This document shows, one piece after another, positions 1 to 64,000 of a stretch of 64,000 nucleotides of DNA. Numbering within the stretch: the stretch's first letter is position 1; every line of letters starts with the position of its first letter. This DNA is from Myxococcales bacterium (lineage in GTDB: Bacteria > Myxococcota_A > Polyangia > Haliangiales > Haliangiaceae), in NCBI GenBank assembly GCA_016707895.1, contig JADJGV010000034.1, positions 565,625 through 629,624 on the forward strand. The letters run 5' to 3'. The notes under the pieces are model-generated. The model did not search any database. It had not been told where the DNA came from and saw nothing but the letters and a program-made list of their open reading frames with translations. The translations under genes and the position numbers were made by a program.

Positions 1-2
1 AG

Positions 3-374
3 GTGGTGATCGCGACCACCAGCCAGGTCACCGTGCGCGATCACGCCGGCCGCGTCCGGATCGCCCTCGACGGCGTCGTCGACGGCGTGTTCGACGTCGC
101 GGTCTCCCCCGACGATCGCTTCGTGGTGGCGGCGGTCGCCGACGGCACGATCGAGGTGTGGTCGGCGGTCGACGGCCGGCGGGTCGCGCACCTGCGCGGC
201 CACCAGGCGCGGGTCGCGTGGGTCGGCTTCGCCGCCGGCGCGCTGTGGTCGGCCGGCTGGGACGGCGTCGTGCTGCGCTGGGAGCTGGCCGCGCTCACCG
301 CGCCCGCCGAGGCGCTGGTCGCCGACGCCGCCACCGCCTGGGCCCTGCCGCCGGTCGGCCGCACGACGCCGTGA
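3..374 (+). CDS. WD40-repeat protein, C-terminal fragment (5' end outside window)
   Basis: The ORF runs in from the window edge. WD40-like repeats are visible (GH..V..V.F....L.S..DG.V..W). Confidence 0.55.
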   Translation: MVIATTSQVTVRDHAGRVRIALDGVVDGVFDVAVSPDDRFVVAAVADGTIEVWSAVDGRRVAHLRGHQARVAWVGFAAGALWSAGWDGVVLRWELAALTAPAEALVADAATAWALPPVGRTTP

Positions 375-396
375 GCGCGCGCGCCGCGCGGTCCGC

Positions 397-1194
397 TCAC
401 GGGCAGATGCGGTAGATCGCCAGGTACGGGCTGGGCGGGCTGAAGGTCATCGGCCCCTCGAAGCAGCCGCCGCCGACGCCGCGCGCGTCGATCGAGCCGA
501 CCGGCGTGCCGCCGTCGGTGAAGGTGACCTGCAGGCGATCGCTGCCGCCGGTCTGCGACCAGGTGCCGCCGAAGGTCGGCTCGCCCGGGATCGAGATGGT
601 CTGTCCGGCGATCGCGTAGTCGGCGGCGAAGCCCGCGATCGAGCTCGGGAACAACGCGCACTCGAACCACGACGTCAGGCCGGTGCCGGTGCAGTGGTCG
701 TGCTGGAGGTGCAGGTCGGTGGTGATCGGGGTCGCGATCGTCGCCGGCGCGACCGTCGTCGCCAGCGTGTTGTTGGCCGGGTTGGCGTCGCCGGTGATCG
801 GGTTGGCGGTGTAGGTGAAGTTGAGCGGCGCGCTCGAGTACGGCAACTTGAGGTCGAAGTGGACGTCGGTGTAGCCGCCGAAGCGCGCGATGCCGTTGAG
901 CTGGCAGTTCAGCGTGGTGGCCGACAGCGCGCAGCGGCCGTCGACGTTGGCCAGGTTGCCCATCACGAACACCTGCGGGCTGGTGTGGGTGCGGGGCAGC
1001 GCGATGGACAAGGTCACGGCGGTGGCGTTCTTGTTGCCGGTGTTGGTCACCCGGGCGACGTAGTGGCCGAAGGTGTTCACCTGCGGCGCCGCGGGCGGCG
1101 TGACGGTGACGACGAGGTTGTGCTGCGGCGCGGCCAGGGCCGGCGCGGCGGCGAAGAGGACAGGGATGACGGCGAGGGTGGAGATGAGCTTCAT
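397..1194 (-). CDS. secreted repeat protein (DUF11-like), signal peptide
   Basis: MKLISTLAVIPVLFAAAPALA signal peptide at the internal ATG at 1194. The body is a Thr/Asn-rich beta-repeat. Confidence 0.55.
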   Translation of the reverse strand: MKLISTLAVIPVLFAAAPALAAPQHNLVVTVTPPAAPQVNTFGHYVARVTNTGNKNATAVTLSIALPRTHTSPQVFVMGNLANVDGRCALSATTLNCQLNGIARFGGYTDVHFDLKLPYSSAPLNFTYTANPITGDANPANNTLATTVAPATIATPITTDLHLQHDHCTGTGLTSWFECALFPSSIAGFAADYAIAGQTISIPGEPTFGGTWSQTGGSDRLQVTFTDGGTPVGSIDARGVGGGCFEGPMTFSPPSPYLAIYRICP

Positions 1195-1280
1195 GATCCC
1201 AACCTGCGCGATCGCGCGCCCGCCAACATCACACGCCGGCCTCACCGCACCCCACCGCTACCCGCGCCGGCGCGCGTGGC

Positions 1281-1691
1281 TCAGCCGGCGATCGTCACCG
1301 ACAGCCGGCGCCGGTGCGGCGCGGCGCGGTGCTCCCACAGGTACAGGCCCTGCCAGGTCCCGAGCGCCAGCCGGCCGTCGGCGATCGGGATCGTCAGGCT
1401 GGTCTGGGTGAGCACGGTCCGGACGTGGGCGGGCATGTCGTCGGGGCCCTCGTCGGTGTGCGCGAACAGCCGATCGCCGTCGGGCACCAGCCGCGCCAGG
1501 AACCGCTCGAGATCGGCGCGCACCACCGGATCGGCGTTCTCGCTGACGATCAACGACGCGCTGGTGTGGTGGCAGAACACGACGGCGAGGCCGCACGCGA
1601 GCTCGCGCGGCACCGCGCGCGCCACCTCGCGGGTCACGTCGTAGGTGCCGCGGCCGGTGGTGGCGATCTCGAAGCGATGCAGCTGGGCCAT
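1281..1691 (-). CDS. YjbQ/UPF0047 family protein (secondary thiamine-phosphate synthase-like)
   Basis: MAQLHRFEIATTGRG..VTREV...FCHHTSASL...DMPAHVRT..LTIPI..G.L.LGTWQG..L.EH matches the YjbQ family signature. The true start is the internal ATG of the longer track ORF. Confidence 0.8.
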   Translation of the reverse strand: MAQLHRFEIATTGRGTYDVTREVARAVPRELACGLAVVFCHHTSASLIVSENADPVVRADLERFLARLVPDGDRLFAHTDEGPDDMPAHVRTVLTQTSLTIPIADGRLALGTWQGLYLWEHRAAPHRRRLSVTIAG

Positions 1692-1766
1692 GTCGCAGGT
1701 GTCGCAGACGTCGTCGGCCGCGTCCACCGTGGACGCTCGCCGGGGCGCCGGGGTAGCGTCGCCGCG

Positions 1767-2036
1767 ATGGCCACGGTCGCGTTCACGCCCAACCTGCAGC
1801 GCCACGTGCCGAGCCCGACGGTCACCGCCGCCGGCGCCACGGTGCGCGAGGTGCTCGAGCGGGTGTTCGCCGACAACCCGCGGCTGCGCGGCTACGTCGT
1901 CGACGAGCAGGGCGCGCTGCGCAAGCACATGGCGGTGTTCGTCGACGGCCAGCAGCTGGTCGATCGCGCCGCGCAGAGCGACGCCGTCGGGCCGGGCTCC
2001 GAGATCTACGTCATGCAAGCGCTGTCTGGAGGATGA
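1767..2036 (+). CDS. MoaD/ThiS-family ubiquitin-like sulfur-carrier-type protein (89 aa, C-terminal GG)
   Basis: Internal ATG at 1767. It has the beta-grasp-like pattern and ends ...YVMQALSGG-stop, the diagnostic Gly-Gly terminus. Its stop overlaps the start of the next gene. Confidence 0.7.
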   Translation: MATVAFTPNLQRHVPSPTVTAAGATVREVLERVFADNPRLRGYVVDEQGALRKHMAVFVDGQQLVDRAAQSDAVGPGSEIYVMQALSGG

Positions 2037-3148
2037 GATCCATGCCCACCGATGCTCCGCTCCTGGTGTCGACCCGCAAGGGGCTGTTCGAGGTCCGCGG
2101 CCACGGCGCCGCGGCCCGGATCGCCCGCGCCCACTTCGTCGGCGACAACGTCACGCTGGCGATCGTCGACCGCCGCGACGGCGCCTGGTACGTCGTGCTC
2201 GATCACGGCCACTTCGGCGTCAAGCTGCACCGCTCCGACGACGGCGGCGCCACGTTCACCGAGGTCGCGGTGCCGGCGTACCCGGCCAAGCCCGAGGGCT
2301 TCGTCGACAAGGACATGTGGGGCAAGGACCGCGAGTGGGCGCTCAAGGGCATCTGGGCGCTGGCCCCGGCGCTCGACGCGCCCGGCGCGCTGTGGGCCGG
2401 CACGCTGCCCGGCGGGCTGTTCCGCTCCGACGATCGCGGCGCGACCTGGACGCTGTGCGAGGCCCTGTGGCAGCACCCGACCCGCGTCAAGTGGAACGGC
2501 GGCGGCGCCGATCACGCGGCGATCCACTCGATCTGCGTCGACCCGCGCGATCCGCGCTGCGTCGTCGTCGCGGTGTCGAGCGGCGGCGTCTGGCGCACCC
2601 GCGACGCCGGCGCCAGCTGGGAGCCGCACACCAAGGGGATGAAGGCCGGCTACGTGCCGCCCGAGCAGGCCGACTGGCCCGAGCACCAGGACCCGCACTG
2701 CGTCGTCCAGAGCCCGAGCGACCCGACGGTGTTCTGGTGCCAGCACCACATGGGCATCTGGCGCTCGACCGACGATCTCGCGAGCTGGACCCAGATCGTC
2801 GTCGAGCCGACCAGCTTCGGCTTCCCGGTCGCGGTCCACCCGCGCGAGCCGGCGACCGCGTGGTTCGTGCCGGCCCACTCCGACCAGAAGCGGACGCTGA
2901 TCGACGGCAAGGTCGTGGTCAACCGCACCCGCGACGGCGGCCAGACGTTCACCGCGCTGCGCGCCGGGCTGCCGCAGGAGCACGCCTACGATCTGGTGTT
3001 CCGCCACGCGCTCGACGTCGCCGCCGACGGCGAACAGCTGGCGTTCGGCTCGAGCACCGGCAACCTGTGGGTCACCGACGATCAGGGCGATCGCTGGCAC
3101 CAGGTCGCCGGCCACCTGCCGCCGATCTACGCGGTCCGCTACGGCTGA
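2033..3148 (+). CDS. BNR/Asp-box repeat beta-propeller protein (sialidase/Ycf48-like fold)
   Basis: Six SxDxGxTW-type Asp boxes (SDDGGATF, SDDRGATW, TRDAGASW, STDDLASW, TRDGGQTF, TDDQGDRW). ATG 2033 overlaps the moaD-like stop (ATGA). Confidence 0.8.
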   Translation: MRSMPTDAPLLVSTRKGLFEVRGHGAAARIARAHFVGDNVTLAIVDRRDGAWYVVLDHGHFGVKLHRSDDGGATFTEVAVPAYPAKPEGFVDKDMWGKDREWALKGIWALAPALDAPGALWAGTLPGGLFRSDDRGATWTLCEALWQHPTRVKWNGGGADHAAIHSICVDPRDPRCVVVAVSSGGVWRTRDAGASWEPHTKGMKAGYVPPEQADWPEHQDPHCVVQSPSDPTVFWCQHHMGIWRSTDDLASWTQIVVEPTSFGFPVAVHPREPATAWFVPAHSDQKRTLIDGKVVVNRTRDGGQTFTALRAGLPQEHAYDLVFRHALDVAADGEQLAFGSSTGNLWVTDDQGDRWHQVAGHLPPIYAVRYG

Positions 3149-3927
3149 GGCGCGGGCGCGCGCGGCAGCGTCACCACGAACGTGGTGCCGACCTCGTCGC
3201 ACCGGAACCCGAGCTGGCCGTGGTGCAGGTCGACGACGATCGCGTGGGCCAGCGCCAGCCCGAGGCCGCTGCCGTGGCCGATCGACTTGGTCGTGACGTA
3301 GGGCTCGAACACCCGGGCGCGGATCGCCGGGGGGATGCCGCCGCCGGTGTCGGCGATCTCGACCGTGACCGCGGTCGCCGACGCGGCCGCGCGGACGTCG
3401 ATCCGGCCGTGCCCGTGGTGCGCGGCGATCGCGTCGCTGGCGTTGGTCAGCAGGTTGACGAAGACGCGCTCGAGCTCGGCCGGGTAGCCCGCCGCGGCCG
3501 GCAGCGTCGGCGGGATCGCGACCGCGACGTCGGCGCGGCCGGCGAGCCGCGGGCCGGCCCAGGTGATCGCGCGCGCGACCAGCGGCGCCAGCGCGACCGG
3601 CTCGGGCGGCGGCCGGCTGGGATGGGCGGCGCTGCGGACGGTGCGGATCACCTCGGCGATGTGGCTCACCCCGGCGACGCACGCGGCGATCGCCGGCGGC
3701 GCCTCGTCCAGGTAGTAGTCGAGGTCGACCTCGGCGAGCACCGCGTCGATCGCGCGCTGCGCGTCGGGCGGCAGCGCTGCGTGGTGCTGGCGGTACGCGG
3801 CGATCACGGCGGCCATCCGGGTCACCGCCTCGCGCGCGAAGTCGAGGCCGTCGCCGACGAACTGGATCGGGGTCGCCACCTCGTGGGCGAGGCTGGCGGC
3901 GAGCTGGCCGATCAGCGGCGCGGCCAT
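3139..3927 (-). CDS. sensor histidine kinase, soluble (HisKA + HATPase_c only)
   Basis: H-box LAHEVATPIQ, then N, G1 and G2 boxes (NLLTNASDA, DTGGGIP, GSGLGLA). The start ATG at 3927 overlaps the stop of the upstream RR gene. Confidence 0.8.
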   Translation of the reverse strand: MAAPLIGQLAASLAHEVATPIQFVGDGLDFAREAVTRMAAVIAAYRQHHAALPPDAQRAIDAVLAEVDLDYYLDEAPPAIAACVAGVSHIAEVIRTVRSAAHPSRPPPEPVALAPLVARAITWAGPRLAGRADVAVAIPPTLPAAAGYPAELERVFVNLLTNASDAIAAHHGHGRIDVRAAASATAVTVEIADTGGGIPPAIRARVFEPYVTTKSIGHGSGLGLALAHAIVVDLHHGQLGFRCDEVGTTFVVTLPRAPAPQP

Positions 3928-5114
3928 CAGCCCGCCTCGTCGCGCAGCCGCTCGGCGAGCGCGAGCCACCCCGGGAGGTCGCCGGCGTGGCCGCACCGGG
4001 CGACGAAGGCTTGATCGATCGGCGGCGGCGCGCCGGGCGGCGCGTGGACGACGACGCCGGCGACGTGGACCGCCAGCGCCAGCGCGGTGTCGTCGTGGCC
4101 GATCCGGCCCGGCTGGCGGTGGCAGCCGACCGCTTCGACCAGCGCGTCGGGCAGGCCCCACACGCCGAGCGCGTAGGCGGCCACGTGGTCGGGGTCGATC
4201 GCCCCGTCGACGGCGCCGGCGTCCAGCAGGATCAGCGTGCCCAGCTCGAGCATCAGGCCGGCGGTGAACGCGGCGTCGGCCAGCGGCGGCGGGGCCAGCC
4301 GTCGCGCCACCATCGCGGCCACCAGCGAGCGGCGCTCGACCTCCTCGAGCGCGCGCCGCGACACGTGGGCGCGGGTGCGCGCGTACAGGTGCACCGCGAG
4401 CGCCAGGCCGCGCACGATCTCGGTGCCGAGGTAGGGCAGGGCGGTGGTCACGTCCTGGGTCGGTCGCCCGACCGCGAAGAAGGCCGAGTTGGCGAGTTGC
4501 AGCACGCGCGCCGACAGCCCGGCGTCGCGCTCGACGATCGCGGTCAGCTCGGCGAGGCTGGTGCGCGCCTGGCCCAGCAGCCGGGCCAGCTCCCAGTAGG
4601 TGCGCGGCACCGACAGCAGGTGGCGCACCTGGCCGACCACCTCGCGCACCCGCGGATCATCGACCATCGCCCGGGTGGTCTGGACCCGGGCCAGCGTGGT
4701 GCGCAGGCGCTCGGTCTCGCACGGCTTGGCCAGGAACTGGTGCGCCACCAGCAGCTCGTCGTCGTAGGTGCCGCTGCCGCCGTTGCCGCTCAAGAGCACC
4801 CGGGTCATCGCCGGGTACGCCTCGCGCACCCGCCCCAGGAGCGTCAGGCCGTCCATCCCCGGCATCCGCAGGTCCGAGACGATCGCGTCGAACGGGGTCT
4901 CGGCCATCACCGCGAGCGCCTCGTCGCCGCCGCCGGCGAACGCCATCGTCCAGTGGTCGGCGTGCCGGCGCAGGCTCCGGCGCAAGCCGTCGAGGATCCG
5001 CGGCTCGTCGTCGACGAAGAGGATGCGCAAGCGGTCCACGTGGTCTGGTTCGGCCGATCGCCGGGCCGCTTGAGGCCCGCGCCGATCGCGGGCCGCGCCC
5101 GGTCCGTGGCACAC
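3927..5114 (-). CDS. response regulator, receiver + HDOD domain
   Basis: Receiver motifs (ILFVDDEP...DAIVSDLRMPGMDG...LSG) followed by an HDOD-like C-terminal domain. The start is GTG at 5114 or GTG at 5039. Confidence 0.8.
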   Translation of the reverse strand: MCHGPGAARDRRGPQAARRSAEPDHVDRLRILFVDDEPRILDGLRRSLRRHADHWTMAFAGGGDEALAVMAETPFDAIVSDLRMPGMDGLTLLGRVREAYPAMTRVLLSGNGGSGTYDDELLVAHQFLAKPCETERLRTTLARVQTTRAMVDDPRVREVVGQVRHLLSVPRTYWELARLLGQARTSLAELTAIVERDAGLSARVLQLANSAFFAVGRPTQDVTTALPYLGTEIVRGLALAVHLYARTRAHVSRRALEEVERRSLVAAMVARRLAPPPLADAAFTAGLMLELGTLILLDAGAVDGAIDPDHVAAYALGVWGLPDALVEAVGCHRQPGRIGHDDTALALAVHVAGVVVHAPPGAPPPIDQAFVARCGHAGDLPGWLALAERLRDEAG

Positions 5115-5122
5115 TGGTCGCG

Positions 5123-5476
5123 ATGATCCGCCTCGCGTCGCTCCTCACCGTCCTCACCCTGACCGCCTGCGGGGGCAAGGCCGCGGCTCCCGCGACGCCC
5201 GCGCCCGCCGGCGGCCCCACCGGCACGCTCAAGGAGCTGCAGAACGGCGACCGCGCCTGCTACGTGGTGGTCGAGGTCGACGGCGCCGACCAGTCGATCG
5301 AGGGCGACTTCGAGCTGTGCCCGGGCGCCAGCCAGGACGCCAGCGGCCTCATCGGCCAGCGCGTGACCTGGACCACCAAGAAGGCCAACGTCCAGGCGGC
5401 GTCGTGCCAGGGCGACCCCGACTGCGCCGACTCTGACGAAGTCGATCTGATCGTCACGATCACCGCCGCGCCGTAG
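5123..5476 (+). CDS. lipoprotein
   Basis: Signal peptide with an LTAC lipobox, and a compact Cys-containing domain. Confidence 0.55.
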   Translation: MIRLASLLTVLTLTACGGKAAAPATPAPAGGPTGTLKELQNGDRACYVVVEVDGADQSIEGDFELCPGASQDASGLIGQRVTWTTKKANVQAASCQGDPDCADSDEVDLIVTITAAP

Positions 5477-5562
5477 GCCGGCGGCGCCGCCCCGCGGTGC
5501 CGGGCGAGGCGGCCGCCCGGCAGGAAATTGCCCCCCGGGATCGACCGTGTTACCCGAGGACG

Positions 5563-7178
<1,616 letters not shown>

Positions 7179-7182
<4 letters not shown>

Positions 7183-7649
7183 TGCGGAGCCTGCTGATCG
7201 CCCTGACCCTGGCCGCGTGCATGCCGCCCTCGACCCGGGGCGCGGCGCTGTACGACGCCGCCCGCACCTACACCGAGGGCGTGCGCTGGGAGCGCTTCGA
7301 GGCCGCCGCGGCGGTCGTCCCGCCCGCCGAGCGCGCGGCGTTCCTCGACGAGCGCGACGTGCTGGCCAAGGACCTGCGGATCACCGACTCGGAGATCACC
7401 CGGGTCGACCAGCACGGCCGGACCGCCGAGGTGTCGGTCAAGCACGCCTGGTACAAGGACAGCGAGGGCACGCTGCGCGAGACCGTGGTCCGGCAGGCCT
7501 GGGAGCGCCAGGGCAAGGCCTGGCGGCTGGTCGACGAGTACCGGGCTCGGGGCGACGCCATGCCCGGGGTCCGCGAGCGCGACCCCGACCCCGACCCGGC
7601 CGGCGGCACCGCGACGTCGGCGCCCAACGCGCGCGGCGCCGAAGATTGA
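7179..7649 (+). CDS. lipoprotein
   Basis: MMRSLLIALTLAAC lipobox. The ATG overlaps the flippase stop (ATGA). It sits in the tail of the out-of-frame 5547..7649 ORF. Confidence 0.6.
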
Positions 7650-7667
7650 CGTAGAATTACAGCCAGC

Positions 7668-10600
7668 GTGGCCCAGACCGACTTCGTCAGCCGCGGCCAG
7701 GAGCTGGTCTCTGCCGGCCAGTACCAGGAGGCGGTGAAGGTCTGCCGTCTGGGCCTCCTGGCTCGGCCGGGCGAGGTCAACGGTCGGCTGGTGCTGGCCT
7801 CGGCGCTGTTGGCGCTGCGGCGCTACGACGAGGTGCTCGCCGAGATGCGGGTCGCGATCGAGCTCGAGCCGGGTAACGCCGGCGCGCACCAGCTGCGCGG
7901 CGAGGCGCTGTTGCGCAAGGGCGACCCCCACGGCGCGGTCGACACGCTGACCCGGGCCAAGAAGCTGGCCGGCAGCGATCCGGCGATCGCCGGGCTGCTC
8001 GAGGAGGCCAAGCTGGCCCAGGCGGCGGCCGGGCCACCGGCCTTCGCCGACGGCGACAGCATGACCAAGCACTACCCCAGCCACCGCGGCGGCGACGCCG
8101 CCGGCAGCGGGCGCTCGGGCAGCTTCACCAAGCCGATCGACCGCCGGCGCGCGCCGGCCGACGATCGCACGCCGACGCCCGACACGCTGCGGGTCGGCGA
8201 CAAGTCGGGGACGGTCGAGCTCGATCCCGAGCTCGAGGGGGTCGAGCTCGAGGACGACGAGCTGGCCGATCCGCCCAGCTCGGTGTCGACGGTCGAGGTC
8301 AGCGACGACGATCTCGAGGAGATCGACGACGACGACGAGCGCGCGCCGGAGGCGCAGACCCGCGCCGGTCGCCCCGGCCGCACGCCGACGCCGGCCGCCC
8401 GCGTCGACCCCGGCCCCGCGGCGCGCCCGGGCGAGCGCCCGGCGGACCGCAGCTGGCGCGCCGACGAGAACTCGGAGAGCGCGACCAAGAAGCACGCGCT
8501 GCCGGTGCCGCCGCGCGACGAGGACGCCGCGCCGACGGTGCCGCGGCCGCTGATCGACGACGACCGCCCGCCGCGCGCGCCGGTCGATCGGGCCCGGGCC
8601 CCGGCGCGCCCGTCGCCCGAGATGTTCGAGGAGGAGTCGAGCCTGCAGGGGCGCGCCTCGCACCCCCGCCTCGCCGAGCTGCCGGCGGGGCCGCTGGGCG
8701 GGTTGACGCCGGCGCCGGTGATGACGCCGTCGGGGCGGTTCCTGTCGACGCCGTCGGGGCCGGGCGCCGTCGTCGGTGGCGGCGCCGCGCCCGCGCACGC
8801 GCCGACGGTGGCCGGGGCGATGCCGTCGCCCGCCGGCACGCCGCCGGGGATGGCGCCGCCGAGCGGCCGCCTGGTGCCGGCCGCGGCGCCGCAGGCCAAG
8901 ACCATGGTGCCGGCGACGATGGCCGCGGTGCGCCCGACGGTGGCGATGAGCGCCGCCGAGGCGCCGTCGACTAGCGGCCCGCCCGGCGCCGACATGGATC
9001 TGATCCGCGCCGGCCTCGGCCCCGACTACGGCGCCACGCCGCTGCCGCCGCCGATGGCGACCGTCGCGCCCGGCCCGGGGCCGTCGCCGCGCACCAGCCG
9101 CATGTCGCTGCGCTCGCCGCTGATGATCGCGGTGTGGGTGACGATCACGCTGGCGATCATCGGCGGCGGCGTGTTCGCCGGCTTCAAGATCCGCGAGGTC
9201 CGGCTGGCCAAGCAGATCTCGTCGGCGCGCAAGGCCGCCGCCGAGGTGGCCCGGACCGACACCTGGGCCGGCTGGCGCAACGCGCGCGATCGGCTGGCGG
9301 CGATCAGCCGGGCCCGCGCGTCGGGCGGCAACCGCGCCGCGCTGGCCAAGGCCCGGGCGATCCTGGCGGCGCGCTACGACGACGATCTCGAGGGCGCGCG
9401 CGCCGCGGTCGCCGACGTGGCCAAGGAAGCCAGCGAGGACGCCGCGCTCGCCCGCGCGTACCTGGCGATCGCCGACGGCGACGGCGCCGCCGCGACCGCC
9501 GCGATCACCGCCGCCGGGGGCGCCGACGCCGACGCCGAGCTGGCGCTGGCCGCGGCCTACGCCGCCGCGCTCGAGGCGCGCTGGGACGCCGCGGCGTCGA
9601 CGGCGCGGCGCGCCACCGAGCAGGACCCGCGGCCCGCGGCGTTCGCGCTCCTGTGCGCGGTCGAGACCGCGCGCCAGCGCTTCCCCGACGCCGAGCGCGC
9701 GTGCGCCGAGGCCGAGCGGCTGGTGCCCGGGCACCCGGCCGCGATCATCGCCCGGGCCCGCCAGCGCGCGGCCAGCGGCGCGGCGCGCGCCGAGGCCGAC
9801 AAGCTGCGCGTCGAGCTCGAGGGCCTCAACGCCGAGGCGGCGCGGCCGGTGGCCGATCAGCGGCTGGGCGTGTCGCCGGGGCAGGCGGCGTGGGCGCAGC
9901 TGGCGCTGGCCGAGGTCGGGCTCGCCGCCGGCGAGCCGCAGAAGGCCCGGGTCGCGATCGAGCGGCTCAAGGGCGGCCAGCGCAGCTCGCGCGGCCTGCT
10001 CGAGGCCCAGGCCGCGCTCGGCCTCGCCCTGGGCGACGTCGGCGAGGCCGGCCGGCTGGCCGAGCAGGGCCTCGAGCGCTGGCCGACCAGCCCGATCTTC
10101 ACCGCGGTCCGGGCCCGGGCGCTGCTGTCGACCGGCGACCTCGAGGGCGCCGCCGCGGTGATCGGCAAGCTGGCCGCGGCCGACGACTCGATCGAGCTGA
10201 CCATCCTGCGCGGCGAGATCGCGATCGCCAAGCACGACCTGCCGGCCGCGACCAAGCTGCTCGACGCCGCGCTGGCCAAGCGCCCCGACGATCTCGACGC
10301 GCTGCTGGCGCGGGCCGCGGTCGATCTCGAGAACAACGATCCCCACGCCGCCCAGACCCGGCTCGAGGCGCGCTACTCCAAGCAGGCGCCGCCGCGGCTG
10401 ACCATCGCGTACGCGTCGGCGCTGCGGCTGCAGAAGCAGTGGCAAGACGCCCGGGTCGCGCTCGGGCGGATCACCACCGACGGCGCGCCCGGGCCGATCA
10501 CCGGGCGGGCCTGGCTCGAGCGGGCCCGGGTCGAGCGCGACGCCGGCAACGCCAAGGACGCCCGCGACGCCTACGGCCGGGCCCAGGAGATGTTGCCCAG

Positions 10601-11477
10601 CTCGCGCGAGGCGCAGCGCGAGGCCGCGGTGCTGGCGATCGACGACGGCGACGCGCTGGGCGGCCGCGACGCGCTCAAGAAGCTGATCGACGGCGCCGCC
10701 GACGACGGCGCCGCGCTGGTCGAGGCCGCGCGCGCGCTCACGTTCACCGGCGACCTCGCCGGCGCCAAGGCCTACCTCGACCGCGCCGCCGACCTCGACG
10801 CCACCCCGGCGGCGCGGCTGGCGCGCGAGCGCGGCCGGCTGGCGCTGCGCCACCGCGACACCAAGGGCGCCCTGGCCGCGCTGCAGCGGTCGATCGCCGA
10901 CGACGAGCGCGACTTCGAGGCGTGGCTGCTGCTGCTCGACGCCCAGCTGGTCGCCGGCGACACCGCCGAGGCCAGGCGGGTCAACGACGAGATCCTGCGC
11001 AAGTTCCCCGACCGCCGCGACAGCGGCCTGGTGACCGGCCGGGTCGCGCTGATCAGCGGTCGCACCAACGACGCGCTGACCGACTTCAAGAGCGCCAAGA
11101 CGGCGCTGGTCAACGCGCCGCGCCGCGCGCTCGCCGACGCCTGCTTCTGGGTCGGCTTCAGCTTCTACGCCCAGGGCGACTTCGCCAACGCGATGCTGCA
11201 GCTCGCCGAGGCCACCAAGCACGAGGCCACCAACGCCGACGCCTACGGCATCCTCGGCCAGATCTACGTCGAGACCCAGGACTGGGTGAACGCCGCCACC
11301 ACGCTGGCCCGCGCCGTCGAGCTCGATCCCGAGAACCCCGACGCCTGGTTCTCCCTCGGCGTCGCCCGCCAGAACCTGCGCCGCCCCAAGGACGCCCGCG
11401 CCGCCTTCGAGCACTACCTCGCCGCCTGGCCCGCCGGCGATCGCGCCGCCGAAGCCCGCCAGTACCTCGGCCGCTGA
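7668..11477 (+). CDS. large TPR-repeat protein with Pro-rich linker and one TM segment
   Basis: N-terminal TPRs, an acidic and Pro-rich region, TM (MIAVWVTITLAIIGGGVFAGF), then about 800 aa of TPR-like Ala-rich repeats. Confidence 0.8.
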   Translation: MAQTDFVSRGQELVSAGQYQEAVKVCRLGLLARPGEVNGRLVLASALLALRRYDEVLAEMRVAIELEPGNAGAHQLRGEALLRKGDPHGAVDTLTRAKKLAGSDPAIAGLLEEAKLAQAAAGPPAFADGDSMTKHYPSHRGGDAAGSGRSGSFTKPIDRRRAPADDRTPTPDTLRVGDKSGTVELDPELEGVELEDDELADPPSSVSTVEVSDDDLEEIDDDDERAPEAQTRAGRPGRTPTPAARVDPGPAARPGERPADRSWRADENSESATKKHALPVPPRDEDAAPTVPRPLIDDDRPPRAPVDRARAPARPSPEMFEEESSLQGRASHPRLAELPAGPLGGLTPAPVMTPSGRFLSTPSGPGAVVGGGAAPAHAPTVAGAMPSPAGTPPGMAPPSGRLVPAAAPQAKTMVPATMAAVRPTVAMSAAEAPSTSGPPGADMDLIRAGLGPDYGATPLPPPMATVAPGPGPSPRTSRMSLRSPLMIAVWVTITLAIIGGGVFAGFKIREVRLAKQISSARKAAAEVARTDTWAGWRNARDRLAAISRARASGGNRAALAKARAILAARYDDDLEGARAAVADVAKEASEDAALARAYLAIADGDGAAATAAITAAGGADADAELALAAAYAAALEARWDAAASTARRATEQDPRPAAFALLCAVETARQRFPDAERACAEAERLVPGHPAAIIARARQRAASGAARAEADKLRVELEGLNAEAARPVADQRLGVSPGQAAWAQLALAEVGLAAGEPQKARVAIERLKGGQRSSRGLLEAQAALGLALGDVGEAGRLAEQGLERWPTSPIFTAVRARALLSTGDLEGAAAVIGKLAAADDSIELTILRGEIAIAKHDLPAATKLLDAALAKRPDDLDALLARAAVDLENNDPHAAQTRLEARYSKQAPPRLTIAYASALRLQKQWQDARVALGRITTDGAPGPITGRAWLERARVERDAGNAKDARDAYGRAQEMLPSSREAQREAAVLAIDDGDALGGRDALKKLIDGAADDGAALVEAARALTFTGDLAGAKAYLDRAADLDATPAARLARERGRLALRHRDTKGALAALQRSIADDERDFEAWLLLLDAQLVAGDTAEARRVNDEILRKFPDRRDSGLVTGRVALISGRTNDALTDFKSAKTALVNAPRRALADACFWVGFSFYAQGDFANAMLQLAEATKHEATNADAYGILGQIYVETQDWVNAATTLARAVELDPENPDAWFSLGVARQNLRRPKDARAAFEHYLAAWPAGDRAAEARQYLGR

Positions 11478-11504
11478 ACCGGAGCCGGCGCCTTCACCGC
11501 CCTC

Positions 11505-11550
11505 CCGTTCGACGCTCCGGGCCGTTTCGGGAGGGGGCCCCGGCCTCCTA
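11505..11550. repeat. intergenic GC-rich element family C ([30 protein letters not shown])
   Basis: A near-identical copy lies at 16276-16312. Both sit just downstream of gene 3' ends. Confidence 0.5.
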
Positions 11551-12861
11551 GAGTACCTGCGTCACGACGACGCCGGCCGCGACCGCCGCGACGACCACCG
11601 CGACGATGATCCCGATCAGCAGGCCCTTGCCGCCGCGCTTGTCGTGGACGCCGGTGCGATCCGGCTCGAGCATGCCCGACAGCCCGTCGACCTCGGCCTT
11701 GGGCGGCGGCGCGACCCGGGCGCCGGTCGGCGCCACGCTCTGGCGCCGGCCGTCGGTCGACTCGAGCAGGTCGTTGGTCCACGACGACGTGTCGACGAAG
11801 TGGCTGGGGTCGAGGCTCTGGGAGCCCTGGCCGGCGGCGGCGGTCGGCTGCTCCTCCTCGCCGACCAGCGAGGTGAGGCGGTTGACCTCGTCGTTGATGA
11901 GCGCGTCGATCAGCGAGGCCTTGGGCTCGGCCGAGCGCTTGCGCATCATCTCGACCTGGGCGTCGCGCACCAGCTGGGCGATGTCGCGCGCGGTCACCTT
12001 CATGCGCCGCGAGAACAGGTACTGCGACAGCGCGTCGCCGAGGTCGGCGGCGTGGTGGTAGCGGTCCTCGGGGTCGCGGGCCAGCGCCTTGCGCACCACG
12101 CCCTCGAGCTCGGGCTCGACGTCGGGGTTGAGCGCCTGCAGCGATGGCACCCGGGCCTGCCGGACCTGCTCGACCGTCGCGTAGTCGGTGTCGCCGTAGA
12201 ACAGGCGCTTGCCGGTGAACAGCTCCCACAAGAGGATGCCGACCGCGAACACGTCGGCGCGGGCGTCGACCTCGAGGCCGCTGGCCGCCTCGGGCGACAG
12301 GTAGCTGAACTTGCCCTTCACCACGCCGGGGTCGGTCGACTCGATCTGGCTGTTGGCCTTGGCCAGGCCGAAGTCCACCAGCTTCACCTCGCCGTTCTTC
12401 GACAGCAGGATGTTCGGCGGCGAGATGTCGCGGTGGACGATGCCGAGCGGCTCGTTGGTCTCGGGGTGCTCGAGCTGGTGGGCGTACTGCAAGGCCTTGC
12501 AGCACTCGATCATCATGTAGATCGCGTGGGCGATCTCGATCTTCTTGCCCTTCTGCCGCTGCCGCTCGATCAGCCCCTTGAGGTTGCAGCCGTCGACGTA
12601 CTCCATCACGAGGAAGTACGCGTTGTCGGGCGTCTTCGAGATGTCGAAGACCTGGACGATGTTGGCGTGCTGCAGGAACAGCGACAGCCGCGCCTCGTCG
12701 AGGAACATGCTGACGAACTTCTGGTTCTTCGTCAGGTTCGGCAGGATGCGCTTGATCGCGACCGACTTCTTGAACCCCTCCATCGACTCGGCGACGCCGC
12801 GGAAGACCTCCGCCATGCCGCCGTGATCCAGGCGTTCGGTGATCGTGTATCGGTCGCGCAT
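11548..12861 (-). CDS. serine/threonine protein kinase with C-terminal TM anchor
   Basis: Hanks motifs: [31 protein letters not shown]. There is a C-terminal TM helix. Confidence 0.9.
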
Positions 12862-12965
12862 CCGAGTGTCGAGACGAATGCTAGCAGACGATTCGGCTAC
12901 TTAGCAAACCGGTGCGATCCAGTTGAAACCCCCGCCGTCCAGGGGGCCACCAACCGAGCGTGCCC

Positions 12966-13340
12966 TCACCCCGCCGCCTCGTCGGACTCGACCTGCTCGC
13001 GGGCGGTCTTGCAGTCGAAGCACAGGGTGGTCATCGGGCGGGCCATGAGCCGGCGGAAGCCGATCGGCTCGCTGCACTCCTCGCACTCGTCGATCTCCCC
13101 CGCCTGGAGCCGCTTGATCGCGTCCTGGATCTTGCCGATCAGGAAGTTCTCGCGGTCGTGGAGCCGCAGCTGGGTGGAGTACAGCTCCTCCTCCATCGAC
13201 TCGTCCATCGAGTCCCGCCCGATGCGGTCGCGATCGCGGTCCATCGTGAAGCCGATCGCCGACTGGGCGTTGGCGACCAGGCGGCCCAGCTCGGCCTCGA
13301 GGCGCGTCCGCAGCTCTTCGCTCTCGGTTGCCGTCAGCAT
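12966..13340 (-). CDS. dksA: DksA/TraR-family C4-type zinc-finger transcription factor
   Basis: Coiled coil followed by a CxxC-N17-CxxC zinc finger (CEECSEPI...CFDC). Confidence 0.85.
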   Translation of the reverse strand: MLTATESEELRTRLEAELGRLVANAQSAIGFTMDRDRDRIGRDSMDESMEEELYSTQLRLHDRENFLIGKIQDAIKRLQAGEIDECEECSEPIGFRRLMARPMTTLCFDCKTAREQVESDEAAG

Positions 13341-13513
13341 GGCCCTAGTCTATGGACCGGCGCGCGCGGGCGTCAATCGCCCGGGGGCGCGCGCCGCGGG
13401 AGTGGGCTGGCGCCGTCGTGGAGGCCCTTGACGCGCGCGCGAAATGAACCTCCGGGCCTGGCCGTTCGTTCAACCAGCGAGCGGACGCGCCGCGCCCGCC
13501 GCCAGGAGTCTCC

Positions 13514-15841
13514 GTGACCTCCATTCGCCGCTACCAGCTCGCCTGCGCCGTCCTCGCCGCCTCCACCGTCGCCGCCCTGGCGTGGCCCCGCGCGACCGCG
13601 CCGGCCCCCGGGCGCGCCGCGCGGCCCGCCATCAAGGGGCGCGCCGCCGCCCAGGATCTGCGCCGCCCGCTGCGGGTGAGCGCCGCCGCGGTCGGCCTGT
13701 CGGAGCGCGAGCTGATCGAGAAGCTGCTCGCGGCGCGCACGCTGCAAGAGGTGCAGATCTACGCCGACAAGCTGGGCGCGGTCGGCACCGACGACGGCGT
13801 CGACGCGCTGGCGTCGTTGGCCGACGACCCGCGGATGGCGGTGCCCGAGGCCGCGATCGCGGCGATCGGCAAGATCGGCAGCGAGCGCGCGGTGGCCACG
13901 CTGGCCGAGCTGACCGACGACGCCCGCCCGCGCATCCGCGGCGCGGCGCTGACCGCGCTGGCCGACGCCGGCGGCGGCGCCGCCGCGGACATCCTGCTCG
14001 CGGTGGCCGCCGATCGCGGCGACCCGCTGCGCGCGACCGCGGTGTACGCGCTGGGCACGCTGGGCGGCGACACCGCCGCCGACGCGCTGGCCCGGATCGC
14101 CACCACCAGCGACATCGACACCGCGCAGGCCGCGGTCTACGCGCTGACCCAGATCCCCAGCGACCACGCCCAGCGGTTGCTGGCGGCGATGATCGACAGC
14201 GGCGACGCGCGCATCCGCACCCAGGCGCTGGCCAACCTGCGCCCGGTCGACGCGGCGACGGTGGCCAAGGTGGTGGCGCTGCTCGGCAGCGGCGACCCCG
14301 GCGTGGTGTCGTCGGCGGTCGCGGCGCTGGCCCGCACCGGCGACCCCGCGCACCTGCCGACGATCGTCGAGGTCGCCGCCCACGGGCCGCCCGGCGCGCG
14401 CTACGCGGCGGTGGCGGCGATCGGCGAGCTGGGCGGCCCCGCGGCGGTCAAGGCGCTCGGGAGCTTGCTCGCGAGCGGCGACCGCAACCTGGTCGGCACC
14501 GTGGCCCAGACGCTGGTCAACCTCGGCGACGACGAGGCCCGCAAGCTGCTGATCGCCGCCGCGCTGGCCGGCGGGCCGGCGTCGAGCCAGGTGATCGGCG
14601 CGCTGACCCAGCTGCGCAGCCCGGACGTCACCGAGGCGATGCGCGAGATCGCGCGCCACGGCAGCGCGGCCGACCGGCGCGCGGTGCTGCCGCAGCTGGT
14701 GAAGAGCGGCGATCCCGACGCGCTGGCGATCGCGATCGGCATGGCGACGTCGGGCAGCCGGCAGGACAAGGCCGAGGCGATCACGATGCTGGCCGGCGCC
14801 GGCGCGCCCGAGGCCAAGGGCGCGCTCCTGGCGATCGCCGAGGGCAGCCACGGCGCCACCCGCAGCCAGGCGCTCGACGCGCTGGCCAACTCCGATCCCA
14901 GCGACCCCGCGGTCGCGCAGCTCCTGGCCGACTCGCTGTTCTCGGGCCGCGCCGACGAGGCGCAGAGCGCGGCGTGGGTGCTGGGCCGGATCGGCACCGA
15001 CGACGCGCGCGAGGCGCTGGTGGCCGCGCTCAAGGACGACGATCTCACCGTCGCCAACGCGGCGATGAGCGCGCTCGGGCAGCTCGGCTCGCCGGCCGAC
15101 GTGCGCGCGGCGCTGGCCGACGTGGCGCGCACCGGCAAGCCCGAGCTGCGCGGCCAGGCGCTGGCCCAGCTGATGGGCACCGGCGCGCCCGAGGCGCTGG
15201 CGCTGGCCGAGCAGGCGCTGCGCGGCGATGATCCCGACCTGGCGCGCAACGTCGCCTACTCGCTGTCCAACCTGGGCGGCGCCGACGCCCAGCGCCTGCT
15301 CGCGGTGGCGGCGCGGTCGAGCGACCCGTCGGTGCGCGCGGCCTCGGTGGGCGCGCTGGTGCAGGCCGGCGACGACGCCGCGACCGACGCGCTCTTGACG
15401 CTGACCCGCGACAGCGATCCGTCGGTGAAGGCCCAGGCGCTGGCGTCGCTGGGCCAGGTCGGCTCGGCGCGCGCGGTCGACGCGCTGGTGTCGGCGGCCG
15501 GCGGCGGCGCGGCCGAGGATCGCATCGCCGCGCTGCAGGGCCTGGGCAACGTCGACGACCCGCGGGCGTCGGCGACGCTGGCCCGCGCCATCGAGGAGCG
15601 CGACGACGGCGTCGCCACCGCGGCGATCTGGGCCGCGTACAACGGCGGCGACGACGTCGACCAGGCGCTGCTGCGCGCGTTCACCAACCCGGCGGCGTCC
15701 GACGCGATCCGCAACGCCGCCGGCCAGCAGATCCGGTCGCGCGGCCTCGACGTCGACGACGCCACCCGCGCCAAGCTCGACGCGCTGCTCGGCCCGGGCG
15801 GCTACGGCGGCTACGGCTACGGCGGGTACGGCGGCGAGTAG
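13514..15841 (+). CDS. HEAT (PBS-lyase type) repeat protein, secreted, Gly/Tyr-rich C-terminus
   Basis: More than 15 E-Z type HEAT repeats (..A..ALG.IG...A...L..LL.D.D..VR..A..AL). It has a signal peptide and ends GGYGGYGYGGYGGE. Confidence 0.8.
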   Translation: MTSIRRYQLACAVLAASTVAALAWPRATAPAPGRAARPAIKGRAAAQDLRRPLRVSAAAVGLSERELIEKLLAARTLQEVQIYADKLGAVGTDDGVDALASLADDPRMAVPEAAIAAIGKIGSERAVATLAELTDDARPRIRGAALTALADAGGGAAADILLAVAADRGDPLRATAVYALGTLGGDTAADALARIATTSDIDTAQAAVYALTQIPSDHAQRLLAAMIDSGDARIRTQALANLRPVDAATVAKVVALLGSGDPGVVSSAVAALARTGDPAHLPTIVEVAAHGPPGARYAAVAAIGELGGPAAVKALGSLLASGDRNLVGTVAQTLVNLGDDEARKLLIAAALAGGPASSQVIGALTQLRSPDVTEAMREIARHGSAADRRAVLPQLVKSGDPDALAIAIGMATSGSRQDKAEAITMLAGAGAPEAKGALLAIAEGSHGATRSQALDALANSDPSDPAVAQLLADSLFSGRADEAQSAAWVLGRIGTDDAREALVAALKDDDLTVANAAMSALGQLGSPADVRAALADVARTGKPELRGQALAQLMGTGAPEALALAEQALRGDDPDLARNVAYSLSNLGGADAQRLLAVAARSSDPSVRAASVGALVQAGDDAATDALLTLTRDSDPSVKAQALASLGQVGSARAVDALVSAAGGGAAEDRIAALQGLGNVDDPRASATLARAIEERDDGVATAAIWAAYNGGDDVDQALLRAFTNPAASDAIRNAAGQQIRSRGLDVDDATRAKLDALLGPGGYGGYGYGGYGGE

Positions 15842-15845
15842 CTGG

Positions 15846-16259
15846 TCACTCGTCGTCGGCGTCGAGCTCGTCGACCTCGTCGGTCACCGCCGCGGCGTGC
15901 GGGAACAGCGGCCCGCGCGCCTCGCGGTTCACCAGGCCCAGGCCCGCGCAGCCGCGCGCGGCCGCCGGATCCGGCGCGCCGCTCACGCAGGTCCTCGCCA
16001 GCGGCCCCAGCCCCGGCCGCTGGCACAGATCGATCACCTCCACCGCGAACCGCAGCACCTCGCCCTGCTGCGCCGCCGGCGCGCCCGCCACCCACCGCTC
16101 CGCCGCCCGCGCCACCGCCCGACACCCGTTGTCCTTCGCCGGCGCCGCCGCCCGCCCCCCGCACCCCGCGAGCAGCACGGCGATCGCGATGCCTCGTCGA
16201 ACGGCCACGAACCTGATCCGGCGTTGACGCAACGAATCTCGCTCGAACCTCGCGCGCAT
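15846..16259 (-). CDS. lipoprotein (Cys-rich)
   Basis: LLAGC lipobox and an acidic C-terminal tail. Confidence 0.45.
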   Translation of the reverse strand: MRARFERDSLRQRRIRFVAVRRGIAIAVLLAGCGGRAAAPAKDNGCRAVARAAERWVAGAPAAQQGEVLRFAVEVIDLCQRPGLGPLARTCVSGAPDPAAARGCAGLGLVNREARGPLFPHAAAVTDEVDELDADDE

Positions 16260-16322
16260 CGATCAACCTGCCGTGCCCACGCTCCGGGCCGTTTTGGGAG
16301 GGGGCCCCGGCGAATGCCGGGG

Positions 16323-16345
16323 GAGGGTCTTTGCGAAAGACCCTC
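16323..16345. terminator. conserved hairpin GAGGGTCTTTGCGAAAGACCCTC (hairpin family A), downstream of clpX
   Basis: Perfect 10-bp stem. Near-identical copies lie at 22846-22868 and 35863-35887. Confidence 0.6.
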
Positions 16346-16357
16346 GTCTCAATACGC

Positions 16358-17566
<1,209 letters not shown>

Positions 17567-17617
17567 CCGGGTCCGATTCTTACATGCCTTCCGCCGACGG
17601 CAACAGGGGTTGTGGCT

Positions 17618-17636
17618 CTTGACGCGCCGGGTCAAG
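17618..17636. promoter_or_regulatory. palindrome CTTGAC-N7-GTCAAG in the clpX / response-regulator divergent intergenic region
   Basis: Perfect 6-bp arms. Each arm resembles a -35 TTGAC element. Confidence 0.35.
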
Positions 17637-17655
17637 CAGGTGATCACTTGCTCCC

Positions 17656-18351
17656 GTGCGTGCGCTGGTGATCTGCGCCGAGCCGGCGACGAGTCGCGAC
17701 GACCGGGCTTCATTGGCGGCCGCGTTGGCCGATCTCGGCAGCCCGGTGACGTTGGCGAGGTTCGATCTGGGCGATCTCGACACCGCCGCGCTCGCGGCCG
17801 CGCCACCGACGGTGATCGTGATCGATGCTGGCGACGAGCTGGCGCGGGCGCTGCGCACGGTGAAGAAGGTTCGGAGCGGCGGCGCCCTGGCCGAGGTGCC
17901 GATCCTGGTGGCGCTGCCGGTGGCCCGGCTGCCCGGGCTGGACGTCTCGGCGGGCTTCGACGACTTCGTGCTCACCCCGCTCGTCCCCGCCGAACTGTAC
18001 GCGCGGGTACGCCAGCTCGACTGGCGGGCCGCCGCCTTCGACTCCGACGAGCTGGTGAAGATCGACGACCTGGTGATCGACCTGGCCGGCCACGAGGCCC
18101 GGCTGGCCGGGCGCGGGCTCGGCCTGACCCACCAGGAGTTCGAGCTGCTGGCCTACCTGGCCCAGCACCGCGGGCGGGCGTTCACGCGCGATCAGCTCCT
18201 CGAGACGGTCTGGGGCTACACGTACACCGGGGGCACGCGCACCGTCGACATCCATGTGCGCCGGCTGCGCGCCAAGCTCGGCCCCAGCGCCGGCGACCTG
18301 ATCGAGACGGTCCGCAACCTCGGCTACAAGATGCGGTCCCGCGGCCGCTGA
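17656..18351 (+). CDS. OmpR-family winged-helix response regulator with degenerate receiver
   Basis: C-terminal trans_reg_C (LT.QEFELL..LA...GR.F.R..LL..VWG). The N-terminal receiver lacks the acidic pocket (LVICAEPA). Confidence 0.8.
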
Positions 18352-18418
18352 CCGCGCGGCCGGCGCCGACACGTATTACTATCGGCGCGATGACGACACC
18401 CGCTGCCGCGGAGCTGCC

Positions 18419-19615
18419 GTGAGGGCGTCGATCGTGGCCGCGGTGTCGACCCACGTCGGCAACGTGCGCGATCACAACGAGGACGCGCACCTGGTCGCCG
18501 CCGACGACGGCATCTTCATCGTCTGCGACGGCATGGGCGGCCACGCCGCCGGCGAGGTGGCCTCGGCGCTCGGCGTGCGGGTGACCCGCGAGCACTGGCT
18601 GGGGCCGGCGGTGCAGCGGGCCGCGGCGGCGTGGCTGGCCTCGGGCACGCTCGACAACCGCCGCGCGTTCCTGTCGGCGGTGAAGGGCGGCGTGATGGCG
18701 GCGCACCGCACGATCTGCGAGCAGGCGGCGGCCGACACCGGCAAGCAGGGCATGGGCACGACGTTCACCGGCTGCGTGGTGGCCGGCGGCGACGCGGTGA
18801 TCGCCCACGCCGGCGACTCGCGCGCGTACCTGGTGCGCGGCGGCATCGCGATGCAGCTGACCGAGGATCACACGCTCCTGGCCCGGCTGCTGGCCTCGGG
18901 CATGCCGATCTCCGAGGGCGCGTCGAGCGCGCGGTGGAAGGGCGTCATCACCAACGCGCTCGGCTTCGGCGACGACACCAAGGTGGTGACGTTCCTGGTG
19001 CCGCTGTCGGACGGCGATCGCCTGCTGCTCTGCTCCGACGGCATCAGCGAGTACGTCGGCGAGGCCGAGGTCGGGCAGGTGCTGGTGGCGATGCCCAGCC
19101 CCGCGCGCGCGGCGCAGCGGCTGGTCGAGCTGGCGCTCGAGCGCGGCGGCGAGGACAACGCGACCGCGCTGGTGATCAAGGTGGTCGAGGTCGGCGAGAC
19201 GCCGATCCCGGCGGCCCAGCGCCAGCTCGACGCCGACACGCTGGCGCGCTGCCCGCTGTTCGAGCCGCTGTCGCCGCAGCAGCGGCTGCGCGCCGCGCGG
19301 ATCGCGGTCAACCGCGACGTCTCGGCCGGCGAGGTGCTGCCCGAGGCGGCGCTCGGCAGCCGGGTGGCGTGGGTGCTGCTCGCCGGCGAGGCGGTGGTCG
19401 GCGGCGTCACCGTCGGCCCCGGCACCTTGCTCTACCCCGAGGCCCTGCTCGGCCAGGGCAGCCCGCGGCGCGCCGACGCACTGGCGGTCGCCGTCGACGA
19501 CGTCCGGGTGCTGGCGATCCGCGGCGACGACTTCGCCGAGCTGGCCGGCGAGGACGCCGACCTCGCCGAGCCGATGTACGCCGCGCTGGCCCGGCTGGTC
19601 GCGCCGCCGGCGTAG
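18419..19615 (+). CDS. PP2C-family Ser/Thr phosphatase fused to cyclic-nucleotide-binding domain
   Basis: PP2C motifs DGMGGH and DNAT, followed by a cNMP-binding-like C-terminal domain. Confidence 0.85.
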   Translation: MRASIVAAVSTHVGNVRDHNEDAHLVAADDGIFIVCDGMGGHAAGEVASALGVRVTREHWLGPAVQRAAAAWLASGTLDNRRAFLSAVKGGVMAAHRTICEQAAADTGKQGMGTTFTGCVVAGGDAVIAHAGDSRAYLVRGGIAMQLTEDHTLLARLLASGMPISEGASSARWKGVITNALGFGDDTKVVTFLVPLSDGDRLLLCSDGISEYVGEAEVGQVLVAMPSPARAAQRLVELALERGGEDNATALVIKVVEVGETPIPAAQRQLDADTLARCPLFEPLSPQQRLRAARIAVNRDVSAGEVLPEAALGSRVAWVLLAGEAVVGGVTVGPGTLLYPEALLGQGSPRRADALAVAVDDVRVLAIRGDDFAELAGEDADLAEPMYAALARLVAPPA

Positions 19616-19618
19616 ACG

Positions 19619-20452
19619 CTACGGGCGCTGGTAGTCGACCAGATCGATCGTCACGTCGCCCAGCTCGGTGCCGGCGACGATGCGGAACGGCACCCGGTCG
19701 GCGTCGTCGGACATCCACACCGAGAACGTGCGCGGCGGCCGGTTGCTGTCGACCGTGAGGTTGGCGAATGCGCGGCTGGCGACGCCGTCGATGCGCAGCG
19801 CCGCCTGGTTGCCGCCGTAGGTGCCGATGACCTCGGTGCGGCCCATCGTCAGCTCGACCTTCCAGATCCGGCGGCCGCCGAGCACCCACATCGTGCGCTG
19901 GGCGCCGGCCGCGGCCTGCCACACCCGCATCGTCGCCATCGCGCTGTGGGCGTCGTGGGCGACCGCCGCGCCGAAGTCGTAGACCAGGTGCTGCGGCGGG
20001 CCGTCGTTGGGGCGGAAGTCGATCTCGGCCTTGGCGCCGGTGAAGCGGGTCTCGGCGGCGTAGTCGCGCGGGTTGGCGCGGACCGCCGAGGTGGTGGACA
20101 GCGGCCGCAGCGCCCCGACGTCGAGCACGGTGGTGGCCTCGTCGCGGACGTCCTTGACCAGCGCCAGCGCGCCGGCCGAGCGGATGCTCGAGGTCAGCGT
20201 CGCGGTCTGGGCCGGGCCCTGCTGCGCCAGCGCCACCGTCGAGAACGTGGCCTCGCCGGCCAGCACGCCGGCCACCCGCACCTCGAACCGCATCTGCTCG
20301 CCGGCGTGGATCGCGACCAGCGGGTCGGCGGGCACCTCGGTGGCCGCGGCGCCGACCTCGGGCGGCCCGCTGGGATCGGCCAGCTCGCCGAGGCCGCCGC
20401 CGCACGCGGTGGCGGCGGCGAACAGCAGGGCGGCGGCGCGGCGCATGTCCAT
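19619..20452 (-). CDS. DUF3108-like lipoprotein
   Basis: Signal peptide with a cysteine (AAATAC). Start at the internal ATG 20452. Confidence 0.6.
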   Translation of the reverse strand: MDMRRAAALLFAAATACGGGLGELADPSGPPEVGAAATEVPADPLVAIHAGEQMRFEVRVAGVLAGEATFSTVALAQQGPAQTATLTSSIRSAGALALVKDVRDEATTVLDVGALRPLSTTSAVRANPRDYAAETRFTGAKAEIDFRPNDGPPQHLVYDFGAAVAHDAHSAMATMRVWQAAAGAQRTMWVLGGRRIWKVELTMGRTEVIGTYGGNQAALRIDGVASRAFANLTVDSNRPPRTFSVWMSDDADRVPFRIVAGTELGDVTIDLVDYQRP

Positions 20453-20517
20453 AGCTTGATCGACGTTGGGCCGGCGCACCATGTTCAAACGCCGGCGCCG
20501 CGGTATCGTGACCGACG

Positions 20518-21468
20518 ATGGCGATCGGGATCACGCTCGGCGATCCGGCGGGCATCGGCCCCGAGGTGGTGGCGGCGGCCCTGGCCGCCGCCCCAGCCGC
20601 GCTGCGGGAGCAGGCGATCGTCTTCGGCGATCCCGAGGTGCTGGCCCGCGGCGCCCGGGCCATGGGGGTCTCGGTCGCCGTGCGGTGCGAGGGCGCGCCG
20701 TGTCCGGGCGCGGTGCCGGGGCAGCCCGACGCGCACACCGGCGCGGCGCAGGTGACGTGGCTCGAGGCCGCGATCGCCGCCGCGCAGGCCGGGCGGGTCG
20801 ACGCGCTGGTCACCGCGCCGATCTCCAAGACCTGGGCCAAGCGCGCCGGCTTCGCGTTCCCGGGGCACACCGAGCTCCTGGCCGCGCGGTTCGGCGTCGC
20901 CGAGGTGGCGATGACCTTCGTCGGGCCGCGGCTGGTGGTCGCGCTGGCCACGGTGCACGTGCCGCTGGCCACCGTGCCCGGCGCGCTCACCGTCCCGCGG
21001 ATCGTCGCCACCGGGACGCTCCTGGCCGAGGCCCTGGCCCGCGACCTGGGCCGCCCGGCGCCGGTCCGGCTGGGCGTGGTCGGCCTCAACCCCCACGCCG
21101 GCGAGGGCGGTCTGCTCGGCGACGACGAGGGCCGGGTGATCGCGCCGGCGGTCGCCGCGCTGGCCGCCGCGCTGGGCGACCGCGCGATCGTCAGCGGGCC
21201 GCTGGTCCCCGACGCCGCGTTCCGCGACGCCGTCGACGGGCGCTACCACGGGCTGGTCGCGATGTACCACGACCAGGCGTTGATCCCGGTGAAGCTCGTC
21301 GACTTCGAGCACGCCGTCAACGTGACGCTCGGGCTGCCGATCGTCCGCACCTCGCCCGACCACGGCACCGCGTACGATCTGGCGGGCACCGGCCGGGCGC
21401 GGCCGGCGTCGACGCTGGCCGCGCTCGAGCTGGCCGCGGCGATGCGCGCGGCGCGGGGCGGGCGGTGA
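20518..21468 (+). CDS. pdxA: 4-hydroxythreonine-4-phosphate dehydrogenase PdxA
   Basis: Full-length PdxA similarity (GDPAGIGPE...PISK...GHTE...HGTA.D.AG). Confidence 0.9.
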   Translation: MAIGITLGDPAGIGPEVVAAALAAAPAALREQAIVFGDPEVLARGARAMGVSVAVRCEGAPCPGAVPGQPDAHTGAAQVTWLEAAIAAAQAGRVDALVTAPISKTWAKRAGFAFPGHTELLAARFGVAEVAMTFVGPRLVVALATVHVPLATVPGALTVPRIVATGTLLAEALARDLGRPAPVRLGVVGLNPHAGEGGLLGDDEGRVIAPAVAALAAALGDRAIVSGPLVPDAAFRDAVDGRYHGLVAMYHDQALIPVKLVDFEHAVNVTLGLPIVRTSPDHGTAYDLAGTGRARPASTLAALELAAAMRAARGGR

Positions 21469-22793
21469 ATCGCGCGACGCTGGCGCTGACGCTGACGCTG
21501 GCGGCGTCGACCGCGCTCGCCGCGCCGCCGCCGACGACCACGGCGCCCGCCGCGCCCGCCGCGCCCACCGCGCCCACGCCGACCACGCTCGGCTGGCCCG
21601 CCGACACCACCGCCGTCAGCGTCACGCGCACCAGCCACGTGCGCGTGGCCCCCGACGCCAAGGCCGCGCCGCTCGGCAAGATCGTCGCCGGCACCCGGGT
21701 CGCGTGGACCGCGCTGGTCGCCGGCGATCGGCGCTGTCCGGTCTGGGTCGCCATCGCGCCGGCCGGCTACCTGTGCGCCGACGTGCTGACCCCGACGACC
21801 GAGCCGCCCGGCGGCGTCGCGCAGCCGCCGCTGGCGCCGGGCGCGCTCTTGCCGGGCGACTACTTCGACGTGGTGGCCGACGACACGCCGGCCTACCGCG
21901 ACGCCACGGCGCTCGAGCGAGACGACCCGCCGATCCTGCTGTCGACCCACGTCATGGTGCGCGGGCGCGGCGAGGTCGAGGTCGGCGGCATGGACTACGT
22001 GCGCACCAACAAGGGCCTGGTGCCGGCGTCCGAGCTGCGGCCGCTGGCGCCCTCGGGGTTCGTCGGCCTCGATCTGCGCGCGGCGCCGGCGCCGTGGCCG
22101 ATGGCGTTCGTCGCGCCCGATCACCCGGCGGTCGTGCGCGCGGCGCCGGCGCGCGACGCGGCGGTGCTCGAGCAGCGCCCGGCGCGCGCGGTGGTGTGGG
22201 TGAAGCAGCGGGCCGGCGACTGGATCGAGATCGCCGCCGGCGCGTGGGTGCGCGCCCGCGAGCTGCGGCCGGTGATCGCTGCACCGCCGCCGGCCGGCCT
22301 GGCCGCCGACGCGCCGTGGATCGACATCGACCTCGAGCACCAGACGCTGGTCGCCTACCAGGGCGCGCGGCCGGTGTACGTGACGCTGGTGTCGACCGGG
22401 CGCAAGGCCGGCACCACGCCGGTCGGCGTGTACCGCGTCGTCGCCAAGGCCGCGACCACCGGCATGGCCGCCGAGGCCGACGAGCGCAACCAGTACGACG
22501 TCGGCGAGGTGCCGTGGGCGCTGCGCTGGAAGCGCGGCCTCTACCTGCACGCCGCGTACTGGCACGATCGCTTCGGCGACAAGAAGAGCCACGGCTGCGT
22601 CAACCTCGCGCCGCGCGACGCCCGCGCCCTCTACGAGTGGGCCACGCCGGCCTTGCCGCCCGGCTGGTCCGAGGTCGAGGTGCCCCTCGATCAGGCGCTG
22701 GTCGTGCGCATCCGCGACGCCGCCCACCCCGACCCGCCGTGGTTCGACTACGCCACGGAGCGCCCCGCGAAGAAGGCCCGCCGAAAGCGGTAG
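21465..22793 (+). CDS. L,D-transpeptidase (YkuD domain) with signal peptide
   Basis: GTG overlaps the pdxA stop. The catalytic motif is HGCVNL. Confidence 0.8.
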   Translation: MNRATLALTLTLAASTALAAPPPTTTAPAAPAAPTAPTPTTLGWPADTTAVSVTRTSHVRVAPDAKAAPLGKIVAGTRVAWTALVAGDRRCPVWVAIAPAGYLCADVLTPTTEPPGGVAQPPLAPGALLPGDYFDVVADDTPAYRDATALERDDPPILLSTHVMVRGRGEVEVGGMDYVRTNKGLVPASELRPLAPSGFVGLDLRAAPAPWPMAFVAPDHPAVVRAAPARDAAVLEQRPARAVVWVKQRAGDWIEIAAGAWVRARELRPVIAAPPPAGLAADAPWIDIDLEHQTLVAYQGARPVYVTLVSTGRKAGTTPVGVYRVVAKAATTGMAAEADERNQYDVGEVPWALRWKRGLYLHAAYWHDRFGDKKSHGCVNLAPRDARALYEWATPALPPGWSEVEVPLDQALVVRIRDAAHPDPPWFDYATERPAKKARRKR

Positions 22794-22845
22794 CCGCAAG
22801 CGGAGCCGGAGCCGTGGCCGCGGATCCGTGGCCGCTCTTGTGGGG

Positions 22846-22868
22846 GAGGGGCTTTGCGAAAGCCTCTC
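22846..22868. terminator. conserved hairpin (family A) between convergent L,D-transpeptidase and crp genes
   Basis: GAGGGGCTTTGCGAAAGCCTCTC. Confidence 0.55.
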
Positions 22869-22869
22869 T

Positions 22870-23559
22870 CTAGAACAGCGCGCGCAGCGCCGTCAGGTCC
22901 GACAGGATCACCTTGCGGCCATCGGTGACGATCAGCCGGCGCCGCTTGAACTGCGACAGCGTCAGCGACACGGTCTCGCGGGTCGAGCCGATCAGGTTGG
23001 CCAGCTCCTGGTGGGTGATCTTCATCGCCACCAGCTTGCCGCGGACGTCGTCGACGCCGTACTCGTCGGCCAGCTTGATCAGCTGCTCGGCCAGCTTGGC
23101 CGACACGTCGCGGAACACCAGCGCCTCGAGCTTGTTCTCGAGATCGTGACGGCGGGCGATGACCGCGCGTGCCACCGCGATGGCGAGCGGCGCGCTGGTC
23201 GTGAGGATGCGCTCGAAGTCGCCCTTGTCGACCTCGGCCAAGAGCGCGTTCTCGACGGCCTCGGCCATCTCGGTGCGCGCGGCGATGCCGACCAGGCAGG
23301 TCTCGCCGAACATGTCGCCGGGCCCGCAGTAGCCGAGCGTCAGCGACTTGCCGTCGCGCGTCACCTTGCAGATCTTCAAGCGCCCGCCGCACACGAAGTA
23401 CAGCGAGCGGCTGGGGTCACCTGGCAGATACACCACGTCCCGCCGCCGGACCTCCCGCAGCTCGACCTTCTCGGACAGCCGCGCCAGCACGTCGGGACCG
23501 GCCTCGGCCAGGACCGCTACCTTCTTCAGGTACCAAAGCGTCCGCTTGGGGTCGGTCAC
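22870..23559 (-). CDS. Crp/Fnr-family transcriptional regulator
   Basis: cNMP-binding domain plus a C-terminal HTH (RETVSLTLSQFKRRRLI). Likely GTG start at 23559, which overlaps the upstream gene's stop. Confidence 0.85.
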   Translation of the reverse strand: MTDPKRTLWYLKKVAVLAEAGPDVLARLSEKVELREVRRRDVVYLPGDPSRSLYFVCGGRLKICKVTRDGKSLTLGYCGPGDMFGETCLVGIAARTEMAEAVENALLAEVDKGDFERILTTSAPLAIAVARAVIARRHDLENKLEALVFRDVSAKLAEQLIKLADEYGVDDVRGKLVAMKITHQELANLIGSTRETVSLTLSQFKRRRLIVTDGRKVILSDLTALRALF

Positions 23560-24389
23560 GGCGTGACGGTACCAGAGTCCGAGGGATCGGTGGCAAGCGG
23601 TTGCGCGATCGTGCCGGTCCAGGCCAGCGCGCCGCCGGCGAGCGTCAGCGCCGCGGCCGCCGCGACCGCGAGGCCCGCGTGGTGATCGATCGCCGCGGCG
23701 ATCGCCGGCAGCGCGCCGGCGCCGATCAGCGCGACGATCAGGTTGTTGGTCGCGTGCAGCGCCACCGCTGGCCAGATCGAGCCGCCGCGCATCGCCAGCA
23801 CGCCGGCGACGCCGCCCAGGATCGCGGTCGCCACCATCCGCGCCGGCTCGAGGTGCAGGACCGCGAAGGCCAGCGTCGACAGCGCGATCGCCAGCGGGCG
23901 GCCGATCGCCGGCGCCAGGCCGCCGGCCAGGAGCCCGCGGTGGGTGAGCTCCTCGCTCACGCTCGGCACGATCACCATCGTGACGATCACCAGCGCCAGC
24001 GACGGGCGGTCGGCGAACAGCCCGGTCGACCAGGCGCGCACCGCTTGATCGCGCTGCGTCCACTCGACCACCGGCGCGGCCGCGTGCAGCGCCAGCAGCC
24101 ACAGCCCCGCGCCGCACACCGCGCCGCCGACGACGGCGCGCAGGCGTGGGCGCCGCAGGCCGAGGTGCGCGGGCGCGACCTCGTGGACGCGCATGATCGC
24201 CAGCGGCACCAGCCCCAGGCCGACCACCTCGGCCGCCGCGCCGCCGACGCGATCGCCGCCGACCAGCAGCGCGGCGCCGAACATCGTCGCCAGCGCCAGC
24301 GCGTACGCGGCGAGCGTGGTGCCGACCGACAGCGGGGCGCCGGCGCCGTGGTACAAGCGACGGGTGAAGTTCTGGGTCGGGCTCGCCAT
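23556..24389 (-). CDS. CPBP-family (CAAX) intramembrane metalloprotease
   Basis: Motifs EELTHRG, FAVLH and HATNN. Start at the internal ATG 24389. Confidence 0.8.
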   Translation of the reverse strand: MASPTQNFTRRLYHGAGAPLSVGTTLAAYALALATMFGAALLVGGDRVGGAAAEVVGLGLVPLAIMRVHEVAPAHLGLRRPRLRAVVGGAVCGAGLWLLALHAAAPVVEWTQRDQAVRAWSTGLFADRPSLALVIVTMVIVPSVSEELTHRGLLAGGLAPAIGRPLAIALSTLAFAVLHLEPARMVATAILGGVAGVLAMRGGSIWPAVALHATNNLIVALIGAGALPAIAAAIDHHAGLAVAAAAALTLAGGALAWTGTIAQPLATDPSDSGTVTP

Positions 24390-24969
24390 CGGCCTAGCGC
24401 TCGGCGCCGCCGCAATGTACCTCGGCCTGCGTCCGCCCTGGCGCACCGCGGGCGCGCCCGCGCCGGTGGCCGTCGCGCCGCCGACCGCGCCCGACGCCGG
24501 CGTGCCGGCCGCGCCGAAGAAGAAGAAGGGCAAGCGCACCAGCACGACGAGCTCGGCCGGTGGCGCGGTCGAGCGCGAGGTCGACGACGACGTCGTCTTG
24601 ACCGACGCCGATCGCAAGGTCGAGTGGCGGGGCGACGCGGTGGCGGCGCCACCGCGCACCCTCGACATGGGCGCGGGCGACGACGCCCGGCCGCTCGATG
24701 ACGGCGAGATCTCCAGCGGCGTCGCGGGCGGATCTCCAGCGGTGGTCGACTGCATCAAGGACGCGGCCGGCGCGGCGCCGCTGTCGGGGCAGGTGACGCT
24801 GCAGATGCTGGTCGGCGCCGACGGCAAGGTCACCAAGACCCGCGTCCGCGCGGCGGTCTACCTCCATGAGCATGGGCTGACCGCGTGCGCGCGGCGCGCG
24901 GCCCGCGGCTTCGACTTCCCCGCGACCGGCGCGCCGACCGTCGTCACCGCCCCGTTCTTCCTGAACTGA
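24364..24969 (+). CDS. membrane-anchored protein with Lys-rich linker and TonB-C-like domain
   Basis: TM helix FWVGLAIGLALGAAAMYLGL, a KKKKGKR linker and a TonB_C-like C-terminal domain. The start is uncertain (GTG 24364 or ATG 24415). Confidence 0.4.
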   Translation: MKFWVGLAIGLALGAAAMYLGLRPPWRTAGAPAPVAVAPPTAPDAGVPAAPKKKKGKRTSTTSSAGGAVEREVDDDVVLTDADRKVEWRGDAVAAPPRTLDMGAGDDARPLDDGEISSGVAGGSPAVVDCIKDAAGAAPLSGQVTLQMLVGADGKVTKTRVRAAVYLHEHGLTACARRAARGFDFPATGAPTVVTAPFFLN

Positions 24970-24998
24970 ATTCCGACGAGGGGTGCCCGCTGCACGCG

Positions 24999-27029
24999 TC
25001 AGGGCGTGCCGGCGCCGTTGGCCCAGTCGGGCGTCGGGCCGGTGCTGCCGCTGCCGGGCGACGCGGTGCCCGATCCCGAGCCGGTCGGCGGCTTGGCCGA
25101 GCCCGATCCGGAACCCGATCCCGAGCCGGTCGGCGGCTTGGCCGAGCCCGATCCGGAACCCGATCCCGAGCCGGTCGGCGGCTTGGCCGAGCCCGAACCC
25201 GAGGCGGATCCGGAACCAGAGCCGGAGTCGGAACCGGATCCGGAGCCGCCGGCGGCGGAGCCGGAACCGGAACCGGAGCCAGCGGCGGAGCCGGAGTCGG
25301 ACCCTGATCCCGAGCCGGCACCGGCGTCGGAGCCCGAGCCGCTGCCGGTCGCGCTGCCGCTGCCGGTGCCCGTCTTGGCGAGATCCATCGTGGCGTCGGT
25401 GGTCGCGGCGAGTTGATCGCCCTCGGCGGCGAACTGGTCCGGCTTGATGACCGTGCTCCACGGCTGGTAGCCGCGCTTGCGCAGGTAGACCCGCACGCCG
25501 CCGGCCTTGGCCGCCTGGGCCTTGGTCAGCGTCACGTCGGCCGGCGTCACCTTGCCGGTCTCGGCACCGTCGACCGCGATCGTCGCGCCGGCCGGCGTCG
25601 ACGTCACGTGGATCATCCGCGGCAGCCCCTCGAGCTTCGCGGTCGCGGTCTTGTCGCCGCCGTTGACCTTGAGCTCGGCGTCCTGGAAGCCCGGGGCGCT
25701 CACCTTGATCGTGAACGGCTTGCCGACCTCGAGGTCGACGGTGAACGGCGCCGGCCCACTGGCGCCGGTCTCGACGACGGTCACGGTGGCCCCAGCGACG
25801 GCGGCCTTGACCACCAGCGGCGCGGTGACCGCCGGGGCGGCGGCCGCGTCGATCGCGACCTCGGCGGTGACGGCAGCGTCGGGGGCCAACGGGGCCATCG
25901 CGTCGATCGCGGCGACCGCGACCTGGGTGCCGGTGGCGGTGCCCGAGGCGGTCGGCGGCGTCGGCGCCTCGTTCTTCTTCTCGGCCTTGCCGCGCAGCAC
26001 GAAGAACCACACGGCGGCGGCCACCAGCGCGGCCGCGAGCAGGCCGATGATCACGGCCGAGGCGCCCTTGCTGGACGTCCCGGGGATCGCGGTCGGCTCG
26101 GCGGGCGCGGCCGTCGCGGTGGCGGCGGGGCGGGCGGCGGCGGTCTTGGCGGCGGCCGCGGTCTTGGCGGCGGCGATCGCCGGCTCATCGACGAGGCGCG
26201 GGGCCGGGCTCGGCGCGGGGGCCGGCGCTGGCGTGGGCGCGGGCGGCGCCTCGGGCACCGGCACCGCGCGCACCACCGGCGCGGTGGTGTCCGCCGGCGA
26301 CGGCTCCGCCGGCGGGGGCGGGGTGGGCGCGGCGAGCTTCTTCTCCGACGCGCGCGCGGCCTTGGCCTCGGCGCGGGCCTCGGCGGCCGCCTCGCCGGCG
26401 GCGGTGGCGGCGACCAGGTCGTCGAGCGCGCGCACCTTGGTCGCTTCCTCGAAGGTCTCCTCGGGGAACTCGTCGGCGTCGCTGTGGAACGGCATCGGCC
26501 GCGGCAGCGGCGTGGTGTCGGTGCGCTCGTCGGCGAACCCCGACTTCGACGGCGCCATCTGGCCCAGCTTGGGCTTGGCGACCTCGGCGGCCGCGGCGGC
26601 CAGGGGAGACGGCGCGACCCGCGTCGGCGCGTCCATGAAGTTCTTGTTGGGCGGCGGCTCGGTGTTGCCCGACGACGTCGATGGCTGCTTGGCCTTCTCG
26701 GCGAGGATGCGATCGAGGATCGGCTGGCTGCCGTCGCCCAGCCGGTCGAAGCGCACGCCCATGCCGGGCGCGGCGTTGGGGCGGGCCGGATCGTTCTCGC
26801 GGGTCCAGACGACGGTGCCGTCGCCGGTGATCAGCGGCGTCGCGTCGCGGAGCTGGAACTCGAACCGCATCTGGGTGCCGACGGCCAGCGGCTCCTTGGT
26901 CCGGATGAAGATGCCGCCGGGGCTCACGTCGGCGGCGTAGCGCTCGATGAACTGATCCAGGGTCGCGCTCTTGAACTTGATCTTGAGCGTGACCGGCGCG
27001 CGCTTGGCTTGACGGGTGTTGGGATCCAC
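24999..27029 (-). CDS. PilZ-domain membrane protein with two PEGA domains and Gly/Ser-rich C-terminal repeats
   Basis: N-terminal PilZ-like domain, an Ala/Pro-rich region, a TM helix, two PEGA-like beta domains and a ([13 protein letters not shown])x3 tail. Confidence 0.8.
25071..25205. repeat. about 2.7 copies of a 45-bp tandem repeat inside the PilZ-PEGA gene (encodes [13 protein letters not shown] repeats)
   Basis: Unit GATCCCGAGCCGGTCGGCGGCTTGGCCGAGCCCGATCCGGAACCC repeated head-to-tail. Confidence 0.7.
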
Positions 27030-27121
27030 CAGGGTTCTCCAGAAGTCGACGGCTGTGGGTCGAACGACGATTCCCGCCGTCGGTCGAAACGCAACGCGCC
27101 GAGATGTTTCATCTTAGGAGC

Positions 27122-28864
27122 ATGACCCGCGTGATTGCAACGCGCTCGGCCGCCGAGCGCACCACGACTCGCGTCGCCCACCCGAGCCCACACGCCGCCG
27201 CCTCGCTGGCCTTCGCCGTCGGGCTGGTCGGCGCCGCCGCCACCGCGCGCGCCCAGGGCGCGGTCGCCGCCGACGATCCCCGCGCCACCGCGGTGGGCGC
27301 CGCGGTGCTGGCCGACGGCGGCACCGCCGCCGACGCCGCGGTCGCCACCGCCCTGGCGCTGGGCGTGGTGAACCCGGCCTCGTCCGGGATCGGCGGCGGC
27401 GGGTTCGCGATCGTCTACGACGCCGCCACTGGCCAGACCTACGCCTTCGACTTCCGCGAGGTGGCGCCGGCCGCGCTCGACCCTGGCGACTTCGTCGTCG
27501 ATGGCGCGGTCGATCCCATGCGCGCGCGGCGCGGCGGGCTGGCGGTCGGTGTGCCGGGCGAGGTCGCCGGCCTGACGCTCCTGACCGAGCGGTTCGGGCG
27601 CCTGAGCTGGCGCCGGCTGGTGGCGCCGGCGATGCGGCTGGCCCGCGAGGGCTCGCCGACCTCGGCCTTCATGAGCCAGGCCGCGGCCCGCGTGGTGCCG
27701 ACCCTGCCCGACGAGCCCGCGTTCGCGCCGCTGCGCGCGCTGCTCACCGTCGACGGCGCGCCGCGCCCGGTCGGCGCGCCGCTCGTGCGGCCGGCGCTGG
27801 CCGCGACCCTGGGCGCGCTGAGCCGCGACCGCCGCGCGCTGGCCACCGGACCGATCGCCGACGATCTGGTCGCCACCGCGGCCGCCGCCGGCGGGGTGAT
27901 CACCACCGCCGATCTGGCCGCCTATCAGGTGGCCGAGCGCGCGCCGCTCGACGGGCGCTGGCGCGGCCACCGCCTGGCGACCATGCCGATCCCGTCGTCG
28001 GGTGGCGTCGTGCTGCTCGAGGCGCTGGCCATCATCGACGGCGCCGGCGTCGATCTGGCGACGCTGGGCGCCAGCTCACCAGCGGCGCTGCACGTGATCG
28101 TCGAGGCGCTCAAGCACGGCTTCGCCGATCGCGCGCGCGCGCTGGGCGACACCGACGCCGGGCGGGCCGCGGCGCGGGCGATGCTCGCGCCGGCGCGGCT
28201 CGCAGCGTTGGCCCGCGCCGTCGATCGCGATCGCACGCTGCCCAGCGCGCGCTACGGCGAGCCGGCGCCGGTGGTGACGCCAAGGCCGGGCGGCACCAGC
28301 CACGTCTGCGTCGTCGATCGCGACGGCAACGCGGTCGCGCTCACCACCACCGTCAACGGCTACTACGGCGCCAAGCTGGTGACCCCGACCGGCCTCGTGC
28401 TCAACAACCAGATCGACGACTTCGCCGTGGCGGTCGACGCCAGCAACATGTACGGGCTGCGCCAGGGCGCCGAGAACCTGGTCGGCCCCGGCAAGCGGCC
28501 GCTGTCGTCGATGACCCCGGTGCTGGTGATCGACGGCGACCGCGTGGTCGGCTGTGTCGGCGGCTCGGGCGGGCCGCGCATCATCTCCAACACGCTGCAG
28601 GTGCTGCTCGATCTGTTCGTGTTCGGGCTCGACCCGGCGACCGCGGTGGCGGCGCCACGGATCCACCACCAGTGGCAGCCCGACGTGCTGGTCGTCGAGC
28701 CCGAGTTGCCGGCGGCGACCCGCGCGGCGCTGGCGGCGCGCGGCCACCAGGTCGAGGTGGCCGACGACATCACCGCGGTGCAGGCGATCCGGGTCGGCCC
28801 GGCCGGCGCGGTCGGCGCCAGCGACCCGCGCAAGAACGGCGCGCGCGCGGCCGCGGCGCGCTAG
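27122..28864 (+). CDS. ggt: gamma-glutamyltranspeptidase
   Basis: GGT family (Thr nucleophile, GGG/SMTP motifs) with a secretion signal. The start is ATG 27122 or 27104. Confidence 0.9.
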   Translation: MTRVIATRSAAERTTTRVAHPSPHAAASLAFAVGLVGAAATARAQGAVAADDPRATAVGAAVLADGGTAADAAVATALALGVVNPASSGIGGGGFAIVYDAATGQTYAFDFREVAPAALDPGDFVVDGAVDPMRARRGGLAVGVPGEVAGLTLLTERFGRLSWRRLVAPAMRLAREGSPTSAFMSQAAARVVPTLPDEPAFAPLRALLTVDGAPRPVGAPLVRPALAATLGALSRDRRALATGPIADDLVATAAAAGGVITTADLAAYQVAERAPLDGRWRGHRLATMPIPSSGGVVLLEALAIIDGAGVDLATLGASSPAALHVIVEALKHGFADRARALGDTDAGRAAARAMLAPARLAALARAVDRDRTLPSARYGEPAPVVTPRPGGTSHVCVVDRDGNAVALTTTVNGYYGAKLVTPTGLVLNNQIDDFAVAVDASNMYGLRQGAENLVGPGKRPLSSMTPVLVIDGDRVVGCVGGSGGPRIISNTLQVLLDLFVFGLDPATAVAAPRIHHQWQPDVLVVEPELPAATRAALAARGHQVEVADDITAVQAIRVGPAGAVGASDPRKNGARAAAAR

Positions 28865-28873
28865 ATTCACGGC

Positions 28874-29392
28874 ATGTCGCCTCGCTGGATCACCGCGGCC
28901 TGGTGTGGGCTGGCGGCCGCGCTGCTGATCGCCGCAGCGTTGTCGTCGCGCTGGCTGGTCGCGGACGTCGCTGGTCTGGGCGCCTCGGTGTCCGCGCGCA
29001 TCGGGCTCACCAGCGTCAAGGTGTGCGCGTCGACCTTGGGCGACGCGCAGTGCCAGGAGGTGGCGTGGTCGCAGCTGCCCGGCCAGGTCGAGGGCAGCGG
29101 CTGGATGTGGATCGGCCGCGCCACCTTCGCGCTGTGCCTGATCGCCGCGCTCGGCTTGATCGCGCTGGGCGGCATGGCGGTCGCCGAGCTCGAGGTCCAG
29201 CTGCCGATCCCGGCCCCGCGGCTGGTGCTGTGGCCATGTCTGGCGCTCTTGCCGTTCATCGGCGCGTACTACCTGTTCCCGCCGCGCGCGTTCAGCGAGC
29301 TGGCCGCCGGGCGCGGCTTCGCGTTCGGCGTCGTCGGCGGTCTGCTCGGTGCATTCGCGGCGTGGCGCCAGCTCAAGGACGACTGGCGCTAG
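28874..29392 (+). CDS. hypothetical membrane protein
   Basis: Four predicted TM segments. It lies 10 nt downstream of ggt. Confidence 0.45.
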   Translation: MSPRWITAAWCGLAAALLIAAALSSRWLVADVAGLGASVSARIGLTSVKVCASTLGDAQCQEVAWSQLPGQVEGSGWMWIGRATFALCLIAALGLIALGGMAVAELEVQLPIPAPRLVLWPCLALLPFIGAYYLFPPRAFSELAAGRGFAFGVVGGLLGAFAAWRQLKDDWR

Positions 29393-30732
29393 CGGCGCCC
29401 CGCCTTCGCGGATCCCCGCATTCTGCTTGCCGGTGGGGCCTTGGCTCGGCGGCGCCGGCGTGCGGTCGGCGGCGCCTCGACCTGGCCGCCCACCTGAGCC
29501 GGAGCCACCGCGACCTCACCTCCCGCAGGGGACGGCGCCACCGCGGCTTCGCCGCCCGCAGGACGCGGCGGCCCCGCTTTCCCGTCTCCCACGTGGGACG
29601 GCGGCGCCCCATACGGTCGCCCGTCGGCGTGCGTGACCCGCAGCTTGCCAGGTGCGGTGCCGACGATCCGCAGCCGGCCATCATGCGCGGCCTTGTGATG
29701 CGCCGAGCACAGCACCGCCAGCTTGGTCGGCGTGTGATCGCCGCCCGCCACCCGCGGGACGATGTGGTGCACGTCGACGTACCGCGCGTTGCGGCACCCC
29801 GGCACCACGCACCGCCCGCGATCCCGCCGCAGCACCGCACGCCGGGTCCGCGGCGGGATCGTCTTGGTCACCCGCGCGGGCTTGTCGCCGTCGACCCGCC
29901 CCAGCAGCTCGGCGTCGCACGACGCCTGCGCCAGCTCCGTCTCGCTGATCTCGATCGTGTGCCCAGCGACGTCCTGCCACGCGCGCATGCAGTCGGGGCA
30001 CCGCGTGATCGCGATCTGATACATGGGCCTGGACGCCGCCGCGGCGTCTCCCTCGTGCGACGCCGCCGCGGCATCTCCCACGTGGGAGCCGGCGCCCGCC
30101 AGCTGCCCATCGCACAACGTCGCGATGAGGTCGCCGTCGGTCAGCGGGTGCCCGCACGCCGCCTCCAGCGCGCGCCGTGCTGCGGTGAACTTGCCCAGCA
30201 CCGCCGCGGGCAGCAGCAGCCGCAGCTCGTGCAGCCGCGCGGCGGGATCCGGCGGATCGTCCGGCGAGTCGCCCCGCCGGCGCCCGCTCACCATGTCCTC
30301 GATCTCCCGCACGGTGTGCTTGGCCGCCGCGGTCAGCCACGCCGCCTCGGTGTCGACGGTGGCGACCCGGGTCAGCTCGCGCGCCGCGCTGTACGCGACG
30401 TCGCCCGCGCTCATCGCCGCGCGCAGCTTCGGCAACGCCGCGAGCGCGTCGGCCACCCGCAAGCGCTCGCGCGCCGGTCCCGGCGCGTAGCCCAGCACGC
30501 GCTCGACGTACTCGAAGAACGTCGCGAAGCCCAGCTCGCGATGGACGCCGAGCGCCCGCGCGCGCCGCAGCCACGCGGCCTCCTCGACGTCGAGCGCCGC
30601 CCGCCGCCGCGCCAGCCCGCGCAACATCCGATCGACGTCGCGCCAGTCGTCCACGCCGGCCGCCGCGCCCGCCGCGCCCGCCGCCGCCGCCACCTCGCCC
30701 ACCTTCTGTTCGCCCGCTGCCCCGTCCACCAT
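29389..30732 (-). CDS. HNH endonuclease with DUF222 N-terminal domain
   Basis: HNH motif (RDRGRCVVPGC...VDVHHIVPRVAGGDHTPTKLAVLCSAHHKAAHDG) and a DUF222-like N-terminus. Start at ATG 30732, in frame within the 29389..31698 ORF. Confidence 0.8.
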   Translation of the reverse strand: MVDGAAGEQKVGEVAAAAGAAGAAAGVDDWRDVDRMLRGLARRRAALDVEEAAWLRRARALGVHRELGFATFFEYVERVLGYAPGPARERLRVADALAALPKLRAAMSAGDVAYSAARELTRVATVDTEAAWLTAAAKHTVREIEDMVSGRRRGDSPDDPPDPAARLHELRLLLPAAVLGKFTAARRALEAACGHPLTDGDLIATLCDGQLAGAGSHVGDAAAASHEGDAAAASRPMYQIAITRCPDCMRAWQDVAGHTIEISETELAQASCDAELLGRVDGDKPARVTKTIPPRTRRAVLRRDRGRCVVPGCRNARYVDVHHIVPRVAGGDHTPTKLAVLCSAHHKAAHDGRLRIVGTAPGKLRVTHADGRPYGAPPSHVGDGKAGPPRPAGGEAAVAPSPAGGEVAVAPAQVGGQVEAPPTARRRRRAKAPPASRMRGSAKAGRR

Positions 30733-30789
30733 ACCCAGCCCCTCAGCAAGCCGCGCGCCAGCCGTAACCCTGCGACGCCTGGCGCCGCG

Positions 30790-30871
30790 TGTCCGAATCT
30801 CGGACAAAATGGCCGGATTCGTCCGGCGTTCCGGCCATCCCCGGACAGCCACGGCTGTCCGGCGCCGGACA
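30790..30871. promoter_or_regulatory. array of four TCCGG-core palindromes upstream of the HNH endonuclease gene
   Basis: TGTCCGAATCTCGGACA (30790-30806), GCCGGATTCGTCCGGC (30812-30827), CCGGACAGCCACGGCTGTCCGG (30841-30862), TGTCCGGCGCCGGACA (30856-30871). Confidence 0.5.
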
Positions 30872-30935
30872 CCGCCAGCCCGCGCACGTCGACGCAGCCC
30901 GCTCCGTGACCCGCATCGGCGCCAGCCGCGCCGCG

Positions 30936-31865
30936 CTACTTGCGCGCGACGAAGTCGATCGACGTGATCGCCAGCTGCTCGCGGGTGTACTTCGCGAACT
31001 CGGGGTGCACCTTGATCTTGTCGAGCTGCGCCAGCCGCTCGGGCTTGGCCCGCGAGGTGTCGAGCGCGATCGTGAACCCAGCGGCCTTGGCCAGGTCGGT
31101 GAAGTCGGGCGCGCGCAGCCGGTTCTGGTACAGGAACCGGTTCTGCCACTTGGCCCAGCGCGCCGACGAGTACGACAGGTAGTGCAGCTGGTTGATGGCG
31201 TCGTCGCCGTAGGCGTAGTGATCGCCGCAGTTGACGCCGTGGATCATCACGCCCCCCGCGGGCAAGAGCCGGCGCGCCTCGGCGAAGATCGCCGCGATCA
31301 CCGGCCCCGGCACGTGCTCGAGCACGCTGTTGGAGAAGACGACGTCGATCGACCCGTCGGCCAGCGAGGTCGCGCTGGCGTCGGCCGGCGCGTGGTACTC
31401 GACCACGCCGTCGGTGGCGGCGGTGACGTCGGCGCCGCTGGCCAGCGCCCGCGCCACCTTGGCCAGCCGGTGCTCGACGTCGCCGGCGCCGACGCCAGCG
31501 GTCGACGCCAGCACCTCGATGTGGGCCGGGCGGGCCAGCACCTCGACGCACTGCCGGGTCAGCTCGGGCCGCAGGTAGCGGTTGAGATCGACCGTCACGA
31601 TCTTCGCCGCGCCCGCCGCGTACAGCGCGAACGGGAACAGCGTGTACCAGCCGGTGCCGATCTCGAGCATCCGTGCGCCCGGCACCTTGGCGCCGCACCG
31701 CGCGAGCATGTCGACCATCACCCGCCAGTCGTCGACCTTGATCGTCATCTCGCGGGTGACGTCGCGCAAGCCGCCGGCCTTGCGCTGTAGCTGGTAGTGC
31801 AGGTCGTCGCCCCGGGGGACCACCCCGAGGACCTTCTGGATCGCGCCCTTGATGCGCCAGTGCAT
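30936..31865 (-). CDS. class I SAM-dependent methyltransferase
   Basis: Rossmann motif I (LEIGTGWY) and a post-I acidic residue. There are no DNA-MTase (DPPY) motifs. Confidence 0.85.
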   Translation of the reverse strand: MHWRIKGAIQKVLGVVPRGDDLHYQLQRKAGGLRDVTREMTIKVDDWRVMVDMLARCGAKVPGARMLEIGTGWYTLFPFALYAAGAAKIVTVDLNRYLRPELTRQCVEVLARPAHIEVLASTAGVGAGDVEHRLAKVARALASGADVTAATDGVVEYHAPADASATSLADGSIDVVFSNSVLEHVPGPVIAAIFAEARRLLPAGGVMIHGVNCGDHYAYGDDAINQLHYLSYSSARWAKWQNRFLYQNRLRAPDFTDLAKAAGFTIALDTSRAKPERLAQLDKIKVHPEFAKYTREQLAITSIDFVARK

Positions 31866-31934
31866 GGGCCGCGCACCTTACACGAACCGCGCTCGATCTC
31901 CCACGCCGGCACCCCGGTGATACCTTCCGCGCCG

Positions 31935-33466
<1,532 letters not shown>

Positions 33467-33467
<1 letters not shown>

Positions 33468-34003
33468 TGCGCGGCGCGGCCGTGGCGGCGGCGGCGCTGG
33501 TGGCGTGCGGCCGCATCGACTACGACCCGGTCATCGACGGCGGCGCCGACGGCGACGCCGCGACCGACGCGCTGCCCGCGTGCACCGCGCCGTACGCCGT
33601 GATCGGCGGCTCGTGCTACCGCATGGTCGAGGTGCCGGCGAGCTGGGACGCGGCCCAGGCCGCCTGCGAGGCCGATGGCGCGCACCTGGTGATCGTCGGC
33701 TCGGTCGCCGAGCACGACGTCGTCCACGGCCTCCTGACCGACGCCGGCGTCACCGGCGGCTGGGTCGGCGCCAGCGATCGCGTCGCCGAGGACAGCTGGC
33801 GCTGGGTCGGCGCCGGCGGCGTCGACCTGCTGGCCGATCAGTGCTTCTTCGGCGCCGGCGGCCCGGCGAACTCGGCGGTGCTCGACTGCGTCGCCAGCTT
33901 CGCCACCAACTTCTGCGGCGACTACACGCTGTTCCTGTGCAGCGACAGCCACCCGTACGTGTGCGAGCGCGACGGCGTGGCGATCGATCGCGCCGCGTTC
34001 TGA
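33467..34003 (+). CDS. C-type lectin-like domain lipoprotein
   Basis: LVAC lipobox and a CTLD-like Cys/Trp pattern (GSCYR...WDAAQAACEADGAHL...WVGASD...WRWV...DCV...YVCE). The ATG overlaps the accC stop (TGATG). Confidence 0.6.
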
Positions 34004-34180
34004 CGCCGCCGCGCGCGGCCCGGCGCCGGTCCGCACGGGCGTGGCGATCGCTGGCGGGAGGATCGAGCATACGCCCGCGCGCGACGCGGTCAACGACGAA
34101 GCGCGCGGTGAAACCGCGCGGGTGACGATCGCGCGCGCTCGTGCGCATCGGCGATTGCCAAGCGGGTGCGCGATGGGTAG

Positions 34181-35854
<1,674 letters not shown>

Positions 35855-35862
35855 ACTCCCTG

Positions 35863-35935
35863 GAAGGGGCTTTCGCAAAGCCCCTTCCCCGTCGGGGGCA
35901 TGCCCCGACGGGGCCCCAACCCGAACCGCGAGAGC
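35863..35935. repeat. composite intergenic element: family-A hairpin plus family-B REP-like motif, downstream of pyrG
   Basis: GAAGGGGCTTTCGCAAAGCCCCTTC followed by CCCGTCGGGGGCATGCCCCGACGGGGCCCCAACCCGAACCGCGAG. Family-B copies lie at about 52399-52448 and 57680-57716. Confidence 0.6.
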
Positions 35936-35948
35936 CCACAGCCCCGCC

Positions 35949-36848
35949 ATGGACCGCGCCTTCGCCGCCGCGCTGACGGTCGAGCCGCCCGCGGTGACCG
36001 CGCTGGACGCGTGGCGCGCCGCCACCGCGGCGGTGCGCGCGGCGGGATCGACGCCGATCGCGCGCGCGTTCCTGGGCGGCGTGGCCGCCGATCGGCTGGG
36101 CTTCGCGTTCGCCGGCGGCTACGCCGAGGCGCTGCGCGCGCTGGTGCCGGCCCACCCGCGGCCGCTCGCGGCGCTGTGCGCGACCGAGGAGGGCGGGGCG
36201 CACCCGCGGGCCATCCGCACCGCGCTGACCGCGGCCGGCGACGGCTTCCTCCTGGCCGGCCACAAGCGCTGGGCCACGATGTCGGCCGCCGGCGGCGACC
36301 TGCTGGTGATCGCCACCCGCGGCGACGGCCCCGACGGCAAGCCCCGGCTGGTGGCGGTGACCGTGGCCGCCGACGCCCCGGGGGTGACGCTGACGCCGGC
36401 CAGCGCGCCGTTCGTCCCCGAGATCCCGCACGCGACGGTCGCGCTGGCCGACGTGGCGGTCGCCGCCGACGCGGTGCTGCCCGGCGACGGCTACGCCACG
36501 TACCTCAAGCCGTTCCGCACCGTCGAGGACCTCCACGTCCACGCCGCGCTGTGCGGCTACCTGATCGGCGTGGCCCGGCGCCACCACCTGGGCGACGCGC
36601 TGGTCGAGCGCGGCCTGGCGCTGGCCGCGGCGCTGGCGACGCTCGGCGCCGCCGACCCGCGCGCCGCCGCCACCCACCGCGCCCTGGCCGGCGCGATCGA
36701 TCTGGCCAGCGACCAGGTCGCCGCGCTGGAGGCCGCCTGGGCCGCGGTCGGCGGCGACGAGTGGCAGCGCTGGCAGCGCGACCGGCCGCTCCTGGGCGTG
36801 GCCCGGGCCGCCCGGGCCGCCCGGCTCGAGCGCGCCCGGCAGGGGTAA
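35949..36848 (+). CDS. acyl-CoA dehydrogenase-like protein (short)
   Basis: Ala-rich sequence with acyl-CoA-DH middle and C-terminal-like segments. The assignment is only moderately supported. Confidence 0.5.
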   Translation: MDRAFAAALTVEPPAVTALDAWRAATAAVRAAGSTPIARAFLGGVAADRLGFAFAGGYAEALRALVPAHPRPLAALCATEEGGAHPRAIRTALTAAGDGFLLAGHKRWATMSAAGGDLLVIATRGDGPDGKPRLVAVTVAADAPGVTLTPASAPFVPEIPHATVALADVAVAADAVLPGDGYATYLKPFRTVEDLHVHAALCGYLIGVARRHHLGDALVERGLALAAALATLGAADPRAAATHRALAGAIDLASDQVAALEAAWAAVGGDEWQRWQRDRPLLGVARAARAARLERARQG

Positions 36849-36901
36849 CCGGACCAAACCGCAGGCGGAGCTGGATCCGGAGCGTCGATCCCGTGTGGTT
36901 T

Positions 36902-36917
36902 AGCAACATCGGTGCCA
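36902..36917 (-). promoter_or_regulatory. sigma-54-type -24/-12 promoter-like motif TGGCACCGATGTTGCT (minus strand)
   Basis: Reverse complement of 36902-36917 reads TGGCAC-N5-TTGCT, which matches the consensus TGGCACG-N4-TTGCW. Confidence 0.35.
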
Positions 36918-37054
36918 CAAGCCGTCGCCGGGGGTAGACATCATCCGATGGCTTGGGTAGAGTCGTGACGAGTTGGGCTAATGCCAACTTCGGGCCAGCG
37001 TGAAGGGCGGCCCGTGCCTCATTCCAACGTTACGGAATTAAAGGAGGATCGCCG

Positions 37055-38574
37055 ATGGGCATGGAGATGCGCCAAGAGCTGCGACTGAGTCAGCAGCTCG
37101 TCATGACGCCTCAGCTCCAGCAGGCGATCAAGCTGCTTCAGCTGTCCCGCATGGAGCTCGTGGACATGGTCCACGAGGAGATGCTCGAGAACCCGATCCT
37201 CGAAGACGACTTCGAGGTCTCAGCCGAGCAGGGCAAGGAGCGAGAGCTCCTGGGCGGCGACGACCAGCTCGCGATGCAGATGGAGCGAGCCGGCAACACC
37301 GAGCTACCCCCGCTCGAGCAGACGCCGGTCGAGAACGCCAACCAGGTCGAGGTCAAGGCCGACGGCACCGCGGTCAACGAGATCGACTGGGAGAACTACC
37401 TCGACAACTACTCGAGCGCCTCGCCGATGCCGTCGTACCGCGGCGACAGCGAGGACCTGCCGTCGCTCGAGGCCACGCTCACCCGGCCGCCGTCGCTCCA
37501 CGACCACCTGGCCTGGCAGCTCAAGCTGTCGGACCTCGAGGATCGCGAGAAGGAGCTGGGGCTCATCATCATCGGCAACATCGACGCCGATGGCTACTTC
37601 AAGGAGCCGACGGTCAGCGAGCTGGCCGCCGACGAGGGTGTCAGCGAGGAGCTGGTCGAGAAGGTGCTGGAGAAGATCCAGACCTTCGATCCGGTCGGCA
37701 TCGGCGCGCGCAACCTCGCCGAGTGCATGCTGATCCAGGCCATCGCGTGCGGCCAGGACGACGACCTCGTCGTCAAGATGATCAAGAGCCACCTCAACAA
37801 CCTGGTGAAGAAGAACTACGCGGCGATCGTGCGCGATCTGAAGAAGCCGCCGCCGGCGCCGCAGATGGACATCGAGGAGATCTACGAGGCGGCCAAGGTC
37901 ATCATGGAGTTCGACCCGCGCCCGGGTCGGCAGTACGCCTCCGACGATCCGCACTACATCACCCCCGACGTCTACATCCACAAGGTCGGCGACAAGTTCT
38001 TCGTCGTGCCCAACGACGACGGCCTGCCCAAGCTGAAGATCGCCAACTTCTACAAGGCGGCGATGGGCTCGGGGGAGAAGTCCAAGGAGTACGTCCAGGA
38101 CAAGATGCGGTCGGCGCAGTGGCTGATCCGCTCGATCCAGCAGCGCCAGCGCACGATCATCAAGGTCGCCGAGTCGATCCTGAAGTTCCAGCGCGAGTTC
38201 TTCGACAAGGGCATCGCCCACCTGAAGCCGCTGATCCTGCGCTCGACATCGCCGAGGACATCGGCATGCACGAGTCGACGGTGTCGCGCGTGACGACCAA
38301 CAAGTACGTCCACACGCCGCAGGGCATCTACGAGCTGAAGTTCTTCTTCAACTCGGGCATCTCGTCGTCGTCGGGCGACGACCTCGCCTCGCAGGCGGTC
38401 AAGTCCAAGATCAAGGAGCTGGTCGACGCCGAGGACGCCAAGCGCCCGCACAGCGACCAGAAGATCGTCGAGCTGCTCAAGAAGGGCGGCATCAACATCG
38501 CCCGCCGCACCGTCGCCAAGTACCGCGAGCAGATGGGCATCCTGTCGTCGAGCCAGCGCAAGCAGGTGTTCTGA
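37055..38574 (+). CDS. rpoN: RNA polymerase sigma-54 factor RpoN, interrupted by an apparent frameshift near 38240
   Basis: AAGGAGG RBS 7 nt upstream of ATG 37055. Glutamine-rich region I, core-binding region, and the RpoN box ARRTVAKYRE. The HTH/RpoN-box part (DIAEDIGMHESTVSRV...) lies in a different frame (track ORFs 37055..38293 and 37723..38574). Confidence 0.85.
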
Positions 38575-38640
38575 CAGCCGCCCGCCATTCGCCGTCGCTG
38601 GTGTGCGAGGCCGTCGGGATGCCGCCGGTCCGGTCGCGGG

Positions 38641-39519
38641 TCAGAAGCCGGAGAAGGCGCGGAGGCGGGCGGCGTCGGGGGTGGTGCGGCCGGCGGCGTC
38701 GCGCAGCACGAGCTCGTCGGTGGCGAGCGGCGCGGCGGCGTGGGCCAGGGTCCAGACGGCGAACAGCGGCGGCTTGGGGGCGTGGGCCACGATCGCGGTG
38801 CGGGCGACGACGTGCAGGCCGACCTCGGCGGCGGCGGCCTGCAGCCGGCCCTCGGTGCGCGCGTCGCCGCACAAGACCAGCGCGCCGCCGGGCGCCAGCG
38901 CCGCCGCGCCGGCCACGACGTAGGCGTCGATGCCGCCGCGGTACTCGATGCGCGCGTAGGCCCGCTGCTCGTCCTGGGCGTCGACCGCGGCGTCCGGGGG
39001 GAAGTACGGCGGCGTGCCGGTGACCAGATCGAACAGGCCGACCCGCAGCTCGCGCAGATCGCCGTGGTGGATCGCGACCCGCGCGCCGAGCTGGTTGCGC
39101 CGGACGTTCTCGGTCAGGAGCGCGAACGACACCGCCTGGGCCTCGATGCCGACCAGCGTCGCCGCCGGCAGGCTCCACGCCAGGTGCAGCAGCACCGAGC
39201 CGATGCCGCAGCCGAGGTCGAGGATCCGCCGCGCGTCGGGCGCGCGCCGGCACGCCACGTACGCGGTGGCCATGTCGTCGCTCGAGAACCGGTGGCCGCG
39301 GGCGCGCTGGACGATCGTCAGGTCGCGGGTGAGCCGGTCCTCGGTCAGCGGGCCCCAGCGCGGGTCGAGCATGCGCGCGTGTACCAGATCGCGGCGCGCC
39401 GTGGCGCGGCCGGCGGCGAGATCGTAGCTCCGGCGCGCGCGTGAGGGAAGGGCGGCGGGAGGCAACCGTCGGGCGGCGCGCGTGGCGTCGAAGAGTCGAC
39501 GAAGAACGTGTTGTCGCAC
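38641..39519 (-). CDS. N6-adenine-type methyltransferase, YfiC/TrmN6-like
   Basis: Rossmann motif ILDLGCGIG and an NPPY-like TPPYF motif. The start may be the internal ATG 39372. Confidence 0.75.
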   Translation of the reverse strand: MRQHVLRRLFDATRAARRLPPAALPSRARRSYDLAAGRATARRDLVHARMLDPRWGPLTEDRLTRDLTIVQRARGHRFSSDDMATAYVACRRAPDARRILDLGCGIGSVLLHLAWSLPAATLVGIEAQAVSFALLTENVRRNQLGARVAIHHGDLRELRVGLFDLVTGTPPYFPPDAAVDAQDEQRAYARIEYRGGIDAYVVAGAAALAPGGALVLCGDARTEGRLQAAAAEVGLHVVARTAIVAHAPKPPLFAVWTLAHAAAPLATDELVLRDAAGRTTPDAARLRAFSGF

Positions 39520-39576
39520 TTCCGCGATGCTGTCGCAGCGTTACACTTGTCGTGTAACAACGGCTTCGGAGGCCAA

Positions 39577-40158
<582 letters not shown>

Positions 40159-40262
40159 CGGGATCGGTAGGCCCGCCGGGGAGGGCCCCCGGCGCCCGAT
40201 CACGGGGGTAGCGGACCGTTGGGGTTGCTGGGTGACCGTGATAGGGTGGCCGCCACCGAGCC

Positions 40263-40723
40263 ATGAAGATCGTCGATCTGATCGGGCGCGACATGATCGT
40301 GCCGGCGCTGGCCGGGACGGACAAGCGGTCCATTCTCGAAGAGCTGGCCGCCCACGTCGCGCGCCAGCACCCCCGCATCGATCGCGCCACCCTCACCCGT
40401 GTGCTGGTCGATCGCGAGGCCCTGGCCTCGACGGCGATCGGCGAGGGCGTCGCGATCCCCCACGGCAAGCTCAGCGCGGTGACGGAGATCGTCGCCTGCC
40501 TGGGCCGGGCGCGCGCCGGCGTCGACTTCGACGCGATGGACAAGCAGTCCACCTACCTGTTCTTCGTCCTGGTGGCGCCCGAGTCGTCGACCGGCGCCCA
40601 CCTGAAGGCCCTGGCCCGGATCAGCCGCGTGTTCAAGGACGGCAGCTTCCGCAAGCGTCTGCTCGAGGCGCCCGACGCCGACGGCATGTTCGCGGTGATC
40701 GCCGAGGAAGACGCCAAGTACTG

Positions 40724-40724
<1 letters not shown>
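40263..40724 (+). CDS. ptsN: PTS IIA-Ntr nitrogen regulatory protein PtsN
   Basis: EIIA-fructose/Ntr family (active-site His in IPHGK). Confidence 0.85.
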
Positions 40725-41692
<968 letters not shown>

Positions 41693-41695
41693 GCC

Positions 41696-42536
41696 ATGCA
41701 GATCGTCGTCGTCACCGGGCTGTCGGGGGCGGGCAAGTCCAGCGCGCTGCGCGCGGCTCGAGGACATCGAGTATTACTGCGTCGACAACCTGCCGCTGCC
41801 GTTCATGACCGAGCTGGTCGAGGCGCTGGCCCGCGACGGCCAGGCCGACAAGCTGGCGGTGGCGATCGACTCGCGGCAGCGCCGCTACCTGCCGACGTGG
41901 GGCGCCGAGCTGGCCAAGCTGCGCGGCGCCGGCCACCGCCTCGAGGTGATGTTCCTCGACGCCAAGGACGACGTGCTCTTGCGCCGGTTCTCCGAGACCC
42001 GGCGCCGCCACCCGCTGTCGGGCGACGAGGTGTCCGAGGGCATCCGCCGCGATCGCGAGCTGCTCGCCGAGCTGCGGATCGGCGCCGCGGTGGTCGACAC
42101 GTCGAACCTGACGACCCACCAGTTCAAGGCGATCATCCAGGACCGCTACGGCGGCACCGGCAAGCTGGCGGTGACGCTGGTGTCGTTCGGGTGGAAGCAC
42201 GGCGCGCCGGTCGAGTTCAACCTGGTGTTCGACGTCCGGTTCCTGCCCAACCCGTACTTCGAGCCGACCTTGACCCACAAGGACGGCCGCGACCCCGACG
42301 TCGCGCGGTTCGTGTGCGCCTCGGCCGACGGCCTCGAGCTGGTCGAGCGGGTCGAGAGCCTGCTGCGGTTCTCGCTGCCGCAGTTCCAGCAAGAGGGCAA
42401 GCTGTACGTGACCGTGGCGGTGGGCTGCACGGGTGGCCGGCATCGCTCGGTCGCCATCGTCGAAGAGCTGCGCCGGCGGCTCGGCGGCGACTGGGACATC
42501 CTGGTCCGGCATCGCGACGTTGATCGAGGGGAGTGA
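41696..42536 (+). CDS. rapZ: RNase adaptor / nucleotide-binding protein RapZ, with an apparent +1 frameshift near 41752
   Basis: N-terminal MQIVVVTGLSGAGKSSALRA (Walker A) in one frame. The continuation LEDIEYYCVDNLPLPF... runs to the C-terminus in the next frame (ORFs 41696.. and 41805..42536). Confidence 0.8.
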
Positions 42537-42817
42537 CGATGTCCGAGATTGCACAGCAGGCGATCGTGATCAGCAACGAGCTGGGGCTGCACGCGCGCGC
42601 CGCCACCAAGTTCGTGCAGCTGGCGGGCAAGTACCCGTGCGACGTCGTCGTCGGCAAGGACGGCCACGACGTCAACGGCAAGAGCATCATGGGCGTGCTC
42701 ATGCTGGTGGCGTCGAAGGGGACGACGATCGTGATCAGCGCCAAGGGGCCGCAGGCCGCCGACGCGGTCGCGGCGCTGGTCAAGCTGGTCCAGGACAAGT
42801 TCGGCGAGGAGCGCTAG
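42533..42817 (+). CDS. ptsH: phosphocarrier protein HPr
   Basis: HPr fold (LGLHARAAT). The start is GTG 42533 or ATG 42539. Confidence 0.85.
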   Translation: MTMSEIAQQAIVISNELGLHARAATKFVQLAGKYPCDVVVGKDGHDVNGKSIMGVLMLVASKGTTIVISAKGPQAADAVAALVKLVQDKFGEER

Positions 42818-42820
42818 CCG

Positions 42821-44626
42821 GTGTCCGAGCGCGACCGCGAGCACGCCGGCGAGCGCCCCACCGGCGAGATCCGCCGGGACGGCGTCGCGGTCTCGGCCGG
42901 CATCGCGATCGGGCGCGCGTTCCTGGTCGGCCGCGATCTGATCAAGGAGCCGCGCTATCACGTCGAGGCCGACGACGTCGACAGCGAGGTCGCGCGCCTG
43001 CGCAAGGCGATCGCGTCGTCCGACAAGCAGCTGGCCAAGATCAAGAGCAAGCTGGCCGAGGAGGAGGCGTCGAGCGACTTCCACATCATCACCGCCCACC
43101 AGCTGATGCTCCACGACGAGCACCTGGTCGACGCGACGATCGGGTACATCAAGGACGAGCTGATCAACGCCGAGTGGGCGCTGACCAAGGCGGTCGGCGA
43201 CATCCGCGGCGTGTTCGACGCGATCGAGGACGACTACTTCCGCGAGCGCCGCAGCGACGTCGACTTCGTCGGCGAGCGCGTGCTGCGCAACCTGCTGGGC
43301 AAGGAGACCGGGCCGCTCAAGCCGCCGCCCGACGCGATCGTCGTCGCCTACGACCTGTCGCCGGCCGACACCGCGCAGCTGCACAAGCACGCGGTGGCGG
43401 GCCTGATCACCGACGCCGGCGGCAAGACCTCGCACACCGCGATCATCGCCCGCGCCCACGAGCTGCCGGCGGTGGTCGGCCTCGAGGACATCACCGAGCT
43501 GGTGCTCGACGACGACCTGCTGATCGTCGACGGCGGCGCCGGCGTGGTGATCGTCAACCCGACGCCGACGACGGTCGGGCAGTACCGCGATCAGCAGCGC
43601 AAGCAGGTGGCGCTCGAGGAGCAGCTGCTCGGCAACAAGGACCTGCCGGCCACGACCAAGGATGGCGTGGCGGTGCAGCTCTACGCCAACATCGACGGCC
43701 CCGACGAGATCGACGGCGCGCTCGAGCACGGCGCGGTCGGCATCGGCCTGTACCGCACCGAGTACCTGTTCATGGTGGGCGACCACGTCCCCGACGAGGA
43801 GACCCACTACAAGACCGCGGTCGAGGTGCTCGAGCGGATGGCCGGCCGGCCGGTGACGATGCGCACCTTCGATCTGGGCGCCGACAAGCTGGCCAAGTTC
43901 CTCGAGGAGGCCGCCCTCGACGAGGCCAACCCGGCGCTGGGGCTGCGCTCGATCCGGCTGTGCCTGGCCGACCTGGGGCAGGGGCTGTTCCGCACCCAGC
44001 TGCGCGGCCTGTTGCGCGCCAGCGCCCACGGGCCGCTGCGGATCATGTTCCCGATGATCTCGGGGGTCGCCGAGCTGCGCGCGGCGATGGCGGTGCTCGA
44101 CGACGTCAAGCGCGAGCTGCGGGCGTCGAAGGTGCCCTTCGACGAGCACATCAAGATCGGCATCATGATCGAGATGCCGGCGGCGGCGGTGATCGCCGAC
44201 CTGCTGGCCAAGGAGACCGCGTTCTTCTCGATCGGCACCAACGACCTCATCCAGTACACGATGGCGGTCGATCGCGTGAACGAGCTGGTGTCGTACCTGT
44301 ACGAGCCGCTGCACCCGGCGCTGTTGCGGCTGGTGCGCGACACGGCGATCGCCGCCCACGCGGCGGGGATCCCGGTCAGCCTGTGCGGCGAGATGGCGGC
44401 CGACCCGCTGGTGGCGCCGGTGCTGCTCGGCCTGGGGATCACCGAGCTGTCGATGAGCGCGGTGTCGATCCCCGAGGTCAAGGGGCTGGTGCGCGCGAGC
44501 ACGATGAGCGAGCTGCAGGCGCTGGTGGCGCGGGTGGTGTCGCTGCCGACGGCGGAGGAGATCCGGGCGGCGGTGACGGCGTACATGGCCAGCGTGACGG
44601 CGGCGGCGGCCGCGGCGGGGAAGTAG
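42821..44626 (+). CDS. ptsI: phosphoenolpyruvate-protein phosphotransferase (PTS enzyme I)
   Basis: Full EI similarity (phospho-His region GGKTSHTAI, PEP-utilising domain). Confidence 0.9.
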   Translation: MSERDREHAGERPTGEIRRDGVAVSAGIAIGRAFLVGRDLIKEPRYHVEADDVDSEVARLRKAIASSDKQLAKIKSKLAEEEASSDFHIITAHQLMLHDEHLVDATIGYIKDELINAEWALTKAVGDIRGVFDAIEDDYFRERRSDVDFVGERVLRNLLGKETGPLKPPPDAIVVAYDLSPADTAQLHKHAVAGLITDAGGKTSHTAIIARAHELPAVVGLEDITELVLDDDLLIVDGGAGVVIVNPTPTTVGQYRDQQRKQVALEEQLLGNKDLPATTKDGVAVQLYANIDGPDEIDGALEHGAVGIGLYRTEYLFMVGDHVPDEETHYKTAVEVLERMAGRPVTMRTFDLGADKLAKFLEEAALDEANPALGLRSIRLCLADLGQGLFRTQLRGLLRASAHGPLRIMFPMISGVAELRAAMAVLDDVKRELRASKVPFDEHIKIGIMIEMPAAAVIADLLAKETAFFSIGTNDLIQYTMAVDRVNELVSYLYEPLHPALLRLVRDTAIAAHAAGIPVSLCGEMAADPLVAPVLLGLGITELSMSAVSIPEVKGLVRASTMSELQALVARVVSLPTAEEIRAAVTAYMASVTAAAAAAGK

Positions 44627-44782
44627 GCGGCCGGGCCGGCGCCGGCTGCGGCGGGTCTTGTGGTTCTCGCCAGGCATGTGAACGGGTGGCGACTCACCGG
44701 CCCGGCGGCGTGGGGCGGGCGCGCGTGCTCGCGTGGTTAGGCGAGGGTGGACGCGGCACGTGGCTTGCTCTTCGATGGCGCG

Positions 44783-46076
44783 ATGCGCGCTTCGATCTCC
44801 CCGGTCCTCCCCGCGGTCCTGTGCTCGGTGCTGGCGCTCGCGTGCGGCGGGACGGAGGGGGACGACGACCGCCGGGCCGGGGCGGTGGCCTTGCCCGGGG
44901 TCGCGATCGACCACGTCGTGATCGACTCGACGGGCGCCGCGATCGTGGGGGGCCGGTTCGGCGGCACGATCGATCTGGGCGATGGGCCGCCGATCACGGC
45001 GGTCGCGCAGGTCGATGGCTTCACGGCCAAGGTGACGCCGGCGGGCGAGGTCCTGTGGTGGCGGCGTCCAGGTCAACGACGTCGGTCGCGACGATCAGGT
45101 CACCGGCCTCGCTGTCATGCCCGACGATTCGGTGATCGTGACCGGCTACGTCGAGGGTGTGGTCGACCTCGGCGGCGGACCGCTGGGCGGCGACGACGAC
45201 GGTGCGCCGGACCCCGGCATGCTGTTCGTCGCGCGCTACGCGGCGGACGGCACCCACCTGTGGTCGAAGCGCTGGCGCAGCGTGAACGGCAGCTCGTCGG
45301 CCGAGCTGCCGGTGGTGTCCGACGACGGCTCGATCTATCTGATCGGGCACTTCAACGGCGGCGCGACGATCGCGCCGGTCGCGCTCACGTTCGGGCTGGA
45401 GAAGGTGCTCGTGAAGGTGTCGGCGGATGGCGCGGTGCAGTGGGCGCGCCCGGTGCGTGACCCGGCCTCCGACGGCGAGCCCCGGTACAACGTGTCGGGG
45501 CTCGCGGCGCACGGCGACGACGTCTTGCTGAGCGGCTGGGTGGACGGCGGCACCGACCTCGGCGCGGGCCCGGTCGCCGACACGGTCGCGACGTACGCGA
45601 TGGTGCGCGACGCGGCCGACGGCGCGATCGCCGCCGTGCACCCGTACACCCCGGTCGAGACCGCCAGCGGCGATCGGCCGATGGCGGTCGCGCCCGACGG
45701 CCGCGTCATCCTCGGCGGCGCGCACCTCACCTGGCTCGCGCCGGATCTGACCGTCGCCCGGTCGATCGATCTGTCGGACCTGAGCGCCGCCGGTCTCCGC
45801 GCGGGTCAGGTCGCGGTCGCGTCGAACGGCGACGTGGCGTGGGCGTCGACCGTCGCCCACGTCCGCTACTCGTCCGCGGGCGTCGAGCTGGCGCGCGAGG
45901 ATCAGACGCCGGTCGACCCGCGCGACGCGCCGCTGCGCATCGGCGACGTCGCCGTGGGCCCCGACGATCGCGTCGTGCTGGCCGGCGCCTTCGCGGCCAC
46001 GATCGCGCTCGGCGGCCGCCGGCTCGACCTGCCGACCGGCGCGACCGGCGCGGGCTTCGTGATCTGGACCGAGTGA
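44783..46076 (+). CDS. lipoprotein with beta-propeller-like repeats, apparent frameshift near 45066
   Basis: LALAC lipobox. Repeated D-G-x-x-x-W motifs span two track ORFs (44747..45460 and 45117..46076) in adjacent frames. Confidence 0.5.
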
Positions 46077-46098
46077 GCCGGCGCGGGCGGCCGGGACG

Positions 46099-46884
46099 TC
46101 AGATCGACAGGTCGTGCTGGCTGGACTCGTCGAGGCGGCGGGCGCCCTCGAGCAGCAGGTTCATCGTCGAGGTCTGGACGCGATCGACGCCCTCGACCTC
46201 GCAGGTGACGAGCTCGAAGCTGCCGGTCGACCACGCGAGCAGGTAGTAGACGCACTCGGCGTCGACGGGATCGGGGCGATCGTCGAGGCGGGCGTGGACG
46301 ACGCGGCCGTTGCGCACGAGGATCTGCGCGGTGCTGCCGCCGCCGTTCTTGAGCGTCAGCACGCCGGTCTTGCGCTCCATCTCGACCATGGTCAGCAGCG
46401 CGGCCAGGCCGATCTGCGCGAGGTCGCCCTTGAGCGACGGGCCGAGGATGGTCTCGCGCGCCTCCTGGGCCATGGCCTGGGTGCGGCGCATGGTCTTGGC
46501 GACCCGCAGATCGAGCTCCTCGAAGCGGAACGGCTTGGGCACGTAGTCGTCGGCGCCGAGCCGGAAGCCGCGGATGCGATCCTCGTCGGACGACAGCGCG
46601 GTCAGGAAGATCACCGGCAGCGTCGCGAACTCCGGCCGCGCGCGCAGCGCCTTGACCAGCGCCCAGCCGTCCATCTTGGGCATCATCACGTCGCTGATGA
46701 GCAGATCGGGCGGGTTGGCCAGCGCCTTGGTCAGCGCCTCCTCACCATCGGTCGCGGTGATGACGGCGTAGCCTCGCTTCTCGAGCACGGTCGCGACCAT
46801 GCGGAGGATCCAGGCGTCGTCGTCAGCGACGAGCACGACCGGTGGCACCTCACCAGGATAGTGGCGGGGCGCGGTGGCGGTCAA
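46099..46884 (-). CDS. response regulator, receiver + DUF4388 (PATAN-like) domain
   Basis: Receiver motifs [17 protein letters not shown] and the conserved K in DYVPKP, then a DUF4388-like C-terminal domain. Confidence 0.8.
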
Positions 46885-46903
46885 TCCGCCGCGTCAGCCG
46901 CGA

Positions 46904-47812
46904 TCACGGCATCCGCGCCGGCCCGGGGCCGGGGCGGGGGGGGGGCGCGGGCGCGGTCAGCGTGGCCTGGCTCCAGGCGCCGCCGCGCTGCAGCCACACC
47001 GCGCCGCTGGCCAGCGGCAGGAACACCGTGCCGTCGGCGTGGACGGCCAGCGCCAGCGGGCGATCGTCGTCGGCGACCGCCGGCGCGGCGACCTCCTGCC
47101 ACGCGCCCCGGACCCGGCGCGCCAGGATCGGCCCGGCGGCGCGCCGCGCGAACACCCACGCGGCGCCGTCGGGCGCGGTGGTGGCGGCCAGCGGGGTCAG
47201 GCGCTCGCCGCCCAGCACCACCGGCGCGGCGGCCTTGGCCGCGACGTCGAACAGCGCGCCGTCGGCGGCGATCGCCAGCGGCGCGGCCCCGCTGGCGAAC
47301 CGGGTGACGCTGGCGGTGGCGTGATCGACGAGGCGCTTGCCGGCCAGGCGCCAGAGGCGATCGGCGCCGGCGACGTAGACCTTGCTGTCGCTGCCGGCCC
47401 ACAGCGCGACGATCCCGGCCGGCGCCGCGCCGACGCGGACCCACGCCTTGGCCTTCCATACGAACACGTTGCGGCCGATCGCGAACGCCGGGTGCGGGCC
47501 ACCGCCCATCACGGTCTTGCCGCGCTCGCCGAGCCGCAGCGCCTGCCATCCGTCGGGATCGAGGCGGTAGGCCGGCGTGGCCTTGCCGACCACCACCAGC
47601 TGCGCCGCGACCACCGCGCCGCCGACGTCGGCGGCGACGCCGCCACCCGCGTCGCGGGTCCAGGCGCCGTGGCCGTCAGGCTGCCACACCTGCCCCGAGG
47701 GGCCGACCAGCGTCGAGGCCAGCGGATCGGGCGCCAGCGCGACCGCGGCCAGCGGCTCGGCGGTCGCCGCGCCAGCGCTCGCCAGCACCAGGGCGGCGAG
47801 GAGGCGCTTCAC
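46904..47812 (-). CDS. secreted hypothetical protein
   Basis: Signal peptide MKRLLAALVLASAGAATA. Start ATG 47812 overlaps the upstream gene's stop. Confidence 0.5.
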   Translation of the reverse strand: MKRLLAALVLASAGAATAEPLAAVALAPDPLASTLVGPSGQVWQPDGHGAWTRDAGGGVAADVGGAVVAAQLVVVGKATPAYRLDPDGWQALRLGERGKTVMGGGPHPAFAIGRNVFVWKAKAWVRVGAAPAGIVALWAGSDSKVYVAGADRLWRLAGKRLVDHATASVTRFASGAAPLAIAADGALFDVAAKAAAPVVLGGERLTPLAATTAPDGAAWVFARRAAGPILARRVRGAWQEVAAPAVADDDRPLALAVHADGTVFLPLASGAVWLQRGGAWSQATLTAPAPPPRPGPGPARMP

Positions 47813-48507
47813 GGCGTCGCGGGCGCGGGCGCGACGGGCGCCGGAGTGGGCGCGGCGGGGGCCGGCGCGGCGGGCTTCGGCGCGGGCGGGGCGGGAGTGG
47901 GTGCGGCGGGCTTTGGCGCGGGCGCGGCGGGTGCGGTCGGCGCGGTGGCCTTGCCGCCGCCCGTGCCCTTGCCGGTGCCGTCGCCCTTGCCGGTGCCATC
48001 GCCCTTGCCGCCGCCGGTGCCATCGCCCTTGCCGGTGCCGTCGCCCTTGCCGCCGCCGGGGGCGGTGGCCGCGCTGGCGTCGACGGTGGGCGGGGTCGCG
48101 GCCGCGCCGCCGTCACCGGCCACGCCGCCGTCGTCGGCCAGCGCCGCGGCGTCGACCGGCACCGCCGCGTCGACCGGGGGCGGTGGCGGCGTCTGCATGG
48201 CCTTCAGCTCCTGCTCGATCGCCTCGATCTCCTCGAGCTGCTTGCCCTTGAGCAGGCCGCAGGTCTTGAGCTGATCGAGCGAGCGCGCCTCCATGGCGCA
48301 CTTGACCGACGCCTTCTTGGCGGCGCCGCGGCACGAGCGGATCCACGCCGCGTCGGTGGCCGACTCGACGCTCATCTTCGACGTGCCCATCAGCGTGCGG
48401 ATGTTGGTGATCGCCTGCTTGCAGTCGGACTCCGACGGCTTGTCGCAACCGGCGACCATCGACACGCCCAGGACCAGCGACAGGCACCACGAGACAGGGA
48501 GCTTCAT
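47809..48507 (-). CDS. lipoprotein with KGDGTG and PAPAPK repeats
   Basis: GAGGA RBS, a VAGC lipobox, a Cys-containing N-terminal domain, then GKGDGT x5 and an Ala/Pro-rich tail. Start ATG 48507 overlaps the upstream gene's stop. Confidence 0.65.
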   Translation of the reverse strand: MKLPVSWCLSLVLGVSMVAGCDKPSESDCKQAITNIRTLMGTSKMSVESATDAAWIRSCRGAAKKASVKCAMEARSLDQLKTCGLLKGKQLEEIEAIEQELKAMQTPPPPPVDAAVPVDAAALADDGGVAGDGGAAATPPTVDASAATAPGGGKGDGTGKGDGTGGGKGDGTGKGDGTGKGTGGGKATAPTAPAAPAPKPAAPTPAPPAPKPAAPAPAAPTPAPVAPAPATP

Positions 48508-49306
48508 GACCATTCCTCGGAGGTGGACTCTACCAGCGCGATCGCGCGCGCGAGGTCTTGCCCGGTGTCGATCTCGCGCCACTGGCCGTGGATGGTCACC
48601 GGGTGGATCGGGGTGCCGCCGTCGATCAGCTCTTGCCACAGATCGGTGAGGTAGGCGTTGCGGTAGCGGGCGGCGCGCTGGAACGGCTCGTGGTCGCGGC
48701 CGCGGTAGCGGGCGGCGAGGTCGTCGAGGGCGGCGCCGACGATCGCCGCGCCGGCGGCGTCGAGCCGGGCCAGGCCGATGAACTCGCCGTGGGCCTCGGC
48801 CGGGGGCAGCGCGCGCTTGCCGACCCGGCGCACCCGGCCCGCGAGGTCGAGATCCGACACCTCGCCCTCGTCGAGCGGGTGCTCGGTCCGGCCCTCGTAG
48901 ATGTCGCGGAAGTCGGCGTCGATCACCAGGTCGATCGGCCCGCGGCCGGCCATCAGCGCGCGCACCACGCTGGGCGTGAAGATGATGTCGCTGTAGGTGA
49001 TCAGCGTCGGCCCGTCGAGCGCGGCGCGCGCGCACGCCAGCGACAGGAGGATGTTGTTGGTCTCCCACTCGGGGTTGTCGACGAAGGTGAGCCGCACGCC
49101 CGGGGGCGCCTCGGCCCGGGCGCCGGCCTCGAGGACGTCGCCGCGGTAGCCGCGGATCAGCACCAGCTCGTCGACGCCGGCGGCGGCGAACGCGCGCATC
49201 TGCCAGCCGAGCATCGTCCGGGCGCCGACCGGCACGAGCGTCTTGGGCACCTCGGCGGTGTGGGCGCCGAGCCGCTTGCCGCGACCGGCGGCGATGATGA
49301 TGGCCT

Positions 49307-49310
<4 letters not shown>
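48504..49310 (-). CDS. sugar/alcohol-phosphate nucleotidyltransferase (NTP_transferase family)
   Basis: N-terminal IIAAGRGKRLG motif. GTG start 49310 overlaps the upstream stop (GTGA). Confidence 0.8.
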
Positions 49311-50083
<773 letters not shown>

Positions 50084-50176
50084 AGCAGAAACCCGCGCCC
50101 CGCGCGGCCTGCGCGGAACCGCGATCCCCTACAACGCACGGAGCCGGAGCGGGAGCGGGAACCCGAGCCGGTCAGC

Positions 50177-51427
50177 TCAGAAGCTGCAGAGGGGCACCGG
50201 GCCGCACAGCCGGCTGTTGGGATCGCAGAAGCCGGCGGTGCACTGGTCGTCGCTGTTGCAGGCCGCGCCGTCGCCGAGCGGCCCCTCGCAGGCGCCGGTC
50301 GCGGCGCCGCTGACCTCGTTGGAGCAGTGCAGGCCGGTCGAGCACGAGTTGGGGTCGCTGGCGAAGACGCCGTCGCTCGAGCGCGTGCAGGTCGCGCCCA
50401 CCGCGCCGGCCGGCTGGCAGGTGCCGCCATCGCAAGCCAGCGTGGCGCCGCACCAGGCCTGGCCCTGGGCGGTGCCGCACGGCGCGCCGACGGTCAGCGA
50501 CGGCGTGCAGGTGCCGGGGCTGCCGCTGGGGCCGGCGCAGTACTGGTGGCCGAAGCAGCCGAAGATGCCGTCGCAGCTCGCGCCGGCGGCGCGCACGTCG
50601 CGGCAGATGCCGGTGGTGGTCGAGGTGTCGCCGACGCACAGGAGCTCGCCGAGACACTCGAGATCGTCGCTGCAGATCGAGCCGGCGGGCTTGCTCGTGG
50701 TGCAGGTGCCGGTGGCGGTGCTGTCGTTGTGGCCGCCGTTGCAGAACAGCCCCGGGTCGCAGTCGTTGCCGCCGTCGCACGGCCGGCCGGCCGCGCCCGA
50801 CTCGCACAGCGAGATGTCCATGTTGGTGGCGGTGTCGCGCTTGGACACGCAGTAGTCGGCGGGGCCGCAGAAGCCGCCGTTGGCGCACGACTGGCCGGTG
50901 GCCGCGGGCTTCCGGCACACCTTGCTGCCGCAGGCCTGGCCGCCCGACGGCGACTCGCAGCGGGCGCCGGCGGTGGCGCACTCGAAGTCGGCCTGGCACG
51001 CCGCGCCGTCGTTGACGTTGCCGACGATGGCGCCGCACTCGGCCAGCAGGTCGCCGCCGCTCTTCATCAGCTCGCAGGTGCCGGTGATCCGCGCGACGCA
51101 GCTGGCGGCGGCGGTGGGGTTCCACTGGGCGCGGCCGCGGGCGACGCTGTCGTCGAGCATGCGCCGGGCCGCCACCTGGGTCAGGTCGTTGAACAGGAAC
51201 AGCGGCAGGTGATCGCAGTCGAGGTGCGTGGTCGAGCTGCCGAAACAGTCGTCGATCAGGCTGCACGCGGCGCGGCTGAAGCAGACGAAGAACTCGTCGA
51301 CGGTGAGCGAGCTCGCGGCGCAGCCGTCGGCGGCGCTGTCGATGCCGGCGTCCTCGACGGCGGGCGGCACCTCGCCGCAAGCGGTGACCAGGGGGACGGC
51401 GACGAGCAGGGCGGCCACGATGCGCAT
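50177..51427 (-). CDS. Cys-rich secreted lipoprotein
   Basis: Start ATG 51427 (MRIVAALLVAVPLVTAC lipobox). More than 50 cysteines in repeated C-x-G-x-C modules. Confidence 0.7.
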   Translation of the reverse strand: MRIVAALLVAVPLVTACGEVPPAVEDAGIDSAADGCAASSLTVDEFFVCFSRAACSLIDDCFGSSTTHLDCDHLPLFLFNDLTQVAARRMLDDSVARGRAQWNPTAAASCVARITGTCELMKSGGDLLAECGAIVGNVNDGAACQADFECATAGARCESPSGGQACGSKVCRKPAATGQSCANGGFCGPADYCVSKRDTATNMDISLCESGAAGRPCDGGNDCDPGLFCNGGHNDSTATGTCTTSKPAGSICSDDLECLGELLCVGDTSTTTGICRDVRAAGASCDGIFGCFGHQYCAGPSGSPGTCTPSLTVGAPCGTAQGQAWCGATLACDGGTCQPAGAVGATCTRSSDGVFASDPNSCSTGLHCSNEVSGAATGACEGPLGDGAACNSDDQCTAGFCDPNSRLCGPVPLCSF

Positions 51428-52370
51428 CCCCACATTGTCGCGGGTCGCTCGGCCAGGCTCAAGGGGCACCGGCGGGCGCGCGACCGAGATCACGGCGGCG
51501 ATCCGCGCTACCCTCGCCGCGGTGCCGCCGCGCTTCACCTGGCATGACGTGGCCGCCTGGTTCCCGGTGCGGGTGCTGCGCCACAGCCGGCGCGACGACG
51601 CGCCGGTGCTGGCCGCGGGCGTCGCGATGTACCTGCTGCTGGGGCTGTTGCCCACGCTGGCGGCGGTGGTGTCGATCTACGCGCTGATCGCCGACCCGAC
51701 GCAGATCGAGGGCCACCTCGCCGGCCTGGATCGGGTCGTGCCCGACGACGTCTACCGCCTGCTGGTCGATCAGCTGCAGCGCGCCAGCCACCGCTCCGAC
51801 GACGAGCTGCGCCTGACCCTGGCCGGCGCGGTCGTGCTGGCGCTGTGGTCGAGCCGCGCCTCGGCCAACGCGCTCCTGGTCGGCATCGAGCGCATCGACG
51901 GCACCCGCAGCCGGTGGCGCGGCTGGCGGCGGCTGGTGCTGACGACCCTGCTCGCGCTGGGCGCGCTGTTCTCGGCGGTGACGCTGCTCGCGGTGGTGGT
52001 GGCCATGCCGGCGACCAGCGCGACGCTCGCGCCGGGGCTGCGCAGCTGGCTGGTGGCGCTGCGCTGGCCGGCGCTGATCCTCACCGGCGTGACCGGGCTG
52101 TCGGTGCTGTACGCGCTGGGCGGGCCGCCGCGGCCCAAGCGGCAGATCATCCCCGGCGCGCTGGTCGCGACCGCGCTGGGCTTGCTCGCGTCGCTGGGCG
52201 TCTCGTACTACGTGGCCGATCTGGCCAGCTACCAGTCGCTGTACGGCACGTTCGGCAGCGCGATGGTGGTGGTGCTGTGGTTCTACGCCTGCTCGCTGGC
52301 GGTGATGATCGGCGCGGTCGTCAACACCGAGCTGCGCGTGCCGAGCGACCCGTCGTGGTCGCGGTACTGA
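51420..52370 (+). CDS. YihY/BrkB-family membrane protein
   Basis: Six TM helices matching the YihY family. Start ATG about 51420 (MRIPTLS). Confidence 0.7.
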   Translation: MRIPTLSRVARPGSRGTGGRATEITAAIRATLAAVPPRFTWHDVAAWFPVRVLRHSRRDDAPVLAAGVAMYLLLGLLPTLAAVVSIYALIADPTQIEGHLAGLDRVVPDDVYRLLVDQLQRASHRSDDELRLTLAGAVVLALWSSRASANALLVGIERIDGTRSRWRGWRRLVLTTLLALGALFSAVTLLAVVVAMPATSATLAPGLRSWLVALRWPALILTGVTGLSVLYALGGPPRPKRQIIPGALVATALGLLASLGVSYYVADLASYQSLYGTFGSAMVVVLWFYACSLAVMIGAVVNTELRVPSDPSWSRY

Positions 52371-52375
52371 ATTTC

Positions 52376-52504
52376 AGGAGGGCGTGTCGCCACGCCCTCC
52401 CCCGTCGGGTCATGCCCCGACGGGGCCCCCTCCCAAGACGCGAAACGCCTGGCGCATGGGTCGGTGCTCGGCCGAAATACTCACAAGCTCTGAGTTTCAG
52501 GAGG
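52376..52504. repeat. intergenic REP-like element (family B) flanked by a 14-bp direct repeat TGARTTTCAGGAGG
   Basis: Hairpin GGAGGGCGTGTCGCCACGCCCTCC, then the CCCGTCGGGTCATGCCCCGACGGGGCCCCCTCCCAAGACGCGAAAC motif. The direct repeats are at 52368-52381 and 52491-52504. Confidence 0.55.
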
Positions 52505-52539
52505 TGCGTCGCTGAGCGCGCGCGCCGGCCTCCCCGCGG

Positions 52540-53001
52540 CTACGCCGCCGCGTAGGCGCGCTCGAGCGCCGCGACGTCGAGCTTCACCATCGTCATCATG
52601 GCGGCCATCACGGCCTTCACCTTCACCGGGTCCGGGTCGCCGATCAGCTCCATGAATCGCCGGGGGACGATCTGCCACGTGACGCCGAACGGATCGGTGA
52701 TCCAGCCGCACTGCGACGGCTTCGCGCCGGCCTCGAGGAGCTTGTCCCAGTACGCGTCGACCTCCGCCTGGTCCGCGCAGTCGACGTAGAGGGAGAAGCC
52801 TTCGGAGAAGCTGAAGTACGGCCCCCCGTTGTAGCCCATGAAGACCTGACCACCGACGACGAACTCGGCGGAGGCGACCGGGCCGTCCTGGCCAGCGCGG
52901 GCCACGCTCCTGATCTGGGAGTCCGGGAACGTGGCGGTGTAGAACGCCATGGCCGCCTCGAGCTGATCGTTGAACATCAGGAACGGGGTCACCTTGGTCA
53001 T
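52540..53001 (-). CDS. VOC-family (glyoxalase/PhnB-like) protein
   Basis: PhnB/3-demethylubiquinone-methyltransferase-like signature (FLMFNDQ..A..FY...F). Confidence 0.85.
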   Translation of the reverse strand: MTKVTPFLMFNDQLEAAMAFYTATFPDSQIRSVARAGQDGPVASAEFVVGGQVFMGYNGGPYFSFSEGFSLYVDCADQAEVDAYWDKLLEAGAKPSQCGWITDPFGVTWQIVPRRFMELIGDPDPVKVKAVMAAMMTMVKLDVAALERAYAAA

Positions 53002-53143
53002 CGGAGATGCTCCTCGTGGCGAGGCGCGATGGTAGCCGAAGGCGTCGGGGCCGGCGCCGGCGTCGGCGTGGGCGTCGGCGCCTGGGCGCCGGTGGCTGGT
53101 CGTTCGACTGGATCGCCGGCGAGGCCCGGTCTACCGTGATCGC

Positions 53144-53722
53144 GTGAGTTCCGTGCCGTGCCCGGCCTGCGGCGTGGCGGTGACCGCCGGGTACCCGCGC
53201 TGTCCGCGTTGCCACGCGCCGATGCCGGGCGCGGGCGCGCCGCGCGGGCGCCGCGACACCAACCAGGGCGGCGGCACCACCGTCGCCAAGGAGCGCCCGT
53301 CGCGGTGGAGCGCGGTGGCGTTGGTGATCGCGCTGATCGCCGTGGTCGCCGGCGTGGTGGCGCTGGTGCTGACCCGCGGCGCCGCCCACCACACGGTGGC
53401 CGAGCCGACGGTGACGCCGGTCGCGCCGCCGCCGGTCTCGGCGCGCACGCTCGACGAGCCCGAGGCTGCCCCGACCGCGGTGGCGCCGGTTCGCGATCCG
53501 TGGCCGGTGCTCGATCGCCTCGAGCGCACCGCCGCCGGCGAGCGGCTGTACGTCAAGGCCACCACCCGCGGCGCGAGCGTGGAGCTGCGCTCGAGCTTCT
53601 GCGCCGAGGCCCGGGTGCAGGCGCTGGTCGACGCCGCGCTGCCGGCGCTGCGCGAGCAGGGCGTCGCGCGCGTGACCTGCGTGGCGCTGCACGGCGCTGC
53701 GGTGTTCGTCCGGACGTTGTGA
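53144..53722 (+). CDS. zinc-ribbon membrane protein, hypothetical
   Basis: N-terminal CPACG...CPRC zinc ribbon, a TM helix and a C-terminal globular domain. Confidence 0.45.
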   Translation: MSSVPCPACGVAVTAGYPRCPRCHAPMPGAGAPRGRRDTNQGGGTTVAKERPSRWSAVALVIALIAVVAGVVALVLTRGAAHHTVAEPTVTPVAPPPVSARTLDEPEAAPTAVAPVRDPWPVLDRLERTAAGERLYVKATTRGASVELRSSFCAEARVQALVDAALPALREQGVARVTCVALHGAAVFVRTL

Positions 53723-53755
53723 CCGCGCCGCGCGCCGTGGCACAGTGCGCGCCCC

Positions 53756-54115
53756 GTGACCGACCTCCGCGACTCAGGTCCCCGCCGTCCTCACCGCCTG
53801 ATCCTCCCGCTGGGCATGCGGGTGCTGGTGCGGATCATCAAGGACGGCGATCGCACCGACAGCGGGCTGTACCTGCCGGCCGGCGCCAAGGAGGCGCAGG
53901 ACGAGGCGCTGTACGGCGAGGTGGTCGAGGTCGCCCGCGATCGGCCGACGTCGGATGACGTGGCCGAAAACGTCTCGGGCGTGCCGCACGGGGCTCGGGT
54001 GCTGTTCAGAAAGGAAGCTGGCGTACGCGTCCCGTGGGACGAGGCGCTGCGGCTGCTCGACGTGAAGGACGTGCTCGCGACCGTCGAGGAGATCGGCGAC
54101 GACGAGGCGCATTGA
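53756..54115 (+). CDS. GroES-like co-chaperonin family protein (stand-alone)
   Basis: Pattern L.PLG.RVLV.....D.....GL.LP..AKE...EA..GEVV.V matches Cpn10. Confidence 0.55.
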   Translation: MTDLRDSGPRRPHRLILPLGMRVLVRIIKDGDRTDSGLYLPAGAKEAQDEALYGEVVEVARDRPTSDDVAENVSGVPHGARVLFRKEAGVRVPWDEALRLLDVKDVLATVEEIGDDEAH

Positions 54116-54193
54116 TCCGCGTCACACCGTCGGGACTCTTCTTAGCCGAACTCGGAGGATGTTCAGCGCGGCGGCGACCTCTACAATGGAGGG

Positions 54194-54505
54194 ATGGCTG
54201 ATGACTCTCGCTACCATGTGCGGCGCGGCGCGCGCGAGCGCATCGTCGACGTCGTCGGCGGCAGCCGCCCGCCGCCGGCGCGGCTGGCCGAGGGCAGCGA
54301 CTCGGCGATCTCGCCCCCGACCGGCGACGAGCTCGGCGACCTGGCGCCGCCGCGCGACGCGGTGCCGGTGCGGTTCGGCGCCGAGGCGGTGGTGATCGAG
54401 CACCAGGGCGATCGGGTGACGCTGGTGCTGCCGGGCGCGATCCGCGTGACCGGCACGATCGAAGAGGCGCGGCGGCTGGCGGCGGCGCTGTTGCGGACGA
54501 CGTGA
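54194..54505 (+). CDS. hypothetical small protein
   Basis: GGAGGG RBS upstream. No recognisable domain. Confidence 0.3.
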   Translation: MADDSRYHVRRGARERIVDVVGGSRPPPARLAEGSDSAISPPTGDELGDLAPPRDAVPVRFGAEAVVIEHQGDRVTLVLPGAIRVTGTIEEARRLAAALLRTT

Positions 54506-54511
54506 CAGGGG

Positions 54512-55666
54512 CTAGCGGCGGCGACGGCGCCGCAGCGCGAGGGCGGCGACGGCGATGATCGGGCTCGGCCACGGCCGGCCGCTGGTCGAGCAGCAGCCGG
54601 CGTCGAGCGGGTCGGGCGCGGCGCACACGCCGGGATCGTCGGCGGTCGGGTAGATCGCGCACAGCGCGGCGACCTCGTCGTCGGACAAGGTCGCCTTCGA
54701 GGTCTCGGCGCACTCCTGGAACGGGAACATGGTGGCGTCGATCTGCGCCGGGGTCAGCGGGCTGGTGCACAGCGGCACCGGCTGGCCGGCGCCGTCGACG
54801 TGCGGGGCGTCGGCCGGCGTCAGGCAGGTGTGCTCGAGGCCGAGCAGGTGGCCGATCTCGTGGGTCAGCGTGTTGGCCAGATCGGCCTGGCAGCCGGGCG
54901 GGCCGTCCGACTGGCCGTCGACCGCGAGCGCGAAGTCGACGCCGTTGAGCTCGATGTCGGCGTCGACCAGCTCGCCGTCGCGCGGGTCGCCCGGCTCGTT
55001 GACGTAGACCGCGGTGGTGACGCCGGCGGCGGCGTGGCTGTGGCACTTCATCGGCTTGCCGTCGACGGCGGGCCGGCACCACGTCGTGTCGCGGAACTTG
55101 ATCACCGAGACGAAGTCGCGGCCCGACACCTCGCGGTCCACCGGCCCCAGGCTGACGACGTGCTGGTACGCGCAGCCGCCGATGCGCTGGTTCCAGTGGG
55201 CGATCACCGCCTCGATCACCTCGCGCTCGCGATCGCCCGGGATCGCGGTGGTGCCCTCGATGGCGTAGGCCAGCTGGACGCAGCCCTTGGCCCAGGCCAG
55301 CGGCCGGCCGCTGCGATTCGTGATGGTCTGGACGTACGGGCCGCGGCCGATCGGCGTGCGATCGACGACGCGATCGGCGAACCACCGGCCGGGCCCGGCG
55401 GCGCGGGCGGTGACCTCGGCGCGCATGCCGACCGCCAGCCGCGGCTCGTCGTCGAACACCACCATCGTGTAGCCGTCGGCGGTGCCGCCCAGTTGCTCGA
55501 TCGTGACGTCGCCGGCGGCGGTGCGGACGGTGGCGGTGGTGACGATCGCGCGATCGTCGTCGCTCCACGCGGCCTGGGTGGCGACCACGTCGCCGACCAG
55601 CACCGCGGCGGTCGCCGGGGTGGCCGTGAGGGCCAGGGCCGTGCACGCGAGGGCGAGCCGCGACAT
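54512..55666 (-). CDS. zinc metalloprotease with MYXO-CTERM sorting signal
   Basis: HEIGHLLGLEH zinc-binding motif, a signal peptide, and a C-terminal GCCSTSGRPW...IAVAALALRRRRR (MYXO-CTERM). Confidence 0.8.
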   Translation of the reverse strand: MSRLALACTALALTATPATAAVLVGDVVATQAAWSDDDRAIVTTATVRTAAGDVTIEQLGGTADGYTMVVFDDEPRLAVGMRAEVTARAAGPGRWFADRVVDRTPIGRGPYVQTITNRSGRPLAWAKGCVQLAYAIEGTTAIPGDREREVIEAVIAHWNQRIGGCAYQHVVSLGPVDREVSGRDFVSVIKFRDTTWCRPAVDGKPMKCHSHAAAGVTTAVYVNEPGDPRDGELVDADIELNGVDFALAVDGQSDGPPGCQADLANTLTHEIGHLLGLEHTCLTPADAPHVDGAGQPVPLCTSPLTPAQIDATMFPFQECAETSKATLSDDEVAALCAIYPTADDPGVCAAPDPLDAGCCSTSGRPWPSPIIAVAALALRRRRRR

Positions 55667-55713
55667 CGCGGCGAGGTTACCACTGGCCGCCGCCGTCGCG
55701 GGGGGCGGCGCGG

Positions 55714-57045
55714 GTGCGCTACGTTCGCCCCGTGGCCAGACGCAACGCCAGCATCCCCGACGCGAGCGCGGTCAACGCGCAGTGGCTCATCCAGTTGCGC
55801 TGGGCGCAGATCGTCGGCCAGGCGGCGACGGTGCTGGGCGCCGACGTGCTGCTCGGCGTCGACCTGCCGCTGTACCTGCTGTGGGCGGTGGTGGCGGTGG
55901 GGCTGGGCTCGAACCTCGCGCTCGCGGCCTCGGTGCGGCGGCGCGGGCGCGCCGACGGCCGGGTGCTGGCGGCGGTGATGGCGCTCGACATCGCGGCGCT
56001 GACCGGGCTCCTGTACCTGACCGGCGGCGCCGACAACCCGTTCGGCTTCCTGTACCTGGTGCAGATCGCGCTGGCGACGGTGATCCTCGAGGCGGCGTGG
56101 ACCTGGGCGCTGGTGGCGCTGTCGTTCCTGGGTTTCGGCCTCCTGCTCCTGCTCGACCACCGGCCGCTGACGGTGTCGCCGCACACCCGCGCGATCGGCG
56201 TGTGGGTCGCGCTCGGCGTCGCCTCGGCGTTCATCGTCCACTTCCTGTTGCGCGTGACCCACGCGCTGGCGGCGCGCGACGCCGAGCTGGCCGAGGCCCA
56301 CAACCTGGCCGCGCGGCAGGAGCGCCTGGCGTCCCTGGCGACGATGGCCGCCGGCGCGGCCCACGAGCTGGCCACGCCGCTGGGCACGGTGGCGCTGGTG
56401 GCCAAGGAGCTCGAGCGCCACCTCGCCGGCCACGAGGACCGGACGCTGGCCGAGGACGCGCGGCTGATCCGCGAGCAGGTCGGGCGCTGCCGGGCCATCC
56501 TCGATCAGATGGCCGGCGGCACCGGCGCGGCCGGCGAGGGCCTGGTGTCGCAGCCGGTGGCCGAGGTGCTCGCCGAGGCGATGACGATCGTCCGCCCCGA
56601 GCCGTCGATCCGCACCAGCGTCACCCCCGAGGTCGCGGCGACGGTGGTCAACCTGCCGGTGCGGGCGGTGACCCAGGCGCTGCGGTCGCTGATCACCAAC
56701 GCCCAGGACGCGTCGCCGGCCGGCAGCGAGGTGCTGGTGTCGGCCACCTGCCGCGCCGGGGTGCTGGCGATCGACGTCGTCGACCGCGGCCGCGGCATGA
56801 GCGCCGAGGTGCTGGCCCGGATCGGCGAGCCGTTCTACACCACGAAGCAGCCCGGCCGCGGCATGGGCCTGGGCCTGTTCCTGGCCCGGGCGGTGTTCGA
56901 GAGCATCGGCGGGGCGATGGCGATCGACTCGCGCGAGGGGGCGGGGACCCGGGTCACCGTGACCATGCCGACCGACGCCGCGGCCCGGGCCCAACGCGGC
57001 CGCGGCACGCCGCGAGCCACGAACGCCCCGGCCGGTGGTATCTAA
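55714..57045 (+). CDS. regB: RegB/PrrB-type redox-sensing histidine kinase
   Basis: Six TM helices, the H-box AAGAAHELATPLGT, HATPase N and G boxes, and the adjacent RegA-type regulator. Confidence 0.8.
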   Translation: MRYVRPVARRNASIPDASAVNAQWLIQLRWAQIVGQAATVLGADVLLGVDLPLYLLWAVVAVGLGSNLALAASVRRRGRADGRVLAAVMALDIAALTGLLYLTGGADNPFGFLYLVQIALATVILEAAWTWALVALSFLGFGLLLLLDHRPLTVSPHTRAIGVWVALGVASAFIVHFLLRVTHALAARDAELAEAHNLAARQERLASLATMAAGAAHELATPLGTVALVAKELERHLAGHEDRTLAEDARLIREQVGRCRAILDQMAGGTGAAGEGLVSQPVAEVLAEAMTIVRPEPSIRTSVTPEVAATVVNLPVRAVTQALRSLITNAQDASPAGSEVLVSATCRAGVLAIDVVDRGRGMSAEVLARIGEPFYTTKQPGRGMGLGLFLARAVFESIGGAMAIDSREGAGTRVTVTMPTDAAARAQRGRGTPRATNAPAGGI

Positions 57046-57051
57046 GGGGCG

Positions 57052-57597
57052 ATGTCCGAGACCAAGCCCTCCCTGCTCCTGTGCGACGACGACGAGGTCT
57101 TCCGCACCCGCACCGCCCGCGCCTTCACCGAGCGCGGCTTCGAGGTGTCGACGGCCCACGACTTCGACAGCGCGGTCGCGGTGGCGCGCGGCGAGTCGCC
57201 CGAGCTCGCGGTGGTCGACCTCAAGATGCCCGGCAAGGGTGGCCTCGAGCTGGTCAAGGCGCTGCTCGAGATCGATCCCCACACCAAGATCGTCGTCCTG
57301 ACCGGCTACGGCTCGATCGCGACCGCGGTCGACGCGGTCCGGCTGGGCGCGACCTACTACCTGGCCAAGCCGGCCGACGCCGACGAGATCCTCGCCGCGT
57401 TCGCCCGCGGCCAGGCGCCGCCGCTCGAGCCGCCCGACTCCGACTACCGCGCGCCGAGCCTGGCCCGCGCCGAGTGGGAGCACATCAACCGCGTGCTGTC
57501 GGACTGCGGCGGCAACATCTCCGAGGCGGCGCGCCGGCTCGGCATCCACCGCCGGTCGCTGCAGCGCAAGCTGCAGAAGTACCCGCCGAATCGTTGA
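57052..57597 (+). CDS. regA: RegA/PrrA/ActR-type response regulator (Fis-type HTH)
   Basis: Receiver (LLLCDDDE...DLKMPGKGG...TGYGS) plus a C-terminal Fis-like HTH (GNISEAARRLGIHRRSLQRKL). Confidence 0.9.
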   Translation: MSETKPSLLLCDDDEVFRTRTARAFTERGFEVSTAHDFDSAVAVARGESPELAVVDLKMPGKGGLELVKALLEIDPHTKIVVLTGYGSIATAVDAVRLGATYYLAKPADADEILAAFARGQAPPLEPPDSDYRAPSLARAEWEHINRVLSDCGGNISEAARRLGIHRRSLQRKLQKYPPNR

Positions 57598-57600
57598 TTA

Positions 57601-57716
57601 GAGGGCCTGTCGCCAGGCCCAGGTGGAGGCAGGTGGGGCACCGGTTGCATGAACCACGGACGTGCGCGTGGGGACGCCGGACGTCCCCGACGGGGCCCCA
57701 CCCAAGACGCGAGACA
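57601..57716. repeat. terminator hairpin plus family-B REP-like motif downstream of regA
   Basis: GGGCCTGTCGCCAGGCCC hairpin (same TCGC loop as at 52386), then GTCCCCGACGGGGCCCCACCCAAGACGCGAGAC. Confidence 0.55.
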
Positions 57717-57743
57717 TCCAGCGCGACCGCGTAGACCATCGCG

Positions 57744-58496
57744 TCACAGCCGCCACGCGACGGCGGCGGTGGCCATCAGCGTGTCGACCGCGCGATCGCG
57801 GGCGTCGACCGGCACCTCGAGCGCGAGATCGACGGTGACGTGGCGGTCGCGGTAGCGGCCTCCCAGCGCCAGCGTGTGGACGAACGTCTCGTCGCGCGGC
57901 TCGACCAGCGCGTAGCTGGTGGTGGCGAAGCCGGCGGTGAGGCCGACGGTGTCGGTCAGCGCGACCGCGCCGGCCAGATCGACGTGCACCAGCGGCAGCG
58001 CGTCGGCGTCGGTGCGCAGCGTGAGCGCGAGGCCGGCGGCGACCGAGACCTCGCCGAGGCGGTTGGCCCAGCGGCGCCCGCCGCCGGCGGCCAGCGTGGT
58101 GGCGCGGGCCAGCCACGGGGTGGGATCGTCGCGGTGGGCGGCGGCCATCGCGGCGGCGACCGCGCCGCCGTCGCCGCGCCGGCTGGCGGCCGGCAAGGTC
58201 AGCGCCAGCTCGAGCCAGGTGGTCGGGGCCAGCCGGTAGCGGGCCCGGGCGTGCGGGTTGGCCAGGGTCGCCGCGGTCGAGGTGCCGGTGGTGGCGATCG
58301 CGACGCCGATCGCGCCGTCGATCGTCAGCGCGGCGCCCAGCGGCTCCTGCCACCACACCGCCGCGGTGCCGCCGTCGAGGCCGGCGGTGTGCAGGTAGCC
58401 GCCGGTCGCGCCCGCGGCGCGGCCGCCGTCGTCGGCGTGGGCCGAGCCAGCGCACAGCGCCAGGCACGCGAGGACGCGGTGCACGCCGGCAGGGTG
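57744..58496 (-). CDS. secreted/outer-membrane hypothetical protein
   Basis: Signal peptide (VLACLALCAGSAHA) and alternating beta-strand-like segments. The start is TTG or GTG. Confidence 0.45.
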   Translation of the reverse strand, partial: HPAGVHRVLACLALCAGSAHADDGGRAAGATGGYLHTAGLDGGTAAVWWQEPLGAALTIDGAIGVAIATTGTSTAATLANPHARARYRLAPTTWLELALTLPAASRRGDGGAVAAAMAAAHRDDPTPWLARATTLAAGGGRRWANRLGEVSVAAGLALTLRTDADALPLVHVDLAGAVALTDTVGLTAGFATTSYALVEPRDETFVHTLALGGRYRDRHVTVDLALEVPVDARDRAVDTLMATAAVAWRL

Positions 58497-58551
58497 CAAT
58501 GAGCGGCGGCGCCGACGCAAGCCGCCGCCGCCGATGGCATGATGCGCCGCG

Positions 58552-60678
<2,127 letters not shown>

Positions 60679-62037
60679 TCGTCAGCGGCGGCAGCCAGCC
60701 GCTCCACCGCGGCACCACCGGGCACACCCGCTCGCCGAACCACAGGCCGCTGGCGCCGGTGACGATCCACACCGCGACGGTCGCGGCCACCGGCAGCGCC
60801 AGCTGCGCGACCAGCGCGCGGCGCCAGTCGCGCCGCACCTCGAAGGTCAGCGCGATCGCCAGCACCGCCAGCCCGGGCGCGGCGGCGTTGGCCATCGTCA
60901 GGCCCTGCTTCTTGTAGATCATCGGCGTCGACAGCGACGGCGTGGTCTCGAGCAGCATCAGCGCGATCAGCGCGACCGGCCACCACCACGGCACCGCCGC
61001 GATCCGCCCGCCGGCGGCCCAGCCGGTCGCGAGCAGCGCGGCCAGGAGCAGCGCGATCGCCAGCGCGACCCGGCCCCGCGGCAGCGCCGGCAGCACGTCG
61101 TCGTCGTCGACCGGGGCGGCCAGCGCCGCGGCCAGCGGCCGCCCGCGGCTGTCGGCGGGCAAGGTCGCGCCCACCGAGTCGGCGATCAGCCGGGCCGCGT
61201 CGACCACGCTGATCGGGCCGCCGCGGCCGACCGCGACGTCGGGGCCGGCGACGCAGCCGCGCACGACGCGGATCGCGCGGGCCTCGCCGCCGTGGCCGCC
61301 ACCGGCGATGTGATCGTGGTCGGACAGCACCAGCCAGCGCGCGTCGGGCGCGGCGGCGGTGAGGCGCCCCAGGATCGCGTCGGCCGAGGCGGCGGCGTCG
61401 CGCCACGCCGTCGAGCGCTTGCCGGCGCGGTGGCCGGCGGTGTCGACCCGCAGCACGTGGACGAACACCAGCCGGGCCGGGCCGCCGACCGCGGCCACCG
61501 CGGTGTCGACCCAGGTGTCGGCCCACTTGTCGGGCAGGGTCTTGGCTGGCGTCGGCGGCAGCGTGTGCGGGAAGCCCAGCGAGTGGACGATGTACGAGTG
61601 GCTCTCGGCGATCGCGATCGCGTCGGGCACCTGGGCCGGGATGGCGCCGGCCGGCGGCGGCACCGGCTTGCCGGTCGAGTGGTACAGCACGCCGGTCTGC
61701 TGCTGGGTGCGGCCGCTCCACAAGGCCAGCTCGACCGGCAGCGACACCGTCGGGAAGCCCACGTCGATCGTCAGGTCGAGGCCGCGCGCGCACACCGCGT
61801 TCCACGCCGCCATGCCGGCCGCGGTGTCGCGGCCGGCGCCGTCGATCAGCACGACGCGCGTCCGCGCGGCCGGCGGCAGGCCGGCGCCGGTGGCCGCGGG
61901 CAGCGGCGGCGTCGCGCCCGGCGCCGCGTCGTTGCGGACGATCGCGTTGATCGCGTCCTGGCGCAGGTCGCGCAGCGGCCACAGCAAGAGCACCAGCGCG
62001 ACGCCGAGCGCCACGCGGATCAGGCGGTCGGCGAGCG

Positions 62038-62916
62038 TCACGGCGCGGCTCCGGCGTCGAGGGCCAGCGGCGGCAACCCCAGCGGCGCGCGCCACGGCGC
62101 GTCGGCCAGCACCTCGACCGGCGCCAGCCGCAGGAGCCGCGGGATCGCGCGGCCGGCGGTCACCAGCGGCATGTGGCCGACGCCGGTGCGCAGGTAGATC
62201 GCGCGGGCGTCGGCGCGCGCCGGGCCCAGCTCGTCGTCGAGTTCGGCGAGATCGTCGACGGTGACCACCGCGCCCGCGCCCAGGTCCTCGGCCAGGCCCC
62301 GGGCCAGCTCCTCGGTCCAGCGCACGGTGTCGTCGCCGACGAAGATCAGGTGGTGGGCCGCCGACGCCGCCATCCACCCGCGCCACGCGTCGACCTCGCC
62401 GTAGGTCGCGTCGAGCGAGATGATCCAGTCGAGCGCGGGCGCCGCGGTCCACGCCAAGAGCGTGCGGTACGCGCCGCTGTGGCCGATCGCGATCAGCGCG
62501 CCGGTGGGGCGCGGCAGGTCGATCGCCGCGAACACCTCGGCCAGCAGATCTTCGAGCGCCGGCCAGCGCACCGCCTGACGCGATCCGGCGGGCGCCTCGG
62601 CGGCGATGAAGACCGCGTTCACCGCGGCCAGCGCGAACTGCTCGGGCAGCCGGTGGTCGCGCCACGCGGCGTCGACGTCGGTGTCGTAGCCGTGGACGTA
62701 CAGCACCACCGCCGCGCCGTCGGGGTGGTAGCCCGCGGGCGCCCAGACGTGGATCGGGCCGGCGGCGGTCGCGAGCTCCCACGCGTGGCCCGCGGCCACC
62801 GCGGCGGGCAGCGGCGCGGCGGCAGGGGCGGGCCCCGGCGCGCCGTCGTCGGCGGCGACCGCGACCACGATCACGGTGGCGGCGGCCACGGCGATCACGG
62901 CGACGGCGCGGCGCAT
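62038..62916 (-). CDS. secreted alpha/beta-hydrolase-like protein
   Basis: Signal peptide and a nucleophile-elbow-like IGHSGAY. Confidence 0.5.
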   Translation of the reverse strand: MRRAVAVIAVAAATVIVVAVAADDGAPGPAPAAAPLPAAVAAGHAWELATAAGPIHVWAPAGYHPDGAAVVLYVHGYDTDVDAAWRDHRLPEQFALAAVNAVFIAAEAPAGSRQAVRWPALEDLLAEVFAAIDLPRPTGALIAIGHSGAYRTLLAWTAAPALDWIISLDATYGEVDAWRGWMAASAAHHLIFVGDDTVRWTEELARGLAEDLGAGAVVTVDDLAELDDELGPARADARAIYLRTGVGHMPLVTAGRAIPRLLRLAPVEVLADAPWRAPLGLPPLALDAGAAP

Positions 62917-62965
62917 GCCCGACTGTGCCGCCGAACCGCGCGGCGGCGCAAATCCCTCGCGCCGG

Positions 62966-63877
62966 TCACAGCGACGGCAGGCCCTTCTTGACGATCTCTT
63001 GCTCGTAGTACTTCGCCGGCTTGGTGCCGGCCTTGACCGCGGCCTTGGCCTTGGCCAGCTCCTCGTCGATCAGCGCGGCGAACGCCGGGAACGGCTGGGC
63101 GCCCGAGAGGAACCGACCGTTGATGAAGAACACCGGGGTGGCGCCGACGCCGAACTTGGTGAGCTCGGCCATGTCCTTGGCGTTCTCGGCCAGGCACCCG
63201 GTCAGGTCGGCGCGGTAGCGGGGCATGTCCAGGCCGACGCGGCTGGCGAGCGCGTCGATCTGCGCCGGCTCGAACGCGCGCTTGGCGAACGCCTCGTCCC
63301 ACAGCAGCGTGTCGAGGTCCCAGAACTTGCCCTGGTGGTTCGCGGCGCACGCCGCCTGCGACGCGTAGGTCGCGACCTGCGGGTGGACGACGTACTGGCG
63401 GTAGACGATGCGCACCTGATCGCCGTAGGTGGTGCTGATCTGGTCGAGCGTGCCGCGCACCTTCTCGCAGAACGGGCACGCGTACTCGCCGGCGCGGACG
63501 ATCGTGACCAGCGCGGTGGCCTTGCCCTTGACCGGGAAGCCGACGACCGGCACGCCATAGGTCTTGGTGGCGTCGGGCTGCGGCCGCGCCGGGCGCGCCG
63601 GCGGCGCGGCCTTGGCCTTGGCGTCGACCTCGGCCGCCAGCTTCTCGAGCTGCACGCGCAGCTCCTCGGCCTTGGCGGCGGCGTCGCTGGCGCCGTCGAC
63701 CGAGCCGGCCAGCGTGCCGAGCATCGCCTCGAGCCGGGCCAGGGACGCCCGCAGCTCGAACTCGCTCTTGGCCTGGGCCGCCTCGGCGGCGGCCATCCGG
63801 CGCTCGAGCCGGTCGAACCTGCCGCTGCTCACACACCCGGCGATCGAGAGGACGACGACGAACCATGCCGCGCGCAT
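62966..63877 (-). CDS. DsbA-family thiol:disulfide oxidoreductase lipoprotein
   Basis: IAGC lipobox, a coiled-coil linker, and a thioredoxin fold with CPFC. Confidence 0.85.
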   Translation of the reverse strand: MRAAWFVVVLSIAGCVSSGRFDRLERRMAAAEAAQAKSEFELRASLARLEAMLGTLAGSVDGASDAAAKAEELRVQLEKLAAEVDAKAKAAPPARPARPQPDATKTYGVPVVGFPVKGKATALVTIVRAGEYACPFCEKVRGTLDQISTTYGDQVRIVYRQYVVHPQVATYASQAACAANHQGKFWDLDTLLWDEAFAKRAFEPAQIDALASRVGLDMPRYRADLTGCLAENAKDMAELTKFGVGATPVFFINGRFLSGAQPFPAFAALIDEELAKAKAAVKAGTKPAKYYEQEIVKKGLPSL

Positions 63878-63912
63878 GGCGCGACGCTACCACGGCGATC
63901 GCGGCGGCGCCG

Positions 63913-64000
63913 TCAGCGCCGCAGCTTGGGCACGTCGCGATCGAGCACGGTCTTGCGGCCGTCGGTGGCGGCGGTGCGGATCGCCTCGTCGCAGATCGCG
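63913..64000 (-). CDS. partial CDS, 3' end only (gene continues beyond window)
   Basis: Open frame ending ...DRDVPKLRR-stop at 63913. Confidence 0.25.
   Translation of the reverse strand, partial: AICDEAIRTAATDGRKTVLDRDVPKLRR

Follow-up and report, generated by a model that had tools for sequence, protein, structure and literature searches.

Ubiquitin signalling has its prokaryotic roots in carriers of the ThiS/MoaD type, and to our knowledge each characterized member is associated either with a defined sulfur-insertion enzyme or with conjugation machinery. The Gly-Gly tail of MoaD inserts into MoaE, and the E1 that serves MoaD, MoeB, is often encoded at an unlinked site. Similar pairs are formed by CysO with CysM in M. 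tuberculosis and with BexX in A. orientalis. The 64,000-nucleotide stretch of Myxococcales DNA analysed here (the window) encodes a ubiquitin-like protein (Ubl) of this class directly upstream of an Asp-box (BNR) propeller (Table 1). An initial annotation, made from the sequence alone, had called this arrangement non-textbook, and we found no description of a Ubl-propeller pairing in the literature, the two main beta-grasp surveys included. The pair appears to be uncharacterized so far.

Table 1 Features of the Ubl-propeller locus (window positions).
Feature	Position	Strand	Basis
YjbQ/UPF0047 gene	1281-1691	divergent from the small gene	
ThiS/MoaD-class ubiquitin-like protein gene (89 aa, ending QALSGG, then TGA)	1767..2036	+	Pfam, AF2, Foldseek
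GGAGGA, the two terminal Gly codons doubling as the propeller Shine-Dalgarno (SD) sequence	2028..2033	+	codon usage across loci
Asp-box (BNR) propeller gene, seven-bladed as modelled	2042..3148 (alternative start ATG 2033)	+	Pfam, PDB 3b7f match, AF2

The product of the small gene belongs to the ThiS/MoaD class of Ubls, as a beta-grasp carrier of the CysO/SAMP1/MoaD type. Its ORF behaves as coding sequence (GC3 of 0.94, with abundant synonymous changes relative to orthologues), its translation terminates in YVMQALSGG, and residues 19-89 match Pfam ThiS (PF02597) with 25.8 bits against a gathering cutoff of 22.5. The AF2 model (pLDDT 92.2) is a beta-grasp fold whose best Foldseek matches in the PDB are CysO, SAMP1 and MoaD, with TM scores of about 0.8; nearly all of the 30 best matches are sulfur carriers or related Ubls (CysO, SAMP1, MoaD, Urm1, ThiS and TtuB). 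These results bear out the beta-grasp protein with a terminal Gly-Gly that had been read from the sequence. Homologues are numerous, with 2,081 clusters at 90% identity in a word-indexed search and a clade of 552 clusters at 50% identity (E ≤ 1e-10) in a profile search.

CysO is the closest structural match (3dwg_C and 4n6e_B; TM 0.81-0.82) and is similar in length (~90 aa), in its GG terminus and in the position of its gene next to that of a would-be user enzyme. However, no more than about 20-24% of residues are identical to those of CysO, a propeller takes the place of the PLP enzyme CysM or the ThiG-like TIM barrel BexX, and the whole of QALSGG is invariant. CysM and the JAMM protein Mec+, linkage to which marks a carrier for CysO-type cysteine synthesis, were absent from the window and from 110 flanking ORFs of related loci. 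The pair resembles MoaD-MoaE in joining a small beta-grasp carrier 1:1 to a larger subunit (MoaD 1fm0_D, TM 0.70), but there is no MoaE, the partner fold is unrelated and the score against moaD_arch (TIGR01687) is 18.3, below the cutoff of 49.5. SAMP1 is both the best NCBIfam match (the equivalog NF041918; 42.4 bits, under its cutoff of 60) and the second-best fold match (3po0, TM 0.77). It is archaeal, whereas the hosts here are bacterial, UbaA/JAMM context is missing and pairing of the gene with a propeller is strict.

The downstream gene encodes a BNR/Asp-box propeller, as first proposed, and its product carries six Asp-boxes. Judging from the 28 strands of the AF2 model (pLDDT 85.5) and from its homologue 3b7f, which has been described as seven-bladed with its function listed as 'Not known' (PMC2716378), it has seven blades and not the six originally assigned. 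Pfam matches are limited to generic BNR, Sortilin-Vps10 and Gmad1 families. The protein is cytoplasmic: it has no signal peptide, and Tat export is ruled out by a published experiment in which the N-terminus of PA1356 (PA14_46750) was tested and found not to be a Tat signal (PMC6085387).

The only close solved relative of the propeller is 3b7f (Reut_B4987 of Ralstonia eutropha JMP134), which is homologous over its full length (E = 1.5e-66, residues 3-363; Foldseek TM 0.86, rmsd 3.2, 35% identity). Most of the conserved polar residues map to a single face built from the D-to-A and B-to-C loops, namely K16, H60, R151, H165, Q219, D220, H222, Q237, H238, H239, D284, R287, R324 and H325; R151, R287 and R324 are invariant, and K16 and K64 are lysines conserved in at least 97% of sequences. 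The enrichment on this face is only a trend across 62 orthologues (12 top-loop versus 2 bottom-loop (Asp-box) residues; odds ratio 3.9, p = 0.086) and is not significant with a shallow alignment (p = 0.28). 3b7f shares K16, H60, R151, H165, D220, H222, Q237, H239, D284, R287 and R324, but has neither D57, H58, K64, H66, C236, H238 and H325 nor an insertion at about residues 85-105 (about 92-102 by the alignment with 3b7f) that is invariant among close homologues and modelled with low confidence. By alignment, the window propeller is thus assigned to a distinct subfamily of 3b7f-like propellers, set apart by the extra insertion and by additional invariant His, Cys and Lys residues. In the standalone 3b7f-like relatives of Streptomyces and Rhodobacter, the space upstream is too small for a Ubl gene.

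More distant propellers offer a weaker match. Ycf48/HCF136 and sortilin Vps10 have the Asp-box fold, and their structures hold peptides (Ycf48 with the D1 peptide in 5ojp; sortilin with neurotensin in 3f6k and 4po7), but similarity is low (TM 0.3-0.55), those proteins are extracytoplasmic or lumenal, sortilin is ten-bladed and the Ycf48 model NF010237 gave a score of 17.6 against a cutoff of 326. GH74 xyloglucanases consist of two tandem seven-bladed propellers (~700 aa), whereas a single 368-aa propeller is found here, with a target-normalized TM of about 0.33.

The pair is a real two-gene unit. Among 76 propeller loci, 67 have the small gene as the immediate upstream neighbour of the propeller gene, in the same orientation, and they span six or more lineages (Myxococcota, Acidimicrobiia/Actinomycetota, Burkholderiales, other Gamma- and Alphaproteobacteria, Phycisphaerae and Fimbriimonadaceae). 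The small ORF is conserved, has a beta-grasp model and keeps its neighbour in related genomes, contrary to each of the refuting conditions that the initial annotation had set for itself, and the adjacency reaches far beyond the Myxococcota. Between Myxococcota and Burkholderiales, identity is 46-52% for the Ubl and 50-54% for the propeller, so the Ubl evolves as slowly as its partner. This is, then, a large and slowly evolving clade present in several phyla, and a propeller, itself with a single solved relative from structural genomics, is the one partner that it always has. The function of the pair can be tested directly in tractable organisms that carry it, including P. aeruginosa (PA1355/PA1356), R. 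solanacearum, C. metallidurans and B. cenocepacia.

Translational coupling of the two genes is tight, real and conserved, although the start codon is probably not the one first chosen. An in-frame ATG at 2033 does overlap the stop of the small gene (ATGA), as noted initially. The most likely start, judging from orthologous starts and SD spacing, is nevertheless ATG 2042, which gives a protein of 368 aa: it lies 5 nt past the stop, with GGAGGA 8 nt to its 5' side, and corresponds to the starts of orthologous propellers (363-368 aa), whose alignments begin at about query residue 7-10. The ATGA overlap is probably a mere by-product of GGA followed by TGA. GGA encodes the penultimate glycine in 49 of 68 loci (72%), compared with 8.4% of other Gly codons in both genes, and loci without GGAGG have a longer spacer that contains its own SD-like purine run. 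Co-expression of the two genes, also proposed earlier, is supported. A scan of this 74% GC DNA for promoters and terminators returned no match.

The C-terminal tail of the small protein is highly constrained: Q84-G89 is 100% invariant in 62 orthologues, against a mean column conservation of 69% for the whole protein. GG is also retained in 19 loci where its codons form no SD. Proteins end exactly at GG in 63 of 69 loci and in 87 of 120 close homologues, and the others (6 of 69 and 33 of 120, respectively) carry one to three further residues, never more than about three in credible members. With such residues in place, adenylation would be prevented, unless they are removed by a peptidase encoded elsewhere. 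A concatenated query returned no natural Ubl-propeller fusion within its 120 top-scoring matches, which fits a need for a free C-terminus; apparent fusions in a profile search of 1.84 billion representatives (P0271, P0244 and P0285) proved to be mis-called starts or read-through artefacts.

Enzymes that activate or process carriers are not encoded near the pair. No ThiF/MoeB, JAB/JAMM, rhodanese or cysteine desulfurase was detected in the 43 window ORFs scanned (those of about 95 aa or more, other than 3-371 and 62969-63886), consistent with the initial annotation, and the 67 loci likewise lack a linked E1, JAMM, rhodanese or desulfurase gene. E. coli MoeB and ThiF, used as tblastn queries against 1.19 Mb of related loci, also gave no match, which is weak evidence, as the search had no positive control. 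All-against-all clustering of ORFs within 7 kb on either side of the 76 loci revealed no third conserved gene, and MoaE, ThiG and ThiF were not found among conserved neighbours.

We tentatively favour a carrier-plus-enzyme pair like MoaD-MoaE, CysO-CysM or CysO-BexX, a self-contained, coupled module whose products would act jointly. Modelled on those systems, an unlinked housekeeping E1 of the MoeB/MoeZ/ThiF type would adenylate the terminal glycine, leading to a thiocarboxylate; the QALSGG tail would then enter the conserved face of the propeller, which would draw sulfur from it, or use it as a covalent handle, in acting on a substrate. The flexible, invariant tail is most likely the working end of the small protein under this tentative scheme. 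Linked E1, JAMM, rhodanese or desulfurase genes are missing from all 67 loci, so that we infer the activation step purely by analogy. A precedent for an E1 acting in trans is mycobacterial MoeZR, which is reported to serve both MoaD and CysO (PMC3227635). Pointing to a carrier are the ThiS score above cutoff, the sulfur-carrier-like fold, the 67/76 adjacency, the invariance of QALSGG, the retention of GG without an SD and the lack of fusions, together with the similarly slow evolution of Ubl and propeller, the one-sided polar face, the 85-105 insertion and the existence of standalone relatives without a Ubl. Pointing away from it are the residues after GG, a face enrichment that is only a trend, and the fact that much of the conserved face is common to 3b7f-type relatives, which work without a Ubl.

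Alternatively, the beta-grasp protein may be a non-covalent, obligate subunit that serves the propeller in a structural or regulatory capacity and undergoes no adenylation or sulfur chemistry. We rank this role as nearly as likely as the carrier-plus-enzyme pair; the initial annotation had likewise offered both a sulfur carrier with a distant E1 and a Ubl that binds the propeller. QALSGG might here be a peptide ligand lying in or over the conserved face, where it would plug, complete or gate the propeller site, a possibility that we hold with some doubt. Invariance extends beyond GG to all six residues of the tail, which looks like sequence-specific peptide recognition; the structural relatives of the model include the peptide-bound propellers noted above; activating and processing enzymes are linked nowhere; about 10-27% of members have one to three residues after GG; and the conserved core site is common to relatives without a Ubl. 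However, the family falls within the ThiS/MoaD class, in which GG termini are chemically used, extensions stay within about three residues, no fusions were seen, and pure binding would not obviously require a free C-terminus so near GG. It is improbable that the small protein is instead a modifier like SAMP, Urm1 or TtuB, with its terminal glycine conjugated to target lysines and the propeller acting as receptor, adaptor or main target. Propellers are common substrate receptors of eukaryotic ubiquitin ligases, the best fold matches include structures of SAMP1 and Urm1, SAMP1 heads the NCBIfam matches and K16 and K64 are conserved, but the SAMP1 score is under its cutoff, no E1, E2 or JAMM deconjugase is linked, unlike in known bacterial Ubl conjugation operons, no PADLOC model matches, and strict 1:1 coupled pairing is more in keeping with a stoichiometric complex than with a general modifier.

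Database names imply something else again: PGAP/GenBank calls the propeller 'exo-alpha-sialidase' or 'sialidase' and the small protein 'MoaD/ThiS family' or 'ThiS'. It is very improbable that the propeller is a sialidase or glycoside hydrolase that merely shares an operon with an unrelated MoaD/ThiS gene. Weak matches to GH74 and to the F510_1955 'glycosylhydrolase' model agree with those names, but the F510_1955 score is 58.6 against a cutoff of 175, sialidases have six blades rather than seven, Pfam detects no sialidase domain, and neither a signal peptide nor, in PA1356, a Tat signal is present. The sialidase active site has a triad of catalytic arginines, a Tyr/Glu nucleophile pair and an acid/base Asp; three arginines of the propeller, R151, R287 and R324, are invariant and placed on the conserved face. 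The missing MoaE, ThiG and ThiF neighbours and the low moaD_arch score argue likewise against a cofactor-biosynthesis gene, and the pairing is not due to chance, as the two genes adjoin in 67 of 76 loci from different phyla and share no further conserved neighbour. Defining the pair would correct widespread misannotation as 'exo-alpha-sialidase' and 'thiamine biosynthesis protein ThiS'.

If the carrier of the favoured carrier-plus-enzyme pair is thiocarboxylated, the locus would represent a novel pathway of sulfur transfer and a novel catalytic role for an Asp-box propeller; if not, it would show a MoaD-like protein that has become a ligand of a propeller through its peptide tail. We know of no propeller that is a thiocarboxylate-using enzyme. 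A more speculative proposal, which we consider unlikely, is that the propeller is a new Ubl-dependent enzyme, His/Arg-rich and possibly metal-binding, that uses the carrier C-terminus as a thiocarboxylate or covalent scaffold to make a sulfur-containing or modified metabolite or cofactor. This would amount to a 'fourth' sulfur-carrier pathway, widespread among aerobic bacteria of soil and water and present in P. aeruginosa, in addition to those for thiamin, Moco and CysO-type cysteine synthesis. A more radical version would have the propeller act on the Ubl with no E1 at all.

Other neighbours of the pair vary. A Pfam census of 110 flanking ORFs recovered 138 families, the largest of which (MiaA/IPPT) had six members, all from closely related Acidimicrobiia. 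A defence function was considered and rejected, as PADLOC models matched neither protein at E ≤ 0.01. The divergent YjbQ gene is present as initially described, but a role as partner was ruled out: it adjoins the pair in only two loci (L001 and L002) and is an incidental neighbour.

The gene for a small ThiS/MoaD-class ubiquitin-like protein (Ubl) lies directly upstream of an Asp-box/BNR propeller gene, on the same strand, in 67 of the 76 propeller loci recovered from one genome per species. The paired loci came from Myxococcota, Acidimicrobiia and other Actinomycetota, Burkholderiales, other Gammaproteobacteria, Alphaproteobacteria, Phycisphaerae and Fimbriimonadaceae. Of the unpaired loci, most lie at a contig end (L066, L069 and L074) or encode a distant propeller with 24-30% identity (L072 and L076). 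Among the 76, only in L010 and L060 (80% and 51% identity, respectively) was the propeller gene intact but the small gene missing in front, and no small gene was found upstream of it (9500-10060 in each) or elsewhere in 21 kb. In a Myxococcales MAG (L040, 5150-5300), the first ~17 small-gene codons (MARVVFTENLKRHVECP) are joined to propeller residue ~91 (...VDKDMWGKDREW), which reflects either a deletion that destroyed both genes or an assembly artefact. The Ubl-propeller pairing is real and ancient.

Cultured, tractable bacteria carry the pair, including P. aeruginosa (PA1355/PA1356, annotated 'MoaD/ThiS family protein' and 'exo-alpha-sialidase'), R. solanacearum (on the megaplasmid, annotated 'ThiS' and 'sialidase'), C. 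metallidurans CH34, B. cenocepacia and Mitsuaria. Two main beta-grasp surveys mention no propeller, BNR or sialidase partner (PMC1779556, PMC1949818). In the open-access literature, we found no link between MoaD or ThiS and BNR or sialidase genes, although earlier mention elsewhere is possible, and no functional study of PA1355 or PA1356. Within that literature, a ThiS/MoaD-class carrier with an exclusive propeller partner is unprecedented.

The small protein scores 25.8 bits for Pfam ThiS (threshold 22.5) and ends in QALSGG, and its AF2 model, built on an alignment of 18 homologues, is confident (pLDDT 92.2, pTM 0.84) and has the strand and helix order of a beta-grasp, in agreement with the initial annotation of a MoaD/ThiS-type protein with a C-terminal Gly-Gly. 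The best NCBIfam matches, SAMP1 (42.4 bits, cutoff 60) and archaeal-type MoaD (18.3, cutoff 49.5), fell below their cutoffs. The first Foldseek matches in the PDB were M. tuberculosis CysO (3dwg_C), SAMP1 (3po0) and A. orientalis CysO (4n6e_B), followed by a T. thermophilus MoaD-related protein and then Urm1, MoaD, ThiS and TtuB (TM ~0.7-0.8). The small protein therefore represents a new, well-separated subfamily in the CysO/SAMP1/MoaD branch and is not the orthologue of a named carrier. Its family comprises 2081 clusters at 90% identity in a word-indexed search; when a profile was run against 1.84 billion representatives, 1680 clusters at 50% identity passed E<=1e-3 and, at the stricter E<=1e-10, 552. 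The gene has the codon-position pattern expected of a genuine gene at 74% GC (GC1/2/3 of 0.76/0.46/0.94) and differs from its L001 counterpart by 11 synonymous and 4 non-synonymous codons, and synonymous-only changes relative to orthologues are plentiful.

A profile of 20 propeller homologues had a single strong match among solved structures, Reut_B4987 of Ralstonia eutropha JMP134 (PDB 3b7f; E=1.5e-66, full length), a product of structural genomics that carries the label 'glycosyl hydrolase, BNR repeat' and is listed in a survey of Asp-box propellers as seven-bladed, function 'Not known' (PMC2716378). The AF2 model of the propeller (pLDDT 85.5, pTM 0.87) superposes on 3b7f at TM 0.86 and has 28 strands forming seven four-stranded blades, rather than the six blades initially proposed; that count is probably explained by the six Asp-boxes, which occupy the C-to-D loops of blades 2-7. 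Further structural matches (TM 0.3-0.65) included GH74 single propellers, protease-binding DAIP, Ycf48 and sortilin. The public label 'exo-alpha-sialidase' is without support, with seven blades, no sialidase-domain match and an F510_1955 score of 58.6 versus 175. No signal peptide was found on the propeller, and the N-terminus of the P. aeruginosa orthologue (PA14_46750/PA1356), tested experimentally, is not a Tat signal (PMC6085387); a cytoplasmic location is firmly supported. Propellers closer to 3b7f, in Streptomyces and Rhodobacter plasmids, have an upstream gap of just 130-220 nt and no Ubl gene, and pairing therefore marks one propeller subfamily. One 3b7f-type propeller without a Ubl, on a Rhodobacter sp. 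CZR27 plasmid (L081, 2583-6110), is divergent beside the ergothioneine genes egtB-egtD, a single locus that possibly ties the wider propeller family to a sulfur metabolite.

The ATGA overlap initially described is present in the window but is probably incidental, as propeller orthologues (363-368 aa) align from query residue ~7-10. ATG 2042, the more likely start, lies 5 nt past the small-gene stop and 8 nt past GGAGGA; loci with GGAGGC-TGA have no ATGA, and their propellers start 1-9 nt past the stop. GGA encodes the penultimate Gly in 72% of 68 loci, compared with 8.4% of Gly codons elsewhere in both genes (binomial p ~1e-37, for loci that are not phylogenetically independent). This bias, together with the placement of GGAGGA before ATG 2042, indicates that the Gly-Gly codons double as the predicted ribosome-binding site of the propeller gene. 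Loci with GGCGGC, GGGGGC or GGTGGC have a longer spacer with its own purine-rich SD. Because the terminal GG is kept as protein in 19 loci whose codons form no SD, it is selected at the protein level too. One to three residues follow the GG in 27% of close homologues (33 of 120, P0001-P0120; S, SS, R, A, T, L or C) and in 6 of 69 loci, often where a shifted stop overlaps the propeller ATG, for example GGAGGATCATGA.

Features of the window and conserved polar residues of the propeller
Feature	Position	Strand	Details
YjbQ/UPF0047 gene	1281-1691	minus	132 bits; divergent from small gene, 75-nt intergenic region
Small gene	1767-2036	+	89 aa, MATVAFTPNLQRHV...EIYVMQALSGG*
GGAGGA	2028-2033		
Propeller gene	2033 or 2042 to 3148	+	368-371 aa; Asp-box/BNR and Sortilin-Vps10 matches
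Histidine-kinase gene (HATPase_c)	3139-4161	minus	converges on propeller stop codon, ~10-nt overlap
Response regulator with HDOD domain	within 3139-5144	minus	adjoins histidine-kinase gene
ClpX-like AAA+ protein	16361-17971	minus	ClpX C4 zinc finger
Conserved rpoN-region cluster	37004-44623		sigma-54, S30AE ribosome hibernation factor, PTS EIIA-2 (PtsN-like), RapZ, HPr, enzyme I
Propeller, one face (D-to-A and B-to-C loops)	K16, H60, R151, S182, Q219, D220, H239, D284, R287, R324, H325, S340		at least 97% conserved
Propeller, strands	K64, H165, H222, Q237, H238, R298, T299		at least 97% conserved
Propeller, opposite-face loops	D134, D191		at least 97% conserved; both Asp-box aspartates

Across 62 orthologous pairs, with propeller identity down to ~48%, all six tail residues of the small protein are 100% invariant (mean column conservation of the protein, 0.69). 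Propeller residues were assigned to blades and faces from the model strands and the fixed place of Asp-boxes in C-to-D loops, that is, from secondary structure and not coordinates. Enrichment of conserved polar residues on one face amounts to no more than a trend (odds ratio 3.9, p=0.086); H165 and H222, at inner-strand starts, and Q237 and H238, where strand 5B ends, also adjoin this face. Most of the conserved core (K16, H60, R151, H165, D220, H222, Q237, H239, D284, R287 and R324) also occurs in 3b7f, and the paired subfamily adds D57, H58, K64, H66, C236, H238, H325 and an insertion at ~92-102. Close homologues show no variation in this insertion or in the HSDQKR loop (282-287), both of which are of low confidence in the model, as would be expected of loops that become ordered only upon binding a partner or ligand.

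No third conserved gene family was found within 7 kb on either side of the pair beyond closely related genomes when all ORFs were clustered; 110 flanking ORFs matched 138 Pfam families, each with at most 6 members. The divergent YjbQ-family gene of the initial annotation is present, and adjoins the pair only in the window, L001 and L002. In several loci of Myxococcota, but not in other lineages, the pair is followed by kinase-like ORFs. The initial annotation also saw no E1, JAMM peptidase or cysteine desulfurase nearby, and when 43 ORFs of the window (~95 aa or longer, excluding those at 3-371 and 62969-63886) were scanned with Pfam, none matched ThiF/MoeB, JAB/JAMM, rhodanese or cysteine desulfurase. 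Approximate E. coli MoeB and ThiF queries, run without a positive control, gave no tblastn matches in 1.19 Mb of loci, a weak negative. No PADLOC defence model matched the pair.

Collectively, these data firmly support a self-contained, co-translated two-protein module, consisting of a carrier-class Ubl with a functional C-terminal tail and a seven-bladed propeller, one face of which is highly conserved. For its mechanism we rank first, tentatively, a sulfur-carrier and enzyme, in which an unlinked housekeeping E1 would generate a thiocarboxylate on the small protein and the tail would pass this group on to the propeller, in the manner of MoaD-MoaE, CysO-CysM and CysO-BexX. There is precedent for an E1 shared in trans (PMC3227635). 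Against sulfur transfer stand the lack of a linked E1 or peptidase at any locus and the residues past the GG in some loci and homologues. In addition, we know of no propeller that uses a thiocarboxylate.

All three points would be accounted for, as would the invariance of the six tail residues, if the tail bound the propeller non-covalently as a ligand; this explanation is only a little less likely than sulfur transfer, and explains less well why the extensions past the GG stay short and why no Ubl-propeller fusions were seen. SAMP1 and Urm1 are both among the structural matches of the small protein, and a conjugation role like theirs appears unlikely. The reading conveyed by the public annotations, a sialidase beside an unrelated ThiS, is highly improbable.

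Elsewhere in the window, the stop-to-stop ORF of the ClpX-like protein reaches ~140 aa upstream of its zinc finger, and its true start is therefore probably internal.

Follow-up and report, generated by a model that had tools for sequence, protein, structure and literature searches.

Identity of the recurrent hairpins

What are the GC-rich hairpins that recur behind genes in this myxobacterial genome? In the window, which is the whole 64,000-nt stretch of DNA that was analysed, a preliminary description distinguished three families of intergenic motifs (A, B and C) that combine modularly at gene 3' ends. Short repeats dispersed between genes are a familiar feature of Proteobacteria. The motifs themselves are present, each at or a few bases from where that description placed it. 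The 30-mer of family C occurs twice, with copies that differ at a single (Y) position, against 0.00 occurrences expected by chance. The family-B 15-mer CCCCGACGGGGCCCC has three exact occurrences and its tail CCCAAGACGCGARAC has two. In family A, the stems at 16323-16345, 22846-22868 and 35862-35888 are perfect over 10-12 bp; the consensus first given for this family has a loop one base too long, so that the literal pattern needed three mismatches, and the true core is CTTT-SSS-AAAG. For patterns this short and GC-rich, with mismatches permitted, the chance controls alone carry no information.

The division into three distinct families does not hold. What were described as families A, B and C turn out to be modules of a single, directional composite element, and family C is the tail, located 3' of family B, read as its reverse complement. 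In the alignment of all pattern matches the module order is identical, from hairpin 1 through hairpin 2 to the tail. The modules that had been described as combining are real, but they are fixed parts of one element. Read along the strand of the upstream gene, all three family-A hairpins have the loop CGC, which indicates that the element is directional.

The element begins with a short leader that is purine-rich or contains CTGA(G), often with a TGA within it. Hairpin 1 has a GAGGG/CCCTC base, a variable but compensated stem interior and a TCGM loop (GAGGG…TCGM…CCCTC), and hairpin 2 has a CCCC/GGGG base and a variable interior (CCCC…GGGG). The C-rich tail CCCCCTCCCAARACG, 3' of hairpin 2, is almost invariant, and this unpaired segment is the best-conserved part of the element. 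The 3' modules differ between lineages and tandem iteration is possible, with periods of 88-158 nt in relatives; copies occur singly or as direct tandem arrays, with arrays of 5 units among them. The palindrome head is GAGGG or GGAGG and not a GTAG-type tetranucleotide. In the three complete window copies (E1-E3), the two local hairpins are the only inverted repeats and terminal inverted repeats were not found; the ends of subfamily 2, to which E3 belongs, have no mutual complementarity.

Six copies in the window

With filters off, a scan of the entire window by a covariance model built for the composite element (R1) detects exactly six sites and no others, at 90, 53, 47, 19, 18 and 17 bits. 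Three copies, those behind clpX, pyrG and a brkB-like gene, are complete, and three are degraded. All six lie in sense orientation 0-12 nt past the stop codon of the upstream gene. The stems are perfect, with 10-12 bp in hairpin 1 and 7-11 bp in hairpin 2. The features are as follows.

11480..11547, - strand: element E5, partial, directly after a Ser/Thr-kinase stop (11548-11550)
16263..16357, - strand: element E1, fills the 95-nt spacer from the clpX stop (16358-16360) to the next gene start (16262)
16323..16345, - strand: E1 hairpin 1 (family A), GAGGGUCUUU-CGC-AAAGACCCUC, perfect 10-bp stem
16305..16322, - strand: E1 hairpin 2, CCCCGGC-AUUC-GCCGGGG, 7-bp stem
16279..16304, - strand: E1 tail, CCCCCTCCCAAAACG plus GGCCCGGAGC; its + strand reading is family C
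16358..17566, - strand: clpX (Pfam zf-C4_ClpX and AAA_2), whose stop precedes E1
22827..22869, - strand: element E6, partial, 1 nt past a Crp-family regulator stop (22870-22872)
34232..35854, + strand: pyrG, CTP synthase (Pfam CTP_synth_N, 5.8e-121), whose stop precedes E2
35855..35948, + strand: element E2, fills the spacer from the pyrG stop (35852-35854) to the ATG at 35949
35862-35888, + strand: E2 hairpin 1, 12 bp
35887-35913, + strand: E2 hairpin 2, 11 bp
35914-35928, + strand: E2 diverged tail, CCCCAACCCGAACCG
51228..52370, + strand: BrkB/YihY-family membrane protein gene (Pfam Virul_fac_BrkB, 7.6e-41), whose stop lies within the E3 left junction
52367..52512, + strand: element E3, subfamily 2, full length, a repeat of ~150 nt (also given from 52360)
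52377-52400, + strand: E3 hairpin 1
52400-52425, + strand: E3 hairpin 2
52426-52440, + strand: E3 tail, CCCCCTCCCAAGACG
52441-52489, + strand: E3 3' module
52490-52512, + strand: E3 right-end CTGAG and start of a partial second unit
57598..57716, + strand: element E4, interrupted or degraded, after a response-regulator stop (57595-57597)
57601-57620, + strand: E4 hairpin 1, GAGGGCCTGTCGCCAGGCCC, followed by ~50 nt of unrelated sequence
57670-57688, + strand: E4 second hairpin, GGGGACG-CCGGA-CGTCCCC
57696-57715, + strand: E4 tail, CCCCACCCAAGACGCGAGAC

On the - strand, E1 consists of a 12-nt leader, hairpin 1, hairpin 2, the tail and the 3' extension GGCCCGGAGC. It scores 90.2 bits (E 3e-18) with R1, of whose seed this copy was part, and its sequence is the same in 5 contigs of the window's species except for two sites outside the core. 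E2 scores 53.3 bits (E 4.5e-10) and is identical in L001-L003. E3 scores 47.1 bits (E 1e-8). Its left junction, CTGAA, contains the brkB-like stop (52368-52370), and a 15-nt direct repeat, CTGARTTTCAGGAGG, is found at 52367 and 52490. Over 100-136 nt, E3 is 93-97% identical to copies in L019, L029, L024, L016 and L036, with unrelated flanks. The motif copy listed at 52399 in the preliminary description belongs to this longer repeat of about 150 nt (52360-52512).

The degraded copies retain different parts of the element. E4 scores 17.0 bits (E 0.046), and the variable stem interior and loop of its hairpin 1 (CCTGTCGCCAGG) are the same as in the L012 copy; this hairpin-1 module, at 57601-57620 right after the stop, had been missed for the copy at 57680. 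E5 is without hairpin 1 (GAGGCCGGGGCCCCCTCCCGAAACGGCCCGGAGC), its tail pairs with the downstream CGGGAGGG, and it scores 18.4 bits. E6 has a hairpin 1, GAGAGGCUUUCGCAAAGCCCCUC, at 22846-22868, with a single A·C mismatch on the strand of the upstream gene; it is followed by a tail remnant, CCCCACAAGAGCG, and then by a (GGCTCC)-like repeat, and the copy scores 19.3 bits. Whole-window repeat finding was dominated by GC-rich similarity among coding sequences and did not report the elements; Tandem Repeats Finder was of no more help when applied to the window.

Position and orientation

Is the association with gene 3' ends, as first described, more than an impression? Both placement and orientation of the element are non-random. 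All 66 non-redundant sites are intergenic. A co-oriented stop codon lies at most 40 nt upstream in 49 of the 66, and the element starts -2 to +13 nt from the stop in 45, while a convergent stop is found within 40 nt of the core's 3' end at only 3 sites. Two sites follow tRNA genes and start 2-7 nt past the tRNA end, one after tRNA-Cys in L094 and the other after the last tRNA-Gly of a cluster in L033. In subfamily 2 the left junction is CTGA (CTGA(G/A)) at 16 of 19 sites, as against a C before the stop in 15 of 39 window genes, and the right end is …GCGCTGAG (CTGAG) at 11 of 21 sites. A link of the element strand to a shallow GC-skew minimum near 36 kb is inseparable from gene orientation.

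Secondary structure and terminator features

Watson-Crick compensatory changes maintain both stems. In the alignment, which was fitted to the model and from which the structure counts were taken, 97% of cells are paired and seven pairs have double-sided changes (46 cells). The covariation score is 0.181, compared with 0.052 in shuffles (0 of 500 reach 0.181) and at most 0.04 with slid partners. Both hairpins are present in the MFE and centroid folds. G-U pairs are nearly absent (2 of 628 cells), and thus the pairs give no sign of RNA-level over DNA-level selection. E2 folds at -28.2 kcal/mol, where controls average -20.8 kcal/mol per 45 nt. By the energies of hairpins downstream of well-called genes, the elements are not separable from random 74%-GC sequence; because of this overlap, energy alone is no criterion.

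The element contains no T-tract, and a terminator scan flags none of the copies; the hairpins are followed by CCCCCUCCCAAAACG and not by a U-tract. Canonical hairpin-plus-T-tract terminators are not above chance between 10 and 64 kb, and none is located at a gene end that has an element. At the gathering threshold, Rfam 15 yields 0 matches over the window, and the window tRNA scan is also empty. At E<=1, Rfam gives nothing on E3 and only isrB on E1 (E 0.64, 16 bits where the gathering score is 35 bits). According to a recent survey, transcript 3' ends carry stem-loops whether or not they depend on a factor, and U-tracts are shorter in species of high GC content (PMC13613805). In Escherichia coli, terminators a few bp past a stop are repressed (PMC4824070). 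Hairpin 1 is so near the stop that it would lie under the terminating ribosome.

Dispersal and turnover

The element is not confined to the window. It is found at 90-100% identity in unrelated contexts, where the flanks fail to align, in at least three Kofleriaceae/Myxococcales MAGs and in ~50 wastewater metagenome contigs. The pattern CGGGGCCCCCTCCCRARACG matches 36 loci in the genome collection, concentrated in three Kofleriaceae MAGs (~17 in Gw_SlAct_bin_340, ~10 in 'new MAG-81' and 5 in ABC1.117), and 53 metagenome loci, many of them at contig ends; assemblies break at elements. The covariance model recovers 45 copies in the fetched loci (~0.3 Mb). A search of viral contigs, phage genomes and plasmids gave no element match. 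The element is specific to a clade of uncultured Kofleriaceae (Myxococcota). Near-identical copies occupy non-orthologous loci both within and between genomes, and E1 matches non-orthologous copies at 98% identity in a species for which the identity of clpX DNA is just 91.5%.

Elements are gained or lost between closely related species. The clpX junction carries 0, 1 or 2 copies in three related lineages, a series that compares species 5-9% diverged, in which the exact insertion boundaries and any target duplication are unreadable. The window's species has one element at this junction and L095 (clpX DNA 95% identical) has two, while E1 is missing at the orthologous junction of the closest relative and two relatives at 92% have none behind clpX. 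The junction without an element reads TGATG (overlapping genes) in Gw_SlAct_bin_340 as well as in 7 metagenome variants, and the gene downstream of clpX is orthologous there (48% identity, E 8e-25). Relatives with PyrG 84-88% identical likewise have no element after pyrG. No strain-level presence/absence polymorphism was seen within the window's species, as all its contigs carry E1, E2, E3 and E5, and none involving an element was found next to clpX in L045-L052.

Comparison with known elements

The proposal of REP/MITE-like elements or a shared termination or processing signal stands as far as a dispersed, REP/MITE-like repeat at gene 3' ends is concerned, but specific defining features of REP/REPINs (inverted doublets and a GTAG head, with no RAYT seen) and of classical MITEs (terminal inverted repeats) are missing. 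The element resembles MITEs (Correia/NEMIS, ERIC and RUP) in that it is 60-150 nt long, non-coding, dispersed, present or absent between relatives and close to genes, with possible effects on transcripts. It differs from MITEs in having no terminal inverted repeats and no known full-length IS relative, and in its strict orientation to the upstream gene. BIME of E. coli, RIME of Rhizobium and MIRU of Mycobacterium are mosaic or tandem intergenic repeats. With these the element shares modular palindromic units and linkers and a variable tandem copy number in intergenic regions, and with MIRU also the orientation with transcription and the contact with the upstream stop codon. However, it has no sequence relationship with any of the three; BIME and RIME units alternate in inverted orientation, and MIRU carries small translation-coupling ORFs, of which none is evident in the element.

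The ends of IS200/IS605 elements and their non-autonomous derivatives offer another parallel. They also have subterminal hairpins and no terminal inverted repeats, and they show apparently strictly oriented insertion beside a short left flank (here CTGA/CTGAG) with a related right-end sequence. IS200/IS605 elements move by single-strand 'peel and paste' transposition (PMC3201880, PMC5027513). We regard this likeness as a mechanistic analogy only. The flanking CTGAG, where duplicated, may just as well be a target duplication or mark the beginning of a further, truncated unit of a tandem array. An integron attC site was considered and rejected: the GTTRRRY/RYYYAAC core sites are absent from the element, and its neighbours are housekeeping genes in mixed orientation (clpX, pyrG and tRNAs).

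A search of the literature on REP/MITE elements in myxobacteria, Kofleriaceae and Haliangiales returned nothing relevant. The element is an undescribed but unsurprising relative of REP/MITE-type repeats.

Origin and function

How did the element reach so many gene ends, and what does it do there? The best explanation, which we consider reasonably likely, is a REP/MITE-like, non-autonomous dispersed repeat specific to one clade, with mobility, HUH/Y1-type copying and a role at 3' ends as its inferred parts. The element would be a mobile or self-expanding repeat that is copied by a trans-acting enzyme. A strand-specific, hairpin-recognising mechanism of the HUH/Y1 type would fit better than a DDE transposase because of the CTGA left junction, the CTGAG right end, the subterminal hairpins and the lack of terminal inverted repeats. 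No IS200/RAYT-like transposase or recombinase was matched among the ORFs of at least 70 aa in ~0.7 Mb of element loci plus the window, a weak test that covers ~1% of each genome with an approximate IS200 TnpA phmmer query and an HUH-region motif scan.

The element probably forms or protects transcript 3' ends. After insertion, the two stem-loops at the start of the 3' UTR may act as a factor-dependent or hairpin-only 3'-end former and as an exonuclease block, and the double hairpin may substitute for the canonical hairpin-plus-U-tract terminators that the genome lacks. With such a role, it would be understandable that copies are tolerated, and perhaps retained, exactly where transcription units end. 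A bolder version, which we hold to be doubtful, is a 'mobile terminator': an HUH/Y1-mobilised, strand-specific element that targets stop-like CTGA(G)/TRR sequences and delivers a sense-oriented double-hairpin 3'-end module to the ends of genes and tRNA operons, in a 74%-GC genome devoid of canonical intrinsic terminators.

Four other explanations have to be weighed against the non-autonomous dispersed repeat. The hairpins could be the REPs of a genuine REP/REPIN-RAYT system, mobilised by a single-copy RAYT encoded elsewhere in the genome. For REPs, roles in termination and in stabilising the mRNA upstream have been proposed. Like the REP/REPINs of Enterobacteria, Pseudomonas and Stenotrophomonas, the element is a short GC-rich extragenic palindrome with compensated stems and many copies, mostly intergenic at gene 3' ends; it is also lineage-specific and breaks short-read assemblies. 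Such general behaviour is described for REPs (PMC3116915, PMC3337134 and PMC3686654). Nevertheless, we consider a REP/REPIN-RAYT system unlikely, given that the element is directional and oriented with the upstream gene, abuts the stop within ~13 nt, unites two different hairpins with a conserved unpaired tail, lacks a GTAG-type head and occurs singly or in direct tandem instead of in the inverted doublets of REPINs. In addition, a Y1/RAYT-like ORF was not seen in the ~0.7 Mb of element-rich loci, which with the approximate query is a weak argument. Similarity that arises by chance among GC-rich hairpins of a 74%-GC genome has a negligible probability. Short GC-rich patterns with mismatches are indeed expected at about the observed rate, and random 45-nt windows fold to about -21 kcal/mol. 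Random similarity is nonetheless refuted by the 30-mer that occurs twice against 0.00 expected, by the E-values of the complete copies (1e-8 to 1e-18) with the model sites in the window limited to six, and by stretches of 100-150 nt that recur in other genomes and metagenomes with 93-100% identity.

The two remaining alternatives place the function in the transcript. Host-evolved terminators or mRNA-stabilising stem-loops, under selection and not mobile, would owe their similarity to a functional consensus. The element shares with Rho-independent terminators one or two stable GC-rich stem-loops just downstream of genes and tRNAs, in sense orientation; its placement at the ends of transcription units, including tRNA genes, is strict, its stems are compensated, and the genome segment is without canonical terminators. 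However, the element has no U-tract, its hairpin 1 falls in the footprint of the terminating ribosome, and its identity of 90-100% over 56-153 nt extends far beyond the stem, to loops, tail and spacers, all of them dispensable for a terminator. This identity exceeds that of clpX between the same species, and tandem arrays of 5 units, the turnover to 0, 1 or 2 copies at one orthologous junction and the assembly breaks at elements also argue against host terminators, which we find improbable. A structured RNA family of 3'-UTR-derived sRNAs or cis-regulatory RNAs, with the C-rich, anti-Shine-Dalgarno-like single-stranded tail CCCCCUCCC as its seed, would account for the strict orientation and for the position of the most conserved segment downstream of two stable hairpins in the sense strand of 3' UTRs. 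This reading appears very improbable: Rfam has no match at the gathering threshold and isrB (E 0.64) is well below it, RNA-specific signatures including G-U pairs (2 of 628 cells) are lacking, and no terminator after the tail defines an sRNA 3' end. It is repeats, and not regulatory RNAs, that typically form tandem arrays and turn over in copy number.

Wider relevance

The regularity of the dispersed repeat is unusual in its fixed orientation, its start ~13 nt or less from a stop or tRNA end, its two compensated hairpins and its invariant C-rich tail. If the element forms transcript 3' ends, it would show by what means gene ends are set in a very GC-rich genome that has no U-tract terminators, and it would be a case of mobile DNA supplying that function. 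If it were moreover a 'mobile terminator', a large share of the transcript 3' ends in this lineage would have been built by transposition and not by point mutation. The element accounts for assembly breaks in these MAGs and is a lineage marker for an abundant group of wastewater myxobacteria, and the covariance model can be used to mask or annotate the repeats.

A single directional element

Direct reading placed each motif of the preliminary description, which distinguished hairpin/REP-like families A, B and C, where it had been reported. The family-A hairpins are perfect (16323-16345, 22846-22868 and 35862-35888), but their proposed IUPAC consensus carries a surplus loop base, and the literal pattern therefore matches only with three mismatches. 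The family-C 30-mer occurs twice in the window, with 0.00 expected from shuffles, and family B is represented by three exact occurrences of its 15-mer and two of its tail. At the window's 74% GC, short GC-rich patterns carry little weight on their own, and a whole-element model combined with other genomes is stronger.

The division into three families dissolves when copies are read in the sense of the gene ending just upstream (gene identities by Pfam). All copies then share one order: stop codon, 0-12 nt leader, hairpin 1, hairpin 2 and tail CCCCCTCCCAARACG. Family A corresponds to hairpin 1, whose base is GAGGG…CCCTC and whose loop is TCGM or CGM. The palindromic half of family B is hairpin 2 (base CCCC…GGGG), and the 3' half of family B is the tail. 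Family C, written on the + strand, is the tail together with its 3' extension GGCCCGGAGC, reverse-complemented. The element is directional, since the sense-orientation loop is CGC in all three family-A hairpins.

A covariance model of 56 positions and 17 pairs, built from ten subfamily-1 copies and run with filters off, matched exactly six sites in the window.

Element copies in the window: location, strand and covariance-model score
E1, after clpX, - strand, 90 bits
E2, after pyrG, + strand, 53 bits
E3, after a brkB-like gene, + strand, 47 bits
E6, after a Crp-family regulator gene, - strand, 19 bits
E5, after a Ser/Thr kinase gene, - strand, 18 bits
E4, after a response regulator gene, + strand, 17 bits

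The hairpin-1 module of E4 (57601-57620), directly after the stop, had been overlooked. Two main subfamilies were apparent among copies. Subfamily 1 (E1-like) has hairpin 1 GAGGGT(C/T)TTTCG(A/C)AAA(A/G)ACCCTC and hairpin 2 CCCCGGCATTCGCCGGGG. Subfamily 2 (E3-like) spans ~150 nt and reads CTGAG-TTCCTN-hairpin 1-hairpin 2-tail-CGCGAAACGCCTGGCGCATGGGTCGGTGCTCGGCCGAAAGAC…GCGCTGAG. Its left junction is CTGA at 16 of 19 sites (baseline: C precedes the stop in 15 of 39 window genes), and its right end is …GCGCTGAG at 11 of 21. A 15-nt direct repeat, CTGARTTTCAGGAGG, brackets E3.

A further G-run/C-run hairpin, CCGGGGAGGGCCCCCGG, lies at 40159-40215, past a gene ending at 40158; it resembles the tail region, yet is unmatched by the covariance model. 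Cumulative GC skew (30000-40000) has a shallow minimum at ~34-38 kb, with three elements on the - strand to its left and three on the + strand to its right; the skew is weak, and the strand pattern is confounded with gene orientation.

Covariation and placement

Pairing was counted in a covariance-model-derived alignment of 45 copies (40 distinct). In this model-fitted alignment, standard pairs fill 97% of cells, and double-sided changes occur at 7 of 17 pairs (46 cells). At 0.181, the covariation score is above that of every one of 500 shuffled alignments (0.052 ± 0.007), and with slid partners it is at most 0.04. Hairpin-1 interiors switch cleanly among GTCTTT/AAAGAC, GTTTTT/AAAAAC, GCGTG/CACGC, GCCTG/CAGGC and GACCTT/AAGGTC. 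Only 2 of 628 cells are G-U pairs, and the data are thus silent on whether the hairpin acts as RNA or as single-stranded DNA. E1-E3 form both hairpins in MFE as well as centroid folds (z-scores -2.1 to -3.1), at absolute energies ordinary for this base composition.

Among 66 non-redundant sites, array-internal copies being left out, 49 have a co-oriented high-GC3 ORF stop within 40 nt upstream, 45 of them at -2 to +13 nt. Several remaining sites show a visible TGA 7-8 nt upstream that was rejected by the crude ORF filter. A convergent stop lies within 40 nt of the core 3' end at only 3 of 66 sites. Two elements follow tRNA genes, so that the preferred place is the end of a transcription unit and not only of an ORF. 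One complete element lies 7 nt past tRNA-Cys (locus L094, 6078-6350), and in L033, from the Kofleriaceae MAG ABC1.117, two hairpin-1 units begin 2-3 nt past the last tRNA-Gly of the first tRNA block. A TGA or TAG triplet immediately precedes GAGGG in these cases also. After the L094 element, a 56-nt module, GGCCCGGAGCRTGCTGCGCGGGGAGCGGGAGACCACCACCGC, occurs three times in tandem. L033 (860-7940) holds sixteen tRNA genes in 8 kb, in one orientation and two blocks, between which lie several copies of the element and 3' module.

Distribution and turnover

The element is not confined to the window. Pattern CGGGGCCCCCTCCCRARACG, for which we estimate ~0.004 chance matches per 10-Mb GC-rich genome, matched 36 loci in a genome collection (one genome per species) and 53 in metagenomes. 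Three Kofleriaceae/Myxococcales MAGs hold most genome matches (about 17, 10 and 5); the others are single matches that lie in coding sequence or on contigs that are probably mis-binned. The metagenome loci come mainly from three JGI wastewater-type samples, one containing the window's organism, whose exact PyrG and ClpX proteins are confined to metagenome and MAG contigs. Contig ends hold many of the metagenome matches, which is the pattern expected if the repeat breaks assemblies. No match came from viral contigs, phage genomes or plasmids.

Window elements are 90-100% identical over 56-153 nt to copies in collection MAGs, none of which is the window's source, and the flanks are unalignable. 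In one species clpX DNA is only 91.5% identical, yet non-orthologous copies of the element match E1 at 98%. Direct tandem arrays occur in relatives, with 5.2 units of 158 nt (L025), 151-nt units (L010) and 88-nt units (L018).

The clpX junction forms a three-state series of 0, 1 and 2 elements across related lineages. No element is present in the MAG Gw_SlAct_bin_340 or in seven metagenome variants, where ClpX is 97% identical and the stop of clpX overlaps the next start (TGATG); the next gene is an orthologue (48% identity, E 8e-25) of the gene downstream of clpX in the window. In the window's species, a 95-nt spacer, nearly invariant in five contigs, is filled by E1, and no polymorphism was seen within this species. 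Locus L095 (clpX DNA 95% identical) carries two tandem elements, and the second has its hairpin 2, tail and 3' flank in common with E1. No element follows clpX in relatives with ClpX at 92%, and none follows pyrG in relatives with PyrG at 84-88%.

Nature and possible role of the element

The preliminary description left open a REP/MITE-like element or a termination or processing signal. Near-identical copies at non-orthologous loci, strict orientation, changing copy number at one junction, tandem expansion and assembly breaks mark the element as most likely a REP/MITE-type dispersed repeat specific to its lineage. In behaviour it resembles intergenic repeats of the REP, BIME, RIME and MIRU types, but it lacks the inverted doublets and GTAG head of REP sequences and the terminal inverted repeats of MITEs. 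The lack of terminal inverted repeats, the subterminal hairpins and the fixed short left flank argue against a DDE-type MITE; the same features resemble IS200/IS605 and RAYT systems, which use hairpin-recognising single-strand HUH/Y1 enzymes (PMC3201880, PMC5027513, PMC3116915). No HUH/Y1 gene was found in ~0.7 Mb of sampled loci, a weak test. The element has no attC cores and no Rfam match, and no such repeat in Kofleriaceae or myxobacteria was found in the searched literature.

The termination or processing part of the earlier proposal survives in conditional form. From its position, tRNA genes included, the apparent lack of canonical terminators in the window and published 3'-end stem-loops, we infer that the element may form or protect transcript 3' ends. 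Whether or not a factor is needed, stem-loops are reported at 3' ends, and high-GC species are reported to have short U-tracts (PMC13613805). Hairpin-plus-T-tract sites in 10000-64000 number 3, 3 and 5, against 3.3, 3.3 and 1.9 in shuffled sequence, so their frequency does not exceed chance; those listed appear to lie within coding-ORF calls and not at gene ends, and this region seems to be without canonical intrinsic terminators. A simple intrinsic terminator fits the element poorly, because it has no U-tract, which places it outside that definition, and because hairpin 1 is near the stop, where the terminating ribosome should mask it (PMC4824070). Hairpin 2 is outside the ribosome footprint. 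We consider it unlikely that the element is a 'mobile terminator' targeting stops and 3' ends.

Other observations

Hexanucleotide microsatellites, (CTCGGW)n, (GGCTCC)n, (GATCCS)n and (CCCCGA)n, often lie 3' of elements in relatives (loci L031, L011, L035, L007, L038 and L018), and a short (GGCTCC)-type remnant adjoins E6 (22807-22835). Such microsatellites could be an additional module of the family. A 45-nt tandem repeat (2.8 copies, 100% matches, 25069-25196) runs into ~26 GAGCCG copies; this region (25059-25364), within a long ORF (24999-27029, - strand), may be low-complexity coding sequence or kin of the element-adjacent hexamer repeats elsewhere. The window also holds a conserved rpoN-centred cluster, with sigma-54 confirmed by Pfam and following genes that look like hpf/ptsN/rapZ/HPr/EI by position only, and a 775-aa HEAT-repeat protein with 93-nt DNA periodicity (37055-44626 and 13448-15841 for these features together).

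Follow-up and report, generated by a model that had tools for sequence, protein, structure and literature searches.

The locus described here lies in a 64,000-nt stretch of DNA (the window; G+C 74%) from an uncultured member of the Kofleriaceae (Myxococcota) from activated sludge. The 80 related loci with which we compare it all come from MAGs labelled Kofleriaceae, Haliangiales, Myxococcales or similar, and activated sludge is the source of several of the closest contigs. At its centre, the gene order is pyrG, an acyl-CoA-dehydrogenase-like gene, rpoN, a methyltransferase gene on the minus strand, hpf, ptsN, hprK, rapZ, ptsH and ptsI, in which rpoN-hpf-ptsN-hprK-rapZ-ptsH-ptsI is the usual cluster. 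Parts of this arrangement vary between strains: the related locus L008 lacks the methyltransferase gene (38641..39519, minus strand) that lies between rpoN and hpf, and in both L008 and L095 the segment at 44.6-46.1 kb is missing or replaced.

Within the cluster, the plus-strand rpoN ORF (37055..38574) reads normally over 396 codons and then loses its frame, so that the gene for sigma-54 falls into the following parts:

37055..38242, plus strand: rpoN codons 1-396, covering the activator-interacting Region I, Region II, the core-binding domain and the start of the DNA-binding domain up to ...KPLILR (Pfam; 96-99.9% nucleotide identity to intact 505-aa rpoN genes)
38243..38244, plus strand: frame-shifting insertion of two bases, TC (or, equivalently, CT at 38242-38243) (the sole gap in the rpoN DNA alignment with the relatives L001-L007)
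38243..38293, plus strand: out-of-frame tail STSPRTSACTSRRCRA, then a stop (translation)
38245..38574, plus strand: rpoN codons 397-505 and stop codon in the -1 frame, with the HTH (DIAEDIGMHESTVSRVTT) and the RpoN box, ARRTVAKYR (Pfam, GC3, synonymous substitutions)

The N-terminus is typical of sigma-54 and starts MGMEMRQELRLSQQLVMTPQLQQAIKLLQLS. The frame of 37055 then runs up to ...FFDKGIAHLKPLILR, with R396 encoded at 38240-38242; past this residue it yields 16 unrelated amino acids before the stop codon at 38291-38293, and the product as written is 412 aa long. The conserved continuation lies in the adjacent frame (ORF 37723..38574), where it opens DIAEDIGMHESTVSRVTTNKYVHTPQGIYELKFFF and reads ...ALDIAEDIGMHESTVSRVTTNKYVHTPQGIYELKFFF...ARRTVAKYRE...QVF, with the RpoN box at the 3' end. 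Pfam divides the protein in the same way. In the 412-aa product, the Region I domain Sigma54_AID (PF00309; residues 6-50, E 3.1e-17) and the core-binding domain Sigma54_CBD (PF04963; residues 138-333, model positions 2-185, that is, in full, E 8.7e-55) are followed by positions 2-57 only, out of 160, of Sigma54_DBD; positions 54-160 of this model are matched in the shifted (-1) frame (E 5.5e-45). A complete DNA-binding domain (PF04552, HTH plus RpoN box) comes to lie in a single frame with the rest of the protein only after two nucleotides are removed. The third-position G+C content (GC3) changes frame at the same point, from 0.96 in the first frame before the break to 0.99 in the shifted frame after it. 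The break is a deterministic feature of the sequence, not a statistical one. It falls at the first residues of the HTH, around A368/D369 of the Klebsiella/E. coli sigma-54, and what is kept comprises Region I, Region II, the core-binding domain and the long helix, without the HTH and the RpoN domain. An earlier, sequence-only reading of this DNA had placed the break near 38225-38250, had recognised the continuation in ORF 37723..38574 and had noted that the product as written would lose its HTH and RpoN box. The translations, the split Pfam match and the frame switch in GC3 agree with this description at each of its points.

That reading had allowed for either a 2-nt insertion or a 1-nt deletion, and only the former stands. 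Aligned with the DNA of relatives, the site reads CTGCG[CT]CGACATC, a 2-nt insertion and the single gap in rpoN. In 119 of 120 homologues, the QxxFF motif and HEST are separated by exactly 21 residues (...LKPLILRD[IV]AEDIGM), which is the spacing obtained when two nucleotides are taken out, and a 1-nt deletion is excluded as the cause. Without the two bases, the repaired sigma-54 is 505 aa long. Its nearest database proteins are likewise 505 aa long and 98% identical to it; sigma-54 proteins from Kofleriaceae and other Myxococcota, with lengths of 493-505 aa, match it in their hundreds. The repaired protein, with its AID, CBD and DBD, also aligns end to end with the solved Klebsiella/E. coli structures (PDB 7qxi, 7qv9, 5nwt; E 2e-90), gapless across the site, where LILRDI pairs with MVLADI. 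Unlike all of these relatives, the gene in the window encodes a 412-aa product and leaves its 3' part out of frame.

How old could such a lesion be? Between the window and its three closest relatives, 16 rpoN codons differ; three of them lie after the break, and all three differences are synonymous in the true frame, in which the 109 downstream codons agree with the relatives. Because the true frame after the break is so pristine (GC3 0.99, 3/3 synonymous), the lesion, judged from the sequence, is either extremely recent or else not biological. An old pseudogene does not fit: no further disabling change follows the break, and the lesion is absent from the other members of the lineage.

Near-identical contigs were obtained by exact look-ups with the PyrG and PtsN proteins of the window. 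The comparison with rpoN of close relatives that had been suggested as a check of the break could be run on these contigs, and the site proved intact, reading CTGCGCGACATC, in five independently assembled contigs from NCBI, JGI, Logan and ENA that are 99.6-99.95% identical to the window. They are a Logan contig (ERR1356702, L094; 99.95% identity over 7.7 kb), two JGI contigs (3300009540, L093/L116, and 3300012956, L098; 99.8% each), a contig of GCA_964269055.1 (L091; 99.7%) and an ENA contig (L096; 99.6%). Over its 7.7 kb, L094 differs from the window by just one SNP and the indels in rpoN and rapZ. More broadly, the site is intact in 21 of 21 related loci that cover the break, and none carries the insertion. 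As the nearest proxy for raw reads, these contigs and loci point towards an intact gene, the outcome named beforehand as refuting the break. A 40-mer bearing the insertion finds no exact match in the metagenome collection, against five for the intact 38-mer. Among the 80 species-representative relatives, rpoN is uninterrupted in 79 and occupies a single frame in all 80.

Inactivating changes of another kind were seen in two relatives. The sole interrupted rpoN among the 80 is that of L038 (8417-9913 of DATDCH010000400.1, Kofleriaceae SMAG_U143), in which an in-frame TGA replaces a conserved Trp at codon 350 (SAQ*LIRS, W350*) of a gene that is otherwise full length and in one frame. In the near-identical short-read contig L093/L116 (JGI 3300009540, Ga0073899_10004989, positions 4854-5140, corresponding to 42752 of the window), a CAG>TAG change in ptsH shortens HPr from 92 to 71 aa (Q72*). 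The change has the look of a nonsense variant that arose naturally within the same operon.

The break in rpoN has company, for two more genes downstream carry frameshifts that are private to the window:

41696..42536, plus strand: rapZ, frameshifted by an extra G at 41755, after codon 21, which cuts the Walker A segment (MQIVVVTGLSGAGKSSALRA) off from the rest (translation compared with rapZ of L094)
44765..46076, plus strand: gene whose 440-aa protein has no recorded Pfam hit, frameshifted by 11 nt (TGGCGCACGTA) missing after 45058 (comparators)

The extra base of rapZ, in the context GCGCGCG[G]CTCGAG, is absent from six near-identical comparators and from 27 of 27 loci that have the site; the intact sequence expected at 41,745-41,765 is GCGCGCGCTCGAG. 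The 11-nt deletion at 45058 sits between TGGCG direct repeats. The gene that it disrupts is intact in L091, L092 and L093/L116, and the sequence expected at 45,045-45,075 is GTGGTGGCGCACGTATGGCGG.

To put these changes into proportion, we counted private differences over the 31.9 kb of the window that are covered by at least two near-identical comparators. Here the window has three private SNPs and three private indels, and all three indels frameshift genes. In six short-read contigs of the same strain, the private differences amount to 34 SNPs, without a single indel. Were indels distributed evenly over all these events, all three would land among the six of the window with a probability of 20/9880 = 0.002. 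Among assembly-private differences, indels are in excess in the window (3 indels to 3 SNPs vs 0 to 34), at a ratio unlike that of natural variation.

The three lesions are also clustered, occupying 6.8 kb of the roughly 60 kb surveyed (P ~0.035). Against a 98.9% identical relative, no gene between 1.5 and 21.3 kb contains an uncompensated frameshifting indel; the only cluster of small indels in this interval (16190-16227) lies at a gene edge and sums to a multiple of three. No frameshifting indels were found inside genes at 15.8-29.4 kb or at 47-64 kb, no uncompensated frameshift at 27-38 kb in comparison with L008, and no split domains in a Pfam scan of adjacent same-strand ORF pairs. GC3 frame plots were too noisy, and too ambiguous with respect to the antisense strand, to serve as a test of assembly quality. 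A series of minus-strand ORFs at 22.8-27.1 kb, considered as a possible broken gene, turned out to be separate genes for a Crp-like regulator, a CPBP protease and a 676-aa protein. The last of these (24999..27029, minus strand) has a long Gly/Ser-rich repeat tail with a 16-residue unit present three times, and the repeat differs in length from that of L118 by 6 nt, in frame.

Another assembly of the organism gives a view of how such errors look. Compared with both the window and the short-read contigs, GCA_964269055.1 (L091/L105/L118, CAXWNE010000036.1) has many private indels: its pyrG is frameshifted to 388 instead of 540 aa, a phosphodiesterase gene is split into 376 + 111 aa instead of 493, and a messy stretch in L091 matches 38962-38996 of the window. 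This is evidently an indel-error profile like that of the window, only worse, with indels that are sometimes complex. Consensus indel errors therefore do occur in assemblies of this organism.

What, then, is the break? Because near-identical strains are intact at the site and two more private frameshifts lie nearby, it is most likely a sequencing or assembly error. We consider it highly probable that the additional TC at 38243-38244 arose as a consensus (indel) error in this assembly, a technical cause that we infer from the pattern of differences. The locus would then hold an ordinary functional sigma-54 gene, which in the organism would be read straight through into a 505-aa sigma-54, and the error in rpoN would be one of three within 7 kb, together with the additional nucleotide in rapZ and the loss of 11 nt in the next gene but one. 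Pseudogenes created by uncorrected indel errors are documented for nanopore-only MAGs (PMC8103633). Like the indel-induced pseudogenes of metagenome assemblies, especially long-read ones, the lesions of the window are private, several in one region and indel-rich, and they leave the coding signal intact; unlike those of long-read assemblies, they lie outside long homopolymers and are confined to about 7 kb of the 64 kb.

These last features are the ones that speak against an error, and they speak at the same time for a genuine, very recent loss-of-function allele, perhaps together with the frameshifts in rapZ and downstream. The sequence as given does show a break. None of the three indels is of the classic long-homopolymer kind, and the 2-nt insertion in rpoN lies in a non-repetitive context; the TGGCG direct repeats around the 11-nt deletion are typical of genuine slippage during replication. 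Outside these sites, the window is free of private indels, which argues against a generally poor assembly, so errors would have to be locally clustered. Moreover, inactivating variants that appear to be real exist in short-read assemblies of relatives (HPr Q72* in L093, rpoN W350* in L038). We nevertheless think a genuine allele unlikely, and improbable, too, its consequence that the cell would be left with a 412-aa sigma-54 fragment that binds core RNA polymerase yet cannot bind promoter DNA. Only this assembly has the lesion, which is missing from all five contigs of 99.6-99.95% identity, hence from strains that differ by about one SNP per 8 kb; three frameshifts next to three SNPs make an unnatural spectrum when the comparators have 34 SNPs and no indels; there is no downstream decay, and the three genes hit share no common selective reason. 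An organism with a defective sigma-54, which the sequence-only reading had implied, is not what these comparisons support. Besides the uninterrupted rpoN of 79 of 80 relatives, the gene is reported to be essential in Myxococcus xanthus, and in Geobacter sulfurreducens it resisted deletion (PMC2725144).

Natural loss-of-function alleles of rpoN are known, for example in Pseudomonas aeruginosa from chronic infections. The window resembles these alleles in that a truncating mutation removes the DNA-binding part of sigma-54. Unlike them, its lesion has no population support, near-identical strains being intact, relaxed selection leaves no sign, and for a member of the same phylum, M. xanthus, rpoN is reported to be essential. 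That all three frameshifts should be real, so that a strain about 99.95% identical to intact ones had just lost sigma-54, RapZ and the 440-aa protein, strikes us as very unlikely. If it were true, this branch of the Myxococcota could do without sigma-54, and inactivation would recurrently strike the rpoN/PTS-Ntr cluster, a pattern with which HPr Q72* (L093) and rpoN W350* (L038) would fit. A real break would give us a myxobacterial relative that lacks functional sigma-54, and this in a phylum rich in activators of that factor.

An artefact could also have arisen in a more specific way, if co-existing strains were merged into one consensus and indels were left where their variants were joined. 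The region from 38 to 46 kb varies between strains, and other assemblies are chimeric or messy here (L096 at 38081-38180, L091 at 38962-38996); such a strain-variable, messy stretch offers a technical reason for the clustering and would account for three indels so close together. However, the window is otherwise identical to L094, L099 and L100 around each indel, with no second haplotype to be seen there, and we regard a mixed-population consensus as possible but somewhat doubtful. In any case, it would be a sub-case of technical error and not a true alternative to it. Programmed recoding by ribosomal frameshift or bypass, or a sigma-54 made as two polypeptides, would fit the perfect preservation of the downstream frame. 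With GAGGA 7 nt upstream of it, an in-frame ATG at 38266 would in principle even allow translation of a 102-aa C-terminal fragment. Yet CTG CGC TCG ACA does not contain a slippery heptamer X XXY YYZ, and to restore the correct frame without altering conserved residues a +2 hop would be needed exactly here. The insertion is found in 0/21 related loci and 119/120 homologues are continuous, which leaves nothing conserved for a signal. As to a split protein, GAGGA-ATG is plain coding sequence for EDIGM, also present in intact genes, and the fragment from M405 would have neither the first HTH helix nor a connection to the core-binding domain. We reject both as having next to no likelihood.

With a consensus error as the preferred reading, the practical consequence is one of caution. 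The assembly probably contains at least three frameshift errors in 38-45 kb (rpoN, rapZ and 44765..46076), and automatic annotation would wrongly score these three genes as pseudogenes or as missing functions.

Does the window carry traces of a sigma-54 regulon? Enhancer-binding-protein motifs (GAFTGA and related) were not found in any frame of the window, and matches to the -24/-12 consensus with at most two mismatches are at chance level (16 in the window vs 16.4 expected). At 55714..57597 on the plus strand, a PilS-like histidine kinase gene (6TM_PilS, HisKA, HATPase_c) is followed by one for a 181-aa response regulator that combines REC with a Fis-type HTH_8 and is devoid of the sigma-54-activating AAA+ domain. 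This NtrC/PilR-like pair without the sigma-54 module is conserved in all relatives.

The region immediately upstream of rpoN is a different matter, for two promoter-like elements lie side by side:

36902-36917, minus strand: sigma-54-type -24/-12 element TGGCACCGATGTTGCT (exact consensus match)
36935..36963, plus strand: putative sigma-70-type promoter of rpoN, TAGACA / 17-nt spacer / TAGAGT (consensus scan)

The sigma-70-type site is the one match observed where 0.2 would be expected in the consensus scan, and its -35 and -10 boxes are conserved in relatives. The element next to it, 138 nt upstream of the rpoN ATG, is the only exact match to TGGCAC-N5-TTGCW in the window, with 0.02 expected. 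It has counterparts in the related loci, for example at 9847-9862 in L001, 9848-9863 in L008 and 9311-9326 in L010. Of 71 Kofleriaceae/Haliangiales relatives, 67 have it in relaxed form on the minus strand, at a distance of 90-150 nt upstream of rpoN; a single relative carries it on the plus strand, and the background is 0.0014 per 300 nt. The element stands directly upstream of the conserved sigma-70-type promoter, and its distance to the -35 box falls into two classes about one helical turn apart: 49 sequences have a gap of 6-8 nt, and 16 sequences, including the window, one of 16-17 nt, with no -35-like match in 3 of 68. The sequence to the left of the element is not conserved among distant relatives. 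The rpoN leader is not unusual in its fold (z = -1.7), and an Rfam scan of the whole window found no match.

Because the gene upstream of rpoN is mostly co-directional with it (46 of 61), the element is not simply the promoter of a divergent protein gene. We propose that it is a putative binding site at which sigma-54 holoenzyme would compete with the rpoN promoter, resulting in negative autoregulation. Alternatively, antisense transcription that depends on sigma-54 and runs divergently may start from the element at 36902-36917. In Rhizobium leguminosarum, rpoN is known to be negatively autoregulated (PMC3538637), and sigma-54 promoters before rpoN have been reported for several bacterial classes and found not significant for others (PMC12316311). 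In contrast to those promoters, the element of the window has the opposite orientation and would be a variation on the theme. The sigma-54-type site beside the rpoN promoter is more interesting biology than the break itself: conserved and divergent as it is, it may mark autoregulation of rpoN in the Kofleriaceae.
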